Below are positions 1 through 48,346 of a stretch of DNA of 48,346 nt, in pieces. The notes beneath the pieces are model-generated. The model saw nothing but the letters and a program-made list of their open reading frames with translations, did not search any database and had not been told where the DNA came from. The stretch is from Candidatus Saccharimonadales bacterium. Lineage in GTDB: Bacteria; Patescibacteriota; Saccharimonadia; Saccharimonadales; Saccharimonadaceae. A program made the position numbers and the translations under genes. Where the stretch lies: positions 1 through 48,346 of the forward strand of contig JBPPME010000105.1 of assembly GCA_051305895.1 (NCBI GenBank), read 5' to 3'. Each line of letters opens with the position of its first letter. Positions within the stretch are counted from its first letter, which is position 1.

Positions 1-908
1 GTGACATGGGTGGCTTTTTATGTATATTGCTATACGTTGGCGCAGCGCCTGGCAGAACACTACCACTCGCAACGATGTTTGATGAATTGCGGTGGGGATG
101 GAAAAAGCACACTGGGCTGGCCGTACTGGTCACGAGTGGGTTTCAGGTGACGAAAATTGAGTTGATATCGACCAGGAAGAAGACTTTTTACTAGCGATTG
201 CCAGAGTCGGAGCCACAATGGAGGAGTAGCCGGTGCTACAAGCTGAGACGTATCCTGTCTAGGGGCGGGACATTCCGTTTTCAATCCTGTAGCAACCAGT
301 GTAGGTTTCTAGATATTGACATACACTACGTCGGTAATGGATAAATTTACGGCCAAACGAAGCCAGGAGTTTAGCAGTACTGATCAAGGCCCATCTTGCC
401 ATCTAGAAGGGTGAACTGAAAGCAGGCGATGATATATCTGGAGTATCGATTTTCCTCGAGGTGCCTGTGAAATTAGTGCAGACAACAGAGATGAAATTAG
501 GACTAAAAATACCATTAAGCTACCCACGAGATGACGCATGCAGTGACGACCGTAGCGGATTTTGCGGCGGTCAAGGTCAGATATTAGGCAGAGGCTGTCT
601 TGGCACGTAATCTGACTATCAATGCTGAAGGCAAGGTGGTTACTTCATAAACAGTGCGTATCACGGTGGGTTTTTTGCATAATCTCTCGATTCGTACCGT
701 TATAGTATTTTGGGTCATTAAATGTACGGTGCACGATAAAGTTAGCTTCTCTTTCTGGGATTGTACACGACGCGGCCATGACCGTCACCAATAGAGGCGT
801 ATGTAACGGTCATAATGACCAAGTGGCATGTATGCCATTATTGCTAGTATCACTCGCGAGATTGAGCGGATTATGTAGCCCTAGCCTCCTCTGGTACAAT
901 AGGGATGC

Positions 909-1649
909 ATGAAAACCCGTCTTGACCAGTTTCTGGCACAGAAAAAACTTGTTCAGAGCCGCTCGCAAGCGGAGAGTTTCATTCGTCTTGGTAAAGTAAG
1001 GGTGAATGATTCTATCGTAATCAAAGCCGGCACGTGGGTATCAGAGCATGATACGGTGAAGTTAGCGACAGATGAGCGTTACGTGAGTCGCGCGGGGCTG
1101 AAGCTGGCTAGTGTAGCACGTGATTTGAACTTGGACTTTAAGGGCAAGATTATGCTCGATGTCGGTAGCAGTACAGGTGGATTTACTGATTATGCTTTAC
1201 AGCATGGAGCAGAGAAAATTTATGCTGTCGATGTCGGTACCAATCAACTCCATCCGAGCCTTCAGGGTAATGAGCGCATTGAATTACAGGAGAAGACTGA
1301 TATCCGCGACTTCATTCCACCCAAGATGCCAGATATTGTAGTGATGGATGTGAGTTTCATCTCGCTTCGAGCAATTTTGCCACACATCGCGCGGATTACC
1401 AATACGCAAACACAAGTGTTAGCTATGTTGAAGCCACAATTTGAAGCGGGTCGAGCAGAAGTAAATAAAGGTGTAATTAAAAACGATAAGGTACGTCGAC
1501 AAATTTTGAAGGATTTTGAAGCATGGGTGCGGGACCACTTCATTGTGATAGATAAAAAAGACAGTGAAGTAGCTGGTGCAAAAGGCAACCGCGAGCGGTT
1601 CTATCTATTGAAAAAACGGCATAGAGAGGTATCGGTCGTTAGACATTGA
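909..1649 (+). CDS. tlyA: TlyA-family rRNA (cytidine-2'-O)-methyltransferase (S4 RNA-binding domain + FtsJ-like methyltransferase)
   Basis: The N-terminus RLDQFL...SRSQAESFIRLGKVRVN is S4-like. VSRAGLKL and the SAM motif MLDVGSSTGGFTDYALQHGA..VYAVDVG are typical of TlyA. TGgTACAAT at 892-900 lies 8 nt upstream of the ATG. Confidence 0.85.
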   Translation: MKTRLDQFLAQKKLVQSRSQAESFIRLGKVRVNDSIVIKAGTWVSEHDTVKLATDERYVSRAGLKLASVARDLNLDFKGKIMLDVGSSTGGFTDYALQHGAEKIYAVDVGTNQLHPSLQGNERIELQEKTDIRDFIPPKMPDIVVMDVSFISLRAILPHIARITNTQTQVLAMLKPQFEAGRAEVNKGVIKNDKVRRQILKDFEAWVRDHFIVIDKKDSEVAGAKGNRERFYLLKKRHREVSVVRH

Positions 1650-2718
1650 ATCGGAAGTCGACAATATCACCAGGACGCATGACGTAATCTTTACCTTCGG
1701 TACGCATTTTGCCAGCGGCTTTGGCTGCAGCTTCCGAGCCAAACTTGATGAGTTCATCATAATCAACAATCTGGGCAGCAATGAAGCCACGTTCGAAGTC
1801 TGTATGAATCACACCGGCTGCTTGTGGAGCGGTGTTGCCTTGATGAATTGTCCAGGCACGGATTTCTTTTTCACCCGCGGTAAGGTAACTTTGGAGACCA
1901 AGGATATCGTAGGCGGCATGAATCATTTGCTCGATTCCAGTTTCGGTTACGCCGTAGCTCTTAAGGATTTCTTTGATGTCACTGGCATCGAGGCCTTTGA
2001 GCTCATCTTCGATTTTGGCGCAGACAAAGAGACTGCGAGCCGGGGCAACTAATTTGTTCAATTCCTGCTGGTATATCGTATCGGTAAGACCATTCTCATC
2101 AACATTAAATGCATAAATAATTGGTTTTGCGGTCAGGAGGTGTAAATCGGTAGCATGCTCTATATTGATTGAGGGTAGGGTGGATAGTAGGGTGCCAGAT
2201 TTGAGATGACGCAGGAGAGTCTCGAGATAACTTACTTGCTCGCGAGCAGTGGGGTTTGATTTCGACTCTTTTTGTATTCGCGGCAGACGACTCTCGATAG
2301 TCTGGATGTCCGCAAGCATCAGTTCTGTATTGATGATTTCAATGTCGGCTCGTGGATTGACGGCACTTTCATCATGACGAAGCACAGTGTCGCTATTAAA
2401 TGCGCGGACGATATGCACAATAGCGTCACATTGGCGGATATTGGCTAGGAACTTATTGCCAAGACCCTCGCCCTTACTTGCACCTGCTACCAAGCCAGCG
2501 ATATCGACGAAGGTAATGGTAGCGGGAAGGATCTTCTGTGCGTTGTATAAATCGCGTAACACGTTTAGACGAGCGTCTGGTACTGGGACGATGCCGGTAT
2601 TCGGTTCGATAGTAGCGAACGGATAATTGGCTGCTAATATGTTGTCATTCGTGAGCGCATTAAAAAGCGTCGATTTCCCGACGTTTGGCAGACCAACAAT
2701 GCCTATTTTTAGACTCAT
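1639..2718 (-). CDS. ychF: Ribosome-binding ATPase YchF (Obg-family GTPase)
   Basis: MSLKIGIVGLPNVGKSTLFNALT P-loop, with the C-terminal TGS-like end DFERGFI.A.....Y..L. I start at the internal ATG (2718) because TATGAT at 2730-2725 sits 6 nt upstream. The 18 extra N-terminal codons in the ORF track look unrelated to YchF. Confidence 0.92.
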   Translation of the reverse strand: MSLKIGIVGLPNVGKSTLFNALTNDNILAANYPFATIEPNTGIVPVPDARLNVLRDLYNAQKILPATITFVDIAGLVAGASKGEGLGNKFLANIRQCDAIVHIVRAFNSDTVLRHDESAVNPRADIEIINTELMLADIQTIESRLPRIQKESKSNPTAREQVSYLETLLRHLKSGTLLSTLPSINIEHATDLHLLTAKPIIYAFNVDENGLTDTIYQQELNKLVAPARSLFVCAKIEDELKGLDASDIKEILKSYGVTETGIEQMIHAAYDILGLQSYLTAGEKEIRAWTIHQGNTAPQAAGVIHTDFERGFIAAQIVDYDELIKFGSEAAAKAAGKMRTEGKDYVMRPGDIVDFRFNV

Positions 2719-2800
2719 GATCCAATCATACAGTAGCAGGGGTAGATAGTAAACTTTGGAGTCTTTTGGCATCTCAAGTATTTGACTTTAACTGCAAATT

Positions 2801-2823
2801 TATATACCCTATAGGGGTATATA
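2801..2823. promoter_or_regulatory. CsoR-type operator (TATATACCC-TATA-GGGGTATATA pseudo-palindrome) overlapping the promoter of the copper module
   Basis: The inverted repeat TACCC..GGGGTA matches the GC-core/AT-flank architecture known for CsoR operators. It lies 15 nt upstream of the DUF4396 start and after a TTGACT -35 at 2782-2787. A csoR gene is in the same operon. Confidence 0.6.
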
Positions 2824-2837
2824 AGCAGAGATAAATT

Positions 2838-3329
2838 ATGAATGATGAAAAAAGTAATCTAAATTCAATGGCTGCTACTGCAACGCTACATTGTTTGACT
2901 GGATGCGCTATCGGAGAAATAGCTGGTCTTATGATAGGCTCAGCACTAGGACTAGGTGTAGGTGTAACTATTACTTTATCTGTTGTTCTTGCATTCTTTT
3001 TTGGATACCTGTTATCGACCCTGCCACTGCTAAATGCAGGATTAGGATTTTTTGCAGCTCTTTCAGTAGTTTTTGCAGCAGATACTCTGTCTATCGCTAT
3101 GATGGAAGCTGTCGACAACCTTGTTATGGTAGCAGTTCCAGGTGCTATGAATGCAGGATTGGTAAATCCTATCTTTTGGTTGTCGATGATGCTAGCTCTC
3201 GCCGCTGCATTTGTCGCTGCTTTTCCTGTCAACCGATACCTTTTAACGAAAGGCAAGGGCCACGCACTGGTTCACAAATATCATCAAGGTGACTACGAAG
3301 ATCAAGCGAAGCATGCACATCATAAATAA
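2838..3329 (+). CDS. DUF4396-like integral membrane protein (HC..GC..GE motif), first gene of the CsoR-regulated operon
   Basis: LHCLTGCAIGEIAGLMIG motif, about 4 TM helices and a His-rich tail HKYHQGDYEDQAKHAHHK. The antisense 160-aa ORF at 2774-3256 is a shadow. Confidence 0.7.
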   Translation: MNDEKSNLNSMAATATLHCLTGCAIGEIAGLMIGSALGLGVGVTITLSVVLAFFFGYLLSTLPLLNAGLGFFAALSVVFAADTLSIAMMEAVDNLVMVAVPGAMNAGLVNPIFWLSMMLALAAAFVAAFPVNRYLLTKGKGHALVHKYHQGDYEDQAKHAHHK

Positions 3330-3627
3330 GGTTCATACTGAACATAATAATTATGGATATGTCGATAATCGAGGAGCTCTTCTTAGACGTCTTAAAAGGG
3401 CGGAAGGGCAGGTTCGTGGAGTTTATCGTATGGTCCAGGAAGACAAATATTGTATCGACGTACTCACTCAAATTAGTGCGACTCAAGCAGCCCTAGACAA
3501 AGTGGCTTTAGAGTTAGTCCGTGACCACGCTAAATATTGTTTAAGTAATGATGAAATCAATCATGGTAGTACCGAAGAAAAAGCTAAAGAACTCGTAAGC
3601 GCAATCGGTCGCCTAATGAGTAGATAA
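3313..3627 (+). CDS. csoR: CsoR/RcnR-family metal-sensing transcriptional repressor
   Basis: LLRRLKRAEGQVRGVYRMVQEDKYCIDVLTQISATQAALDKVALELVRDHAKYC is the canonical DUF156/CsoR helix bundle with the C-H-C ligand pattern. The start is ambiguous (3289 or 3313). Confidence 0.85.
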   Translation: MHIINKVHTEHNNYGYVDNRGALLRRLKRAEGQVRGVYRMVQEDKYCIDVLTQISATQAALDKVALELVRDHAKYCLSNDEINHGSTEEKAKELVSAIGRLMSR

Positions 3628-3652
3628 CTAAGTAAATAAAGGAGAAATAACT

Positions 3653-4042
3653 ATGGAGACTAAACCACTGGCATTCGGAATTATCGGTTTTTTAATCGGT
3701 GGACTTGTCGTATCGGTTGCGGCGACGCAGCTTAACAAGCCTAACGATACAAATAGTTGTGATAGTTCTGAGATGAGTATGAGCCAGATGACCGATGACC
3801 TCAAAAATAAAACAGGTGATGATTTTGATAAAGCATTTATATCTAGCATGATTGAGCACCATCAGGGCGCTATTGATATGGCTAAACTCGCCGAAAAGAG
3901 TGCAAAGCATGAGGAAATTAAAGTCATGTCGAATGACATCATGACGGCTCAATCTACAGAGATTGATATGATGAAAAATTGGCAAACTGAGTGGGGATAC
4001 ATTGATTCATCTGCTGGCCATGACTCAATGAAACACGAATAA
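3653..4042 (+). CDS. DUF305-family (ferritin-like, copper-resistance associated) membrane-anchored protein
   Basis: N-terminal TM followed by DFDKAFISSMIEHHQGAIDMAKLA...EIKVMSNDIMTAQSTEIDMMKNW, the DUF305 signature. SD aaaggag lies upstream. Confidence 0.8.
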   Translation: METKPLAFGIIGFLIGGLVVSVAATQLNKPNDTNSCDSSEMSMSQMTDDLKNKTGDDFDKAFISSMIEHHQGAIDMAKLAEKSAKHEEIKVMSNDIMTAQSTEIDMMKNWQTEWGYIDSSAGHDSMKHE

Positions 4043-4265
4043 TGAACACCACCACGAAAGTCCGACGGACGATATTCCTATAGACAATTATGCAACATGT
4101 CTAGTGACGGACGGCTTAATTGATACTAGAGAAACAGATAAATTCGGTAACGCTCGTGAATATAACGGTAAAAAGGTATATCTTTGCTGCGCAACCTGCG
4201 TAGCTCTCTTTGATGAAAATCCGGGACAAAGTTTATTCATCATGCCCACCATTCTTCTCTACTGA
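4042..4265 (+). pseudogene. YHS/TRASH-type metal-binding domain gene, apparently frameshifted just after its start codon
   Basis: The frame opening at 4044 reads EHHHESPTDDIPIDNYATCLVTDGLIDTRETDKFGNAREYNGKKVYLCCATCVALFDENPGQ* (YHS-like C...YxGK.VYFCC..C...F..NP). The only ATG (4042) is offset by one base, and its own frame stops after 13 codons. Confidence 0.45.
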
Positions 4266-4279
4266 CATTTAAGAAAAAA

Positions 4280-4914
4280 ATGCATCTTGTAGATAACGTT
4301 TGAGCATTTTGTTTTGAATCAGGTCATCGGACACCTGGATAATATATTCCTACTGGACTAGACCACTCCGATGCAGATGAAGAGGGAACGAAGCGTTGGT
4401 TCACCGTCTCTTCTGTAACATACGAAGGTATCGTACAGATTACGACATGGGTAACTGATAGTACAAACTTTCAAGCAGGCACCCCATGCTTTACCGATAG
4501 TCGCACAGATGAATATCATAGAAAGTCCAGACGGTAGCTTTGTGTGGGAAGAGTCAAATTGACCACTTGTCTTTGTTGCTGATGGAATTGGAATAACGTC
4601 TTTCCATAGTATGTTAAATAAGCGTGTTCATGATGGAGTTTCAGTTAAATTATCTCTTGTTTATGCTAGACGGACGGGAGCTGTGCCGTTCATGATGAAT
4701 TAGATGAATGAGCTGTAAATCCAGAATTTGATGTAACTACATGTAGTAGATGTTCGTCTAACACCTGTAAGCTAATGGGGTATGTACTCTGATTTGAAAA
4801 CTTATTAGTTGACATTTAGAATCAGAGCTAATGGCAAAAGTTTTAAACAAACAGCTTGTTGACATTGGTTTTTTTGTAAGACCAACTTAAGTAAGATTTT
4901 TTATCGAACTATAA
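4280..4914 (+). pseudogene. Decayed FNR-like FAD/NAD(P)-binding oxidoreductase
   Basis: Fragments in shifting frames are separated by stops: EEGTKRWFTVSSVTYEGIVQITTWV..FQAG, then PLVFVADGIGITSFHSMLNKRV....LVYARR, then SELMAKVLNKQLVDIGF. These correspond to the R.FT.SS, GGIGITPF and GPEPM blocks of this family. No intact ORF of 60 aa or more is present. Confidence 0.55.
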
Positions 4915-5175
4915 TGAGACTAGCTACTAGTCATTTTAGCTATTTCAAGTTCCGTTTAAGCACATTAATCTATGGACCGCGGAGTAGCTATAGTTGTCGC
5001 TATCAGTTGGTGGCATGGCTACTTTTAGTTCAAAAGTCAGTTGTGCTAAGAACCTACTATGCTTAATAGGAAGACTTATATTCTTATGAAATTACACCAT
5101 AGACGGGGTAATCTGACTTTCGAAGGAAAAACCGCTTGCCATATGGAATAGTGCTTATGTATAATGAAAACCAAT

Positions 5176-6222
5176 ATGGCAATGATAAAAGGCGTGGGCG
5201 ATTTCTTTGCACTCGATATAGGCACGAATGCTATTCGAGTAGTGCAACTTGCTGGTTCGGCTCAAGCTGGTTGGACATTGCAACGTTTTTCACATGTTCC
5301 AGTAGACGATAAACTGACTGCTGCCGATTCTGATGATGCTCGCCGTAAACTTGGCGAAATTATCATGACCGCTATTGGTCAGGCTGGTATTCATACGAAG
5401 AATGTTGCTATCGGTTTACCGTCACAGAAGACTTTTACTACAGTAATTGATGTGCCAACAATGCCGGAAAATGAGCTCAAGAACTCAATCAAGTACCAGA
5501 TCGACCAATACATTCCGATGTCGGCTGATGATGCGCAGGTAGACTGGGCACTCCTTGGACAGTCGCAACACGATCCAAAGATGCTAGAGGTGATTCTTAC
5601 AAGCACGTCAAAGGCTTTCTCTGAGGAGCGACTCGAACTTGTCGAAGCTGTTGGACTGAATGTAATCGCCGCTGAACCAGATCCAATCGCTATGGTTCGC
5701 TCACTGGTAATGCCTGGTATGAAAGATGCACAGCTTGTGATTGATATGGGCGAACACTCTACAGATATTGCAATCACGTTCGGAGACAATCCTCGTCTGA
5801 TGCGTACGATTCCGACTGGTCTCCATACTTTAGTAAAGGCGACCACACAGAACCTCAATGTCAAAGAAGATCAAGCTAGGCAGTTTATTCTGAAATTTGG
5901 TCTCGCACAGGATCGTCTCGATGGCGTTGTAAGTAAGGCACTTGATAGTGTCATCGACGGCTTTGTAGCTGAACTCACTAAGTCAACGAAGTTCTTCCAG
6001 ACACGTTATCCAAACATCACTATCGGTGGTATGGTACTGTCTGGTTTTACAGCAGTCATTCCAGTTTTTGGTGACACACTTGGTGCTAAAATCAACATTC
6101 GCCCCGCTCTTGGCAGCCCCTGGCAGCGCATTAAGGTCTATGATCATGACAAGCAACAGCTCGCGCCGATATCAGCGGAGTTTGCTACTGTTGTCGGACT
6201 TGCCATGAGGGGAAATGAGTAA
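5176..6222 (+). CDS. pilM: Type IV pilus assembly protein PilM (actin-like ATPase fold)
   Basis: FFALDIGTNAIRVVQL and the downstream DIGEHSTDI blocks. The ATG at 5164 in the ORF track lies inside a TATAAT box (5160-5165), so I prefer the in-frame ATG at 5176 or 5182. Confidence 0.85.
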   Translation: MAMIKGVGDFFALDIGTNAIRVVQLAGSAQAGWTLQRFSHVPVDDKLTAADSDDARRKLGEIIMTAIGQAGIHTKNVAIGLPSQKTFTTVIDVPTMPENELKNSIKYQIDQYIPMSADDAQVDWALLGQSQHDPKMLEVILTSTSKAFSEERLELVEAVGLNVIAAEPDPIAMVRSLVMPGMKDAQLVIDMGEHSTDIAITFGDNPRLMRTIPTGLHTLVKATTQNLNVKEDQARQFILKFGLAQDRLDGVVSKALDSVIDGFVAELTKSTKFFQTRYPNITIGGMVLSGFTAVIPVFGDTLGAKINIRPALGSPWQRIKVYDHDKQQLAPISAEFATVVGLAMRGNE

Positions 6223-7076
6223 TGATTGAGCTCAATCTTATTCCTGATGTAAAACGCGAATTGATTAATACACATAAGATGCGTGCAATGGTTATTTCCA
6301 TCGCCATCATTGCGATGCTTGCCGCTGCTGCTGTGACAGTGCTACTAGCAATTGCGGTCTTCGTCTGGCAGAACTATGACAATGGTCGAGCTGACAGGGC
6401 GATTAGGGAGCAGCAATTGGCATTAACCGGTTCAAGCTGTTTGCCAGGAGAAACACCAGAAACAGGCAAGGATCCTAAAGTCGCTTGTGTGATTACGGAC
6501 GCTTATAAGCAGAAGGAACTTGTGCGAGTCTTGACGATCCAAAATCAAGTAAAACAGATTGCTGTTTCGCATGACAGTAAAACAGTGAGTTCACGTATCT
6601 TTAGTGTTATTGCTGCGACGAATCCACCACAACCAAACAACGTAAAGACCTCGACGATTACTCTTGATGCGACCGCGCAGACATTGACGATTGAAGCGCA
6701 GACATTGGGTGGCTACCAGGCGCTTGAGACATACAACAAAACTCTGGCTGCTACGTGGTTTGGCTATACCGCAGATGGTGGGACAGATCGCACAGCTGTA
6801 CAGCTCGCCTCAGAGATTGTTTTTGGCGGTGTTGGTTATGCACGTGATCCACAAGGCCAACGTGTTCTTAGCTTTACCGTTACGTTCAAGTATGCGCCAG
6901 AATTCTTTCAGCCATCTTCGAAGAATGGCCGCCTTGGGGATGAGAAGTGTGTTACAGGCAATGATCCAGGTAAGGATTGTGCAGATATGAGTGTCAACGT
7001 CACTGACTCTTATGTGAGCATTCCGCGTACATTGTTTGAAACAAAGGCGACACCAGAAGAAGGAGAGAAACAGTAA
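6222..7076 (+). CDS. pilN: PilN-like bitopic pilus assembly protein with an enlarged extracytoplasmic domain
   Basis: The N-terminus IELNLIPDVKRE plus a single TM is the PilN signature. Its start overlaps the pilM stop (ATGA-type junction). The roughly 220-aa C-terminal domain containing Cys residues is longer than in classical PilN. Confidence 0.6.
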   Translation: MIELNLIPDVKRELINTHKMRAMVISIAIIAMLAAAAVTVLLAIAVFVWQNYDNGRADRAIREQQLALTGSSCLPGETPETGKDPKVACVITDAYKQKELVRVLTIQNQVKQIAVSHDSKTVSSRIFSVIAATNPPQPNNVKTSTITLDATAQTLTIEAQTLGGYQALETYNKTLAATWFGYTADGGTDRTAVQLASEIVFGGVGYARDPQGQRVLSFTVTFKYAPEFFQPSSKNGRLGDEKCVTGNDPGKDCADMSVNVTDSYVSIPRTLFETKATPEEGEKQ

Positions 7077-7795
7077 TGGCTAAAAGAGATGCAGCGCTCT
7101 TAAAGCGTCAACAGATTGCAAGAGCGAGCCGTATGATGTTTCTATGGGTGGCTGTCGCTTCGGTCATAATCGGTGCCGCTTCTGTGAGCTCGATTTTCAT
7201 GATTCAGGAATTTGTTTTTAACCAGACGGTGATTAACGAAAAGAATAAAACAGTAGAAGTACTCGAAGCCAATAACAAGACGGTTGAGAGTCTTCAGGAT
7301 CAAGTACGTGTGTTGAGTACCAACTCTGAGCTCGCTGCATCAAAATCATTTCCTGACGAAGAGACAATTCGCGTCGTTCTTGATGCACTGCCCGATACGC
7401 TCAATACTCCAGCGCTTGGTGCTTCAATCCAGCAGGTACTCGTCAATATTCCAAATGTTGAACTTGATTCACTGGTATTTGAAGATGTAGTTACTGCAGT
7501 AGCAGCTCCAGTTGAGGGTGCTGATGCTAGTGCGCCAGTTGCACCAGTGATAGACACTACGACCGCAATGACGCTTTCGCCCGTTACCTTTACTATGAAA
7601 CTCATTGCTCAAACTCCTGATGCTGCGGCTGAAGTACTGACTAGGCTTGAGAGATCAATTCGCGCCATTAACGTAAAAATGTCAAAATTAGAAGTGAATG
7701 GAGCGATGGTGACGATGACAATTACCGGAGAGGCATACTACCAGACACCAGCCGTCGTAGAGTTAAGCACTAAACCAGTGGGTGTGAAGAAATGA
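7076..7795 (+). CDS. pilO: PilO-like bitopic pilus assembly protein
   Basis: The call rests on position after pilN, an N-terminal TM, a coiled-coil segment (NEKNKTVEVLEANNKTVESLQDQV) and translational coupling on both sides. Sequence similarity alone is not diagnostic. Confidence 0.5.
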   Translation: MAKRDAALLKRQQIARASRMMFLWVAVASVIIGAASVSSIFMIQEFVFNQTVINEKNKTVEVLEANNKTVESLQDQVRVLSTNSELAASKSFPDEETIRVVLDALPDTLNTPALGASIQQVLVNIPNVELDSLVFEDVVTAVAAPVEGADASAPVAPVIDTTTAMTLSPVTFTMKLIAQTPDAAAEVLTRLERSIRAINVKMSKLEVNGAMVTMTITGEAYYQTPAVVELSTKPVGVKK

Positions 7796-8064
7796 AAAAA
7801 AATGATTTAGCGATGATCATCTTGATTGCCGGTCTTAGCCTTGTAATATCCTATTTCATCTTTAGCGCGCTACCAATCTTTAAGGATACCGGAGGACAGG
7901 CTACTGTTCCACAGGCAACTCTGATTGAGCCAACGATAGGTGATATAAGCAAAGAAGTCTTTAATGAAGAGGCTATTAATCCCACTGTTGAAATCAATAT
8001 CAGTACTCCGGACATAACGGTCGATGTCCCTAAGCAAGATAATACTGCTCAAGAAGGGCAGTAG
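7792..8064 (+). CDS. Small single-pass membrane protein of the pilus operon (unknown function)
   Basis: Its ATG overlaps the pilO stop (ATGA). It has an N-terminal TM, IILIAGLSLVISYFIFSAL. I recognise no homology. Confidence 0.45.
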   Translation: MKKNDLAMIILIAGLSLVISYFIFSALPIFKDTGGQATVPQATLIEPTIGDISKEVFNEEAINPTVEINISTPDITVDVPKQDNTAQEGQ

Positions 8065-8078
8065 CCGGGTATACGCCC

Positions 8079-9842
8079 ATGGCACTCCTTACTACAGAGT
8101 CTCAAGATAAGCTTGTTCAATTCCTCGTCGACGAGGGATTGCTTACACGAGAAGTGATTGACGCGGCGAAAGCTGAATCAACACGAGAAAGTAAGCCACT
8201 GCTTGCCTATCTTGTCGAGAAACGGCAGCTTGATAATGAGACATTGACACATGTGACAGCGGAGGTTTCAGGGTTACCATATGTGAATCTCTCTGGCGCG
8301 CTAATCGATCAGAAAATCTTGGAACTTTTGCCGGAGGAGATTGCCGAGCGCTTCATGGCAGTACCAATTGCAGAGGTTAATAACCGTCTCGCGGTAGCTA
8401 TGGTAGACGCCAACAACGTGCAGGTTGTCGATTTACTTTCAAGTCGTATTGATCGACCACTCAAGATTTTCATGTCATCACAAGAAAGTGTACGTCATGT
8501 TCTTGATCAGTATAAAACTGACCTTTCAGACGTTGACAAGGCTGCAGAGGCATCAGAAACGGAAGCCCAACAGTTTGCACAAAAAGATATCAAAACAATC
8601 GTCCAGGACTCACCAATTAGTCGTGCACTAACGACTATATTGGAATACGCTGTCAAGACAAAGGCATCAGATATTCATATCGAACCACTCGAGAAAATGC
8701 TTAAGATTCGCTGTCGCATCGATGGCGTCCTACGTGAAGTAATGTCGCTACCAAAGTCCATCGAGCCAGCTCTCGTGAGCCGTATCAAAATTCTATCTAG
8801 CCTCAAGATTGACGAACATCGGATTCCACAGGATGGGCAGTTTACTGTCAACTTAGCAAACAAGGGAGTCGACCTTCGTATCGCGATTAGTCCAGTAGTT
8901 TGGGGTGAGCAGGTGGTTATTCGTCTCCTCGATAAGTCAGGCAGCACGTTTGACCTTGAGGAGATGGGGTATGCTGGTCGTGCACTGCGGACAATTCGCA
9001 AAGGTGTTACGGCGCCGAATGGCATGATTCTAACGTCTGGTCCAACTGGCAGTGGTAAGTCGACCAGTCTCTACGCACTTATTAAGGAGATTAAGGATGA
9101 AAGCATCAATATTGTCACTCTCGAGGATCCAGTCGAATATAAGATGGATGGGGTTAATCAGATTCAGGTAAACTCCGAAGTTGGACTGACATTCGCCTCA
9201 GGTCTTCGCTCTATCTTGCGTCAGGATCCAGATGTTGTGATGGTGGGAGAGATTCGTGACTCTGAAACAGCCAACTTGGCAGTTCAAGCGGCATTGACGG
9301 GACATTTGGTATTCAGTACACTACACACCAACTCAGCGGCAGGTGTTTTACCGCGTTTGCTAGATATGGGCATTGAGCCGTTTCTAATCGCAAGTACCGT
9401 CCGCACGGTAATCGGCCAGCGTCTAGTACGTCGCGTAGCTGCGAAACGCGACTTATTCTTTTCGAATCCAATAGAAACACAGAGTATTAATCAGGCAGTG
9501 GGCCACATTCTACCGAAGACACCTGAAGAAGTGACGCGTATCTCAGAGGATCTCGGATACAAAGACTTGCCAGTGGCGGGCCAAAAAGCTTATACTTTAG
9601 TCAAGGGTAAGGATTCATCACTTAGTCCAAATGGCTATTCTGGCCGTGCCGGACTGTACGAAGTGATGGACATTACCGAGGAAATTAGAGAACTCATCGT
9701 AAAGCGCGCGACCAGCTCTGAGATTCAGACGATGGCGCAGCATCAGGGTATGATTACGATGCGTCAGGATGGCTATTTGAAGGCACTGACAGGACTTACA
9801 ACGATAGAAGAAGTTAATCGCGTGGCTGCGGATGCAGCATAA
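8079..9842 (+). CDS. pilB: Type IV pilus assembly (extension) ATPase PilB, GspE family
   Basis: N-terminal GspE_N-like domain, Walker A SGPTGSGKST, Asp box, Walker B DPDVVMVGEIRD and His box TGHLVFSTLHTN. Confidence 0.92.
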   Translation: MALLTTESQDKLVQFLVDEGLLTREVIDAAKAESTRESKPLLAYLVEKRQLDNETLTHVTAEVSGLPYVNLSGALIDQKILELLPEEIAERFMAVPIAEVNNRLAVAMVDANNVQVVDLLSSRIDRPLKIFMSSQESVRHVLDQYKTDLSDVDKAAEASETEAQQFAQKDIKTIVQDSPISRALTTILEYAVKTKASDIHIEPLEKMLKIRCRIDGVLREVMSLPKSIEPALVSRIKILSSLKIDEHRIPQDGQFTVNLANKGVDLRIAISPVVWGEQVVIRLLDKSGSTFDLEEMGYAGRALRTIRKGVTAPNGMILTSGPTGSGKSTSLYALIKEIKDESINIVTLEDPVEYKMDGVNQIQVNSEVGLTFASGLRSILRQDPDVVMVGEIRDSETANLAVQAALTGHLVFSTLHTNSAAGVLPRLLDMGIEPFLIASTVRTVIGQRLVRRVAAKRDLFFSNPIETQSINQAVGHILPKTPEEVTRISEDLGYKDLPVAGQKAYTLVKGKDSSLSPNGYSGRAGLYEVMDITEEIRELIVKRATSSEIQTMAQHQGMITMRQDGYLKALTGLTTIEEVNRVAADAA

Positions 9843-9856
9843 AAGGATGGGGAAAT

Positions 9857-10927
9857 ATGGCAGCTCAAGCGTTAAAAATCGAATTATTGCTCGAAGAGGT
9901 AATAAAAAAACGGGCATCCGACCTTCATTTACAGGTAGGGGTGCCGCCAATGCTACGTGTTGATGGTTCGCTCGTGCCAATCGCCGGCTATGATACACTG
10001 GATGGCGCGGATGTTGAGAAGTTGGTATTCTCTATTCTCGATCAAGATCAGCAGCAGGTTCTTCTCAAAGACAAAGAGTTCGATTTTTCATTTGCTTTTG
10101 GTACACTTGGTCGCTTTCGTGTAAATGCCTTCCACGAGCGTGGTAATATCGCAGGTGCGTTGCGTCTGATTCCAAATGAAATCAAATCAGTCACCGAGCT
10201 TGGTATGCCAGAGGTGGTGATGGGATTCGCTGATTTTCCTCGCGGTCTTGTACTAGTCACTGGTCCTACGGGATCCGGTAAGTCGACCACTCTCGCGGCA
10301 CTGATCGATAAGATTAATACTGAAAAATCACACCACATTATTACCATTGAAGATCCGGTCGAATTCACACATAAGTCGAAACAATCGGTCATTGTCCAGC
10401 GTGAAGTGCACTATGACACTTACAGCTTCTCAGCAGCGCTTCGCTCGAGTCTTCGTCAAGACCCAGACGTGGTACTTATCGGTGAGATGCGTGATCTTGA
10501 AACTATCTCAGCAGCTATTACGATCGCTGAGACGGGACATTTGGTCTTTGCAACACTACATACTAATTCAGCAGCGCAATCGATTGACCGTATGATCGAC
10601 GTCTTCCCACCACACCAGCAGCCGCAGATTCGTGCGCAGCTTTCGAACATCCTTATGGCAATCGTCTCACAACGTCTCGTGCCATCGATCGGTGGTGGGC
10701 GAGTAGTTTCTGCCGAGATTCTTGTGGCTAACTCTGCTGTGCGCAATATTATCCGCGAAGGCAAGAGTCACCAGCTCGATGCCGTCATTCAGACTGGTGC
10801 AGATCAGGGTATGCAAACAATGGATCGTACACTTGCTGCACTTGTGCAAGCTGGTACGGTAACTTATGACAATGCGCGTGAGTTTGCGGTTGATTTGCAA
10901 GAATTCGATAGGTTGATGAAGGGATAA
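9857..10927 (+). CDS. pilT: Twitching-motility (retraction) ATPase PilT
   Basis: ASDLHLQVG.PP..RVDG, GPTGSGKSTTLAALID, DPDVVLIGEMRD, TGHLVFATLHTNSA and AVRNIIREGK, which is PilT-specific. Confidence 0.92.
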   Translation: MAAQALKIELLLEEVIKKRASDLHLQVGVPPMLRVDGSLVPIAGYDTLDGADVEKLVFSILDQDQQQVLLKDKEFDFSFAFGTLGRFRVNAFHERGNIAGALRLIPNEIKSVTELGMPEVVMGFADFPRGLVLVTGPTGSGKSTTLAALIDKINTEKSHHIITIEDPVEFTHKSKQSVIVQREVHYDTYSFSAALRSSLRQDPDVVLIGEMRDLETISAAITIAETGHLVFATLHTNSAAQSIDRMIDVFPPHQQPQIRAQLSNILMAIVSQRLVPSIGGGRVVSAEILVANSAVRNIIREGKSHQLDAVIQTGADQGMQTMDRTLAALVQAGTVTYDNAREFAVDLQEFDRLMKG

Positions 10928-10930
10928 TCC

Positions 10931-12142
10931 GTGAAAAAGTTTGAATACCAGGCACGCGACCTCAGTACAAGTAAGATTGTTAAATCGACCGTTCAGGCTG
11001 AGTCTGAGAATGCTGCTGGTAGACTGCTTCTTGATCAGGGATTTTCACCAATTTCCCTGAAAGAAGTTACCGAAGGTAGTGGATTTTTCGGTAAGTTGGG
11101 CAGTCGCGTTACGACGAAGCACAAGATTGTATTCACTCGCCAGCTGGCCACATTGATAGGTGCTGGGTTGCCGCTTTCGCAGTCGCTCCATACTATCCTT
11201 ACTCAGACTGACAACAAAACGCTGAGAGGGGTAATCGAGGCACTGGTTGCTGACATTGAGGCGGGTCGTTCACTAACAGAGGCATTCTCCAAGCATGATA
11301 AAGTTTTTAGTAAAGTATTTTTGGCGCTCGTGGCGGCTGGTGAAGCTTCTGGTACGCTCGATGATTCACTTCGACGTATTGCCGACCAGCAGGAAAAAGA
11401 TGCCGAAATATCAGGTAAAATCAAAGGTGCGTTGACGTACCCAGTGATCGTCCTCTTCGTCATTGGTGGTGTGATGGGATTCATGCTTTTTACAGTGGTG
11501 CCGCAAGTCGAAAAACTATACGAAGATCTTAATAAGGAACTCCCGATGCTGACACAGATCATGGTAGACACCGCCAGCTTTATTGAGGGTAACGGTTTAC
11601 TGGTGCTTCTAGGAGTTGGTGTTGCAATTTATGGACTGACGCGATATCTTAAGACACCTGCTGGTATTAAATTTTCAGATACCTTCAAGCTTGCTGCACC
11701 ACTCTTTGGACAACTCTTCCAGAAGCTCTACATGGCACGTCTCACGCGTACGGCTCAGACATTGCTGGCAACCGGTGTGCCGATGCTCGATACGCTTAAC
11801 ATTACTGCTGATGCAGTGAATAACGTCACTATTGCCAAAGGAGTCCACAATGCAGCGGACAAGGTAAAGGGCGGTAAAGCGCTCTCTGAATCAATCGAGC
11901 CAGAAGATTACATATTGCCACTTGTGCCGCAGATGATTAAAATCGGTGAGCAATCTGGCAAGATGGATGAAATGCTCGGAAAAGCAGCAAAAGTCTATGA
12001 AGATGAGCTTGATGCTCAGATCCGTACAATCTCGACATTAATCGAGCCACTGCTTATGGTGGTTCTTGCAATTGTTGCCGGTGGTATGGTAGCGGCCATT
12101 CTCTTTCCAATCTACGCGCTGGTCGGCGAAATTCAGACCTAG
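10931..12142 (+). CDS. pilC: Type IV pilus platform protein PilC (GspF family)
   Basis: Two GspF repeats (FTRQLATLIGAGLPLSQSL and MARLTRTAQTLLATGVPMLDTL) and 3 TM segments. GTG start. Confidence 0.9.
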   Translation: MKKFEYQARDLSTSKIVKSTVQAESENAAGRLLLDQGFSPISLKEVTEGSGFFGKLGSRVTTKHKIVFTRQLATLIGAGLPLSQSLHTILTQTDNKTLRGVIEALVADIEAGRSLTEAFSKHDKVFSKVFLALVAAGEASGTLDDSLRRIADQQEKDAEISGKIKGALTYPVIVLFVIGGVMGFMLFTVVPQVEKLYEDLNKELPMLTQIMVDTASFIEGNGLLVLLGVGVAIYGLTRYLKTPAGIKFSDTFKLAAPLFGQLFQKLYMARLTRTAQTLLATGVPMLDTLNITADAVNNVTIAKGVHNAADKVKGGKALSESIEPEDYILPLVPQMIKIGEQSGKMDEMLGKAAKVYEDELDAQIRTISTLIEPLLMVVLAIVAGGMVAAILFPIYALVGEIQT

Positions 12143-12236
12143 AAAAACCTATGGACAAATACCCTGTTGACGTATATGATAGATGCAAGCGCTTATGCTT
12201 AATCAGATAACGTTCATAGAAAGGTGGAAAAGTTCC

Positions 12237-12728
12237 ATGAATACACAACTGAGTACAAAATCTAAAGGTTTTACCATCATTGAGGTGGTCTTGGTGCTTG
12301 CAATCGCCGGACTTATTTTCTTGATGGTGTTTATCGCTTTACCAGCGCTTCAGCGGAGCCAGAGGGATACGCAGCGTAGAAACGACGCTTCGACGTTTGC
12401 CAGTCAGCTTGTTAGCTATCAAACGAATAACCGAGGAAACTTACCGACGGGCGGATCGGCTGCCTCTGCGCAAACATTCGCTACCAACTATCTGAAGTGG
12501 AAATCAGACATGACTGGAGAATTCAATGACCCTTCAAGTGGGAAGGGCTACATTTTCGTGAATACGCCTGCTGATCTGGACGCCGCCGGTGAAGTCTACT
12601 TCGGCGGCGCAGGCTCATCATGTAATGGCGAGACGCCTGTAGCTCCTTCTGCCACAAACGATCAACGAAATGCCGCCGTTGCCTTCAAGCTTGAAGGCTC
12701 TGGTATCTTTTGCAAGTCAGTGAAGTAA
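12237..12728 (+). CDS. pilA: Type IV (major) pilin with a class III signal peptide
   Basis: MNTQLSTKSKG|FTIIEVVLVLAIAGLIF has Gly-1, Phe+1 and Glu+5. SD aaaggtgg lies 8 nt upstream of this ATG. The upstream extension to 12183 in the ORF track is not pilin-like. A terminator-like hairpin follows. Confidence 0.85.
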   Translation: MNTQLSTKSKGFTIIEVVLVLAIAGLIFLMVFIALPALQRSQRDTQRRNDASTFASQLVSYQTNNRGNLPTGGSAASAQTFATNYLKWKSDMTGEFNDPSSGKGYIFVNTPADLDAAGEVYFGGAGSSCNGETPVAPSATNDQRNAAVAFKLEGSGIFCKSVK

Positions 12729-12777
12729 CTGAACTGAATCGAATAGGATTGCCTGATTAATCGGGAATATAGCAAAG

Positions 12778-12806
12778 AGGACTGTGCAGGTGCGTGGTCC
12801 TTTTTG
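12778..12806 (+). terminator. Weak intrinsic terminator after pilA
   Basis: aggac-N14-gtcct followed by tttttg. The stem is only 5 bp, so it may allow read-through or attenuation. Confidence 0.35.
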
Positions 12807-12938
12807 TTTGCGTTTCGCATGAGGCTTGAAAGTGGCTTGCACTGTGTTGACAATCGCTAGTTATTAAGGCGATTTTCCTATCATACTCCGTCCTTTACTG
12901 GGCGGAGTATGACGTTAATCTATGCTATGCTAGAGCGT

Positions 12939-13832
12939 ATGGAATGGGTGAGTAGTCTCAGTATTATAGCATTTGGACTCTTAATGGGCAGCTTTCTAGG
13001 TGCACAGGTCTGGCGCCTACGAGCACATCATCTTGTCGAGGCGCAAGAATACGGCGAAGACTACGATAAGAAAGAATATAAAACTCTCGTATCACTCATA
13101 AAACGTGATGGTAAGGTTGACCGCTCACAGTGTTTGCATTGTGGTCATCGACTTGCGTGGTATGATTTGTTACCACTTGTCAGTTGGATTAGTACGCGAG
13201 GCAAGTGTCGCTACTGCAAGCGACCAATTGGGACATTTGAGCCATTGATTGAAATTGGAACAGCGTTATTTTTCACACTGTTGTTATGGATGTGGTATCC
13301 TGCGCTGTCGACGGGAGACTGGCAGGTTATTAGTGGGTTTGTTCTCTGGCTTGTCGCTGGTTCATTGCTCGCGATACTTTTTGCGTATGACCTGAAGTGG
13401 CGCCTGTTACCAGACAGCATCGTCTTCCCCTTAATGGTAGTGGCGGGGCTTGTTGCCGAGTTACATATCATCCAAGCACCAGATGCGACACAGGCGGTCA
13501 TGAGCCTGAATGGAGCTGTACTGATTCTCAGTGGCCTCTATCTGGCATTGTATTTGATTGCCGAACGATTAGGACGGACATGGATTGGCTTTGGTGATGT
13601 CAAACTAGGATTTGCGTTGGCGCTATTGCTTGCCGACTGGCGACTGGCATTTTTAGCATTGTTCCTCGCTAATCTTATTGGTTGTATTATCATCTTGCCA
13701 TTTATGGCCACGGGGAAGGCATCACGCGGCACGGTAATTCCATTCGGGCCATTTCTTATCGTCGGGGCGGTGATTGCTGGCCTCTATGGCGAGGTGATTA
13801 TCAGCTGGTATCTCTCATTGCTTATTATCTAA
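12939..13832 (+). CDS. pilD: Prepilin peptidase / N-methyltransferase PilD (peptidase A24)
   Basis: The Zn-finger-like CLHCGHRLAWYDLLPLVSWISTRGKCRYCKRPI is present, along with both catalytic Asp regions (AYDLKWRLLPD and GFGDVKL). Start candidates are 12909, 12927 and 12939. TGcTATGCT at 12923-12931 favours 12939. Confidence 0.88.
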   Translation: MEWVSSLSIIAFGLLMGSFLGAQVWRLRAHHLVEAQEYGEDYDKKEYKTLVSLIKRDGKVDRSQCLHCGHRLAWYDLLPLVSWISTRGKCRYCKRPIGTFEPLIEIGTALFFTLLLWMWYPALSTGDWQVISGFVLWLVAGSLLAILFAYDLKWRLLPDSIVFPLMVVAGLVAELHIIQAPDATQAVMSLNGAVLILSGLYLALYLIAERLGRTWIGFGDVKLGFALALLLADWRLAFLALFLANLIGCIIILPFMATGKASRGTVIPFGPFLIVGAVIAGLYGEVIISWYLSLLII

Positions 13833-13881
13833 GAGAAGGCCTATATATTCCGCTACTATGCTTATGCTATAATTGCAGCAA

Positions 13882-14616
13882 ATGGGTATGGGCAGAAGAA
13901 AGAAACAGTTTGGCTTCACTATCGTTGAGGTATCGTTAGTGCTCGCCATTTCCAGCGCCCTAGCAGTTGCTATACTTGCTACCGCGACAATTTCTATCAA
14001 CCAGCAGCGGTACAATGATGCGGTTATGACCCTGCTTTCAAGAATCCAGCGAGAATATGTGGCGACAACCAGAGTAGTCAACGGCGGCGAAGACGGGGCA
14101 CTTGGTACGTGGTGTAATGCTCCACGAGGAACGACTGAGTGTCTCATTCTGGGACGCTTCATAGCGATTAATAGCGCGGGCACCCAGATGACTACTGGTA
14201 ATATTTATGGCATTCCTCCAACAACGGATAATCTTCCCTCTGGTGATATCGCTGCCTTACAGACATACAATTTTGAGTCATCATATGATACAGAATCGAC
14301 GAGTACATTGTCTACACAGGCATTGCCATGGAACGTGCGCATTGAGTTGCCAGAACGAACTGGTGATAGTACCTTGAACATTCTCATGCTTCGCTCGCCG
14401 CTGAGCGGGAGTGTGCTGACGTTTGTCGGTACTAGCGATAAGATCTCTGGAGATGATACAGGCGATCTTGTCAATCTAGATTACATGGTACAACGAACGA
14501 TGTGTATTGATGCGCAAGGACTTTCACCAGGCCCGACAAATGCTGTGGTGATCCGTGAACGGGCGAGTAGTCCGAATGGTGTTACGCAGCTCTTGGAGGG
14601 TAACGGATGTTTGTAA
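13882..14616 (+). CDS. Minor pilin / pseudopilin with a prepilin-type N-terminus
   Basis: MGMGRRKKQFG|FTIVEVSLVLAISSAL. TGcTATAAT at 13865-13873 lies 8 nt upstream of this ATG. The ORF track begins at a TTG inside the -10 box. Confidence 0.7.
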   Translation: MGMGRRKKQFGFTIVEVSLVLAISSALAVAILATATISINQQRYNDAVMTLLSRIQREYVATTRVVNGGEDGALGTWCNAPRGTTECLILGRFIAINSAGTQMTTGNIYGIPPTTDNLPSGDIAALQTYNFESSYDTESTSTLSTQALPWNVRIELPERTGDSTLNILMLRSPLSGSVLTFVGTSDKISGDDTGDLVNLDYMVQRTMCIDAQGLSPGPTNAVVIRERASSPNGVTQLLEGNGCL

Positions 14617-15242
14617 TAGAGCAGCATCGTCAACGAGGAGATACGCTGATCGAAGTAATTATGGCTTTTGCCGTCTTTTCTCTTGTTGCCGTAGGAGCGT
14701 TGATGTTGATGAATCGTGGAACGGCCGCTGCACAAGCAGCACTTGAAATCACGCAAACGCAAAAGGTCATCGCTTCACAAGAGGAGGTACTAAAGTATCT
14801 TCGTGATGCATATACTACCAATAAAGATGCGAGTGGTCCGAGTGCGGCTATGCGTGATATTTTGGCGAATCGCCTAGTGACGATACCGAGTCAATTCTCT
14901 AGGGAGCAATGTCCAGCATTAGGAGCGTTCCCTAATCGCGCTTTCGCGCTTAATCCTTCAAGTGACTTCGCTACTCCAACAAGTGGAATTATTACGACAC
15001 TCAACTCTATGGATGACGTAGGAGCGCCAGCATTCCCGCAGATCAATACTGCTGGGATGGGCTCGTCATCTGGTGTTTGGATTGAGGCGGTACGAGGCGA
15101 CACTGAGACCAATGCACCGGCCTTTATTGATTTTCATGTACGTGCCTGCTGGCTCAGTCCTAGTAGTGGCATAATAACGACAGGCACCACATCGCGGCTC
15201 TATATGCCGTATCTAGGTACTGTTGCTGACGAAGACGAATAG
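14607..15242 (+). CDS. Minor pilin-like protein with an atypical +1 residue
   Basis: QRG|DTLIEVIMAFAVFSLVAVGALML keeps Gly-1 and Glu+5 but has Asp at +1 instead of Phe/Met. It overlaps the preceding gene by 10 nt. Confidence 0.6.
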   Translation: MFVIEQHRQRGDTLIEVIMAFAVFSLVAVGALMLMNRGTAAAQAALEITQTQKVIASQEEVLKYLRDAYTTNKDASGPSAAMRDILANRLVTIPSQFSREQCPALGAFPNRAFALNPSSDFATPTSGIITTLNSMDDVGAPAFPQINTAGMGSSSGVWIEAVRGDTETNAPAFIDFHVRACWLSPSSGIITTGTTSRLYMPYLGTVADEDE

Positions 15243-16035
15243 TTGAGGGTGGAGTAGTCGATGGATCTACTATTGGTAGTGTGACTGGACTGCGGAACCA
15301 TTAATATTTGACAAGTATGATGATTGCTTGGGATAACACCTTTGGTGTAGGTGCAAATGAGGCTATGGGACTCCAGTATTATAAAGTAGGAAATGTAGAC
15401 ATAAATTAGTAGCTCAACGAAGTGATGTAATAAGTTGTAGTTCTACTGGATAACTAGTCTAAGTTTATCTTATTGGAGTACATGGAAGTACGAGCTTATT
15501 TATTGTAGCTTTAACGGATTAGTCTATACTGATCTATGCTCAACGAGGGTGATATACAGGCCGTACCCCTTAATGTGAGTGTCACGATTACGGCTAAGAA
15601 AATTCCAGCAGCTACTGATAATAACGCCCCTTCTTGTATTAATATAGAAGGCTCGATAAGAATGGTTCTGCCATCACAAAAAATGGTCAGCCTCTATAAC
15701 TGATTCTTCATACTCTGTGGCCTTCAATAGTTATTGTTGCATAATACCTATACTATGGCCATGACGGCACCTGCTTGCTATGGATGAACATCATTTTTTC
15801 ATTTGTCTTCTGTCGACGATAATGGCGCTGTTCGTATCTTTGTTATTTTGATTTTGGCTGAAGAAGTAGTATGTAGTTCCGCCACCGCGGCTAGAACAAA
15901 TAGACTGATAAGCAAGATTAGTATGTTTCATTTCATATCCACTACTATATAGCTATAACACTACTTATGCTTATTCCAGTCGCAGCTTACTATAAGTGTT
16001 AGGATACTGTTGTATAGAATGATATAATTATGCTT

Positions 16036-16815
16036 ATGTTGAATAGGTTGGGCGTACGCAGGGGATATAGGGGCCGAGGGTTTACTATTATTGAGCTGAT
16101 GCTCGCTATGTCGTTCGTATCAGTCTTGCTTATAGCTGTCGCAATACTCAGTATGAATCTCAGTCGTATTTATGCGCGTGGCATCATGTATAAGGAATTG
16201 AACCAAACCGGATCGGAAATCGTTGATGATATTGAACGGACCGCACGTTCATCAAACGTTACTGATATTAAGTACATTAATACTAACGAATTTAACCGCT
16301 TATGTCTTGGCCGGTATAGTTACGTATGGAATGAGATTACTGATTCAGCGCCAGGTTCGTCACGAACAAATACGACAGTTAGTGGTGCAACAAGTCCGAT
16401 TCGTCTCATGAAGGTCGCCGATTCAACTCAGAGTTATTGTGTGAATCCTGAGGGTACGGATACTGTTCCATCAACAGACAATACACAATTGCTCGGTGTC
16501 GAAGGTAACAGAGAGTTGCATGTATACAATATCTCAATGACACCGCTAGTTGATGCTGACGGTGATACAGCCACACCGATGCTCTCCGCTGCTCCAGAGG
16601 CGCTCAATGCCAATAAAGGACTCTACACTCTCCGTATAACCTTGGGAACTGGTGATATTACTCAGATTGATCTTACTGCCGATCCGCAATGTCGTCCCCC
16701 ATCGGCTGACATTGATACAGATTTGACAACAAGTGCTGGCGACGAGTACTGCGCTATCAATATCTTTACAACAGTAGTACTGATAGGTAACTTATATACC
16801 AGGGAAGGGAATTAG
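16036..16815 (+). CDS. Minor pilin with a prepilin-type N-terminus
   Basis: MLNRLGVRRGYRGRG|FTIIELMLAMSFVSVLLIAV. TGaTATAAT at 16020-16028 lies 7 nt upstream of this ATG. Confidence 0.7.
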   Translation: MLNRLGVRRGYRGRGFTIIELMLAMSFVSVLLIAVAILSMNLSRIYARGIMYKELNQTGSEIVDDIERTARSSNVTDIKYINTNEFNRLCLGRYSYVWNEITDSAPGSSRTNTTVSGATSPIRLMKVADSTQSYCVNPEGTDTVPSTDNTQLLGVEGNRELHVYNISMTPLVDADGDTATPMLSAAPEALNANKGLYTLRITLGTGDITQIDLTADPQCRPPSADIDTDLTTSAGDEYCAINIFTTVVLIGNLYTREGN

Positions 16816-16819
16816 GATT

Positions 16820-18031
16820 ATGAGGATGAGAGAACAAAAACAACTTGGTGTCGTCTCATTGTTTATTGTGGTATTTGCTTGTCTGGCGGTCACGATTGTC
16901 ACAGTGAGTTTTGTCAGTATTATGATTCGTGGTCAACAGCAAGCAATCGATACTGATCTGGCAAATAGTGCCTACGACTCGGCAATTGCTGGTGTGGAAG
17001 ATGCCAAACGATTAGCGCTTCTATATCGTGGCTGCAAGAATAGCGGCACGCTCGATACAACATGTCAATCGGTATTGAATGCGGTAGAAAATCAAGATTG
17101 CAATTCTATACAAACGGGGCTTGGGATTGGTTCGGCCGAAGAGGTATTAGTCAGAAGCAGTTTGAGCGATACCGCTGCTGAGCAGCTCGATCAAGCCTAT
17201 ACCTGCGTCAAGATTAATTATTATCCTAAGGATTTCATTCGTGAATTGCAGCAAAATACGACACAGCTTGTCGAGCTAAAAGGCATTGATCCATATAACT
17301 CGGTGCGTATTAGTTGGCACCTACGGACGGATTCGACTATATCAATGACAGGAATTGCTGCACCTTTGTCAGTAGCCGATGAAGATTTGCCAGCATCAAG
17401 TGGTAATAACTGGCCAGCAACAACTCCAGCGATTCTGCGTGCCCAGTTCATTCAGACAAAGAGTGATGACTTTACACTTGCAGACTTTAATGATACGACA
17501 GATTCAGGCCGGAATTCTGCCGCAACGTTCTTGTATCCAAGTGTTGTAGCAACTGCAAACTTATGGCCAACACCTGTTAGTTTGCTTACTGCGGATCCAG
17601 CACTTTCGACAAACCCTACGATACCTAAGGAGCCAACTACGGTCAATTGCCGACAGGATATATACAATGATGGTTCCTATGCCTGTTCGGCATTGATTGA
17701 ACTACCTGACCCAAGGGGCGGTGGTCTACGGGCCAATTCATATCTTGCATTGAGCAGTTTCTACAATGATACTGACTACAAGATTGAGCTTATAGATACT
17801 TTGTCTCCTGGTGACTATCTCAACCAGCCTATTTCTTTTGATGGTGTACAGCCAGCAGTTGACTCGACCGGCAGAGCAAATGATTTGTTCCGTCGTGTGG
17901 ATGCTCGTATTGAGTTTACGCCAGATCTTGCATATCCAAATGCTGCACTCGATCTCAGCGATACTCTCTGTAAAGCATTTGCTCTTACTGACAATCGAGC
18001 TGATTTTCAGCCGGGCACATGCACACCGTAG
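16820..18031 (+). CDS. PilX-N-like pilus-associated protein (candidate tip or priming-complex component)
   Basis: The N-terminal hydrophobic helix without Glu+5, followed by ...ANSAYDSAIAGVEDAKRLAL, resembles the PilX N-terminal domain. It has a large Cys-containing C-terminal domain and is the last gene of the pilin block. Confidence 0.5.
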   Translation: MRMREQKQLGVVSLFIVVFACLAVTIVTVSFVSIMIRGQQQAIDTDLANSAYDSAIAGVEDAKRLALLYRGCKNSGTLDTTCQSVLNAVENQDCNSIQTGLGIGSAEEVLVRSSLSDTAAEQLDQAYTCVKINYYPKDFIRELQQNTTQLVELKGIDPYNSVRISWHLRTDSTISMTGIAAPLSVADEDLPASSGNNWPATTPAILRAQFIQTKSDDFTLADFNDTTDSGRNSAATFLYPSVVATANLWPTPVSLLTADPALSTNPTIPKEPTTVNCRQDIYNDGSYACSALIELPDPRGGGLRANSYLALSSFYNDTDYKIELIDTLSPGDYLNQPISFDGVQPAVDSTGRANDLFRRVDARIEFTPDLAYPNAALDLSDTLCKAFALTDNRADFQPGTCTP

Positions 18032-18037
18032 AACCGT

Positions 18038-18952
18038 CTAGGTGTCGGTATGGAATCGTTCGTGAACATCACGGAGGTGTTCATCAGTCACGTGTGTATA
18101 GACTTGAGTTGTACTGATATTGCTATGCCCAAGCATGCTTTGCACAGAACGGATATCGGCACCATTCATGAGTAAATCAGTTGCAAAGCTATGGCGCATT
18201 GTGTGTGGGCTGACGTGTTTGGTGATACCGGCCAGGCGAGCATACTTGTTGGTGAGTCGCTGCACACTACGAGTGGTTAGGCGACGGTAGTCACCATCAC
18301 GTGTCACTGCTGAGCTATTACGGCTGTAGTTAAGGAAGAGCGGTGGGAGATTGTCGATACGCGTAGCGAGATAATCGCTGACTTTTTCCGCGGCTGATTT
18401 GCTGATGAATATTGGCCGGTCTTTTTGACCCTTACCACGAACCATGAACTCGCGACGTTTAGCATTGATATGGTCGCGATTGAGACCGACAAGCTCTGAG
18501 ACACGCAGCCCACCAGAAAAGAGCAGTTCGATGATTGCACGATCGCGTAGACCTTCTTCGCTAGAGTTATCGATAGTATCGATCAGACGTATGACTTCGT
18601 CAAAGTGCAGGAAAGTAACCTGCTTGCGGACCGTCTTGGGTAGCTTGATCTTATCGGGGCTAAGGCTAGGAATATCCCGATCACCGAGATACCGTAGGAA
18701 ACCACGTAGAGCGATAAGGTGATAGCTCTGCGTAAGCATAGAGAGTGTATCACCATGATCATTTTCGTGCCGGTTGAGCCAGAGGCGATAACGTCGGATG
18801 ATCTCGCTAGTGATTTTTGCAACCTCAATGTCGTCGGTAAACTCTACAAACCGCTCGAGGTAGCGTTGGTAATTCTCAGCAGTCTTTGCAGATCGTCCAC
18901 CTTCCACTTCAAGTGACTCAACAAAATCGCGGATAAGCTCAGAAACGTACAT
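18038..18952 (-). CDS. xerC: Tyrosine recombinase XerC/XerD family
   Basis: SAM-like N-domain (SAKTAENYQRYLERFVEF) and the catalytic R..H.R.Y pattern: GLRVSELVGL, HTMRHSFATDLL.NGADIRSVQSMLGHSNISTTQVYTHV. I start at ATG 18952, with TATACT 6 nt upstream. Confidence 0.88.
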   Translation of the reverse strand: MYVSELIRDFVESLEVEGGRSAKTAENYQRYLERFVEFTDDIEVAKITSEIIRRYRLWLNRHENDHGDTLSMLTQSYHLIALRGFLRYLGDRDIPSLSPDKIKLPKTVRKQVTFLHFDEVIRLIDTIDNSSEEGLRDRAIIELLFSGGLRVSELVGLNRDHINAKRREFMVRGKGQKDRPIFISKSAAEKVSDYLATRIDNLPPLFLNYSRNSSAVTRDGDYRRLTTRSVQRLTNKYARLAGITKHVSPHTMRHSFATDLLMNGADIRSVQSMLGHSNISTTQVYTHVTDEHLRDVHERFHTDT

Positions 18953-19048
18953 GCTTATAGTATAACCCAACGAATTAAGAGAGGATATAGACTCTGTTTG
19001 CATCTCGGATTGAAGTCAGGTTGCATATGAGTATAGTACAATTATTGT

Positions 19049-19843
19049 ATGGATTTCCTTGAGGCTATTATTTTAGGTTTGGTACAGGGGCTGACCGAAT
19101 TTATTCCAGTATCGAGTAGTGGACATCTCGTTATTGTGCAAAATCTAATGAACGGTAGGGCGGATCATTTATTTATTCAGGCACTCGATTTTGGCACTAC
19201 ACTAGCATTAGTGATTTATTTCTGGCCGAAGCTTGTCGATCTCTTTAGACGGGTCTTCTATAAACATGATTATCGATTAGCACGCAACATCTTAATCACC
19301 TGTGTTCCGGCAGGATTACTCGGATTGCTGCTTGCCGACTTTATTCAAAGTAGTGCGGTGCTCTTGTCGCCACTTGTCGTGGCTCTAACGTTGGCACTGG
19401 TAGGTATTTTGATGGTTATAGTCGATCGTCTGCCAAAGAAATCAGCCAAGGAGACGGGGACCGATCTTAGTCCGCGACGGGCTCTCGTAGTGGGTCTTGC
19501 GCAAAGCTTTGCATTGATTCCTGGCGTCTCACGCTCGGGCTCGACAATCATTGCTTCTCGGGTAATGGGGCTTGGATCAAAGGCTGCAGCTGAATACAGT
19601 TTCATGGTGTCGATTCCGATTATGCTGGGACTTATTACCAAGCTACTCGTTAAGTCGGCCGACAGAGAATATATACTCGCGCATCTTGATACAATCATCG
19701 CGGCTAATGTTGTTGCATTTGTCGCATCACTGGTAGCTATCCATTTCCTACTAGGCTACCTCAGCGAGCATGGTTTGAGCGCTTTCGGCTGGTATCGCAT
19801 CGGAATGGCGACTGTCATCGTGTCGGTACTTTTGCTACAATAA
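19049..19843 (+). CDS. uppP: Undecaprenyl-diphosphate phosphatase (BacA/UppP)
   Basis: GLVQGLTEFIPVSSSGHL and PGVSRSGSTI motifs, polytopic membrane protein. TACAAT lies 6 nt upstream of the ATG. Confidence 0.9.
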   Translation: MDFLEAIILGLVQGLTEFIPVSSSGHLVIVQNLMNGRADHLFIQALDFGTTLALVIYFWPKLVDLFRRVFYKHDYRLARNILITCVPAGLLGLLLADFIQSSAVLLSPLVVALTLALVGILMVIVDRLPKKSAKETGTDLSPRRALVVGLAQSFALIPGVSRSGSTIIASRVMGLGSKAAAEYSFMVSIPIMLGLITKLLVKSADREYILAHLDTIIAANVVAFVASLVAIHFLLGYLSEHGLSAFGWYRIGMATVIVSVLLLQ

Positions 19844-19875
19844 GGGCAAGTAAATAAAAGGAGCCATCACATATT

Positions 19876-20382
19876 ATGAGTAATAAAGTTGAACAGACAC
19901 TAATCTTGTTTAAGCCGGATACTGTACAGCGCGGCCTCGTAGGAGAGATTCTGACACGGTTTGAGCGAGTTGGCCTGAAGATTATTGGTACGAAAATGAT
20001 CTTCCCTGATAAGGATCATTACTATCACCACTATGAAAACATTGGTCAGATGGTAACTCGCCGCGGCCAACAAGCATTTGATGTGACGCTCGACATGATG
20101 ATCCAAGGTCCAGTTATCGCCATGGTCTTCGAAGGTGTTGAGGCAGTTGCGTTGGTGCGCAAACTGGTTGGTGGTACCGAACCTAAGTCGGCACTTCCTG
20201 GTACAATCCGCGGTGACTTCAGTCATATGAGCTTTGAATACGCGGACGGCCAAAAGAAGGGTATTCCAAATCTTATTCACGCATCCGGTGATCCAGCTGA
20301 AGCTGAACAGGAAATCGGTCACTGGTTCAGCGATGACGAACTCTATAACTACGAGACGGCCAACGAGAAGTTTACTCGGTAG
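19876..20382 (+). CDS. ndk: Nucleoside-diphosphate kinase (slightly extended variant)
   Basis: EQTLILFKPDTVQRGLVGEILTRFERVGLKIIGTKM, TIRGDF and NLIHASGD, which contains the active-site His. SD aaaaggag. Confidence 0.85.
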   Translation: MSNKVEQTLILFKPDTVQRGLVGEILTRFERVGLKIIGTKMIFPDKDHYYHHYENIGQMVTRRGQQAFDVTLDMMIQGPVIAMVFEGVEAVALVRKLVGGTEPKSALPGTIRGDFSHMSFEYADGQKKGIPNLIHASGDPAEAEQEIGHWFSDDELYNYETANEKFTR

Positions 20383-20389
20383 TTTGAAT

Positions 20390-20426
20390 GTAATAGAAAC
20401 CCCGTAGCGTTTAGGGTCTCTATTAC
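20390..20426 (+). terminator. Stem-loop after ndk (13-bp stem with one mismatch, no clear U-tract)
   Basis: gtaatagaaaccc-N11-gggtctctattac. Confidence 0.4.
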
Positions 20427-20530
20427 ATGTTAGAATGAGGAGGGGAAGAAAACAGCTCGAGCGGGTGAATTTATTACGATACGCGGCGCAATAGGAAAAT
20501 AGTAGGCTTGTTTTATCGATTAAGTAACTT

Positions 20531-20607
20531 GCCTCGGTAGCTCAATTGGATAGAGCAGATCCGTCCTAAGGATAAGGTTGTAGGTTCGATTCCTGCCCGG
20601 GGTACCA
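20531..20607 (+). tRNA. tRNA-Arg (anticodon CCT)
   Basis: A manual cloverleaf was built: acceptor GCCTCGG/CCGGGGT, D arm GCTC..GAGC, anticodon loop gTCCTAa, T arm GTAGG-TTCGATT-CCTGC, and an encoded CCA. Confidence 0.8.
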
Positions 20608-20615
20608 GAAAGATT

Positions 20616-21155
20616 ATGACAAAAGCAGATACGACAACGGTAGAAAAAGATTTTGATGGTCAGCGCGAAGACGAGGAGCTACTGTTTATCTTTCGTCGCC
20701 ATGTCATTGCGATGCGCAAAGGCTTCTATGAAGTGCTAGGCGCTGTAGTGATTACCTCGATTCCGCCGCTGATTTGGCAGTCAAATCTTGAGTTGTTCCT
20801 TTTGCCAATTGCTGGTCTTCTTATTGGTCTCGTGCTCTTTTCGTACCAGTTTATGATTTGGTATTTTACCGTCTATATTGTCTCCGATCAGCGTCTTCGG
20901 CAGGTCACACAAAACGGTTTCTTCGGTAAGGATGTTGTGGAGCTGCAGCTATCAAAGATTCAAAACATAAGCTATAATGTACCTGGGTTCTCGGGTGAGG
21001 TTTTTGGGTATGGAACACTGGTCATTCAGACATTTGTCGGTGATTTAGTGATTCACAATGTCGAACACCCAGATAAGATCTACAACAAATTGCAGGATGC
21101 CGTAATCGTTGCTGCAAATAAGCAAGGGAATGATGAAAAAAGTACCACTCCATAA
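20616..21155 (+). CDS. Membrane protein with a bacterial PH (YdbS/YdbT-like, bPH_2) domain
   Basis: Two TM helices are followed by SDQRLRQVTQNGFFGKDVVELQLSKIQNISYNVPGFSGEVFGYGTLVIQT. It starts 8 nt after the tRNA-Arg CCA end. Confidence 0.55.
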   Translation: MTKADTTTVEKDFDGQREDEELLFIFRRHVIAMRKGFYEVLGAVVITSIPPLIWQSNLELFLLPIAGLLIGLVLFSYQFMIWYFTVYIVSDQRLRQVTQNGFFGKDVVELQLSKIQNISYNVPGFSGEVFGYGTLVIQTFVGDLVIHNVEHPDKIYNKLQDAVIVAANKQGNDEKSTTP

Positions 21156-22212
21156 GGTAAAGTTACCTCGTCGCAAGAAAAAGGCAAATGAAACGTCGTC
21201 GCGCATCACCAATGAAACTGTTGCTGAGCATCGAGAGCGCATTCTTGCTGGCGGCCGTCGGTTCAAATACCCACACCAGTATGTCAAACACAGACTGGTA
21301 ATCAACGCGGTTCTTATCGCTGTGGTCTTTGCGGTTCTTATCTCTATCGTTGGCTGGTGGCAGCTCTACAAGGCGCAAAATACCACCGAATTTGTCTATC
21401 GTACTACCCGCGTACTGCCTCTGCCGGTTGCAACAGTGGATGGAGAGTGGATCAACTATAGTGACTACCTCATGCGTTATCGTAGTCAAGAGTTGTGGAT
21501 GACAACGAAGGGCAAGGCGACATTCAATAGTAATAGTGAGGACAGCGAACGAGAACTTAACTTTATCAAACGACGTGTTCTAGACGAACTTGTCGCGGTG
21601 GTGTATGCGCAGAAACGGGCGCGTGATCTTACTATTTCAGTGACCGATGTTGAGATTCAGGCGGTGATTGACAGTGAACGCGATACTGCTACGGGACGTA
21701 TTTCTCAAGAGGTATATGAGACGAATATAAAGTACACACTGGGGTATTCTCCTGATGAATATCGACATATCATCAAGCAGCTACTTCTTCGTCAGAAGGT
21801 AGCCTACGCAGTTGATACGACAGCCGCCAAAGCGCGCGAGACGGTTGCTGCTAGTTTTGGGAAGGACTCAAAGCAGACCTTCGACAAACTGACAGAAGAT
21901 TTGAAGTCAAAAGGTGTTAATGTTGAGTTTGGCGCTTCTGGTTTGGTACTCAAAAATAACCATGACGGTGGGTTAAGTCGTGCAGCATTGAAACTCAAGG
22001 ATGGTGAAGTATCTTCGGCTATCCAGTCAACGACTGGCGACGGTTATTATTTTGTACGACGCTTGGCGACGAATGACCGTCAGGTGAGCTATGAGTACAT
22101 AAAAGTGCCGCTGAGGGTGTTTAATGATGAAGTAGCGAGTCTTCAAAAAGACGGTAAGGTGAAAGAATATATCGATATTCCAACAGTAGAAGAACTACAA
22201 AAAAGGGGATAA
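21130..22212 (+). CDS. Membrane-anchored SurA-N / parvulin-like chaperone (PpiD/PrsA-like)
   Basis: An N-terminal basic segment and TM are followed by a SurA_N-like helical region. The C-terminal ...GEVSSAIQSTTGDGYYFVRRL resembles the end of a parvulin domain. It overlaps the upstream gene by about 26 nt. Confidence 0.45.
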   Translation: MMKKVPLHKVKLPRRKKKANETSSRITNETVAEHRERILAGGRRFKYPHQYVKHRLVINAVLIAVVFAVLISIVGWWQLYKAQNTTEFVYRTTRVLPLPVATVDGEWINYSDYLMRYRSQELWMTTKGKATFNSNSEDSERELNFIKRRVLDELVAVVYAQKRARDLTISVTDVEIQAVIDSERDTATGRISQEVYETNIKYTLGYSPDEYRHIIKQLLLRQKVAYAVDTTAAKARETVAASFGKDSKQTFDKLTEDLKSKGVNVEFGASGLVLKNNHDGGLSRAALKLKDGEVSSAIQSTTGDGYYFVRRLATNDRQVSYEYIKVPLRVFNDEVASLQKDGKVKEYIDIPTVEELQKRG

Positions 22213-22215
22213 CTA

Positions 22216-22821
22216 ATGTACACACTACCTAAACTTAGCTACGAGTATGACGCGTTTGGCAGTTATATTAGTGGGACGATCATGGAATTGCATCACAGCA
22301 AGCACCATCAAGCTTACGTTGATAAGCTCAACGCGGCACTTGACCAAGCTCCAGCACTGCAAGAACGGTCACTCGAGAGTATTCTGAGTAATCTCAATAG
22401 TCTGCCGACCGAGGTACAGACGGCAATCCGTAACCAGGGTGGTGGTCATTACAATCATAGCCTCTTTTGGCAATGGATGTCACCAGATGGTGGTGGCGAG
22501 CCGACAGGTGAGCTGGCGGAAAAGCTCACCGAGAAGTACGGAAGCTTCCAGGGTTTCGTGGATGAATTTATGACAAAATCACTCACCATCTTTGGGAGTG
22601 GCTGGACGTGGCTACAGCCTGATATGAGTATTATCACGACTGCCAACCAGGACACGCCAATCATGCAAGGATTTGAAGAACCACTGTTAGGACTCGACGT
22701 ATGGGAACATGCGTATTATCTTGACTACAAGAACAAACGAGATGATTACATCAATGCCTGGTGGAATGTTGTTGATTGGAACTTTGTGGCTGCTCGAATG
22801 AAAGAGACATTGGTTGCGTAG
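22216..22821 (+). CDS. sodA: Fe/Mn superoxide dismutase
   Basis: LPKLSYEYDAF...HHSKHHQAYV, GGGHYNHSLFW and DVWEHAYYLDYKNKR metal-ligand motifs. Confidence 0.92.
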   Translation: MYTLPKLSYEYDAFGSYISGTIMELHHSKHHQAYVDKLNAALDQAPALQERSLESILSNLNSLPTEVQTAIRNQGGGHYNHSLFWQWMSPDGGGEPTGELAEKLTEKYGSFQGFVDEFMTKSLTIFGSGWTWLQPDMSIITTANQDTPIMQGFEEPLLGLDVWEHAYYLDYKNKRDDYINAWWNVVDWNFVAARMKETLVA

Positions 22822-22906
22822 AGCAGATGACACATATACTACTCGTTACGTATACGTTTAAAATCGAGATACAAAAAACCCCACCGCAAGAGTGAGATGT
22901 TTTGTA

Positions 22907-22984
22907 TGGCGCGCCCGACCGGATTCGAACCGGCTATCTCCTCCGTGACAGGGAGGCGTGATGGACCAGCTTCACTACGAGCGC
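22907..22984 (-). tRNA. tRNA-Asp (anticodon GTC)
   Basis: The reverse complement folds as acceptor GCGCTCG/CGGGCGC, anticodon stem CCTCC/GGAGG, loop CTGTCAC and T loop TTCGAAT, with an encoded CCA. Confidence 0.88.
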
Positions 22985-23095
22985 ACAGCGTCGTTTTGAC
23001 TCCACGTATCATAACAAAAAATCCTTCTGGGCGCAACTCCCTTACTAGTGTTGTGACGCGGTATTCCTTGGGTTATAATAGGGAAGATCTACCTT

Positions 23096-23171
23096 GCCGC
23101 TGTAGCTCAGCTGGTAGAGCGGCGCTTTCGTAAAGCGTAGGTCATCGGTTCAAATCCGGTCAGCGGCTCCA
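23096..23171 (+). tRNA. tRNA-Thr (anticodon CGT), discriminator U
   Basis: Acceptor GCCGCTG/CAGCGGC, D arm GCTC-AGCTGGTA-GAGC, anticodon loop TTCGTAA, T arm ATCGG-TTCAAAT-CCGGT, then T-CCA. Confidence 0.9.
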
Positions 23172-23189
23172 TATCGTTTTATAAATATC

Positions 23190-23567
23190 ATGAAAAAGCA
23201 ATTTCTCAATTCATTACAGGATCTATTCAAAGACAAGCGATTACTTGGCTTAAGTATCGTTATTATTGTGATTGCTATCATTTACGTGCTGTATGTCGCA
23301 CTTTCTCTAGGCCCGACCGAGCAGCAAATTGCTACTCGGTATAGTGCTTTCGGTGATACACATCTCTACCGCAACAAATGGTACTATCTCCTAACATTTA
23401 TTGTCTTCGCCGTGGTCGTAGCGGTATCCCACATCATGTTGATGTTGAAGCTTAAAGAGCGTGGTATTCGCTCACTCGGCGTAGGGTTGGGCTTTCTTAC
23501 GATCATTCTCCTTGTGATCCTTTTCTTCATTACGCGGGCAGTTTTAGGAATTGCATACCTTTCATAA
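23190..23567 (+). CDS. Small polytopic membrane protein (unknown function)
   Basis: Three or four hydrophobic helices, immediately upstream of and co-oriented with the GT2 gene. Confidence 0.5.
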   Translation: MKKQFLNSLQDLFKDKRLLGLSIVIIVIAIIYVLYVALSLGPTEQQIATRYSAFGDTHLYRNKWYYLLTFIVFAVVVAVSHIMLMLKLKERGIRSLGVGLGFLTIILLVILFFITRAVLGIAYLS

Positions 23568-23576
23568 CGGCCTTCT

Positions 23577-25220
23577 ATGAATGATCTTGAAATTCCAGTC
23601 GGCCGACGTACAAGGTTATATCGATTCTTCGAAATGGTACCGGCGCTACTGAGTTATGGCGCTATCGTCCTTTTACTTGTTCTTTCGATCGTCAGTCCCG
23701 TACTGACGGCGATATATCTGTTATTGATCGTCATGACCCTGCTAGTAAAGGCTGTAGGGACGGCAATTCACATGCTTCGTGGTCATCATCGTGTCGGAAA
23801 GGCGGGTAGTATTCATTGGCATGAATGGCTCACGGAACTTGAGCGACCCGAGGAATCATGGCAACGACTCTCAGTGTCGGCGAAGCGCAAACATGATTAT
23901 TTTCAGACAGCGCGTTACGAGAATCTTGCTCTTGTTGCATCAAACCCCCAACATTATCCAAAACCATCAGAGATATATAACGCGCTAATCATCGCGACAT
24001 ACAATGAGTCACTGGAAATCCTTGAGGAGACGCTGCGATCGGTCATCGACACCACCTATGAGAAGTCACGTCTAATTGTCATCCTGACTTACGAGGAGCG
24101 GGGTGGCGTGTTGATTGAAGACAGAGCTAAGAAACTTCAGAAGAAATTCGCCTCAGAATTGCCTCATTTCTTCATTACCAAGCATCCTGCGAATATCGAG
24201 GGCGAGGTAAAGGGCAAAGGTGCTAATATAACCTGGGCAGGCCACTATCTACGTGAATGGATCGACAAAGAGAGAATCGCCCATGACAATGTCATCGTCA
24301 CGACACTGGATAGTGACAATCATCCACATAAGACGTATTTCGATTATTTGACGTATGAATTTATCATTCACGATAATCGTCATCATCTGTCATTCCAGCC
24401 GGTGTCATTATTCCTCAATAATATTTGGGATGTGCCGGCGCCGATGCGTGTGGTGGCTACAGGCAACTCATTTTGGAATATCATCAGTGCAATGCGCCCG
24501 CATGCACTCCGTAACTTCGCATCCCATTCTCAGCCACTCAGTGCGCTTGTTGGTATGGATTTCTGGAGTAAGCGTACGATTGTTGAGGATGGACATCAGT
24601 ATTGGCGGAGCTATTTCTATTTCAACGGCGAATATGATGTTATACCGTTGTTTGTGCCGATCTATCAGGATGCCGTGCTCTCAGACACTTACGTCAAGAC
24701 ATTAAAGGCGCAGTTTGGCCAGCTACGTCGATGGGCGTATGGTGCATCAGATGTGCCGTACGTGGCGGTGCGTATCTTCTCACGCCACCGTGAGGTGCCA
24801 TTTTTTGCTGGGCTTGCGCGCTTGGTGCGACTGATTGATGGCCATGTCACGTTAGCTTGTATTCCATTTTTGGTGACGTTTGGCGGGTGGGTGCCACTGT
24901 TCGTGAATGGTGAAGCGTTACGTAGCGTCGCTGCTAACCAACTGCCAGAGGTACTTGGCGTATTGCAGCGGGTAGCTATGATTGGACTTATCGTGATGGT
25001 ATTTCTATCGTTCCGCATGCTGCCGCCACGTCCAGCACGCTACAAGCGACACAGAAATTTTCTCATGGTTGCCCAGTGGGTACTAATGCCAGTGACGGCT
25101 ATATGCTATAGTGCCATTTCTGCCTTCTACTCACAGACGCGGTTATTCCTAGGCAAATACATGGACGTATTTGAGGTAACTGATAAAGCGACTGCCACCC
25201 CTCCCACTAAAAAGCTATAA
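23577..25220 (+). CDS. Membrane-embedded family-2 glycosyltransferase (processive, cellulose/chitin-synthase-like architecture)
   Basis: Motif order IATYNES ... TLDSDN ... EDGHQYWR ... QLRRWAYG matches D, D, D, Q(Q/R)xRW. TM helices flank both sides of the catalytic domain. Confidence 0.8.
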   Translation: MNDLEIPVGRRTRLYRFFEMVPALLSYGAIVLLLVLSIVSPVLTAIYLLLIVMTLLVKAVGTAIHMLRGHHRVGKAGSIHWHEWLTELERPEESWQRLSVSAKRKHDYFQTARYENLALVASNPQHYPKPSEIYNALIIATYNESLEILEETLRSVIDTTYEKSRLIVILTYEERGGVLIEDRAKKLQKKFASELPHFFITKHPANIEGEVKGKGANITWAGHYLREWIDKERIAHDNVIVTTLDSDNHPHKTYFDYLTYEFIIHDNRHHLSFQPVSLFLNNIWDVPAPMRVVATGNSFWNIISAMRPHALRNFASHSQPLSALVGMDFWSKRTIVEDGHQYWRSYFYFNGEYDVIPLFVPIYQDAVLSDTYVKTLKAQFGQLRRWAYGASDVPYVAVRIFSRHREVPFFAGLARLVRLIDGHVTLACIPFLVTFGGWVPLFVNGEALRSVAANQLPEVLGVLQRVAMIGLIVMVFLSFRMLPPRPARYKRHRNFLMVAQWVLMPVTAICYSAISAFYSQTRLFLGKYMDVFEVTDKATATPPTKKL

Positions 25221-25316
25221 TCGACTCCAGCTGTTCTGACTAGGTTAAGCATTAAAAGAGCATCCTCCCTCCCACAGTGCAGGTATTTCATAGAGAGCAG
25301 TACACGTTGACGTATG

Positions 25317-25448
25317 CTACGAAACGTCGTATGTACGCCGTTGGGTTAGTTTACGCTCTTCTTTGAGAGTGCGATTGTATTCGAAACCAAGTTTGAACTC
25401 TTCGAGCTTTGACGGCTTCTTGTGGTGGACGAGTGAAGTGTTACTCAT
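25317..25448 (-). CDS. Small basic protein, 43 aa (MSNTSLVHHKKPSKLEEFKLGFEYNRTLKEERKLTQRRTYDVS), not in the ORF track
   Basis: It is preceded on its strand by TTGACA (25483-25478), a 17-nt spacer, TGcTAATAT (25463-25455) and 6 nt before the ATG. That is a near-consensus promoter placed for a leaderless transcript. Confidence 0.4.
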   Translation of the reverse strand: MSNTSLVHHKKPSKLEEFKLGFEYNRTLKEERKLTQRRTYDVS

Positions 25449-25454
25449 GATTAT

Positions 25455-25483
25455 ATATTAGCATAAGCTTATATATATGTCAA
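25455..25483 (-). promoter_or_regulatory. Near-consensus sigma70-type promoter (TTGACA-17-TGcTAATAT)
   Basis: Read directly from the reverse complement of 25455-25483. Confidence 0.55.
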
Positions 25484-25626
25484 TGGAACACTATATATCG
25501 ATATATATCACAGTACACATATTCATATGGAAATTAGTGAATATCCATACGTGGAAAACTCTCGGCGAAATGGGTAAAACTGGGGAATAAAAAACGACCC
25601 CTGATGGAGTCGTTGGGTATGCGGTA

Positions 25627-25703
25627 TGGTGGGCGATGAGGAATTCGAATCCCCGACCTCTTCAACGTCAATGAAGCGCTCTAGCCAGCTGAGCTAATCG
25701 CCC
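25627..25703 (-). tRNA. tRNA-Val (anticodon GAC)
   Basis: The reverse complement folds as acceptor GGGCGAT/ATCGCCC, D arm GCTC-AGCTGGCTA-GAGC, anticodon stem CTTCA/TGAAG, loop TTGACGT and T loop TTCGAAT, then A-CCA. Confidence 0.9.
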
Positions 25704-25739
25704 GCGTAACTGTCTTATTTTACCAGATTAACCCCTCTG

Positions 25740-25962
25740 TTGCAATAATTGAGGTGAGGCGCTATTATTAATATCGAATGATGATGCAGTCTAACCAGCT
25801 GCGGAATTCCGTGGGCGTAGCGATGTACGAAACGTTGCTTCATAAGTGCCTTTTCTGAAGAAAAGGAAGTCCGGTGGAACCACCCTTGAAGAATTCGGGG
25901 TCCGAGACATGCGATATATGGATTTATTATTATGAGTCTATCCATCGCATGTTTTTATTTTT
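25740..25962 (+). promoter_or_regulatory. Candidate T-box-type tRNA-sensing leader of thrS (promoter, reduced specifier hairpin, Stem III, T-box motif, intrinsic terminator)
   Basis: Elements in order: promoter TTGCAA-17-TATTAT (25740-25768); hairpin 25786-25802 presenting cuaACCa in a 7-nt loop, where ACC is a Thr codon; a perfect 7-bp hairpin ccttttc/gaaaagg (25849-25866); then aaguccGGUGGAACCaccc (25867-25886), resembling the T-box core GGUGGnACC; then terminator catgcgat..atcgcatg plus tttttattttt (25908-25962); then SD aaaggag. Confidence 0.5.
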
Positions 25963-25981
25963 ATAAACGAAAGGAGTAATC

Positions 25982-27793
25982 ATGGACAACGAGCAATTAC
26001 ACGCAATGCGCCACAGTCTCGCACATATCACTGCAGCGGCGGTGCGACATTTGTGGCCGGAAGCAAAATTCGGCATCGGTCCTGTAGTGGAGGACGGCTT
26101 TTATTACGATATCGATCTCGGAGAAACCAAGATCAGTGAGCAAGAGTTTGGCAAGATCGAGAAGGAGATGAGGAAAATCATCGCTCAAGGTCAGCCGTTT
26201 GAGCATTTCACTATGCCGGTAGATAAAGCGATTGCTTGGGCTCAGGAGAACGGACAATCATACAAAGAAGAGCTACTCAATGACCTCAAGCGCAGTGGCA
26301 CCACTGTGGCAAAAGACCTCAATGCTGATGAGCTCGGTACGATTGCCGAAGGTGACGCAGCTGTCGAGGAGGTTGGATTTTATAAGAACGGCGATTTCGT
26401 AGATCTTTGTCGTGGCCCGCATGTGATAAATACGAAAGAGGTGGGGGCATTCAAGCTGATGCGTGTTGCTGGTGCGTATTGGCGTGGTAATGAAAAAAAC
26501 CCCCAGATGCAGCGACTCTATGGTGTGGCTTTTGTAGCACAAGAAGACCTTGATATGTACCTGGAGCGACTTGAGCAAGCACGCTTACGCGATCATCGTA
26601 AGTTGGGCAAGGAGCTTGATCTCTATACTATGTCGCCACTGGTTGGTGCTGGCTTGCCACTCTTTACGCCTCGGGGGACTATTCTCAGGGATAAGGTGGC
26701 TCAACTTTCAAATCAGTTGCGTGAGGCACAAGGATTCATGAAGGTATGGACGCCGAATATCACCAAGACGTCACTATATGAGACATCAGGTCACTGGGCA
26801 AAGTTTGGTAATGAATTATTCCTCGTGACTAGTCAGGAAACTGATGACAGGATGGCACTTAAGCCGATGAACTGCCCGCATCATACGCAGATTTTTGCTT
26901 CTCAGCCACGAAGCTATCGTGATATGCCAGTACGCTATCTCGAAACGACGACCGATTACCGTGATGAAAAGACCGGTGAACTTGGTGGACTTAACCGCGT
27001 TCGGTCGCTGACGCAAGACGATAGCCATGTCTTTTGTCGCTATGACCAGATTGAAGAGGAAATCAATCGACTGCTCGCAAGTGCTCGATCATTATATGAG
27101 ACGGTTGGTATGAAATTGCGCGTGCGTCTAAGTTATCGAGATGATGGAGATGGATATCTTGGTGACATAAGTCTCTGGGAATCTGCACAACGCCAGCTAA
27201 AGTTAGCTGTTGAGAAGAACGAGCTCGATTACTTTGAGCAGACAGGTGAAGCGGCATTTTATGGCCCGAAGATTGATTTCATGGCTACTGATGCAATCGG
27301 CCGCGAACATCAAGTTGCGACAGTGCAGCTGGACTTTGTACAGCCTGATCGTTTCGGACTCGAATATGCAGCCGAGGATGGCAGCAAGCAACGACCAGTA
27401 ATGATCCATTGTTCAATGCTTGGATCAATTGAGCGTTTTCTGAGTGTTTTCATCGAGCACACTGCCGGTTGGTTCCCGTTATGGGTAGCGCCAGAACAGG
27501 TACGTATCTTGACTATTAACGATACAGTCAACGACTACGTTAATAAAATTACAACAATTTTGTCAGGAGTCGTTTTGATGAATCCGATAAAATACAACGA
27601 AGTACGATTCACAACAGATTATCGCAACGAAAGCTTGGGAAAGAAAATCCGCGAAGCGACTGCCGCAAAGATTCCTGTGCAACTGATTGTTGGTCCTAAG
27701 GACAAAGAGGCAGGCGAAGTGAGTGTTCGCTCACAGGGTGGCGAAGAAAAAGTGGCGCTTGAGCAACTGGCTGAGTACCTCCAAAACCTGTAG
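25982..27793 (+). CDS. thrS: Threonine--tRNA ligase lacking the N-terminal TGS domain
   Basis: It begins directly in the editing (N2) domain: HSLAHITAAAVRHLWPEAKFGIGPVVEDGFYYD. Class II motifs are present (FRDHRKLG, MNCPHH, RVRSLTQDDSHVF, GPKIDF), plus a C-terminal anticodon-binding domain. Confidence 0.95.
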   Translation: MDNEQLHAMRHSLAHITAAAVRHLWPEAKFGIGPVVEDGFYYDIDLGETKISEQEFGKIEKEMRKIIAQGQPFEHFTMPVDKAIAWAQENGQSYKEELLNDLKRSGTTVAKDLNADELGTIAEGDAAVEEVGFYKNGDFVDLCRGPHVINTKEVGAFKLMRVAGAYWRGNEKNPQMQRLYGVAFVAQEDLDMYLERLEQARLRDHRKLGKELDLYTMSPLVGAGLPLFTPRGTILRDKVAQLSNQLREAQGFMKVWTPNITKTSLYETSGHWAKFGNELFLVTSQETDDRMALKPMNCPHHTQIFASQPRSYRDMPVRYLETTTDYRDEKTGELGGLNRVRSLTQDDSHVFCRYDQIEEEINRLLASARSLYETVGMKLRVRLSYRDDGDGYLGDISLWESAQRQLKLAVEKNELDYFEQTGEAAFYGPKIDFMATDAIGREHQVATVQLDFVQPDRFGLEYAAEDGSKQRPVMIHCSMLGSIERFLSVFIEHTAGWFPLWVAPEQVRILTINDTVNDYVNKITTILSGVVLMNPIKYNEVRFTTDYRNESLGKKIREATAAKIPVQLIVGPKDKEAGEVSVRSQGGEEKVALEQLAEYLQNL

Positions 27794-27802
27794 GAATAGT
27801 TG

Positions 27803-28117
27803 ATGATTGATGCTAATTTTCGAGCACGAATAGAGCAATTGATGGCTCAGGTACCTAAGGGTCAGGTTACGACCTATGGCGACTTGGCGGCCTATGCAGG
27901 TAGTTCCTATGCCAGTCGAGTTGTCGGCGGTATTGCTCATTACGGCGATGAGATGCTACCTTGGCACCGGCTTGTAAATCGTTTTGGTGGCCTAGCATCC
28001 GGTTTTCATGGCGGTCGCGAGGTTCAGGCGCAGTTCCTTGAGGTTGAAGGCGTTAGCTGTACAAACCATCTGGTAGACAATTTTGAGGAATTGAGATGGC
28101 GACCGAAAAGCCTTTGA
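27803..28117 (+). CDS. Alkyltransferase-like protein (ATL): MGMT/Ogt DNA-binding domain with Trp replacing the acceptor Cys
   Basis: VPKGQVTTYGDLA ... LPWHRLVN corresponds to the PCHRV motif of O6-alkylguanine transferases with Cys changed to Trp, as in ATL/YbaZ proteins. Confidence 0.75.
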   Translation: MIDANFRARIEQLMAQVPKGQVTTYGDLAAYAGSSYASRVVGGIAHYGDEMLPWHRLVNRFGGLASGFHGGREVQAQFLEVEGVSCTNHLVDNFEELRWRPKSL

Positions 28118-28965
28118 TTGTCATTGTTGGCCCTACTGCAAGTGGCAAAACCAATGCAGCGATTCAGATTGCTGAGAAGATAGGTGGGGAGATCATCTGC
28201 GCCGACTCTCGTACAGTGTATCAAGGGATGGATATAGGCACCGCCAAGCCGACCACTAATGAGCAGGCGCGTGTACCACATTGGGGAATTGATCTAGTGA
28301 CGCCAGGTGAAGTATTTACGGCTGCCGACTTTCAGAGATATGCCCGTGTTAAGATCGAAGAAATCAGTGGACGTGGTAAAGTCCCGCTTCTCGTAGGAGG
28401 GACTGGTCTCTATACTGACGGCGTTATCTTTGACTATCAGTTTGGTGCGAAGGTGAGTGACAGACAGCGTAACACTTTGGAACGTATGAGTCTCGAAGAG
28501 CTCCACACCTATTGCTTAAAAAACAACATACCATTGCCGGAGAATAGAAATAACAAACGTTACGTTATTCGTGCTATTGAACAAAGAAGTATAAACCATA
28601 AGAGAAATAGGACGCCAACAAAAGACACTATTATTGTAGGAATAGCTACAGAAAAAAGTATATTAAATGATCGGATAGCTACGCGCACTGAACACTTATT
28701 TGAGCATGGTGTTGTTGAAGAAGCGACTATATTGGGCAAAAAATATGGCTGGGATACTGAGGCAATGACAGGTAATATCTATCCATTGGTATGTTCCTAT
28801 CTGGATGGTGAGCGGTCACTCACAGAAATAAAAGAAAAATTCACAACACTTGATTGTCATCTCGCCAAGCGTCAACTTACGTGGTTTCGAGCGAATCCAT
28901 GGATAGAATGGCTTGATTTATCAGAGGTCGTTGACTATGTATTCAGCCGCGTCGTGGCTGAATGA
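28096..28965 (+). CDS. miaA: tRNA dimethylallyltransferase
   Basis: IVIVGPTASGKTNAAIQIAEKIGGEIICADSRTVYQGMDIGTAKPT and PLLVGGTGLY. It overlaps the ATL gene by 22 nt. Confidence 0.9.
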   Translation: MATEKPLIVIVGPTASGKTNAAIQIAEKIGGEIICADSRTVYQGMDIGTAKPTTNEQARVPHWGIDLVTPGEVFTAADFQRYARVKIEEISGRGKVPLLVGGTGLYTDGVIFDYQFGAKVSDRQRNTLERMSLEELHTYCLKNNIPLPENRNNKRYVIRAIEQRSINHKRNRTPTKDTIIVGIATEKSILNDRIATRTEHLFEHGVVEEATILGKKYGWDTEAMTGNIYPLVCSYLDGERSLTEIKEKFTTLDCHLAKRQLTWFRANPWIEWLDLSEVVDYVFSRVVAE

Positions 28966-29013
28966 AAAGTGTGCTAATATAAGATAAGAGCAAGGAAGTT
29001 GATTAGGCTATAT

Positions 29014-29613
29014 ATGATTGACGCATTATTTGGTTCAAAGACACGAGTGAAGCTGCTTCACCTTTTTTTGAATAATCCCGGCAAGTCTTTTTATGTACGA
29101 GAAATCACACGTCTGATCGAAGAGCAGATAAATTCTGTACGACGTGAATTATCGAATATGTTGGCAGTCGGTATTATCAAGAGTGACACGGCAGACAATA
29201 AGTTGTACTATGAAGTCGATCAGCGCTACGAGTATTACGTTCCACTTCGTGCTATATTTGCTGACGATGTGTCGATGCAACAGGCTGCCGAGACCACACC
29301 ATCAAGTCTTGATTGGCAAACTAAGCTCGACGAAGTTGGTAGTGTCAAGCTCGCAATACTTTCGGGTGTACTCGTCCCCGATTCGACAGGCGAAGTGGAT
29401 TTCCTAGTTGTTGGTAATCCGTCACCCACTAAAATCAAGAAGTTTATCGCACAGATAGAGAAAAAAGAAGGTAGGGAACTAAACTACAGCATCATGTCGT
29501 ATGATGAGTTTTACTATCGACTCAGCATTCGTGATAAATTTATCACGCAAATACTCGTGAGTAAGCATGTCGTGGTGCGTGATGAAGAAAATGTTCTAGA
29601 ACGGCTGAAATAA
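29014..29613 (+). CDS. Winged-helix (ArsR/MarR-like) DNA-binding protein with an uncharacterised C-terminal domain
   Basis: LFGSKTRVKLLHLFLNNPGKSFYVREITRLIEEQINSVRRELSNMLAVGIIK. The start is uncertain (TTG 28999 or ATG 29014). Confidence 0.55.
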   Translation: MIDALFGSKTRVKLLHLFLNNPGKSFYVREITRLIEEQINSVRRELSNMLAVGIIKSDTADNKLYYEVDQRYEYYVPLRAIFADDVSMQQAAETTPSSLDWQTKLDEVGSVKLAILSGVLVPDSTGEVDFLVVGNPSPTKIKKFIAQIEKKEGRELNYSIMSYDEFYYRLSIRDKFITQILVSKHVVVRDEENVLERLK

Positions 29614-29622
29614 GGAGGAATA

Positions 29623-30255
29623 ATGTTTGATATTGAATACAAAGGCGGTAATAGCGTCGTAATTACTACCAAGAAGGCAATTCTTGTGGTTGATCCTAAG
29701 TTATCATTGGCTGGATTGAAAGATATCTCTGTCAAGGGGGCGGTTCAGCTTGGTACCGAAGAGCGGCTCCTGGTGGATTCAAAAGGAACACGATTGACGG
29801 TTGAGGGACCTGGCGAATATGAAGTAGCCGACCTTTCAATACATGGTGTGCCGGCGGTGCGACATATTGATACGCCTGATCAGGGGAAGAAGGCCACTAT
29901 CTACCGTATCGAAGTAGGTGATGTGCGCATTGCGCTCCTGGGAAATATCGCTGATAAGCTTGAAGAAGAACAATTAGAAGGCCTGGGCCTTGTTGATGTA
30001 TTAATTATTCCTGTTGGCGGCGGCTATACACTTGATCCTACGAATGCTGCTGCACTCACGCGTCAGATTGAAGCCAAGGCGGTCATTCCAATCCATTACA
30101 AGGATGATGCGTTAAAGTATGAAGTCCCACAGGAAGAGTTAAGTGTATTCGCGACTGAGCTTGGTGCGCCGATCGAAACAACAGCGAAGTTGAAGGTAAA
30201 ATCAGCGGCATCATTGCCACAGGTGCTGACGATTTGTGAGGTTACCCGTTCATAG
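29623..30255 (+). CDS. Metallo-beta-lactamase-fold (Lactamase_B_3-like) protein, apparently lacking the HxHxDH motif
   Basis: The overall pattern IEYKGGNSVVITTKKAILVVDP ... VLIIPVGGGYTLDPTNAAALTRQIEAKAVIPIHY is MBL-fold-like. The assignment is tentative. Confidence 0.5.
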   Translation: MFDIEYKGGNSVVITTKKAILVVDPKLSLAGLKDISVKGAVQLGTEERLLVDSKGTRLTVEGPGEYEVADLSIHGVPAVRHIDTPDQGKKATIYRIEVGDVRIALLGNIADKLEEEQLEGLGLVDVLIIPVGGGYTLDPTNAAALTRQIEAKAVIPIHYKDDALKYEVPQEELSVFATELGAPIETTAKLKVKSAASLPQVLTICEVTRS

Positions 30256-30279
30256 ACTGAACGGGATGATTAGGTAAAT

Positions 30280-30305
30280 AAATCCCCGCTGCTTGGCGGG
30301 GATTT
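30280..30305. terminator. Bidirectional intrinsic terminator between convergent genes
   Basis: aaatccccgc-tgcttg-gcggggattt with A/T runs on both sides. It overlaps the rpmB stop codon. A second 8-bp hairpin cccgttca/tgaacggg (30245-30265) covers the stop of the upstream gene. Confidence 0.6.
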
Positions 30306-30525
30306 ATTGCTGTTTGGATGCTAGGGATTGATTTGTGAGGATACCTTTTTTCTTTAGCGTACGAATCGCCTGAGTAGAAAGGTTCATTGTTACTTTGCGG
30401 CCGTCAACTACGAAGGTCTTCTTCTGTAGGTTTGGCTTGAAGACGCGTTTAGTGCGACGCAAAGAAAAGCTAACATTGTTGCCAAATTGCTTACCTTTAC
30501 CGGTTAGATCACAGCGTGCTGCCAT
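30304..30525 (-). CDS. rpmB: 50S ribosomal protein L28
   Basis: MAARCDLTGKGKQFGNNVSFSLRRTKRVFKPNLQKK. SD aagagga. Confidence 0.92.
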   Translation of the reverse strand: MAARCDLTGKGKQFGNNVSFSLRRTKRVFKPNLQKKTFVVDGRKVTMNLSTQAIRTLKKKGILTNQSLASKQQ

Positions 30526-30561
30526 TTCCTCTTGTCTCGCTTAGTTTTTACAATCTGAACT

Positions 30562-30590
30562 ATTGTATCGAAAAATAGAGAATAAGTCAA
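30562..30590 (-). promoter_or_regulatory. rpmB promoter (TTGACT-17-TACAAT)
   Basis: Read on the reverse complement. It leaves a roughly 30-nt leader containing the SD. Confidence 0.55.
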
Positions 30591-30626
30591 TAGGTGACCA
30601 CTCGCTCTGAGTTGCTATAATGAAGA

Positions 30627-31277
30627 GTGAATATGATAGACATTGTTTTATATCTAGGTGTGGTTCTTGGGGTTATTCTCATTTCAATGACATTCCATGA
30701 GGTAATGCACGGCTATGTGGCCTATTGGCTCGGCGACGACACGGCGAAAGCTCAGGGACGACTTACCTTTAACCCTATCCATCACATCGATCCGTTCTTA
30801 ACGATTATCCTGCCAATAGTATTGGTGTTACTAGGAGGACCGATATTTGGCGGAGCGAAGCCTGTGCCGTTTAATCCAGCACGCCTAAAATATGATGAAT
30901 TAGGTGCAGCGCTAGTAGCAGTCGCCGGTCCGTTAACGAATCTTGTCTTGGCATTTGTTGCATTTGGCATTTGGACGCTGCTAGGCAATCCGTCGCCAAG
31001 TGGCGATATTATCGGACTATTATTTTACACGGCGACTACCGTCAACCTAGGCTTCTTTGTATTCAATATCATACCAATTCCACCACTTGATGGTTCTCGG
31101 GTGTTGTATGCGTTGGCGCCGGACTTCGTGCGTCGAGCTATGGAGGCGATTGAGCAATTTGGCATCATCTTTGTGTTTGTAATTGTCATGCTAGCAAGTA
31201 GTGCGATCGGTTATTTTATGCAAAATGCTATCAATTTCTTGCTTGGTATTCTTGCTACAATCTATGGAATCGGCTGA
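30627..31277 (+). CDS. Site-2 protease family (peptidase M50) membrane metalloprotease
   Basis: HEVMHGYVAYWLGD (HExxH) and ..NIIPIPPLDGSRV (the LDG motif). The start is GTG 30627 or ATG 30633, downstream of TGcTATAAT (30613-30621). Confidence 0.8.
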   Translation: MNMIDIVLYLGVVLGVILISMTFHEVMHGYVAYWLGDDTAKAQGRLTFNPIHHIDPFLTIILPIVLVLLGGPIFGGAKPVPFNPARLKYDELGAALVAVAGPLTNLVLAFVAFGIWTLLGNPSPSGDIIGLLFYTATTVNLGFFVFNIIPIPPLDGSRVLYALAPDFVRRAMEAIEQFGIIFVFVIVMLASSAIGYFMQNAINFLLGILATIYGIG

Positions 31278-31470
31278 ATGAGGAGCGTATAATAAGTAGT
31301 GTCCCAAAGGACAGTAGCTACATGATTTTCTAACGAATTTCGATATGGGAGTCAGACGCTTTATTACCGTGGTAGTGGAGCAGAGACACCCACCTTGCAT
31401 TTACGCGGGGATATATCATCGGCTATTATCTGGAGGGGCATTTTTTGTTTACTGATATAATACACACTAT

Positions 31471-32355
31471 ATGAAACAACTTATTTCCGTTCGAGCTATC
31501 ATTCGTAAAGAAGACAAAACACTTCTCGTCAGGCGAGCCAACGGACGCTCGTCTATTTTAGGCAGATATGAGCTACCAGGTGGAAAGATTGGCTATGGCG
31601 AGCAGCCGGAAGACGCCCTTTCGCGGTACGTAAAAGATGATACCGGATTGGTTGTTCGTAAGGCGCAGTTATTTGATGTCATCACCTATATAGATCATGA
31701 TGATCATGGTACCCAGTACACATTCTTGCTTTATATCGTAAGCCTTGGAGCAAACGGTAATAAAGTAGATCTCAGTCAAAATTATGATCATTACCAATGG
31801 AGTAATATACGTGAAATTCATCAGGACGAGCTTACGGAGTCATCCAAGCTGCTGCTTGGTATTTCGCAACAAGAGGTGACCATGACGGAAAAAGAAGAAC
31901 TTGTCAGCCTACCAGTGTCGCCAGAAGATGTGAAAGAGGCGAAGGTGATTGCCTACTCTGACGGTGGGTCACGGGGTAATCCGGGTCCATCCGCCTCGGG
32001 CTTTGTTATTTTGAATGAGCACGAAGATGTCTTACACCAAGGCGGCATGTACCTTGGTATTACGACGAACAATCAGGCGGAATATCATGGCATACGACTT
32101 GGTCTTGAGAAGGCGCTAGAGATGGGAGCGAAAGAGGTGGACTTCCGCATGGATAGTCTCTTGGCTGTAAATCAATTGAACGGTATCTACAAGATCAAGA
32201 ATCGTGAGCTATGGCCAATTTACGAACGCATCAAAGAACTTGCAGCAGAGTTCGATAAAGTGACCTTTACGCACGTGCGTCGTGAATTCAATCAACTTGC
32301 CGACGGTATGGTGAATAAAATTCTCGATGCACACGAGGATTATAGGGTACAATAG
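31471..32355 (+). CDS. NUDIX hydrolase - RNase HI fusion protein
   Basis: The N-terminal half carries a Nudix box, GGKIGYGEQPEDALSRYVKDDTGL. The C-terminal half is RNase H type 1: AYSDGGSRGNPGPSASGFVI, TNNQAEYHGIRLGLEKAL, DSLLAVNQL, N..AD. Confidence 0.8.
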   Translation: MKQLISVRAIIRKEDKTLLVRRANGRSSILGRYELPGGKIGYGEQPEDALSRYVKDDTGLVVRKAQLFDVITYIDHDDHGTQYTFLLYIVSLGANGNKVDLSQNYDHYQWSNIREIHQDELTESSKLLLGISQQEVTMTEKEELVSLPVSPEDVKEAKVIAYSDGGSRGNPGPSASGFVILNEHEDVLHQGGMYLGITTNNQAEYHGIRLGLEKALEMGAKEVDFRMDSLLAVNQLNGIYKIKNRELWPIYERIKELAAEFDKVTFTHVRREFNQLADGMVNKILDAHEDYRVQ

Positions 32356-32357
32356 AG

Positions 32358-32694
32358 AGACAGCTCATTAGGCGATCGCTGGCGCCTTCAAAAGCGCGAG
32401 AGGAAAGTCCGGGCAGCATAGGACATGGCAGTCGTTAACGACGACCAGGGGCGACCCTAGGGAAAGTGCCACAGAAACAATACCGCCTTTCAAAGGGCAA
32501 GGGTGAAATGAGTGAGGTAAGAGCTCACAGCGGCGTATGGCGACATACGAAGGAGGTAAACCCTGCCAGCTGCAAGGAGATCCGCATCAAAGGATGGTCC
32601 GTCCGCGGGTCGATAACCGCTCGATCTTATCAGCAATGATGAGACTAGATAGATGATCGTCCACGACAGAACCCGGCTTACCGATGGGCTGTTA
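32358..32694 (+). ncRNA. rnpB: RNase P RNA, bacterial type A
   Basis: Universal blocks are present: GAGGAAAGTCCGGGC (32398-32412), ACAGAAA, AGGGTGAAA, GGTAAGAGC and ACAGAACCCGGCTTA. P1 pairing runs between acagctcattagg and ccgatgggctgt. The 102-aa antisense ORF at 32490-32798 is spurious. Confidence 0.9.
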
Positions 32695-32695
32695 T

Positions 32696-32725
32696 AGAAA
32701 AACCACCTGTTATGGGGTGGTTTTT
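32696..32725. terminator. Bidirectional intrinsic terminator shared by rnpB and rplT
   Basis: gaaaaaccacc-tgttatgg-ggtggttttt. Confidence 0.65.
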
Positions 32726-32745
32726 CTATTTCGATAGGATTTCGA

Positions 32746-33087
32746 CTATTTGGCGCTTTTGACAATTGCAGTGAAAGCTTTTGGTTCTTTTGCTGCAAGT
32801 TCAGCGAGAATCTTGCGGTCGAGTTCGATACCGGTCCTCTTAAGGCTAGCGATTAGTTTACCGTAAGTAGTACCGTTTTCGCGGGCAGCTGCATTGATAC
32901 GGGTAATCCAAAGACTACGCAGATCGCGTTTGCGATTACGGCGGTCACGATATGCATACATAAGCGCACGGATAACACCCTGCTTCGCAAGACGATAGCT
33001 ACGGGTGCGGTTATGCTGCATGCCTTTAGCAGCTTTGAGAATTTTCTTGTGTTTAGCGCGTCCTGGAACGCCTCGTTTGACTCGCAT
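32746..33087 (-). CDS. rplT: 50S ribosomal protein L20
   Basis: [22 protein letters not shown]....[31 protein letters not shown]. Confidence 0.95.
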
Positions 33088-33089
33088 GA

Positions 33090-33284
33090 TTAGACTCCTA
33101 ATGCTCGTTTAATGTTCTTTGCCATCGAACCGATCACTACACCGGTTGTATTGATGGCTCGTTTGCGGCTCTTGCTCTTATGTGAGAGAAGGTGGCCACC
33201 AGAGGCGCGCTGCCTTGTGATTTTTCCGCTGCCCGTGATCTTTACACGCTTCGCAGTACCTTTGTGTGTCTTTAGCTTTGGCAT
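33090..33284 (-). CDS. rpmI: 50S ribosomal protein L35
   Basis: [38 protein letters not shown]. Its ATG shares one base with the infC stop (TAATG). Confidence 0.93.
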
Positions 33285-33790
33285 TATTTACTCCTTATTG
33301 TGATACTCAAATTGCGTCCTGCCATTTGAGGTTTTTGTTCAACGATTGCATCATCTTCGAGAAGGGAGACTATTCGATCAATCAGATCGTATCCAAGTTC
33401 TTTATGCGCCATCTCGCGACCGCGATAAAATATTTGGATTCTCACCTTGTGACCTTCCGATAGGAAACCTCGAATTTTTCGTAGTTTAATATCGAGGTCG
33501 CCACTTCCAATCTTGAGACCAAAGCGCATTTGCTTAAGTTCAACTTGTTTGCTCTTAGCTCGACTTTTTTGTTGCTCTTTCATCTTCTGGTATTGGTATT
33601 TACCCCAGTCGACAACTTTTGCTACAGGTGGATCGGCGTTTGGTGAGATTTCGACAAGATCAACCCCTGCATCTTCGGCAACTTTCAGTGCTTCATTTCG
33701 GGGGAGGATGCCGAGTTGTTCCCCGCTTGGCCCGATAACGCGTAGCTCTGATGAACGAATTGCTTCGTTGATACGAACAGATTGACTGAT
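33284..33790 (-). CDS. infC: Translation initiation factor IF-3 with a non-canonical ATC start
   Basis: The ORF track shows only the C-terminal 99 aa. The frame continues upstream as [69 protein letters not shown], the IF3 N-domain. There is no in-frame ATG, GTG or TTG. ATC at 33790-33788 lies 7 nt after AAAGGAG. Confidence 0.85.
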
Positions 33791-33844
33791 GTTAGATCTC
33801 CTTTATTTGAGTGTGACGTTTTCGTTGAACGTTACTCGTCGACA

Positions 33845-33874
33845 ATTGTACCACAAAACTACCCTTTATTTCAA
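33845..33874 (-). promoter_or_regulatory. infC-rpmI-rplT promoter (TTGAAA-18-TGgTACAAT)
   Basis: Read on the reverse complement. It gives a roughly 50-nt leader containing the palindromic segment gacgagtaacgttcaacgaaaacgtc. Confidence 0.5.
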
Positions 33875-34630
33875 GAGGTAGCGAGGTGATGCTGAAAGGT
33901 TTTAGAAATATGTTGCGATGTGGTCCCTTTTTGGGTGTCCAAATCGGCGACAGTACGAACAATTTTAATAGGCTTGAAATAGCAGGTGATGTAATGTGGA
34001 TGTATTTTCTGGGGAGTTCATATGAGCTATCGTCAGAAAGAGATAATGAAGCTCTTTAGGCCGCGCGAGGATAAGTTACCGTTGTGATTATTACCACTTA
34101 CGTATCTTAATTCTTGTGCTTTTAACTTTCAAAGATAAATTTCTATACTTCAATTCGTTGTTTGTACAACATCGAATAATGAATGAATAGTTTACGCTTT
34201 GACATGTGATTGATATTCATGAGGAACTTTATATGACATAGGAGTGACTCGAGCGGAGACTTCTGACAGCTGAAGGCATGTGCATCACAATGTTCGCAAG
34301 AGCCAGGACACATAATTGCTATCAGCACGAAATCAAGCAACATGTATATTCGATGATTCTCTTTGAAGAAAATTAAGCAGAGACTTTTTAACAGTGCTTA
34401 CCATGTACTCTTTTTTGCTTCATCGATAGATTCTTGTCACTTAATGTCAACGATTTCGACAGTAGGTAAGCCTCGTTTTTGACACCACTCAAGCCGCAAA
34501 AAGCGGAACTTAAAGATCCGACAAGACATGGCAGAGCAGACACTCGCAACTTGCGCGTGTGGTAAAATCATAGCTCGTAACACCTGTCCTTTATATGCGA
34601 TCTATGTTATAGTAACAGAGTTCATGTCAT

Positions 34631-35031
34631 GGGGCTGATATAGCTTTCGACAGATGGAATTTAACAGATTATTTTGCAGGTCGTATCACTGACGTAATCA
34701 GTATTTTTAATTGCAACAACTAAATTGCAAAGTGCTGTAGCATACGCTAAAGAGCTTTTTACTCCTCGCGCGCTCGCACTACAAACTGCCTAGTATTTGG
34801 CGGTCGTATTTACCCAGACGCCTACTATGGGTGAATGCGCTATATCAGAAGGCTAGAATATGAATGTTATCGTGACGTATGTATTCGAATTACTTTCACG
34901 ATTCACTACGCAGAGCATCTTTGTTTGATTCTTTAGCTTCGCAGGTGATAAAATAATTGAAACGAACTATGCCTGTAGACGAATAATCAGTTACCGTTTG
35001 GACGCGGGGGCAGTACCCGCCAGCTCCACCA
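34631..35031 (+). ncRNA. ssrA: Transfer-messenger RNA (tmRNA)
   Basis: The 5' GGGGCTGATATAGCTTTCGACAG pairs with the 3' ...GGACGCGGGGGCAGTACCCGCCAGCTCCACCA, forming a tRNA-Ala-like acceptor/T arm with a G-U pair and CCA. TGtTATAGT lies at 34605-34613, 17 nt upstream. A candidate tag ORF runs 34713-34793. Confidence 0.92.
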
Positions 35032-35041
35032 AGATGATCTC

Positions 35042-35068
35042 AAAAATCACCCTATAGGGTGATTTTTT
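35042..35068 (+). terminator. Intrinsic terminator of ssrA
   Basis: aaaaatcaccc-tata-gggtgattttt followed by a T run. Confidence 0.7.
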
Positions 35069-35093
35069 ATTGTCTTCAATTTCAAAATGCTGC

Positions 35094-35129
35094 ATAAAAA
35101 AACAACCGCCTGCGAGGAACGGTTGTTTT
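35094..35129. terminator. Second terminator-like hairpin flanked by A and T runs
   Basis: aaaaaaacaaccg-cctgcgaggaa-cggttgtttta. Confidence 0.45.
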
Positions 35130-36014
35130 ATGTGGAGTTTTTTGAATTCTTTTTGTTTTTGGCTCCTGGATAACTTTTTTATTCAAGAACTACCCCTATA
35201 ATAGGGCTTAAAAACGCTTAAGTCAATACTATTTTTCAAAATTATTTGTATAAAAAATGGCATATGTTTTCGATGCTTTGTTGGCCGCTACATATAGTGT
35301 CTATACCCATAAAGTGGGCGACAGCAGACACAATGAACGGCCTATGTCATGAATATAATCGGCTGTATATTGAGTCTGACATGCTTGATTTTTGTATATA
35401 AAGGCATGGAGAATTGGGGGTTTAGGTCGCTTTGTTTTTCCAGGTTAACTAACTTTCTCATGGCTGCCGAACGTATTTGTCCACGGTATGACAATACATT
35501 CGGCAGCGGGCCAACGAGAAACTAGGGAGCAACATAATGTGATGGGCTACGCAGAGCGTTACTATTTTGTTAAGCGATTTTGCAGTCGGCTTAGGCTTAG
35601 GTTGTTACCGGAATAATATCGCTGGGTAGGCACGTGGATGCTGCTGGGGGTGCTATGACTACTTGGTGTGTATACGATGCGAGATAACTTTATACAACAT
35701 AGCAGTTTCGTCAGCATAGCAAATTATGTACATGGTTTTATGTCCTATGTCATGAAAGATGTTTGTGATGTGAGCATGGGACACATTTGATGCTCGTTTC
35801 TGCAGTTGAGTGAATTGGCGTAGGTTGTACTTATGGTTATTATCATTGCGTAGGTTTAAGTACCACCAAAATAATGAAGCTAGAGTGATAATAGTAAGCT
35901 GCATAAATAGTTTGTAGCTAATATAACAACTCAATAATAAATATATTAGATATATATTAACAGATACAATTTTAATGTTGTTAACATAACCTCTATAAAA
36001 TACATCAGTATGTA

Positions 36015-36043
36015 TTGACCAAACATGCTACTTGTGCTAATGT
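36015..36043 (+). promoter_or_regulatory. Orphan sigma70-type promoter (TTGACC-17-TGcTAATGT) in ORF-free DNA, facing the ATPase module
   Basis: It has the same -35 hexamer and spacing as the rRNA promoter at 47777. The nearest plausible start codons are 280 nt (36324) and 457 nt (36501) downstream. Confidence 0.45.
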
Positions 36044-36323
36044 TAAGACAAGCTTTTACAAACACAAAAAGCAAAAAAACACATTAACAATTATAACTGA
36101 CTGTACGATCCGCACCTTTGACGTACAATCGATATCATCACAGTATGGGTAAACAACAATATACATACATCTTGTATGCATACGCACCTTTAATACTTAT
36201 GCGAAATTGATGATGGTATCGATGCTCCGCCAAAAGCGTTGAGCGCGCATAGAATCAGTACCTATGCACTGAGTTAAACCTTGATATCCTTTCAAAAGAT
36301 AGCAGCGTAACTACTCAGTGCAT

Positions 36324-36488
36324 ATGAGGAACATTCAGTGCAAGTGGATGCCCCAGCAACTGCTGGAGCGGTCAGTCGCCTCGAGCGATAGGTTGTTATG
36401 GAAGCACGCGCCCTATTATTTGTTTACAGCGGCGGTTGTCGCAACCGTAACGTATAGACTTATCGCTCAGGCTCTCTTGAAAAAATGA
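36324..36488 (+). CDS. Possible 54-aa small membrane protein (below the ORF-track cutoff)
   Basis: MRNIQCKWMPQQLLERSVASSDRLLWKHAPYYLFTAAVVATVTYRLIAQALLKK has one hydrophobic helix. Its ATG abuts the 3' arm of a 12-bp perfect inverted repeat. There is no clear SD. Confidence 0.25.
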   Translation: MRNIQCKWMPQQLLERSVASSDRLLWKHAPYYLFTAAVVATVTYRLIAQALLKK

Positions 36489-36500
36489 TATAGTATAGAT

Positions 36501-36887
36501 ATGATAAGCAAGGTGATTGGTAGTATCACAGTGGCAGCAGTAGTGCTGCTTTTTCTTGTTTTAAATACAACTTCACCTTCTAGTGCAGGACCAGTCGGCA
36601 TTTTGGCCGTCTTTTTTTTGTTGTATATTTCGCTTACTGGACTCCTCACCAGTGTTGTCGTCATTATGAATAGGATAGTTGTTAAAATATCATCATCTGT
36701 TAGAACACGTAAACCGATAGGACAGCTATCATGGAGACGGGCATACTATATCGCTTCAGTTGTAGCACTTGGGCCGGTAATGCTGATTGGCATGGGCTCT
36801 GTCGGTAGGGCAGGTATGGCAGAGTTATTACTGGTGACCATTTTTGTGTGTATCGGATTGTTTTATGTCGAAAAAAGGTCGCGGTAG
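36501..36887 (+). CDS. Polytopic (about 4 TM) membrane protein, unknown function
   Basis: Hydrophobicity pattern only. TGaTATAGT lies 6 nt upstream of the ATG. Confidence 0.5.
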   Translation: MISKVIGSITVAAVVLLFLVLNTTSPSSAGPVGILAVFFLLYISLTGLLTSVVVIMNRIVVKISSSVRTRKPIGQLSWRRAYYIASVVALGPVMLIGMGSVGRAGMAELLLVTIFVCIGLFYVEKRSR

Positions 36888-36927
36888 AGAATAAATATTC
36901 TGAATCGATTATGCTATAATTACAGAT

Positions 36928-37347
36928 ATGGAACCGAAATCTCCCGAAAGCTCAGCTGATCAGCTTCCAACCCCGATTGAATTCACGCCAATTTCTCCTG
37001 AAGTTGGCCAGGCTCAATACGAGTCAACACCTGAGCGTCCTACGCGCTCCCCGGAACAAGGGCAAGAGTTACATAATGCCACGACTGTAGCCGCGCCAAT
37101 TCAAACTGCACAGATAGCGGCACCCATCGTATCTGCGACCCAGGCAGTTGCGAGGATTACGGCTGTAGATGACAATCCGTCAGCAGCCGCTGACGAAGAT
37201 CTTATCGAGAAGGAATGGGTAGATAAAGCGAAGCAAATCATCTCAACGACAAAACAGGATCCATACAGACAAGAGCGAGAGGTAGGGAGACTACAGGCCG
37301 ACTATCTCAAGAAGCGGTATGGTAAGGAGCTGGGGAGCTCATCCTAG
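36928..37347 (+). CDS. Hypothetical protein with a Pro/Ala/Thr-rich disordered N-half and a helical C-terminal domain
   Basis: TGcTATAAT lies 7 nt upstream of the ATG. The C-terminus reads DLIEKEWVDKAKQIISTTKQDPYRQEREVGRLQADYLKKRYG. No family recognised. Confidence 0.5.
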   Translation: MEPKSPESSADQLPTPIEFTPISPEVGQAQYESTPERPTRSPEQGQELHNATTVAAPIQTAQIAAPIVSATQAVARITAVDDNPSAAADEDLIEKEWVDKAKQIISTTKQDPYRQEREVGRLQADYLKKRYGKELGSSS

Positions 37348-37356
37348 GGGCGAGGC

Positions 37357-40158
37357 ATGGAAGGGGGTCTCGTAGTAGGCGTAGTGGGAGTCGCAGCGCT
37401 ACTTGTTGGTGCGGGCTTTTTTATCTATAGCCAATATCAGAAGACACTTCGTGAAGCGAAGAATTATGAACGTGGGCTAAAGATGGTACCGATGATCATC
37501 CATCTTCCTCCAGAAAGTGATGATATAGATGGTGGCGGGCGTGACCAACGCGACTTGACGGAAGAAATCCTGTCGCAGGCCGAGGTGATGTATAACGTAA
37601 TTGCTAGCACGGCAACAAAAGGATTCAAAGCGAAGATTTACGGACAGCGTCATATCTCATTTGAGATCGTTGCTCGTGATGGACTGGTATATTACTATGC
37701 AGTAGTTCCGATTGTGCTCGTAGACATTGTGAAGCAGGCGATCGCTGCAGCATACCCATCGGCTAGGCTTGAGGAGGTCGAAGAACATAACATCTTTAGC
37801 GAGGTCGGCAAGATTAGTGGTACTATCGGTGGTGAATTTACCCTCAAGAAGGAAGCATACTATCCAATCGCAACATATCAGGAGTCGAAGCGTGATGCCT
37901 CGCGGGCACTATTGAATGCTCTTTCCTCAGCGGGCAGAGAAGACGGTATCGGTATTCAAATCCTTCTGCGTCCAGCTGGAGAGGGATGGGTGAAGCGTTC
38001 AATTGGCGAAGCGGAGCGAATCACGAAGGACAAGGGCAAAAAGACCGGTCTGGCTGGCGTACTTGCACCAAAGGATGTCATGGAAGCTCTTTGGAGACCG
38101 CCGGAAAGTGGTGATGCGAAAGATAAGCCCGAGGACAAGCAGCTGACTACACTTGAAAAGCAGAAGGTGGAGGCAATCGAAGATAAGACACGTTATCCTG
38201 GCTATGAAACATTGATTCGCGTCGTTGTTTCATCTAATACCGCTGCTCGGTCACAGGCATTGATGTCCAACGTCGTGTCGGCTTTTTCGCTGTTTGATTC
38301 TCCGTCAAACAATGGTTTCAAATTTGCACTCTCGAAAAATATCGAAGAGCTTGTCACGGCGTATATTTTTCGCTTTTTCCCGCAGAGTGTTACAGAGAAC
38401 GTGCTCAACACTGTTGAGCTAGCGACACTCTTCCATCTACCAGATCAAAAGAGTATTCCAACATCGCAAGTACAACGACAGCAGAGTAAGCAAGTCGATG
38501 GCCCGACCGAAGTTATGGAAGAGGGAGTGCTGCTAGGCTATAACGAATTTCGTGGCGTGAAGAAGCCAATCAGACTCGGGACGAATGATCGCCGACGTCA
38601 TACATATATCATCGGACAGACGGGTACGGGTAAGTCAGTTCTGCTCGAAAACCTAGCGTACCAGGATATGATGGATGGTCGTGGCTTCGCTTTCGTCGAT
38701 CCGCATGGCGACTCGGTGGAGCATTTACTCGGTCAGGTACCAAAAGAGCGCGTTGAGGATGTTATTTACTTCAATCCTGGTGATATGGAGAATCCGATCG
38801 GACTTAATATGTTTGAGTTTGATCATCCTGACCAAAAGGACTTCTTAGTGCAAGAGTCTATCAATATGCTATACGGACTCTATGACCCGGGACACACGGG
38901 TATCGTTGGCCCACGCCTTGAGCATATTTTCCGTAACTGTGCGCTGCTCCTCATGTCCGATCCTGCGGGCGGTACATTTATTGACATTCCAAAGCTGTTG
39001 ATCGACCAGGAGTTTATGAAGAGTAAGCTGAAGTATGTGACTGATCAGACAGTATTAGATTTCTGGACGAAGGAATTTCCTGCCTCGCAACGATCCAACG
39101 AAGCGGGTGAGGTCATCTCGTGGGTAGTCTCGAAATTTGGTCCGTTTATTAGTAACGATGCCATGCGTAATATCATCGGTCAGACGAAGAGTGGCTTCAA
39201 CCTCCGAGACATCATGGACAACAAGAAAATTTTGCTGGTGAATCTATCAAAGGGTAAGATGGGTGAACTCAATTCGAAGTTACTTGGTATCATCTTCGTG
39301 ATGAAATTCCAAGCTGCTGCCATGGGTCGTGCGAATGTGCTGGAAGAGCAGCGTGAGGACTTCTCGTTGTTTGTCGATGAGTTTCAGAATTTCGCGACCG
39401 ATAGCTTTGAGTCTATCCTTTCTGAGGCACGAAAGTATCGCCTTAATCTTGTTCTGGGTAACCAGTTCATGACGCAACTGACAGATAAGATTCGTGAGGC
39501 AATCATCGGTAACGTCGGTACGGTTGTGGCGGGGCGTATCGGTATCACAGACGCAGAAATATTAGTTAAGAAGTTCACACCAACATTCGATACGGAGGAT
39601 CTGACAAAGATGCCAAACCATCAGTCGATCACCAGCGTAATGATCAATAACGTACCTTCAGCACCATTTAGCATGTCTTGGATTGCACCAATGGGTGAGC
39701 CGAACATGCAACTAACTGATGCGCTCAAGCGTCTCTCTGCGGCCAAGTATGGACGTCCTCGTGGGATGGTTGAGAAAGAGATTTTCGACCGCCTAGGAGC
39801 TGCCGAAAAAGAGAAAAAGCAACGACTCGAAGACCTACGGGGTCGTGCTAATGCTAGCTCCCAGCCAACAGCAACGACTAGTTCTAGTGCACCGAAGTCG
39901 CCAGGGTCATCAGGTTCATCATTCCTCGATGATTGGCTCGCGAAGCGGCAGCAACTTGGTGCCTCGCAGCCGCCGGTAGTACGTTCTCTAGCTCCACCGA
40001 TTACTCCAGATGTGGTACGGCAAAAAGCGCCTTCAGCGCCATTGGTTCCATCTAAATCTCAAACACCTTCACCTGTATCGGAAGATACAGAAGATCGTTT
40101 GCATATACGTGGCAACGAGCAGTCGAGTAATGATGGAGTGACGCTCAAGATTCGTTAA
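37357..40158 (+). CDS. Membrane-anchored VirD4/TraG/TraD-like (type IV coupling-protein-like) P-loop ATPase with a novel N-domain and a Ser/Pro-rich tail
   Basis: Domain order: N-terminal TM; an uncharacterised domain of about 350 aa; Walker A IIGQTGTGKSVLLENL; FAFVDPHGD; Walker B FSLFVDEFQNFAT; RKYRLNLVLGNQFMTQL, which is like the T4CP Qs..QL block; and about 100 aa of low-complexity S/P/A tail. Confidence 0.7.
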   Translation: MEGGLVVGVVGVAALLVGAGFFIYSQYQKTLREAKNYERGLKMVPMIIHLPPESDDIDGGGRDQRDLTEEILSQAEVMYNVIASTATKGFKAKIYGQRHISFEIVARDGLVYYYAVVPIVLVDIVKQAIAAAYPSARLEEVEEHNIFSEVGKISGTIGGEFTLKKEAYYPIATYQESKRDASRALLNALSSAGREDGIGIQILLRPAGEGWVKRSIGEAERITKDKGKKTGLAGVLAPKDVMEALWRPPESGDAKDKPEDKQLTTLEKQKVEAIEDKTRYPGYETLIRVVVSSNTAARSQALMSNVVSAFSLFDSPSNNGFKFALSKNIEELVTAYIFRFFPQSVTENVLNTVELATLFHLPDQKSIPTSQVQRQQSKQVDGPTEVMEEGVLLGYNEFRGVKKPIRLGTNDRRRHTYIIGQTGTGKSVLLENLAYQDMMDGRGFAFVDPHGDSVEHLLGQVPKERVEDVIYFNPGDMENPIGLNMFEFDHPDQKDFLVQESINMLYGLYDPGHTGIVGPRLEHIFRNCALLLMSDPAGGTFIDIPKLLIDQEFMKSKLKYVTDQTVLDFWTKEFPASQRSNEAGEVISWVVSKFGPFISNDAMRNIIGQTKSGFNLRDIMDNKKILLVNLSKGKMGELNSKLLGIIFVMKFQAAAMGRANVLEEQREDFSLFVDEFQNFATDSFESILSEARKYRLNLVLGNQFMTQLTDKIREAIIGNVGTVVAGRIGITDAEILVKKFTPTFDTEDLTKMPNHQSITSVMINNVPSAPFSMSWIAPMGEPNMQLTDALKRLSAAKYGRPRGMVEKEIFDRLGAAEKEKKQRLEDLRGRANASSQPTATTSSSAPKSPGSSGSSFLDDWLAKRQQLGASQPPVVRSLAPPITPDVVRQKAPSAPLVPSKSQTPSPVSEDTEDRLHIRGNEQSSNDGVTLKIR

Positions 40159-40190
40159 GCTGTATAAATCGCAGGGGTGATCAAGGAGAT

Positions 40191-40766
40191 TTATCGTTTG
40201 CCGGTGATCATGATACGAGTAAAGTCAACGATGATACCGATGAGCCATCCGAGTATGAAAGCCCCAATGGTTTCAAATCCTGAGAGAGGATAGCCGTCAT
40301 GGCGAGCCCAGAGGTATAGTCCTAGCGTTGCAAGTGCAGCAAAGAACGATCCTAGTAGGATGGCATTTGGACGGGCGATGGTAGCGCCGATTGCTTCACT
40401 GGCTCTTTCGACAGGAGCAACATGGATTAGTTTACTAAATGCACGGCTTGGTACTGACATTTGGGACTGAACATGTTTCATTTCGCGTTTAAAGTTAGCG
40501 TTGCGTGCAGCTTTAGTATTATTGGTGCGATGATGACTACGTTTTTCAGCAGGGGAAGACTCTTGGTGGACTTCCTTCTTTTCCTTTTCGGTTTTATTGA
40601 TGGCTTCAAGCGCTTCGTACTTCGCCTGTTCGGCATTTGCCCGGTGTCCCTTTTCAGCATTGCGCCCACGTTCGGAAGCGAGGCGCTCTCGCTCGGCTTT
40701 GCTTGTGTGTTCTAATGTCTCACTATTGATATGTTCACCAGAGTTGTTGATTAGTCGTTCTGCCAT
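40191..40766 (-). CDS. Hypothetical protein: highly charged Lys/Glu/Arg-rich N-half plus two C-terminal TM helices
   Basis: Composition and hydrophobicity only. It lies directly downstream of, and is co-oriented with, the LPXTG protein gene. Confidence 0.5.
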   Translation of the reverse strand: MAERLINNSGEHINSETLEHTSKAERERLASERGRNAEKGHRANAEQAKYEALEAINKTEKEKKEVHQESSPAEKRSHHRTNNTKAARNANFKREMKHVQSQMSVPSRAFSKLIHVAPVERASEAIGATIARPNAILLGSFFAALATLGLYLWARHDGYPLSGFETIGAFILGWLIGIIVDFTRIMITGKR

Positions 40767-40787
40767 AAATCCCCACCTTTATTCTTA

Positions 40788-42644
40788 CTAAATTACACCT
40801 AGAGTCACATCACGACGAATGAGACGGACTTCTTTACCGAGCTGACGGGAGCGAGCGTAGAAGTAGACGACGACTGCGAAGAGTATGACGGCGAATGCCA
40901 TATTTTCACCAGGCCCGGTCGTCGGTAACTCTGAGACCGCTTGTTCAACGATAACTTTCTCAGGAGGGCAGGCAATTGTGATGTCGACTGAGTTGCCGAA
41001 AGTATTCGTCATGTGACAGTCAAATGACGAGGCATCACTTGTACCGGTATTGGTAGTTGGAATTGTTTTGAGTACGCGAATGACGAATGTGCGTGTCTGC
41101 TTCATCTTTGGTGCGACTTCGACTTCTGGCCATATCAACTCCTTGGTAGCTTGATTGAAGGTACCACCGCCCATGTCAATGACTTGAGCATACTGCAGGA
41201 TGTCACCGAGTGACTCTGTAAGACTGACTTTTTTGCCGGTCAGTCCGACGTTTTCCATATTGATGGTGTAGCTGATACGATCACTAGCTTTTGCTGGCAC
41301 CGTGCTTGCATCAACGTTACCTTGGCTGATGTTGTTCGAGGTCTTCGTGCTTATAAATTCAGGGGCACACTCGACATCTTTAATCCAAATTTCTGGGTTA
41401 CTAGGACAAGGCTGGCAATCTGGATGATTTGGAGTCAGCGCTGGATTATATGCACAAACGGCCGGATCTGCGACGGTGAATTGTTTTACACAGTCCTGAG
41501 GATCAGTCTTATCACCAAGGCTGGTGGCGACTGCTAGCCGAGCGGTATATTTACCGGGGCTCTTGAGGGTGACCGCGTCGGCCTCAGTAGAGAGTTCGTT
41601 GGTCGCAACTGAGCGTGTCGCTACCGTTTTGCCGCTCTCATCAGTGACAGCAAACGTATATTTGCTGACCGTTGCGCCACCATTTGTAGTAACTGCACCG
41701 CTCATATCGATATTGGTGTGGTTCGTAATAATGACGCCGAGCCGGCTACAGACTGCCACTGGTGTCCGAGGAGGTGCTGCGATGGTAAAATTTGCACTAC
41801 AATCAGCGTCTCGTTGTACGCCAACTGTTGTATCCACGCGGACACCAACTTTGTAGACACCAACTTTCGATTGATTGTAGGTATAGCTTGCCGACTCAGC
41901 GCCACTGGCAAATTCTTTGGTATGGATGGCTGTGCCTGAGGCATTCCTTACGACGAAGGTATATGATTTAATCTTCGCGCCACCAGGTACGTCTGCTTTT
42001 GCGTCGAATCGCACACGAGTACGATCAACCAGAGTAGGATTGAGATTACTACAGCTTGCGGTAGGTAGTTTGTCTTCTGGTGGTCGTTTTTTGGTAATGA
42101 GGTTACCGCAGTCCATCTTGATAGCAAACCAACCGAACTTTGCTGAGTGTCCAATAAAGACCGGGTATGGTGCACGTCCTTCTTGTGTGAGCGCCATTGG
42201 GCGGTGGTAGACCGTCTTCGATGAACCGTCCGCATGGTAATAGGTGTAGGCGCGTTGACCTTGAGCATTACTGTAAAGACTAGTCATGGACCAGTTGTAG
42301 AAGCCATCTTTGCCAACGGTGCCGGATTTTGCTGCGGCGATTTCAGCACGTGTGATACCGAGTGAATTGAATAGCCCCTTGATGTCGTGGCCATTGTTAT
42401 CGTATGCCTTGAGGAATTCATCGACACTGCTGACGCCGCCACTAACGAAGTCAGCGGGGCTCGAGGCGTTAGCCGCTTCTGGTGGCTGAAAGACAGCGAA
42501 TGATTGTACGATAAGAGCGAATGCAGTAAAAATAAGTCCTAAACGACGAGTTACCTGCTCTCTGCGGAGACGTTTCGCATAAAAGCTCAGCTGTCCGACG
42601 AGAGCGGGACTAAACGCGAGGTTTGACACAATTTTGCGAAACAT
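40788..42644 (-). CDS. Sortase-substrate (LPXTG-type) cell-surface protein with Ig-like / DUF11-like repeats
   Basis: It has an N-terminal signal/TM (LGLIFTAFALIVQSFAVF). Repeated beta-rich segments carry paired Cys. The C-terminal sorting signal is LPTTGPGE plus the hydrophobic stretch MAFAVILFAVVVYFY plus ARSRQ. Confidence 0.75.
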   Translation of the reverse strand: MFRKIVSNLAFSPALVGQLSFYAKRLRREQVTRRLGLIFTAFALIVQSFAVFQPPEAANASSPADFVSGGVSSVDEFLKAYDNNGHDIKGLFNSLGITRAEIAAAKSGTVGKDGFYNWSMTSLYSNAQGQRAYTYYHADGSSKTVYHRPMALTQEGRAPYPVFIGHSAKFGWFAIKMDCGNLITKKRPPEDKLPTASCSNLNPTLVDRTRVRFDAKADVPGGAKIKSYTFVVRNASGTAIHTKEFASGAESASYTYNQSKVGVYKVGVRVDTTVGVQRDADCSANFTIAAPPRTPVAVCSRLGVIITNHTNIDMSGAVTTNGGATVSKYTFAVTDESGKTVATRSVATNELSTEADAVTLKSPGKYTARLAVATSLGDKTDPQDCVKQFTVADPAVCAYNPALTPNHPDCQPCPSNPEIWIKDVECAPEFISTKTSNNISQGNVDASTVPAKASDRISYTINMENVGLTGKKVSLTESLGDILQYAQVIDMGGGTFNQATKELIWPEVEVAPKMKQTRTFVIRVLKTIPTTNTGTSDASSFDCHMTNTFGNSVDITIACPPEKVIVEQAVSELPTTGPGENMAFAVILFAVVVYFYARSRQLGKEVRLIRRDVTLGVI

Positions 42645-42788
42645 GGCCTTGTTCCTTTTTGATTTTTGTTATTTTGACTTAATTTTTACTGTCAATGCAT
42701 AGACTTTTCTCTAGACTAGCATAAGTATTGTGTTCAACGCAATAACTTGAGTGAATACAAATAATCCGATATAATGTGTGTAGTGTAA

Positions 42789-44795
<2,007 letters not shown>

Positions 44796-44805
44796 GACGG
44801 GAATT

Positions 44806-47328
44806 ATGGATAAAAATACAACACAAAATGACGCACCACTAGAAAACGATGTACCAATCGAAGGTGATATCGTAGCAGACACTCAAGGTCTCGAGCAGCG
44901 CACGCTCGAGAAGGTCATGGAAGACAGTTTCTTCCGTTACTCGATGAGTGTGATTATTGATCGCGCACTGCCTGATGTCCGTGACGGATTGAAACCGGTG
45001 CACCGTCGTATCCTATTCTCCATGAATCAAAACGGTAACCGCAGTGGGTCTAAATTTGTAAAAAGCGCTCGTATCGTCGGTGATGTAATGGGTAAGTATC
45101 ATCCTCATGGCGACTCAGCGATCTACGACTCGATGGTACGTCTGGCGCAGCCATGGTCATTGCGCTATCCGCTTGTACAGGGTCAGGGTAACTTTGGCTC
45201 AATGGACGGTGACCCGGCAGCAGCGATGCGATATACGGAGGCTCGCATGGCGAAACCTGCCGATGAGATGCTTGCGGACATCGACAAGGAGACTATTAAC
45301 TTTCGTGATAATTTCGATGGTTCTGAGCAAGAACCTGTTGTACTTCCGGCGAAATTGCCGAATCTGCTACTCAATGGCCAAATCGGTATCGCGGTCGGTA
45401 TGGCGACCAATATACCACCCCATAACCTTAGTGAGCTGGTCGATGCTTCTATCGAACTTATCGATAACGAGCACGCCACGCTTGATGACCTATTGAAGCA
45501 TGTTAAGGGCCCTGACTTTCCGACCGGCGCGATTGTTTATGGTGGCGCACCGATGAAGCAGGCGTATCAGACCGGACGCGGTAGCGTGATGGTTCGTGCG
45601 GTAGCGAATATTGAAGAAACTAAAAAAGGTCGTCACCAGATTGTTGTGACGGAGATTCCATATGGTGTAAATAAGGCAACGCTTGTTGAGAAGATCGCTG
45701 AACTCTATAAAGATAAGAAGATCAATATCAGCGACCTTCGTGATGAGACATCTCGTGGTAAAGTTCGCATCATTATCGAGGTCAAGAAGGATGGCTACCC
45801 GAAAAAGGTATTGAATCAGCTCTATAAGCTTACTTCATTGCAAACTAGTTTTAATTACAACGTGCTTGCGTTAATCGATGGCATCCAGCCGAAGATTCTC
45901 GGTCTCCAGGAAATGCTCCAAGAGTTTATCAAGCATCGTCAGCAAGTTGTTCGTCGTCGTACCGAGTTTGAACTTCGCAAGGCGAAAGAACGTGCGCATA
46001 TCCTCGAGGGCTACAAGATCGCTCTTGATCACATCGATGAAGTCATCAAGACGATTCGGGCCAGCAAGACTAGTGAAATAGCAGAAAAAGCACTCATCAA
46101 GCAGTTTGGACTGAGTGAGATTCAGGCGAAAGCTATCTTGGCTATGCAACTTCGCCGTCTGACTGGTCTAGAGCGTGATGCTATCGAAAGTGAACTCAAG
46201 GAACTTCTGGCGCTGATTTCTAAGCTTGAAGCAATTCTGGCTGACGAGAAAGAGATTTTGAAAATCATCAAGACCGAACTGCTCGAAATGAAAGAGAAAT
46301 ATGGGGACGAGCGTCGTAGTCAGATCATCAATCATGAACTTGGTAGGTTCAGTGATGAAGAGCTGATCCCAGAAGAAGAGTCAGTCATATTGCTTACGGG
46401 CGAGAACTACATTAAGCGCACACTAGTGAGTGAATACCGGCGTCAAAATCGTGGCGGCAAGGGCAAGCGTGGTATGACGACTAAGGAAGAGGATATCATC
46501 GAGCAACTCGTACCATCGAGCACACACGATTGGCTACTCTTCTTTACCAATAAGGGTCGCGTCTTCCGTCTCAAGGCTTATGAAGTACCGGCAGCGAGTC
46601 TTGCCGCTAAGGGCGTCGCAGCGGTCAATCTCTTGCAACTCCAACCTGAAGAGAAGATTACCTCTATCATCAAGCATGCCAAGGACGCGAGTCCTGATGG
46701 TTACCTCTTCATGACGACTACCAAGGGTACGGTTAAGAAGACGCCACTCAAAGATTACGCAAATATTCGCACGAACGGCTTAATCGCTATCAAACTTGAC
46801 GACGGCGACGAGCTACGTTGGATCCAACAGACGACTGGTGATGCAGATGTTATCATCTCAACTTCTGCTGGCCAGGCAATTCGCTTCAACGAGAAGGATG
46901 CTCGTCCGATGGGACGCTCAGCTCGCGGTGTCCGTGGTGTCCGCTTACGTCCGAATGACCGAGTAGTCGGCATGGATATCGTCATTGATGATGCACGTGA
47001 ACTCCTAGTTATTAGCGAGAAGGGATATGGCAAAGCGACTAAGGTGGCACACTTCACTTCGCACAAACGCGGTGGTGTCGGTATCAAGGCGGCTGTTGTG
47101 ACGAATAAGACCGGTCCGATTATCTCGGTACGCACACTCGATCCTGAACTTGCTGAGATACTTCTCATCTCGAAGAATGGTCAGACGATTCGCCTAGGCC
47201 GCAAGGATATCCCAACGATTGGACGAACTACTCAAGGTGTTCGTATAATGAAGCTTAATGAGAGTGATACGATTGCATCGATTGGCCTCATGCCTGAGCA
47301 ACAAGCAAGCGACGAAGAAGAGGAGTAG
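44806..47328 (+). CDS. gyrA: DNA gyrase subunit A
   Basis: [14 protein letters not shown], the QRDR-like [24 protein letters not shown], the active-site AAMRYTE, and C-terminal beta-pinwheel repeats. Confidence 0.97.
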
Positions 47329-47331
47329 GTT

Positions 47332-47763
47332 ATGACACTGATATCACCGTACATCTGGGCTGTTATCGCCGGATGGGTGGTTGCACAGGGGACGAAATAC
47401 CTGCTCGTCGTGGGCAGGACGGGTAAGCTGAGTAATTTGAGACAGCTCTATCTATCTGGCAACATGCCAAGCGCACATAGTGCGAGTGTTATGGCTCTTC
47501 TGACAACGATCGCCCTACGGGATGGTGTCGAGTCGGGGCTGTTTGCTCTTGCAGCACTCTTCGCGAGCATCGTCATGTACGATGCCATGATGGTACGTCG
47601 CTCATCGGGAGAGCAGGGAATTGCTCTGCAGCGACTGATTAAAGAGCAAAAAAGTGACATCCCACTACCTCGTGCCGCGAAGGGGCACACGCCTTTTGAA
47701 GTACTCGTTGGATCGATATTAGGGCTCCTGATTGGCTGCATTGTATTTTACGCTACGAATTAA
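47332..47763 (+). CDS. Divergent PAP2 family (DUF212) membrane protein
   Basis: SGNMPSAHSASVMAL and GHTPFEVLVGSILG motifs. Confidence 0.75.
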   Translation: MTLISPYIWAVIAGWVVAQGTKYLLVVGRTGKLSNLRQLYLSGNMPSAHSASVMALLTTIALRDGVESGLFALAALFASIVMYDAMMVRRSSGEQGIALQRLIKEQKSDIPLPRAAKGHTPFEVLVGSILGLLIGCIVFYATN

Positions 47764-47776
47764 AACAAAATACCCC

Positions 47777-47805
47777 TTGACCCTGTCTCTGTTATGAAGT
47801 ATGAT
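47777..47805 (+). promoter_or_regulatory. rRNA operon promoter (TTGACC-17-TATGAT)
   Basis: Canonical spacing, about 135 nt upstream of the 16S 5' end. Confidence 0.55.
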
Positions 47806-47939
47806 TGATATCAGTCTGGTCGCCAAAAGTGACATCAACTGTGGAGTTGAACAGATGATTTTGGTACTTTGACAATTTAGTTGTGTAATATCAACGTCAG
47901 TTTATATGAGTTTAGATGGTCAATTTATTGATACATCTT

Positions 47940-48188
47940 TTAATGGAGAGTTTGATCCTGGCTCAGGATGAATGCTGGCGGCGTGCCTAATACATGCAAG
48001 TCGAGCGGTAACAGGTCTAGTTTACTAGATGCTGACGAGCGGCGGACGGCTGAGTAACGCGTGGGAACGTGCCCCAAAGTGAGGGATAAGCACCGGAAAC
48101 GGTGTCTAATACCGCATATGATCTTCGGATTAAAGCCTTCGGGCGCTTTGGGAGTGGCCTGCGTAAGATTAGCTAGTGGGTGAGGTAA
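47940..48188 (+). rRNA. rrs: 16S rRNA, 5' about 250 nt only
   Basis: AGAGTTTGATCCTGGCTCAGGATGAATGCTGGCGGCGTGCCTAATACATGCAAGTCGAGCGG... is colinear with bacterial 16S until the loop of the helix tagtgggtgag-gtaaag-gctcaccaacta. Confidence 0.9.
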
Positions 48189-48346
48189 AGGCTCACCAAC
48201 TATCTAATCGTACGCAGGCCACTCCCAAAGCGGATAAATCCTTTAATCCGAAGATCATATGCGGTATTAGACACCGTTTCCGGTGCTTATCCCTCACTTT
48301 GGGGCACGTTCCCACGCGTTACTCAGCCGTCCGCCGCTCGTCAGCA
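48030..48346. repeat. Imperfect 317-nt palindrome: 48189-48346 is the reverse complement of 16S positions 48030-48187
   Basis: The symmetry centre is at 48188, in the native hairpin loop. The arms are identical except for about nine positions: the block gccttcgggcg (48135-48145) versus ggatttatccg (the complement of 48231-48241), and three single substitutions near 48166-48178. The window ends inside the repeat. Confidence 0.9.

Follow-up and report, generated by a model that had tools for sequence, protein, structure and literature searches.

The region between the tmRNA gene and gyrB-gyrA in the window, a 48,346-nucleotide stretch of Saccharimonadales DNA, is in all probability made up of three independent, vertically inherited chromosomal units and is not a single surface machine; our confidence covers the identity of the units together with the three-way division. 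Unit A consists of a conserved promoter, P1, and a structured RNA about 420 nt long, which is confined to Saccharimonadia and fits none of the known RNA classes. The core is unit B, made up of the gene for a protein with four transmembrane (TM) segments and a leaderless two-gene operon, which encodes a 139-residue protein and a 933-residue ATPase. Unit C is a convergent, dispensable and lineage-specific operon for a sortase-anchored adhesin and a protein with two TM segments. The ORFs that an earlier note on this DNA had drawn were all recovered where it placed them, as was the tmRNA gene just upstream.

That gene (ssrA; 34631–35031, plus strand) forms the upstream border of the region. It matches the full Rfam model RF00023 with 93.4 bits and was missed by ARAGORN. 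Downstream of the adhesin operon lie gyrB (42822–44795) and then gyrA (44806–47328). The order rplT-rpmI-infC, 4-TM gene, 139-residue gene, ATPase gene, convergent 2-TM and LPXTG genes, gyrB-gyrA-PAP2 is kept in 76–80 of 80 Saccharimonadia species representatives, a positive outcome for the synteny check that the earlier note had proposed. The three genes of unit B follow one another in the same order in all 80, which span oral and environmental lineages. Ribosomal genes, gyrase and 16S are as fixed in position as this locus, the Saccharimonadia chromosome being generally collinear. The adjacency of ATPase and adhesin therefore carries little information and does not show a functional link.

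Promoter P1 and a structured RNA

As read from the sequence, P1 (36015–36043, plus strand) has a −35 element TTGACC, a 17-nt spacer and an extended −10 element TGcTAATGT, with transcription predicted to start at about 36050. The pattern TTGA[CT]-N14–17-TGnTAnnnT followed by AAGCTTTT occurs 394–603 nt upstream of the 4-TM gene in 55 of the 80 related loci. Where the earlier note saw an orphan strong promoter, TTGACC-17-TAATGT with the upstream TG scores only 8/12 and is not listed by a consensus scan; the promoter is conserved nonetheless, and it heads an RNA.

The large structured RNA (36050–36475, plus strand) was recognized from alignment covariation and with a covariance model, and is previously undescribed. 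An A-rich 5′ segment is followed by at least five helices (36117–23/36228–34, 36130–41/36210–21, 36265–73/36314–22, 36349–55/36364–70 and 36378–92/36459–72), and GAGCGGTCA at 36366–36374 is invariant. Compensatory changes are present in 33 of 51 RNAalifold pairs in an alignment of 27 species. Across 46 pairs, pairing holds in 93.7% of cells, and in 31–44% once the partners are slid; double changes are seen in 201 cells as against 21–42, and none of 500 shuffles reached the observed values. From 26 species we derived a covariance model for the 3′ domain, with which we searched the loci of the remaining 54. The search gave exactly one match per locus in 54/54 species, always on the plus strand and just upstream of the 4-TM gene, and no match in other CPR classes. 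The RNA is present in 80/80 related Saccharimonadia species, and no Rfam family matches it. It is either a free-standing RNA or a long 5′ leader. The possible 54-residue TM peptide of the earlier note corresponds to a 56-codon ORF (36318–36488) that lies inside the structured RNA and has tblastn matches in only 3/80 related loci; we rejected it as a gene.

The 4-TM gene and the ATPase operon

The 4-TM protein (36501–36887, plus strand; 128 residues) has hydrophobic segments at residues ~5–21, 31–56, 81–99 and 105–123. It is encoded in 80/80 loci with 30–50% identity and has no Pfam, NCBIfam or PHROG match. Its start is not preceded by a Shine–Dalgarno sequence. The extended −10 element TGATATAGT (36486–36494, plus strand), 6 nt before the ATG, is probably the promoter for a leaderless mRNA; TGnTAnnnT occurs no more than 30 nt before the start in 46/80 loci, mostly at 6–7 nt, and is conserved in the 27-species alignment. 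A second such element, TGCTATAAT (36912–36920, plus strand), stands 7 nt before the ATG of the next gene and is probably the leaderless promoter of the operon for the small protein and the ATPase. An extended −10 is located 6–10 nt before the in-frame start of this gene in 74/80 loci.

The N-terminal half of the 139-residue protein (36928–37347, plus strand) is variable, rich in Pro and Ala and disordered, and towards the C-terminus follows a conserved helical stretch of about 50 residues (DEDLIEKEWVDKAK...LQADYLKKRYGKEL). All 80 loci encode the protein, and only its C-terminal half is conserved. Only 9 nt separate its stop codon from the ATPase start, and the gap ranges from −3 to 39 nt over the 80 species. 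A small gene also precedes the ATPase in all five loci examined from other CPR classes. In four of these it is of like build and has no Pfam match, while that of the fifth, L085, is shorter and differently built; none of the five is detectably homologous to the 139-residue protein. The small gene of L086, a deep-branching relative, is a likely homologue, as judged by eye. We consider the 139-residue protein a candidate adaptor of the ATPase.

The membrane-anchored ATPase (37357–40158, plus strand) belongs to a Patescibacteria-wide family. In its architecture a TM helix is followed by a DUF8128 domain and then by a P-loop domain of the VirD4/TrwB type, into which a helical segment is inserted; the tail is disordered and includes a short conserved motif. 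Homologues number more than 7,400; the best 120 are full length with 73–86% identity. Across the 80 species the median identity is 72%, compared with 83% for gyrB. The single N-terminal TM helix (37366–37431, plus strand; residues ~4–25) is followed by basic residues, and an AF2 model has one long helix at residues 2–41. The positive-inside rule suggests that the N-terminus is outside and the remainder cytoplasmic.

Residues ~40–390 (37474–38526, plus strand) form the DUF8128 domain (Pfam PF26449, a precomputed assignment on all ATPase homologues), for which we found no sequence-level PDB match. An AF2 model of residues 1–400 (pLDDT 85.7, pTM 0.81) was compared with the PDB using Foldseek. The 14 best matches of the N-domain are all TrwK/VirB4 of R388, with E values from 8e-6 to 1e-3 (13 at E ≤ 0.001) and TMq 0.36–0.39; the next PDB match has E 0.06. 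There was no match to a VirB4 structure consisting only of the C-terminal domain, nor to TrwB, FtsK or HerA in this search, so the likeness is to the VirB4 N-terminal domain. The predicted fold thus appears to resemble that domain, with a moderate TM-score and a single solved protein as the point of comparison. In BFVD the N-domain matches proteins of the Bacillus phages JL, G (gp156) and Slash (E 5e-18 to 2e-16, TMq 0.56–0.59).

The P-loop nucleotide-binding domain (38554–39756, plus strand; residues ~400–800) is of the VirD4/TrwB type according to Pfam, NCBIfam and PDB matches. The earlier note had called the ATPase VirD4/TraG-like, and rightly: TraG-D_C (25.5 versus 22 bits) and TrwB_AAD_bind (23.9 versus 20.5 bits) both exceed the Pfam cut-offs, NCBIfam gives SXT_TraD (3e-11) and VirD4-like CD1115 (4e-9), and at the sequence level TrwB (1e-6) and DotL come out best in the PDB. 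In distant family members TrwB_AAD_bind and T4SS-DNA_transf match over more than 300 residues with 1e-12. The three sequence blocks that it had listed are likewise in place, namely Walker A GQTGTGKS (38614–38637, plus strand; residues 420–427), Walker B LFVDE (39367–39381, plus strand; residues 671–675) and GNQFMTQL (residues 701–708). The helical insertion spans residues ~490–600. The variable Ser/Pro-rich disordered tail (39844–40155, plus strand; residues ~830–933) holds a conserved short amphipathic motif, SSFLDDWLAKRQQLG (residues ~854–868), in which Ser855, Phe856, Leu857, Asp858, Trp860, Leu861, Lys863 and Arg864 are invariant in 45 Saccharibacteria sequences.

Genetic data are available for a cultivated relative of another species, Southlakia epibionticum ML1, in co-culture with its host bacterium only. 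Its orthologous locus has the same gene order and sizes and adjoins gyrB (PMC10633639 Table S1). By Tn-seq the ATPase orthologue SEML1_0142, named "TraM recognition domain-containing protein" by NCBI, is essential (ES/ES/ES), as is SEML1_0141, the 420-bp orthologue of the 139-residue protein gene (GD/ES/ES, 0 insertions); the 4-TM orthologue SEML1_0140 shows a growth defect (NE/GD/GD), and SEML1_0143 (2-TM) and SEML1_0144 (DUF11/LPXTG) are non-essential (PMC10633639 Table S1). SEML1_0142 was also flagged as a core, Patescibacteria-enriched family (PMC10633639). We rejected the idea that it substitutes for FtsK, since ML1 has a separate canonical FtsK (SEML1_0096), itself essential.

The convergent adhesin operon

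Unit C converges on the ATPase operon and has a separate promoter. The LPXTG surface protein, a sortase substrate of 618 residues (40788–42644, minus strand; orthologue of SEML1_0144), has a conserved 60-residue N-terminal signal region, variable Ig-like repeats and a conserved DUF11-like C-terminal domain. Profile searches gave DUF11 (7e-4) and GBD_IRG7_N (2e-5), both weak and below the Pfam cut-offs. We confirmed the LPTTG motif reported by the earlier note (40914–40928, residues 573–577); it is followed by a hydrophobic TM segment and a conserved basic tail of 21 residues. This cytoplasmic tail is unusually conserved (R-S/T-K/R-Q-L..E-V/I-R-x-I-R). A sorting motif is found in 69/75 orthologues, as LPKTG, LPHTG, LPRTG, LPQTG or LPTTG and in one case LPQAG. 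Orthologues vary in length from 142 to 817 residues, and conservation does not extend to the Ig-like repeats in the middle. The 2-TM protein (40191–40766, minus strand; 191 residues; orthologue of SEML1_0143) is encoded by the second gene. Its N-terminal half is charged and rich in Lys and Glu, and two hydrophobic segments lie in its conserved C-terminal region. We found it in 79/80 loci, at 35–57% identity and with the conservation in the C-terminal half; it has no significant Pfam or NCBIfam match.

Origin of the locus and role of the ATPase

The tmRNA gene is a common integration site. The proximity of ssrA, a T4CP-like ATPase, related nucleotide-binding domains on phage-like contigs and a GC content of 0.38–0.39 between the tmRNA gene and the operon could together suggest the remnant of an ICE or other mobile element inserted there. 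We find this scarcely credible. Gene order is identical in 80/80 oral and environmental species representatives, in identity the ATPase comes close to gyrase, and the essential orthologue was flagged as a core family; the synteny and essentiality data led us to reject such an origin. The coding genes have a GC content of 0.48–0.50, like the rest of the window. We scanned 36 ORFs of the window against Pfam, namely the six of the earlier note and 30 others, with every ORF of at least 239 residues included, and none matched VirB4 or relaxase, which agrees with the earlier view that this is not a recognizable conjugative element. That note had listed relaxase, VirB4, VirB6 and integrase as absent from the window; relaxase and VirB4 are indeed absent from these ORFs, but a XerC/D-like recombinase of the Phage_integrase family is encoded at 18038–19003 (minus strand), the sole recombinase and 17 kb from the locus. 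The note's own proposal, that the ATPase, the small membrane proteins and the LPXTG/2-TM operon constitute one apparatus for host contact or macromolecule transfer, is very improbable. Adjacency is conserved in 76–79/80 Saccharimonadia species, and the conserved tail and N-terminal region of the adhesin could in principle contact a cytoplasmic partner. Nevertheless, the ML1 phenotypes are opposite, the two operons have convergent orientation and separate promoters, and adjacency is hardly informative in a collinear region. In L086 the 4-TM gene, small gene and ATPase have gyrB as their immediate downstream neighbour and no adhesin operon in between, and no adhesin is found near the ATPase in other CPR classes. 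With its widely varying length and repeats, the LPXTG protein is essentially a generic, strain-variable adhesin unlinked to the ATPase.

The most likely role of the ATPase, which we put forward tentatively and at somewhat less than even odds, is that of the missing coupling or energising ATPase of an essential chromosomal T4SS. The T4CP-type nucleotide-binding domain joined to a VirB4-like N-domain fold favours this role, as do the essentiality of SEML1_0142 and SEML1_0141 with the growth defect of the 4-TM orthologue, a median identity approaching that of gyrase, the invariant three-gene order and the tiny gap between small gene and ATPase. Several observations weigh against a T4SS link or in favour of its main rival, a possible but rather doubtful one, in which the operon encodes an essential motor in the membrane that works by itself, independently of the T4SS, to move or anchor nucleic acid, with the 4-TM and 139-residue proteins as its partners. 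Such a motor might handle DNA or the chromosome in connection with replication and segregation, or import host DNA or RNA. The ATPase gene is never clustered with virB4, and only 148 of 5,713 Patescibacteria VirD4-like genes are near it (PMC12102498). VirD4-like homologues occur in 2,918 of 3,035 genomes (96%) and VirB4 in 2,417 (80%), so that some genomes apparently have the ATPase but no T4SS, subject to MAG incompleteness. Standalone DUF8128 proteins in other CPR classes do not adjoin virB4. The neighbours are replication genes, with gyrB-gyrA here and dnaX either the next gene or up to three genes downstream in 4/5 loci of other classes. Full-length homologues are found in Bacillus phages without a T4SS, in CampHawk with a ParM-like segregation protein on one side and a Replic_Relax protein on the other, and in siphophage 055SW001 in an early DNA-metabolism region; soluble relatives consisting of the nucleotide-binding domain only lie beside nucleases on phage-like contigs. 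A 2026 preprint describes host RNA uptake by a cultivated Patescibacterium, by a route left unresolved there (10.64898/2026.06.21.733656). Against such a motor, no DNA-binding or channel domain was identified, ML1 already has its canonical essential FtsK, ML1 can do without ComEC-dependent DNA uptake (PMC12857230), and the nearness of gyrase or dnaX may be no more than a sign of housekeeping neighbourhoods close to the origin. Coupling explains more simply the VirB4-like N-domain alongside a co-essential T4SS that has no T4CP.

By analogy with TrwB and VirB4, the ATPase should assemble into a membrane-apposed hexamer and, at the expense of ATP, pass a macromolecular substrate to a membrane channel. 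The T4SS that it would serve in a coupling role is essential, chromosomal, relaxase-less and encoded elsewhere in the genome. Its VirB4-like N-domain may dock onto small membrane subunits, either VirB3/PrgI-like proteins of the T4SS or the co-encoded 4-TM protein, or both, and the 139-residue protein and the C-terminal motif could be adaptor or substrate-recognition elements. In the R388 structures solved by Macé and colleagues in 2022 (PDB 7O3J–7O43), the VirB4 N-terminal domain reportedly contacts VirB3 and VirB8. Canonical T4CPs have two TM helices, whereas the 933-residue ATPase has one.

Organization and conservation of the region

The region upstream of gyrB is made up of three units: a promoter (P1) followed by a structured RNA (36050-36475), a gene for a four-TM protein together with a two-gene operon for a 139-aa protein and the 933-aa ATPase, and a convergent operon for a 191-aa protein and a 618-aa LPXTG protein. 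The ORFs called in the earlier note were all recovered in place. The close protein matches all carry the names Candidatus Saccharibacteria or Saccharimonadales, which assigns the source to Saccharimonadia (Saccharibacteria/TM7). Downstream of the locus are gyrB (42822-44795, + strand), gyrA (44806-47328, + strand), a gene for a divergent-PAP2 protein and the beginning of the 16S rRNA gene. Upstream lie the RNase P RNA (32360-32696) and the tmRNA (34631-35031), the latter not reported by ARAGORN. The GC content is 0.48-0.50 in the genes and 0.38-0.42 in the non-coding stretch at 34-37 kb.

A scan of one genome per GTDB species gave more than 580 loci with a relative of the ATPase. The best 80 were kept, all of them from Saccharimonadia, and 13 proteins of the window were mapped onto them by tblastn. 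The order rplT-rpmI-infC, followed at a distance by the 4-TM gene, the 139-aa gene, the ATPase gene, the convergent 191-aa and LPXTG genes and gyrB-gyrA-PAP2, is preserved throughout. The 4-TM, 139-aa and ATPase genes are detected in all 80 loci, the 191-aa gene in 79 and the LPXTG gene in 76, with the gaps falling mostly at contig ends; the check on synteny across Saccharibacteria that had been called for therefore finds the order kept in 76-80 of 80 loci. The median identity is 72% for the ATPase, compared with 83% for GyrB, 80% for GyrA, 54% for PAP2, 49% for the 139-aa protein, 44% for the 191-aa protein and 37% for the 4-TM protein. Taken with its presence in every locus, these values place the nearly universal ATPase under housekeeping-level constraint. 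Since the whole neighbourhood is collinear, adjacency on its own says little about function.

An ICE remnant had been named as the alternative origin of the locus. The same gene order in 80/80 species, the core and essential status of the genes in the cultivated relative Southlakia epibionticum ML1 and the lack of a relaxase or VirB4 in our ORF scan of the window make this scarcely credible; the locus is not a mobile island. The statement that the window holds no integrase did need amendment. A tyrosine recombinase of the Phage_integrase family, with an N-terminal SAM-like domain, is encoded at 18038-19003 (- strand), 17 kb from the locus, and is most likely XerC/D.

Just 3' of the tmRNA is a block of about 165 nt (35095-35260) with 71-85% identity, kept in 63-73 of the 80 species. 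It contains a hairpin and T-run (approximately 35100-35131), terminator-like on both strands and with one covarying pair (AU in ten species, GC in nine), and a conserved minus-strand promoter, TTGACT-17-TATTAT, at 35226-35198. Judged from the sequence, these elements suggest a small minus-strand RNA of about 95 nt (from about 35190 down to 35100); the candidate has no Rfam match. The following stretch of about 700 nt leading to P1 (35284-35984; GC 0.38) has no real-looking ORF of 60 aa or more and shows nucleotide similarity to related loci in 0/80. The YifB ATPase gene, found in ML1 between infC and the tmRNA region, is missing from the window. infC is called as 99 aa only (33284-33583, - strand); in 48-57 loci the conserved nucleotides continue upstream as far as about 33830, and relatives have an IF-3 of 140-194 aa. 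The gene probably starts at a codon other than ATG, GTG or TTG, as infC does in many bacteria. A NUDIX hydrolase fused to an RNase H-like (RVT_3) protein is encoded at 31471-32355 (+ strand), upstream of the RNase P RNA, and occupies this position in many related loci (19/80 by tblastn; also in the deep-branching relative L086).

Further away, a complete type IV pilus cluster extends over 5164-15242, comprising PilM (5164-6222), PilB (8079-9842), PilT (9857-10927), PilC (10931-12142), a prepilin peptidase (12909-13832) and three proteins with prepilin N-methylation motifs (12183-12728, 13873-14616 and 14607-15242). In two other CPR classes the DUF8128-ATPase gene has pilin and PilM genes at a distance of 3-6 kb, which may be coincidence.

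The structured RNA and the adhesin operon

The promoter at 36015-36043, described in the earlier note, proves to be conserved in related loci. Downstream of it come AAGCUUUUACAAAAACAAAAAAGC, an A-rich start that is itself conserved, and then a region of multiple helices that runs to about 25 nt before the 4-TM gene; within the RNA, GAGCGGUCA is invariant. RNAalifold reports compensatory changes in 33 of 51 pairs. For the covariation controls a spurious pairing with the untranscribed -35 box was removed and the partners of 46 pairs were slid by 1-3 columns. The proportion of cells that are paired is 93.7% as observed and 31-44% after sliding, the number of pairs with double changes is 34 against 12-19, and the number of cells with double changes is 201 against 21-42. 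None of 500 shuffles attained the observed values, and the G-U pairs agree with the + strand. The 3' domain of 26 species was used to build a covariance model, which gives a single match in each of the loci of the 54 other species, in the same place and on the same strand, and no match in L086 or the loci of other classes.

The possible 54-aa TM peptide of the earlier note (a 56-codon ORF at 36318-36488) falls within this RNA and is not a gene: it is found by tblastn in 3/80 loci, its indels have lengths not divisible by three, and base pairs across the ORF show compensatory changes. When compared with 4,227 Rfam 15 models the RNA gave nothing at E ≤ 1 beyond chance matches to microRNA models at E of about 0.1, and the homologous place in six other species gave no match at gathering thresholds. 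SRP RNA, 6S RNA, RNase P, a T-box and a riboswitch were rejected in the absence of an Rfam match; RNase P and tmRNA are both located elsewhere in the window, and a by-eye comparison with the SRP helix-8 motif of 4.5S RNA showed no apparent fit. No intrinsic terminator was found between the RNA and the 4-TM gene, and for this reason the RNA may be a long 5' leader rather than a free RNA. With its covariation support, a length of about 420 nt and a place in 80/80 sampled Saccharimonadia species, this RNA without an Rfam counterpart would add a new, large structured RNA to a phylum for which almost no RNA biology has been described so far.

At the other end of the locus the 618-aa protein (40788-42644, - strand) has an N-terminal hydrophobic segment (residues 35-55 approximately) that ends in ANA, and LPTTG at residues 573-577 followed by a 16-residue hydrophobic stretch and a RSRQLGKEVRLIRR tail. 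The secretion signal and the combination of LPXTG, hydrophobic segment and basic tail are those of a sortase substrate. A sorting motif (LPKTG, LPHTG, LPRTG, LPQTG, LPTTG or, once, LPQAG) is present in 69 of 75 orthologs, which range from 142 to 817 aa. The N-terminal 60 residues are highly conserved and so is the DUF11-like C-terminal domain; the middle is variable, with weak PKD, GBD and FlgD-Ig-like matches. No sortase was found among the 36 window ORFs scanned against Pfam, a set that includes every ORF of 239 aa or more; ML1 has two sortases (SEML1_0327 and SEML1_0711). The cytoplasmic 21-residue tail (RSRQLGKEVRLIRRDVTLGVI; within 40788-40913) and the first 60 residues (42465-42644) are far more conserved than the extracellular repeats, and in a few orthologs LPXTG is absent although the TM segment and tail are retained. 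Such conservation is unusual for a sorting signal and hints that the tail may have a second role.

The 191-aa protein (40191-40766, - strand) has a charged N-terminal half and a conserved C-terminal half with two hydrophobic segments. In ML1 both genes of the operon, SEML1_0143 and SEML1_0144, are non-essential (PMC10633639 Table S1), and in L086 both are absent from the position between the ATPase gene and gyrB. The adhesin operon is therefore dispensable, in contrast to the essential ATPase, and evolutionarily independent of it. This speaks strongly against the idea that the ATPase and the LPXTG operon constitute one host-contact or secretion apparatus, which we now consider very improbable. 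We read the two genes as an ordinary lineage-specific surface-protein operon, fixed between the ATPase gene and gyrB.

The ATPase and its small partners

The 4-TM gene (36501-36887, + strand) encodes 128 aa with four hydrophobic segments and is followed by the 139-aa gene (36928-37347, + strand). The latter lacks a Shine-Dalgarno sequence; TGCTATAAT stands 7 nt upstream of its ATG. An extended -10 is positioned 6-10 nt before the in-frame start of the 139-aa gene in 74/80 species and, in the same arrangement, before the 4-TM gene in 46/80, a spacing which indicates that both genes would give leaderless transcripts. The ATPase gene (37357-40158, + strand) starts 9 nt after the 139-aa stop codon with the ribosome-binding site GGGGCGAGG; across species this distance is -3 to 39 nt. 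Conservation of the 139-aa protein is limited to about 50 C-terminal residues.

In other CPR classes (L081/L082, L083, L084, L085 and L087) a small gene of 153-189 aa with no Pfam match is located directly upstream of the ATPase gene. The products have a disordered N-terminal and a helical C-terminal half, that of L085 being shorter and built differently. Homology with the 139-aa protein was rejected (hhalign probability 0.45%), position and build being all that is shared. dnaX directly follows the ATPase gene, or lies at most three genes downstream, in four of the five other-class loci. In L086 the ATPase gene is preceded by genes for 117 and 171 aa, which by eye resemble the 4-TM and 139-aa proteins, and is directly followed by gyrB.

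Walker A, Walker B and GNQFMTQL can be read in the ATPase sequence. The profile HMM searches suggested earlier place the NBD above the Pfam cut-offs for TrwB_AAD_bind (23.9 bits; cut-off 20.5) and TraG-D_C (25.5 bits; cut-off 22). The best NCBIfam models are TraD and VirD4-like, and the best sequence matches among solved structures are TrwB (1e-6 with the single sequence, 2e-8 with a profile) and DotL. The VirD4/TraG-like label of the earlier note is thus borne out, and the motor is of VirD4 type, with a P-loop NBD homologous to TrwB/VirD4 that carries the Walker A, Walker B and Gln motifs. It is not a VirB4 C-terminal ATPase, since AAA_10 (16.5 bits; cut-off 27.5) and TIGR00929 (16.3; cut-off 643) remain below their cut-offs and CagE_TrbE_VirB gives no match. 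The FtsK/SpoIIIE translocases were rejected, with no FtsK match in Pfam or NCBIfam, as was a substitution for FtsK, given that ML1 has a separate, complete and essential FtsK (SEML1_0096).

The two N-terminal TM helices and small periplasmic loop of a T4CP are replaced by one helix (residues 4-25 approximately) and a soluble domain of 350 aa, so that the protein is membrane-anchored in a manner non-canonical for a T4CP. A helical stretch at residues 490-600 or so, between Walker A and B, is seen in the low-confidence full-length model only (pLDDT 43.6); the TrwB_AAD_bind profile covers this region in relatives. The variable Ser/Pro tail includes SSFLDDWLAKRQQLG, which does not vary among Saccharibacteria. 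The 36 ORFs of the 48-kb window scanned against Pfam include no relaxase or VirB4, and neither do eight further family contexts with Pfam-labelled genes; the 80 Saccharimonadia loci were mapped for the 13 window genes only. A profile search traces the family across Patescibacteria, Magasanikbacteria and Parcubacteria among them (810-890 aa, 25-41% identity); in these distant members T4SS-DNA_transf and TrwB_AAD_bind are recognised at about 1e-12 over stretches longer than 300 residues.

The N-terminal domain of about 350 aa, which the earlier note had left unassigned, corresponds to Pfam PF26449 (DUF8128), a domain of which the literature searched makes no mention. The first 395 residues alone (TM helix and DUF8128) match 1,354 protein clusters at 50% identity. 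An AlphaFold model of residues 1-400 from a diverse alignment of 83 sequences (pLDDT 85.7, pTM 0.81) was compared with the PDB using Foldseek. The top 14 matches are all TrwK/VirB4 of the R388 T4SS (E 8e-6 to 1e-3, probability 1.0, TMq 0.36-0.39, identity 8-9%), the next match is at E 0.06 and TrwK is the sole significant solved structure. The proposed route of structure prediction and Foldseek therefore succeeded in part: TrwK/VirB4 alone is significant, but TMq is just 0.36-0.39 and neither whole-protein nor standalone-domain profiles gave a sequence-level match of the N-domain to solved structures. As the query has no P-loop and no TrwB, FtsK, HerA or C-terminal-only VirB4 structure was matched, we infer that the similarity is to the VirB4 N-terminal domain. 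With moderate structural confidence the N-domain appears VirB4-NTD-like. On this reading the protein combines a single TM helix with a cytoplasmic VirB4-NTD-like domain and a VirD4-type motor and ends in the variable Ser/Pro tail.

Standalone DUF8128 proteins of 465-480 aa occur in Magasanikbacteria and related classes (L083, 17519-18556, - strand; L109, 9001-10404; L110, 9001-10416), apparently with two N-terminal TM segments and without an ATPase domain. Their genes have a 52-53-aa ORF directly upstream and lie 7-8 kb from the DUF8128-ATPase-dnaX group. A reading of them as TrsD-like components encoded beside virB4, which would have connected the domain with the T4SS, was not supported; the neighbours are SecA/SecDF or cell-wall genes, with no virB4.

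Relatives are also found in phages. PHROG 5156 (function unknown) matches ATPase residues 75-823 at 1e-88, and tblastn identifies 52 phage records, mostly of Bacillus phages, with phage G gp156 at 3e-29 over residues 84-832. A Foldseek comparison of the N-domain with predicted viral structures finds counterparts in the Bacillus phages JL, G (gp156) and Slash (E 5e-18 to 2e-16, TMq 0.56-0.59). In the SPO1-like phage CampHawk (KF669649.1, 93497-98205) the gene is located between those for a ParM-like protein and a 'plasmid replication-relaxation' protein; it is co-oriented with the ParM-like segregation protein, four tiny ORFs and the Replic_Relax protein. In siphophage 055SW001 the relative is among early DNA-metabolism genes. 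IMG/VR contigs encode NBD-only relatives of 432-522 aa. One of these (UViG_3300015370_000561, 7995-9293) is a soluble 432-aa protein with 43% identity to ATPase residues 377-809, on a phage-like contig with a holin, an M23 peptidase, a PLD-family nuclease and a PD-(D/E)XK nuclease as neighbours. The phage homologs offer no function that could be transferred to the ATPase.

Essentiality, function and comparison with known systems

In ML1 the locus reads infC, YifB, gap, SEML1_0140-0144, gyrB, gyrA, PAP2, 16S, with gene sizes of 354 bp (0140), 420 bp (0141), 3060 bp (0142), 582 bp (0143, - strand) and 1608 bp (0144, - strand, DUF11) (PMC10633639). The ATPase ortholog, SEML1_0142, is named 'TraM recognition domain-containing protein' and belongs to a core and Patescibacteria-enriched family (PMC10633639). 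It is essential at all three Tn-seq time points, with 11 of 114 input insertions recovered; the 139-aa ortholog SEML1_0141 is scored as growth defect/essential/essential (0/9 recovered) and the 4-TM ortholog SEML1_0140 as non-essential/growth defect/growth defect (Wang et al., 2023; PMC10633639 Table S1). The ATPase and its small upstream partner are thus essential in the cultivated relative. The five genes appear in supplementary tables only, without discussion, and the T4SS is stated to have no recognisable coupling protein (Wang et al., 2023; PMC10633639).

A survey of 3,035 Patescibacteria genomes lists 5,713 VirD4-like homologs in 2,918 of them, 148 near virB4, with VirB4 itself present in 2,417 genomes; the t4cp homologue of ML1 was called not essential in this 2025 study (PMC12102498). 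That description fits SEML1_0293, a second T4CP-like paralog which is non-essential (PMC10633639 Table S1), and not SEML1_0142. The literature can be corrected accordingly: S. epibionticum has two T4CP-like paralogs, and one of them is essential. The family had already been annotated and its orphan status noted; what this analysis contributes as new is the assignment of the domain, the recognition of which paralog is essential, the leaderless operon and its conservation, the relatives in phages and the RNA.

Saccharibacteria and other Patescibacteria live attached to host bacteria and are unable to synthesize nucleotides, amino acids or lipids. To our knowledge their chromosomal T4SS is the first shown to be essential to its own bearer. 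We tentatively favour, as the most likely reading, that the ATPase serves this T4SS, which is essential and without a recognisable coupling protein. It would form a membrane-apposed hexamer that couples ATP hydrolysis to macromolecule delivery, and may dock onto the T4SS through its VirB4-like domain; the N-terminal domain of R388 VirB4 is reportedly the contact site for VirB3 and VirB8. Where the published view has the coupling protein as not recognisable or dispensable, the locus supplies an essential, near-universal candidate, and a VirB4-like N-domain on a VirD4-like motor suggests how docking might take place.

The main rival is that the ATPase acts as an independent nucleic-acid translocase. 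Its distribution is wider than that of VirB4, its neighbours are replication genes and it has homologs in phages. We consider this the less likely explanation and retain it mainly because the phages that carry homologs have no T4SS. A further, rather improbable proposal is that the 4-TM protein, the 139-aa protein and the DUF8128 ATPase form a self-contained essential translocase without a VirB4-type T4SS. The ATPase would then represent a third lineage of the VirB4/VirD4 radiation, with a VirB4-like N-domain and a VirD4-like motor, moving nucleic acid across or along the membrane, for example in the acquisition of host RNA or DNA; it would have been borrowed by some Bacillus phages. In Saccharimonadia a dedicated large structured RNA, representing a new class, would lie ahead of the operon and might control it. 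If the ATPase works without a T4SS it is a new type of essential translocase. Either way, SEML1_0140-0142 are a defined target in a genetically tractable Saccharibacterium, and the build of the ATPase bears on the divergence of the VirB4 and VirD4 ATPases.

Among known systems, SEML1_0140-0144 is an orthologous locus: gene order and gene sizes agree, and so do the flanks (infC ... gyrB, gyrA, PAP2, 16S). The 618-aa protein resembles the LPXTG/DUF11 adhesins of Gram-positive bacteria and pilin-like proteins in its signal region, Ig-like repeats, DUF11-like domain and LPXTG, hydrophobic segment and basic tail, and in a length that varies between lineages. It differs in that the 21-aa tail and 60-aa N-terminal region are unusually long and conserved, and its Pfam DUF11 match is below the cut-off. 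The RNA can be compared with the large structured bacterial ncRNAs OLE, ROOL, GOLLD and raiA motif (function unknown), which it resembles in being several hundred nucleotides long, multi-helix with covariation support, lineage-restricted and fixed in genomic position. Unlike these, our RNA has no Rfam match, occurs in Saccharimonadia only and is possibly a 5' leader.

The Bacillus phage proteins (G gp156, CampHawk_129, JL, SP-10 and CP-51) are full-length relatives of the ATPase, with DUF8128 and a T4CP-like NBD, but they are phage-encoded, only 21-23% identical to it and have ParM-like, Replic_Relax or early-gene proteins as neighbours. FtsK/SpoIIIE and HerA belong to the same ATPase superfamily, and in the published domain assignment of SEML1_0142 the nearest P-loop template is the FtsK motor (ECOD e2iutB2). 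Unlike FtsK/SpoIIIE, the ATPase has no FtsK_SpoIIIE Pfam match, gamma domain or 4-TM FtsK N-domain.

VirB4/TrwK, the inner-membrane ATPase of the R388 T4SS (PDB 7O42, 7O43 and 8RTD), has the same overall plan in two parts, with an alpha/beta domain of about 350-400 aa at the N terminus and, after it, a P-loop domain of the FtsK/HerA superfamily. The NBD of our ATPase, however, scores as VirD4-type rather than VirB4-type, and Saccharibacteria have a bona fide VirB4 besides (SEML1_0008 in ML1). In comparison with the T4CPs (VirD4/TrwB of R388/TraD/TraG), the ATPase has one TM helix rather than two, DUF8128 (350 aa) between anchor and NBD and a tail that is Ser/Pro-rich, not acidic; it has no relaxase or conjugative context and is chromosomal, core, vertically inherited and essential. 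It may have a helical insertion at the position of their all-alpha domain, and it shares with them the homologous P-loop NBD with Walker A/B and Q..QL motifs, membrane anchoring, a gene apart from virB4, as for some T4CPs, and a variable C-terminal tail of a kind that T4CPs use for partner binding.
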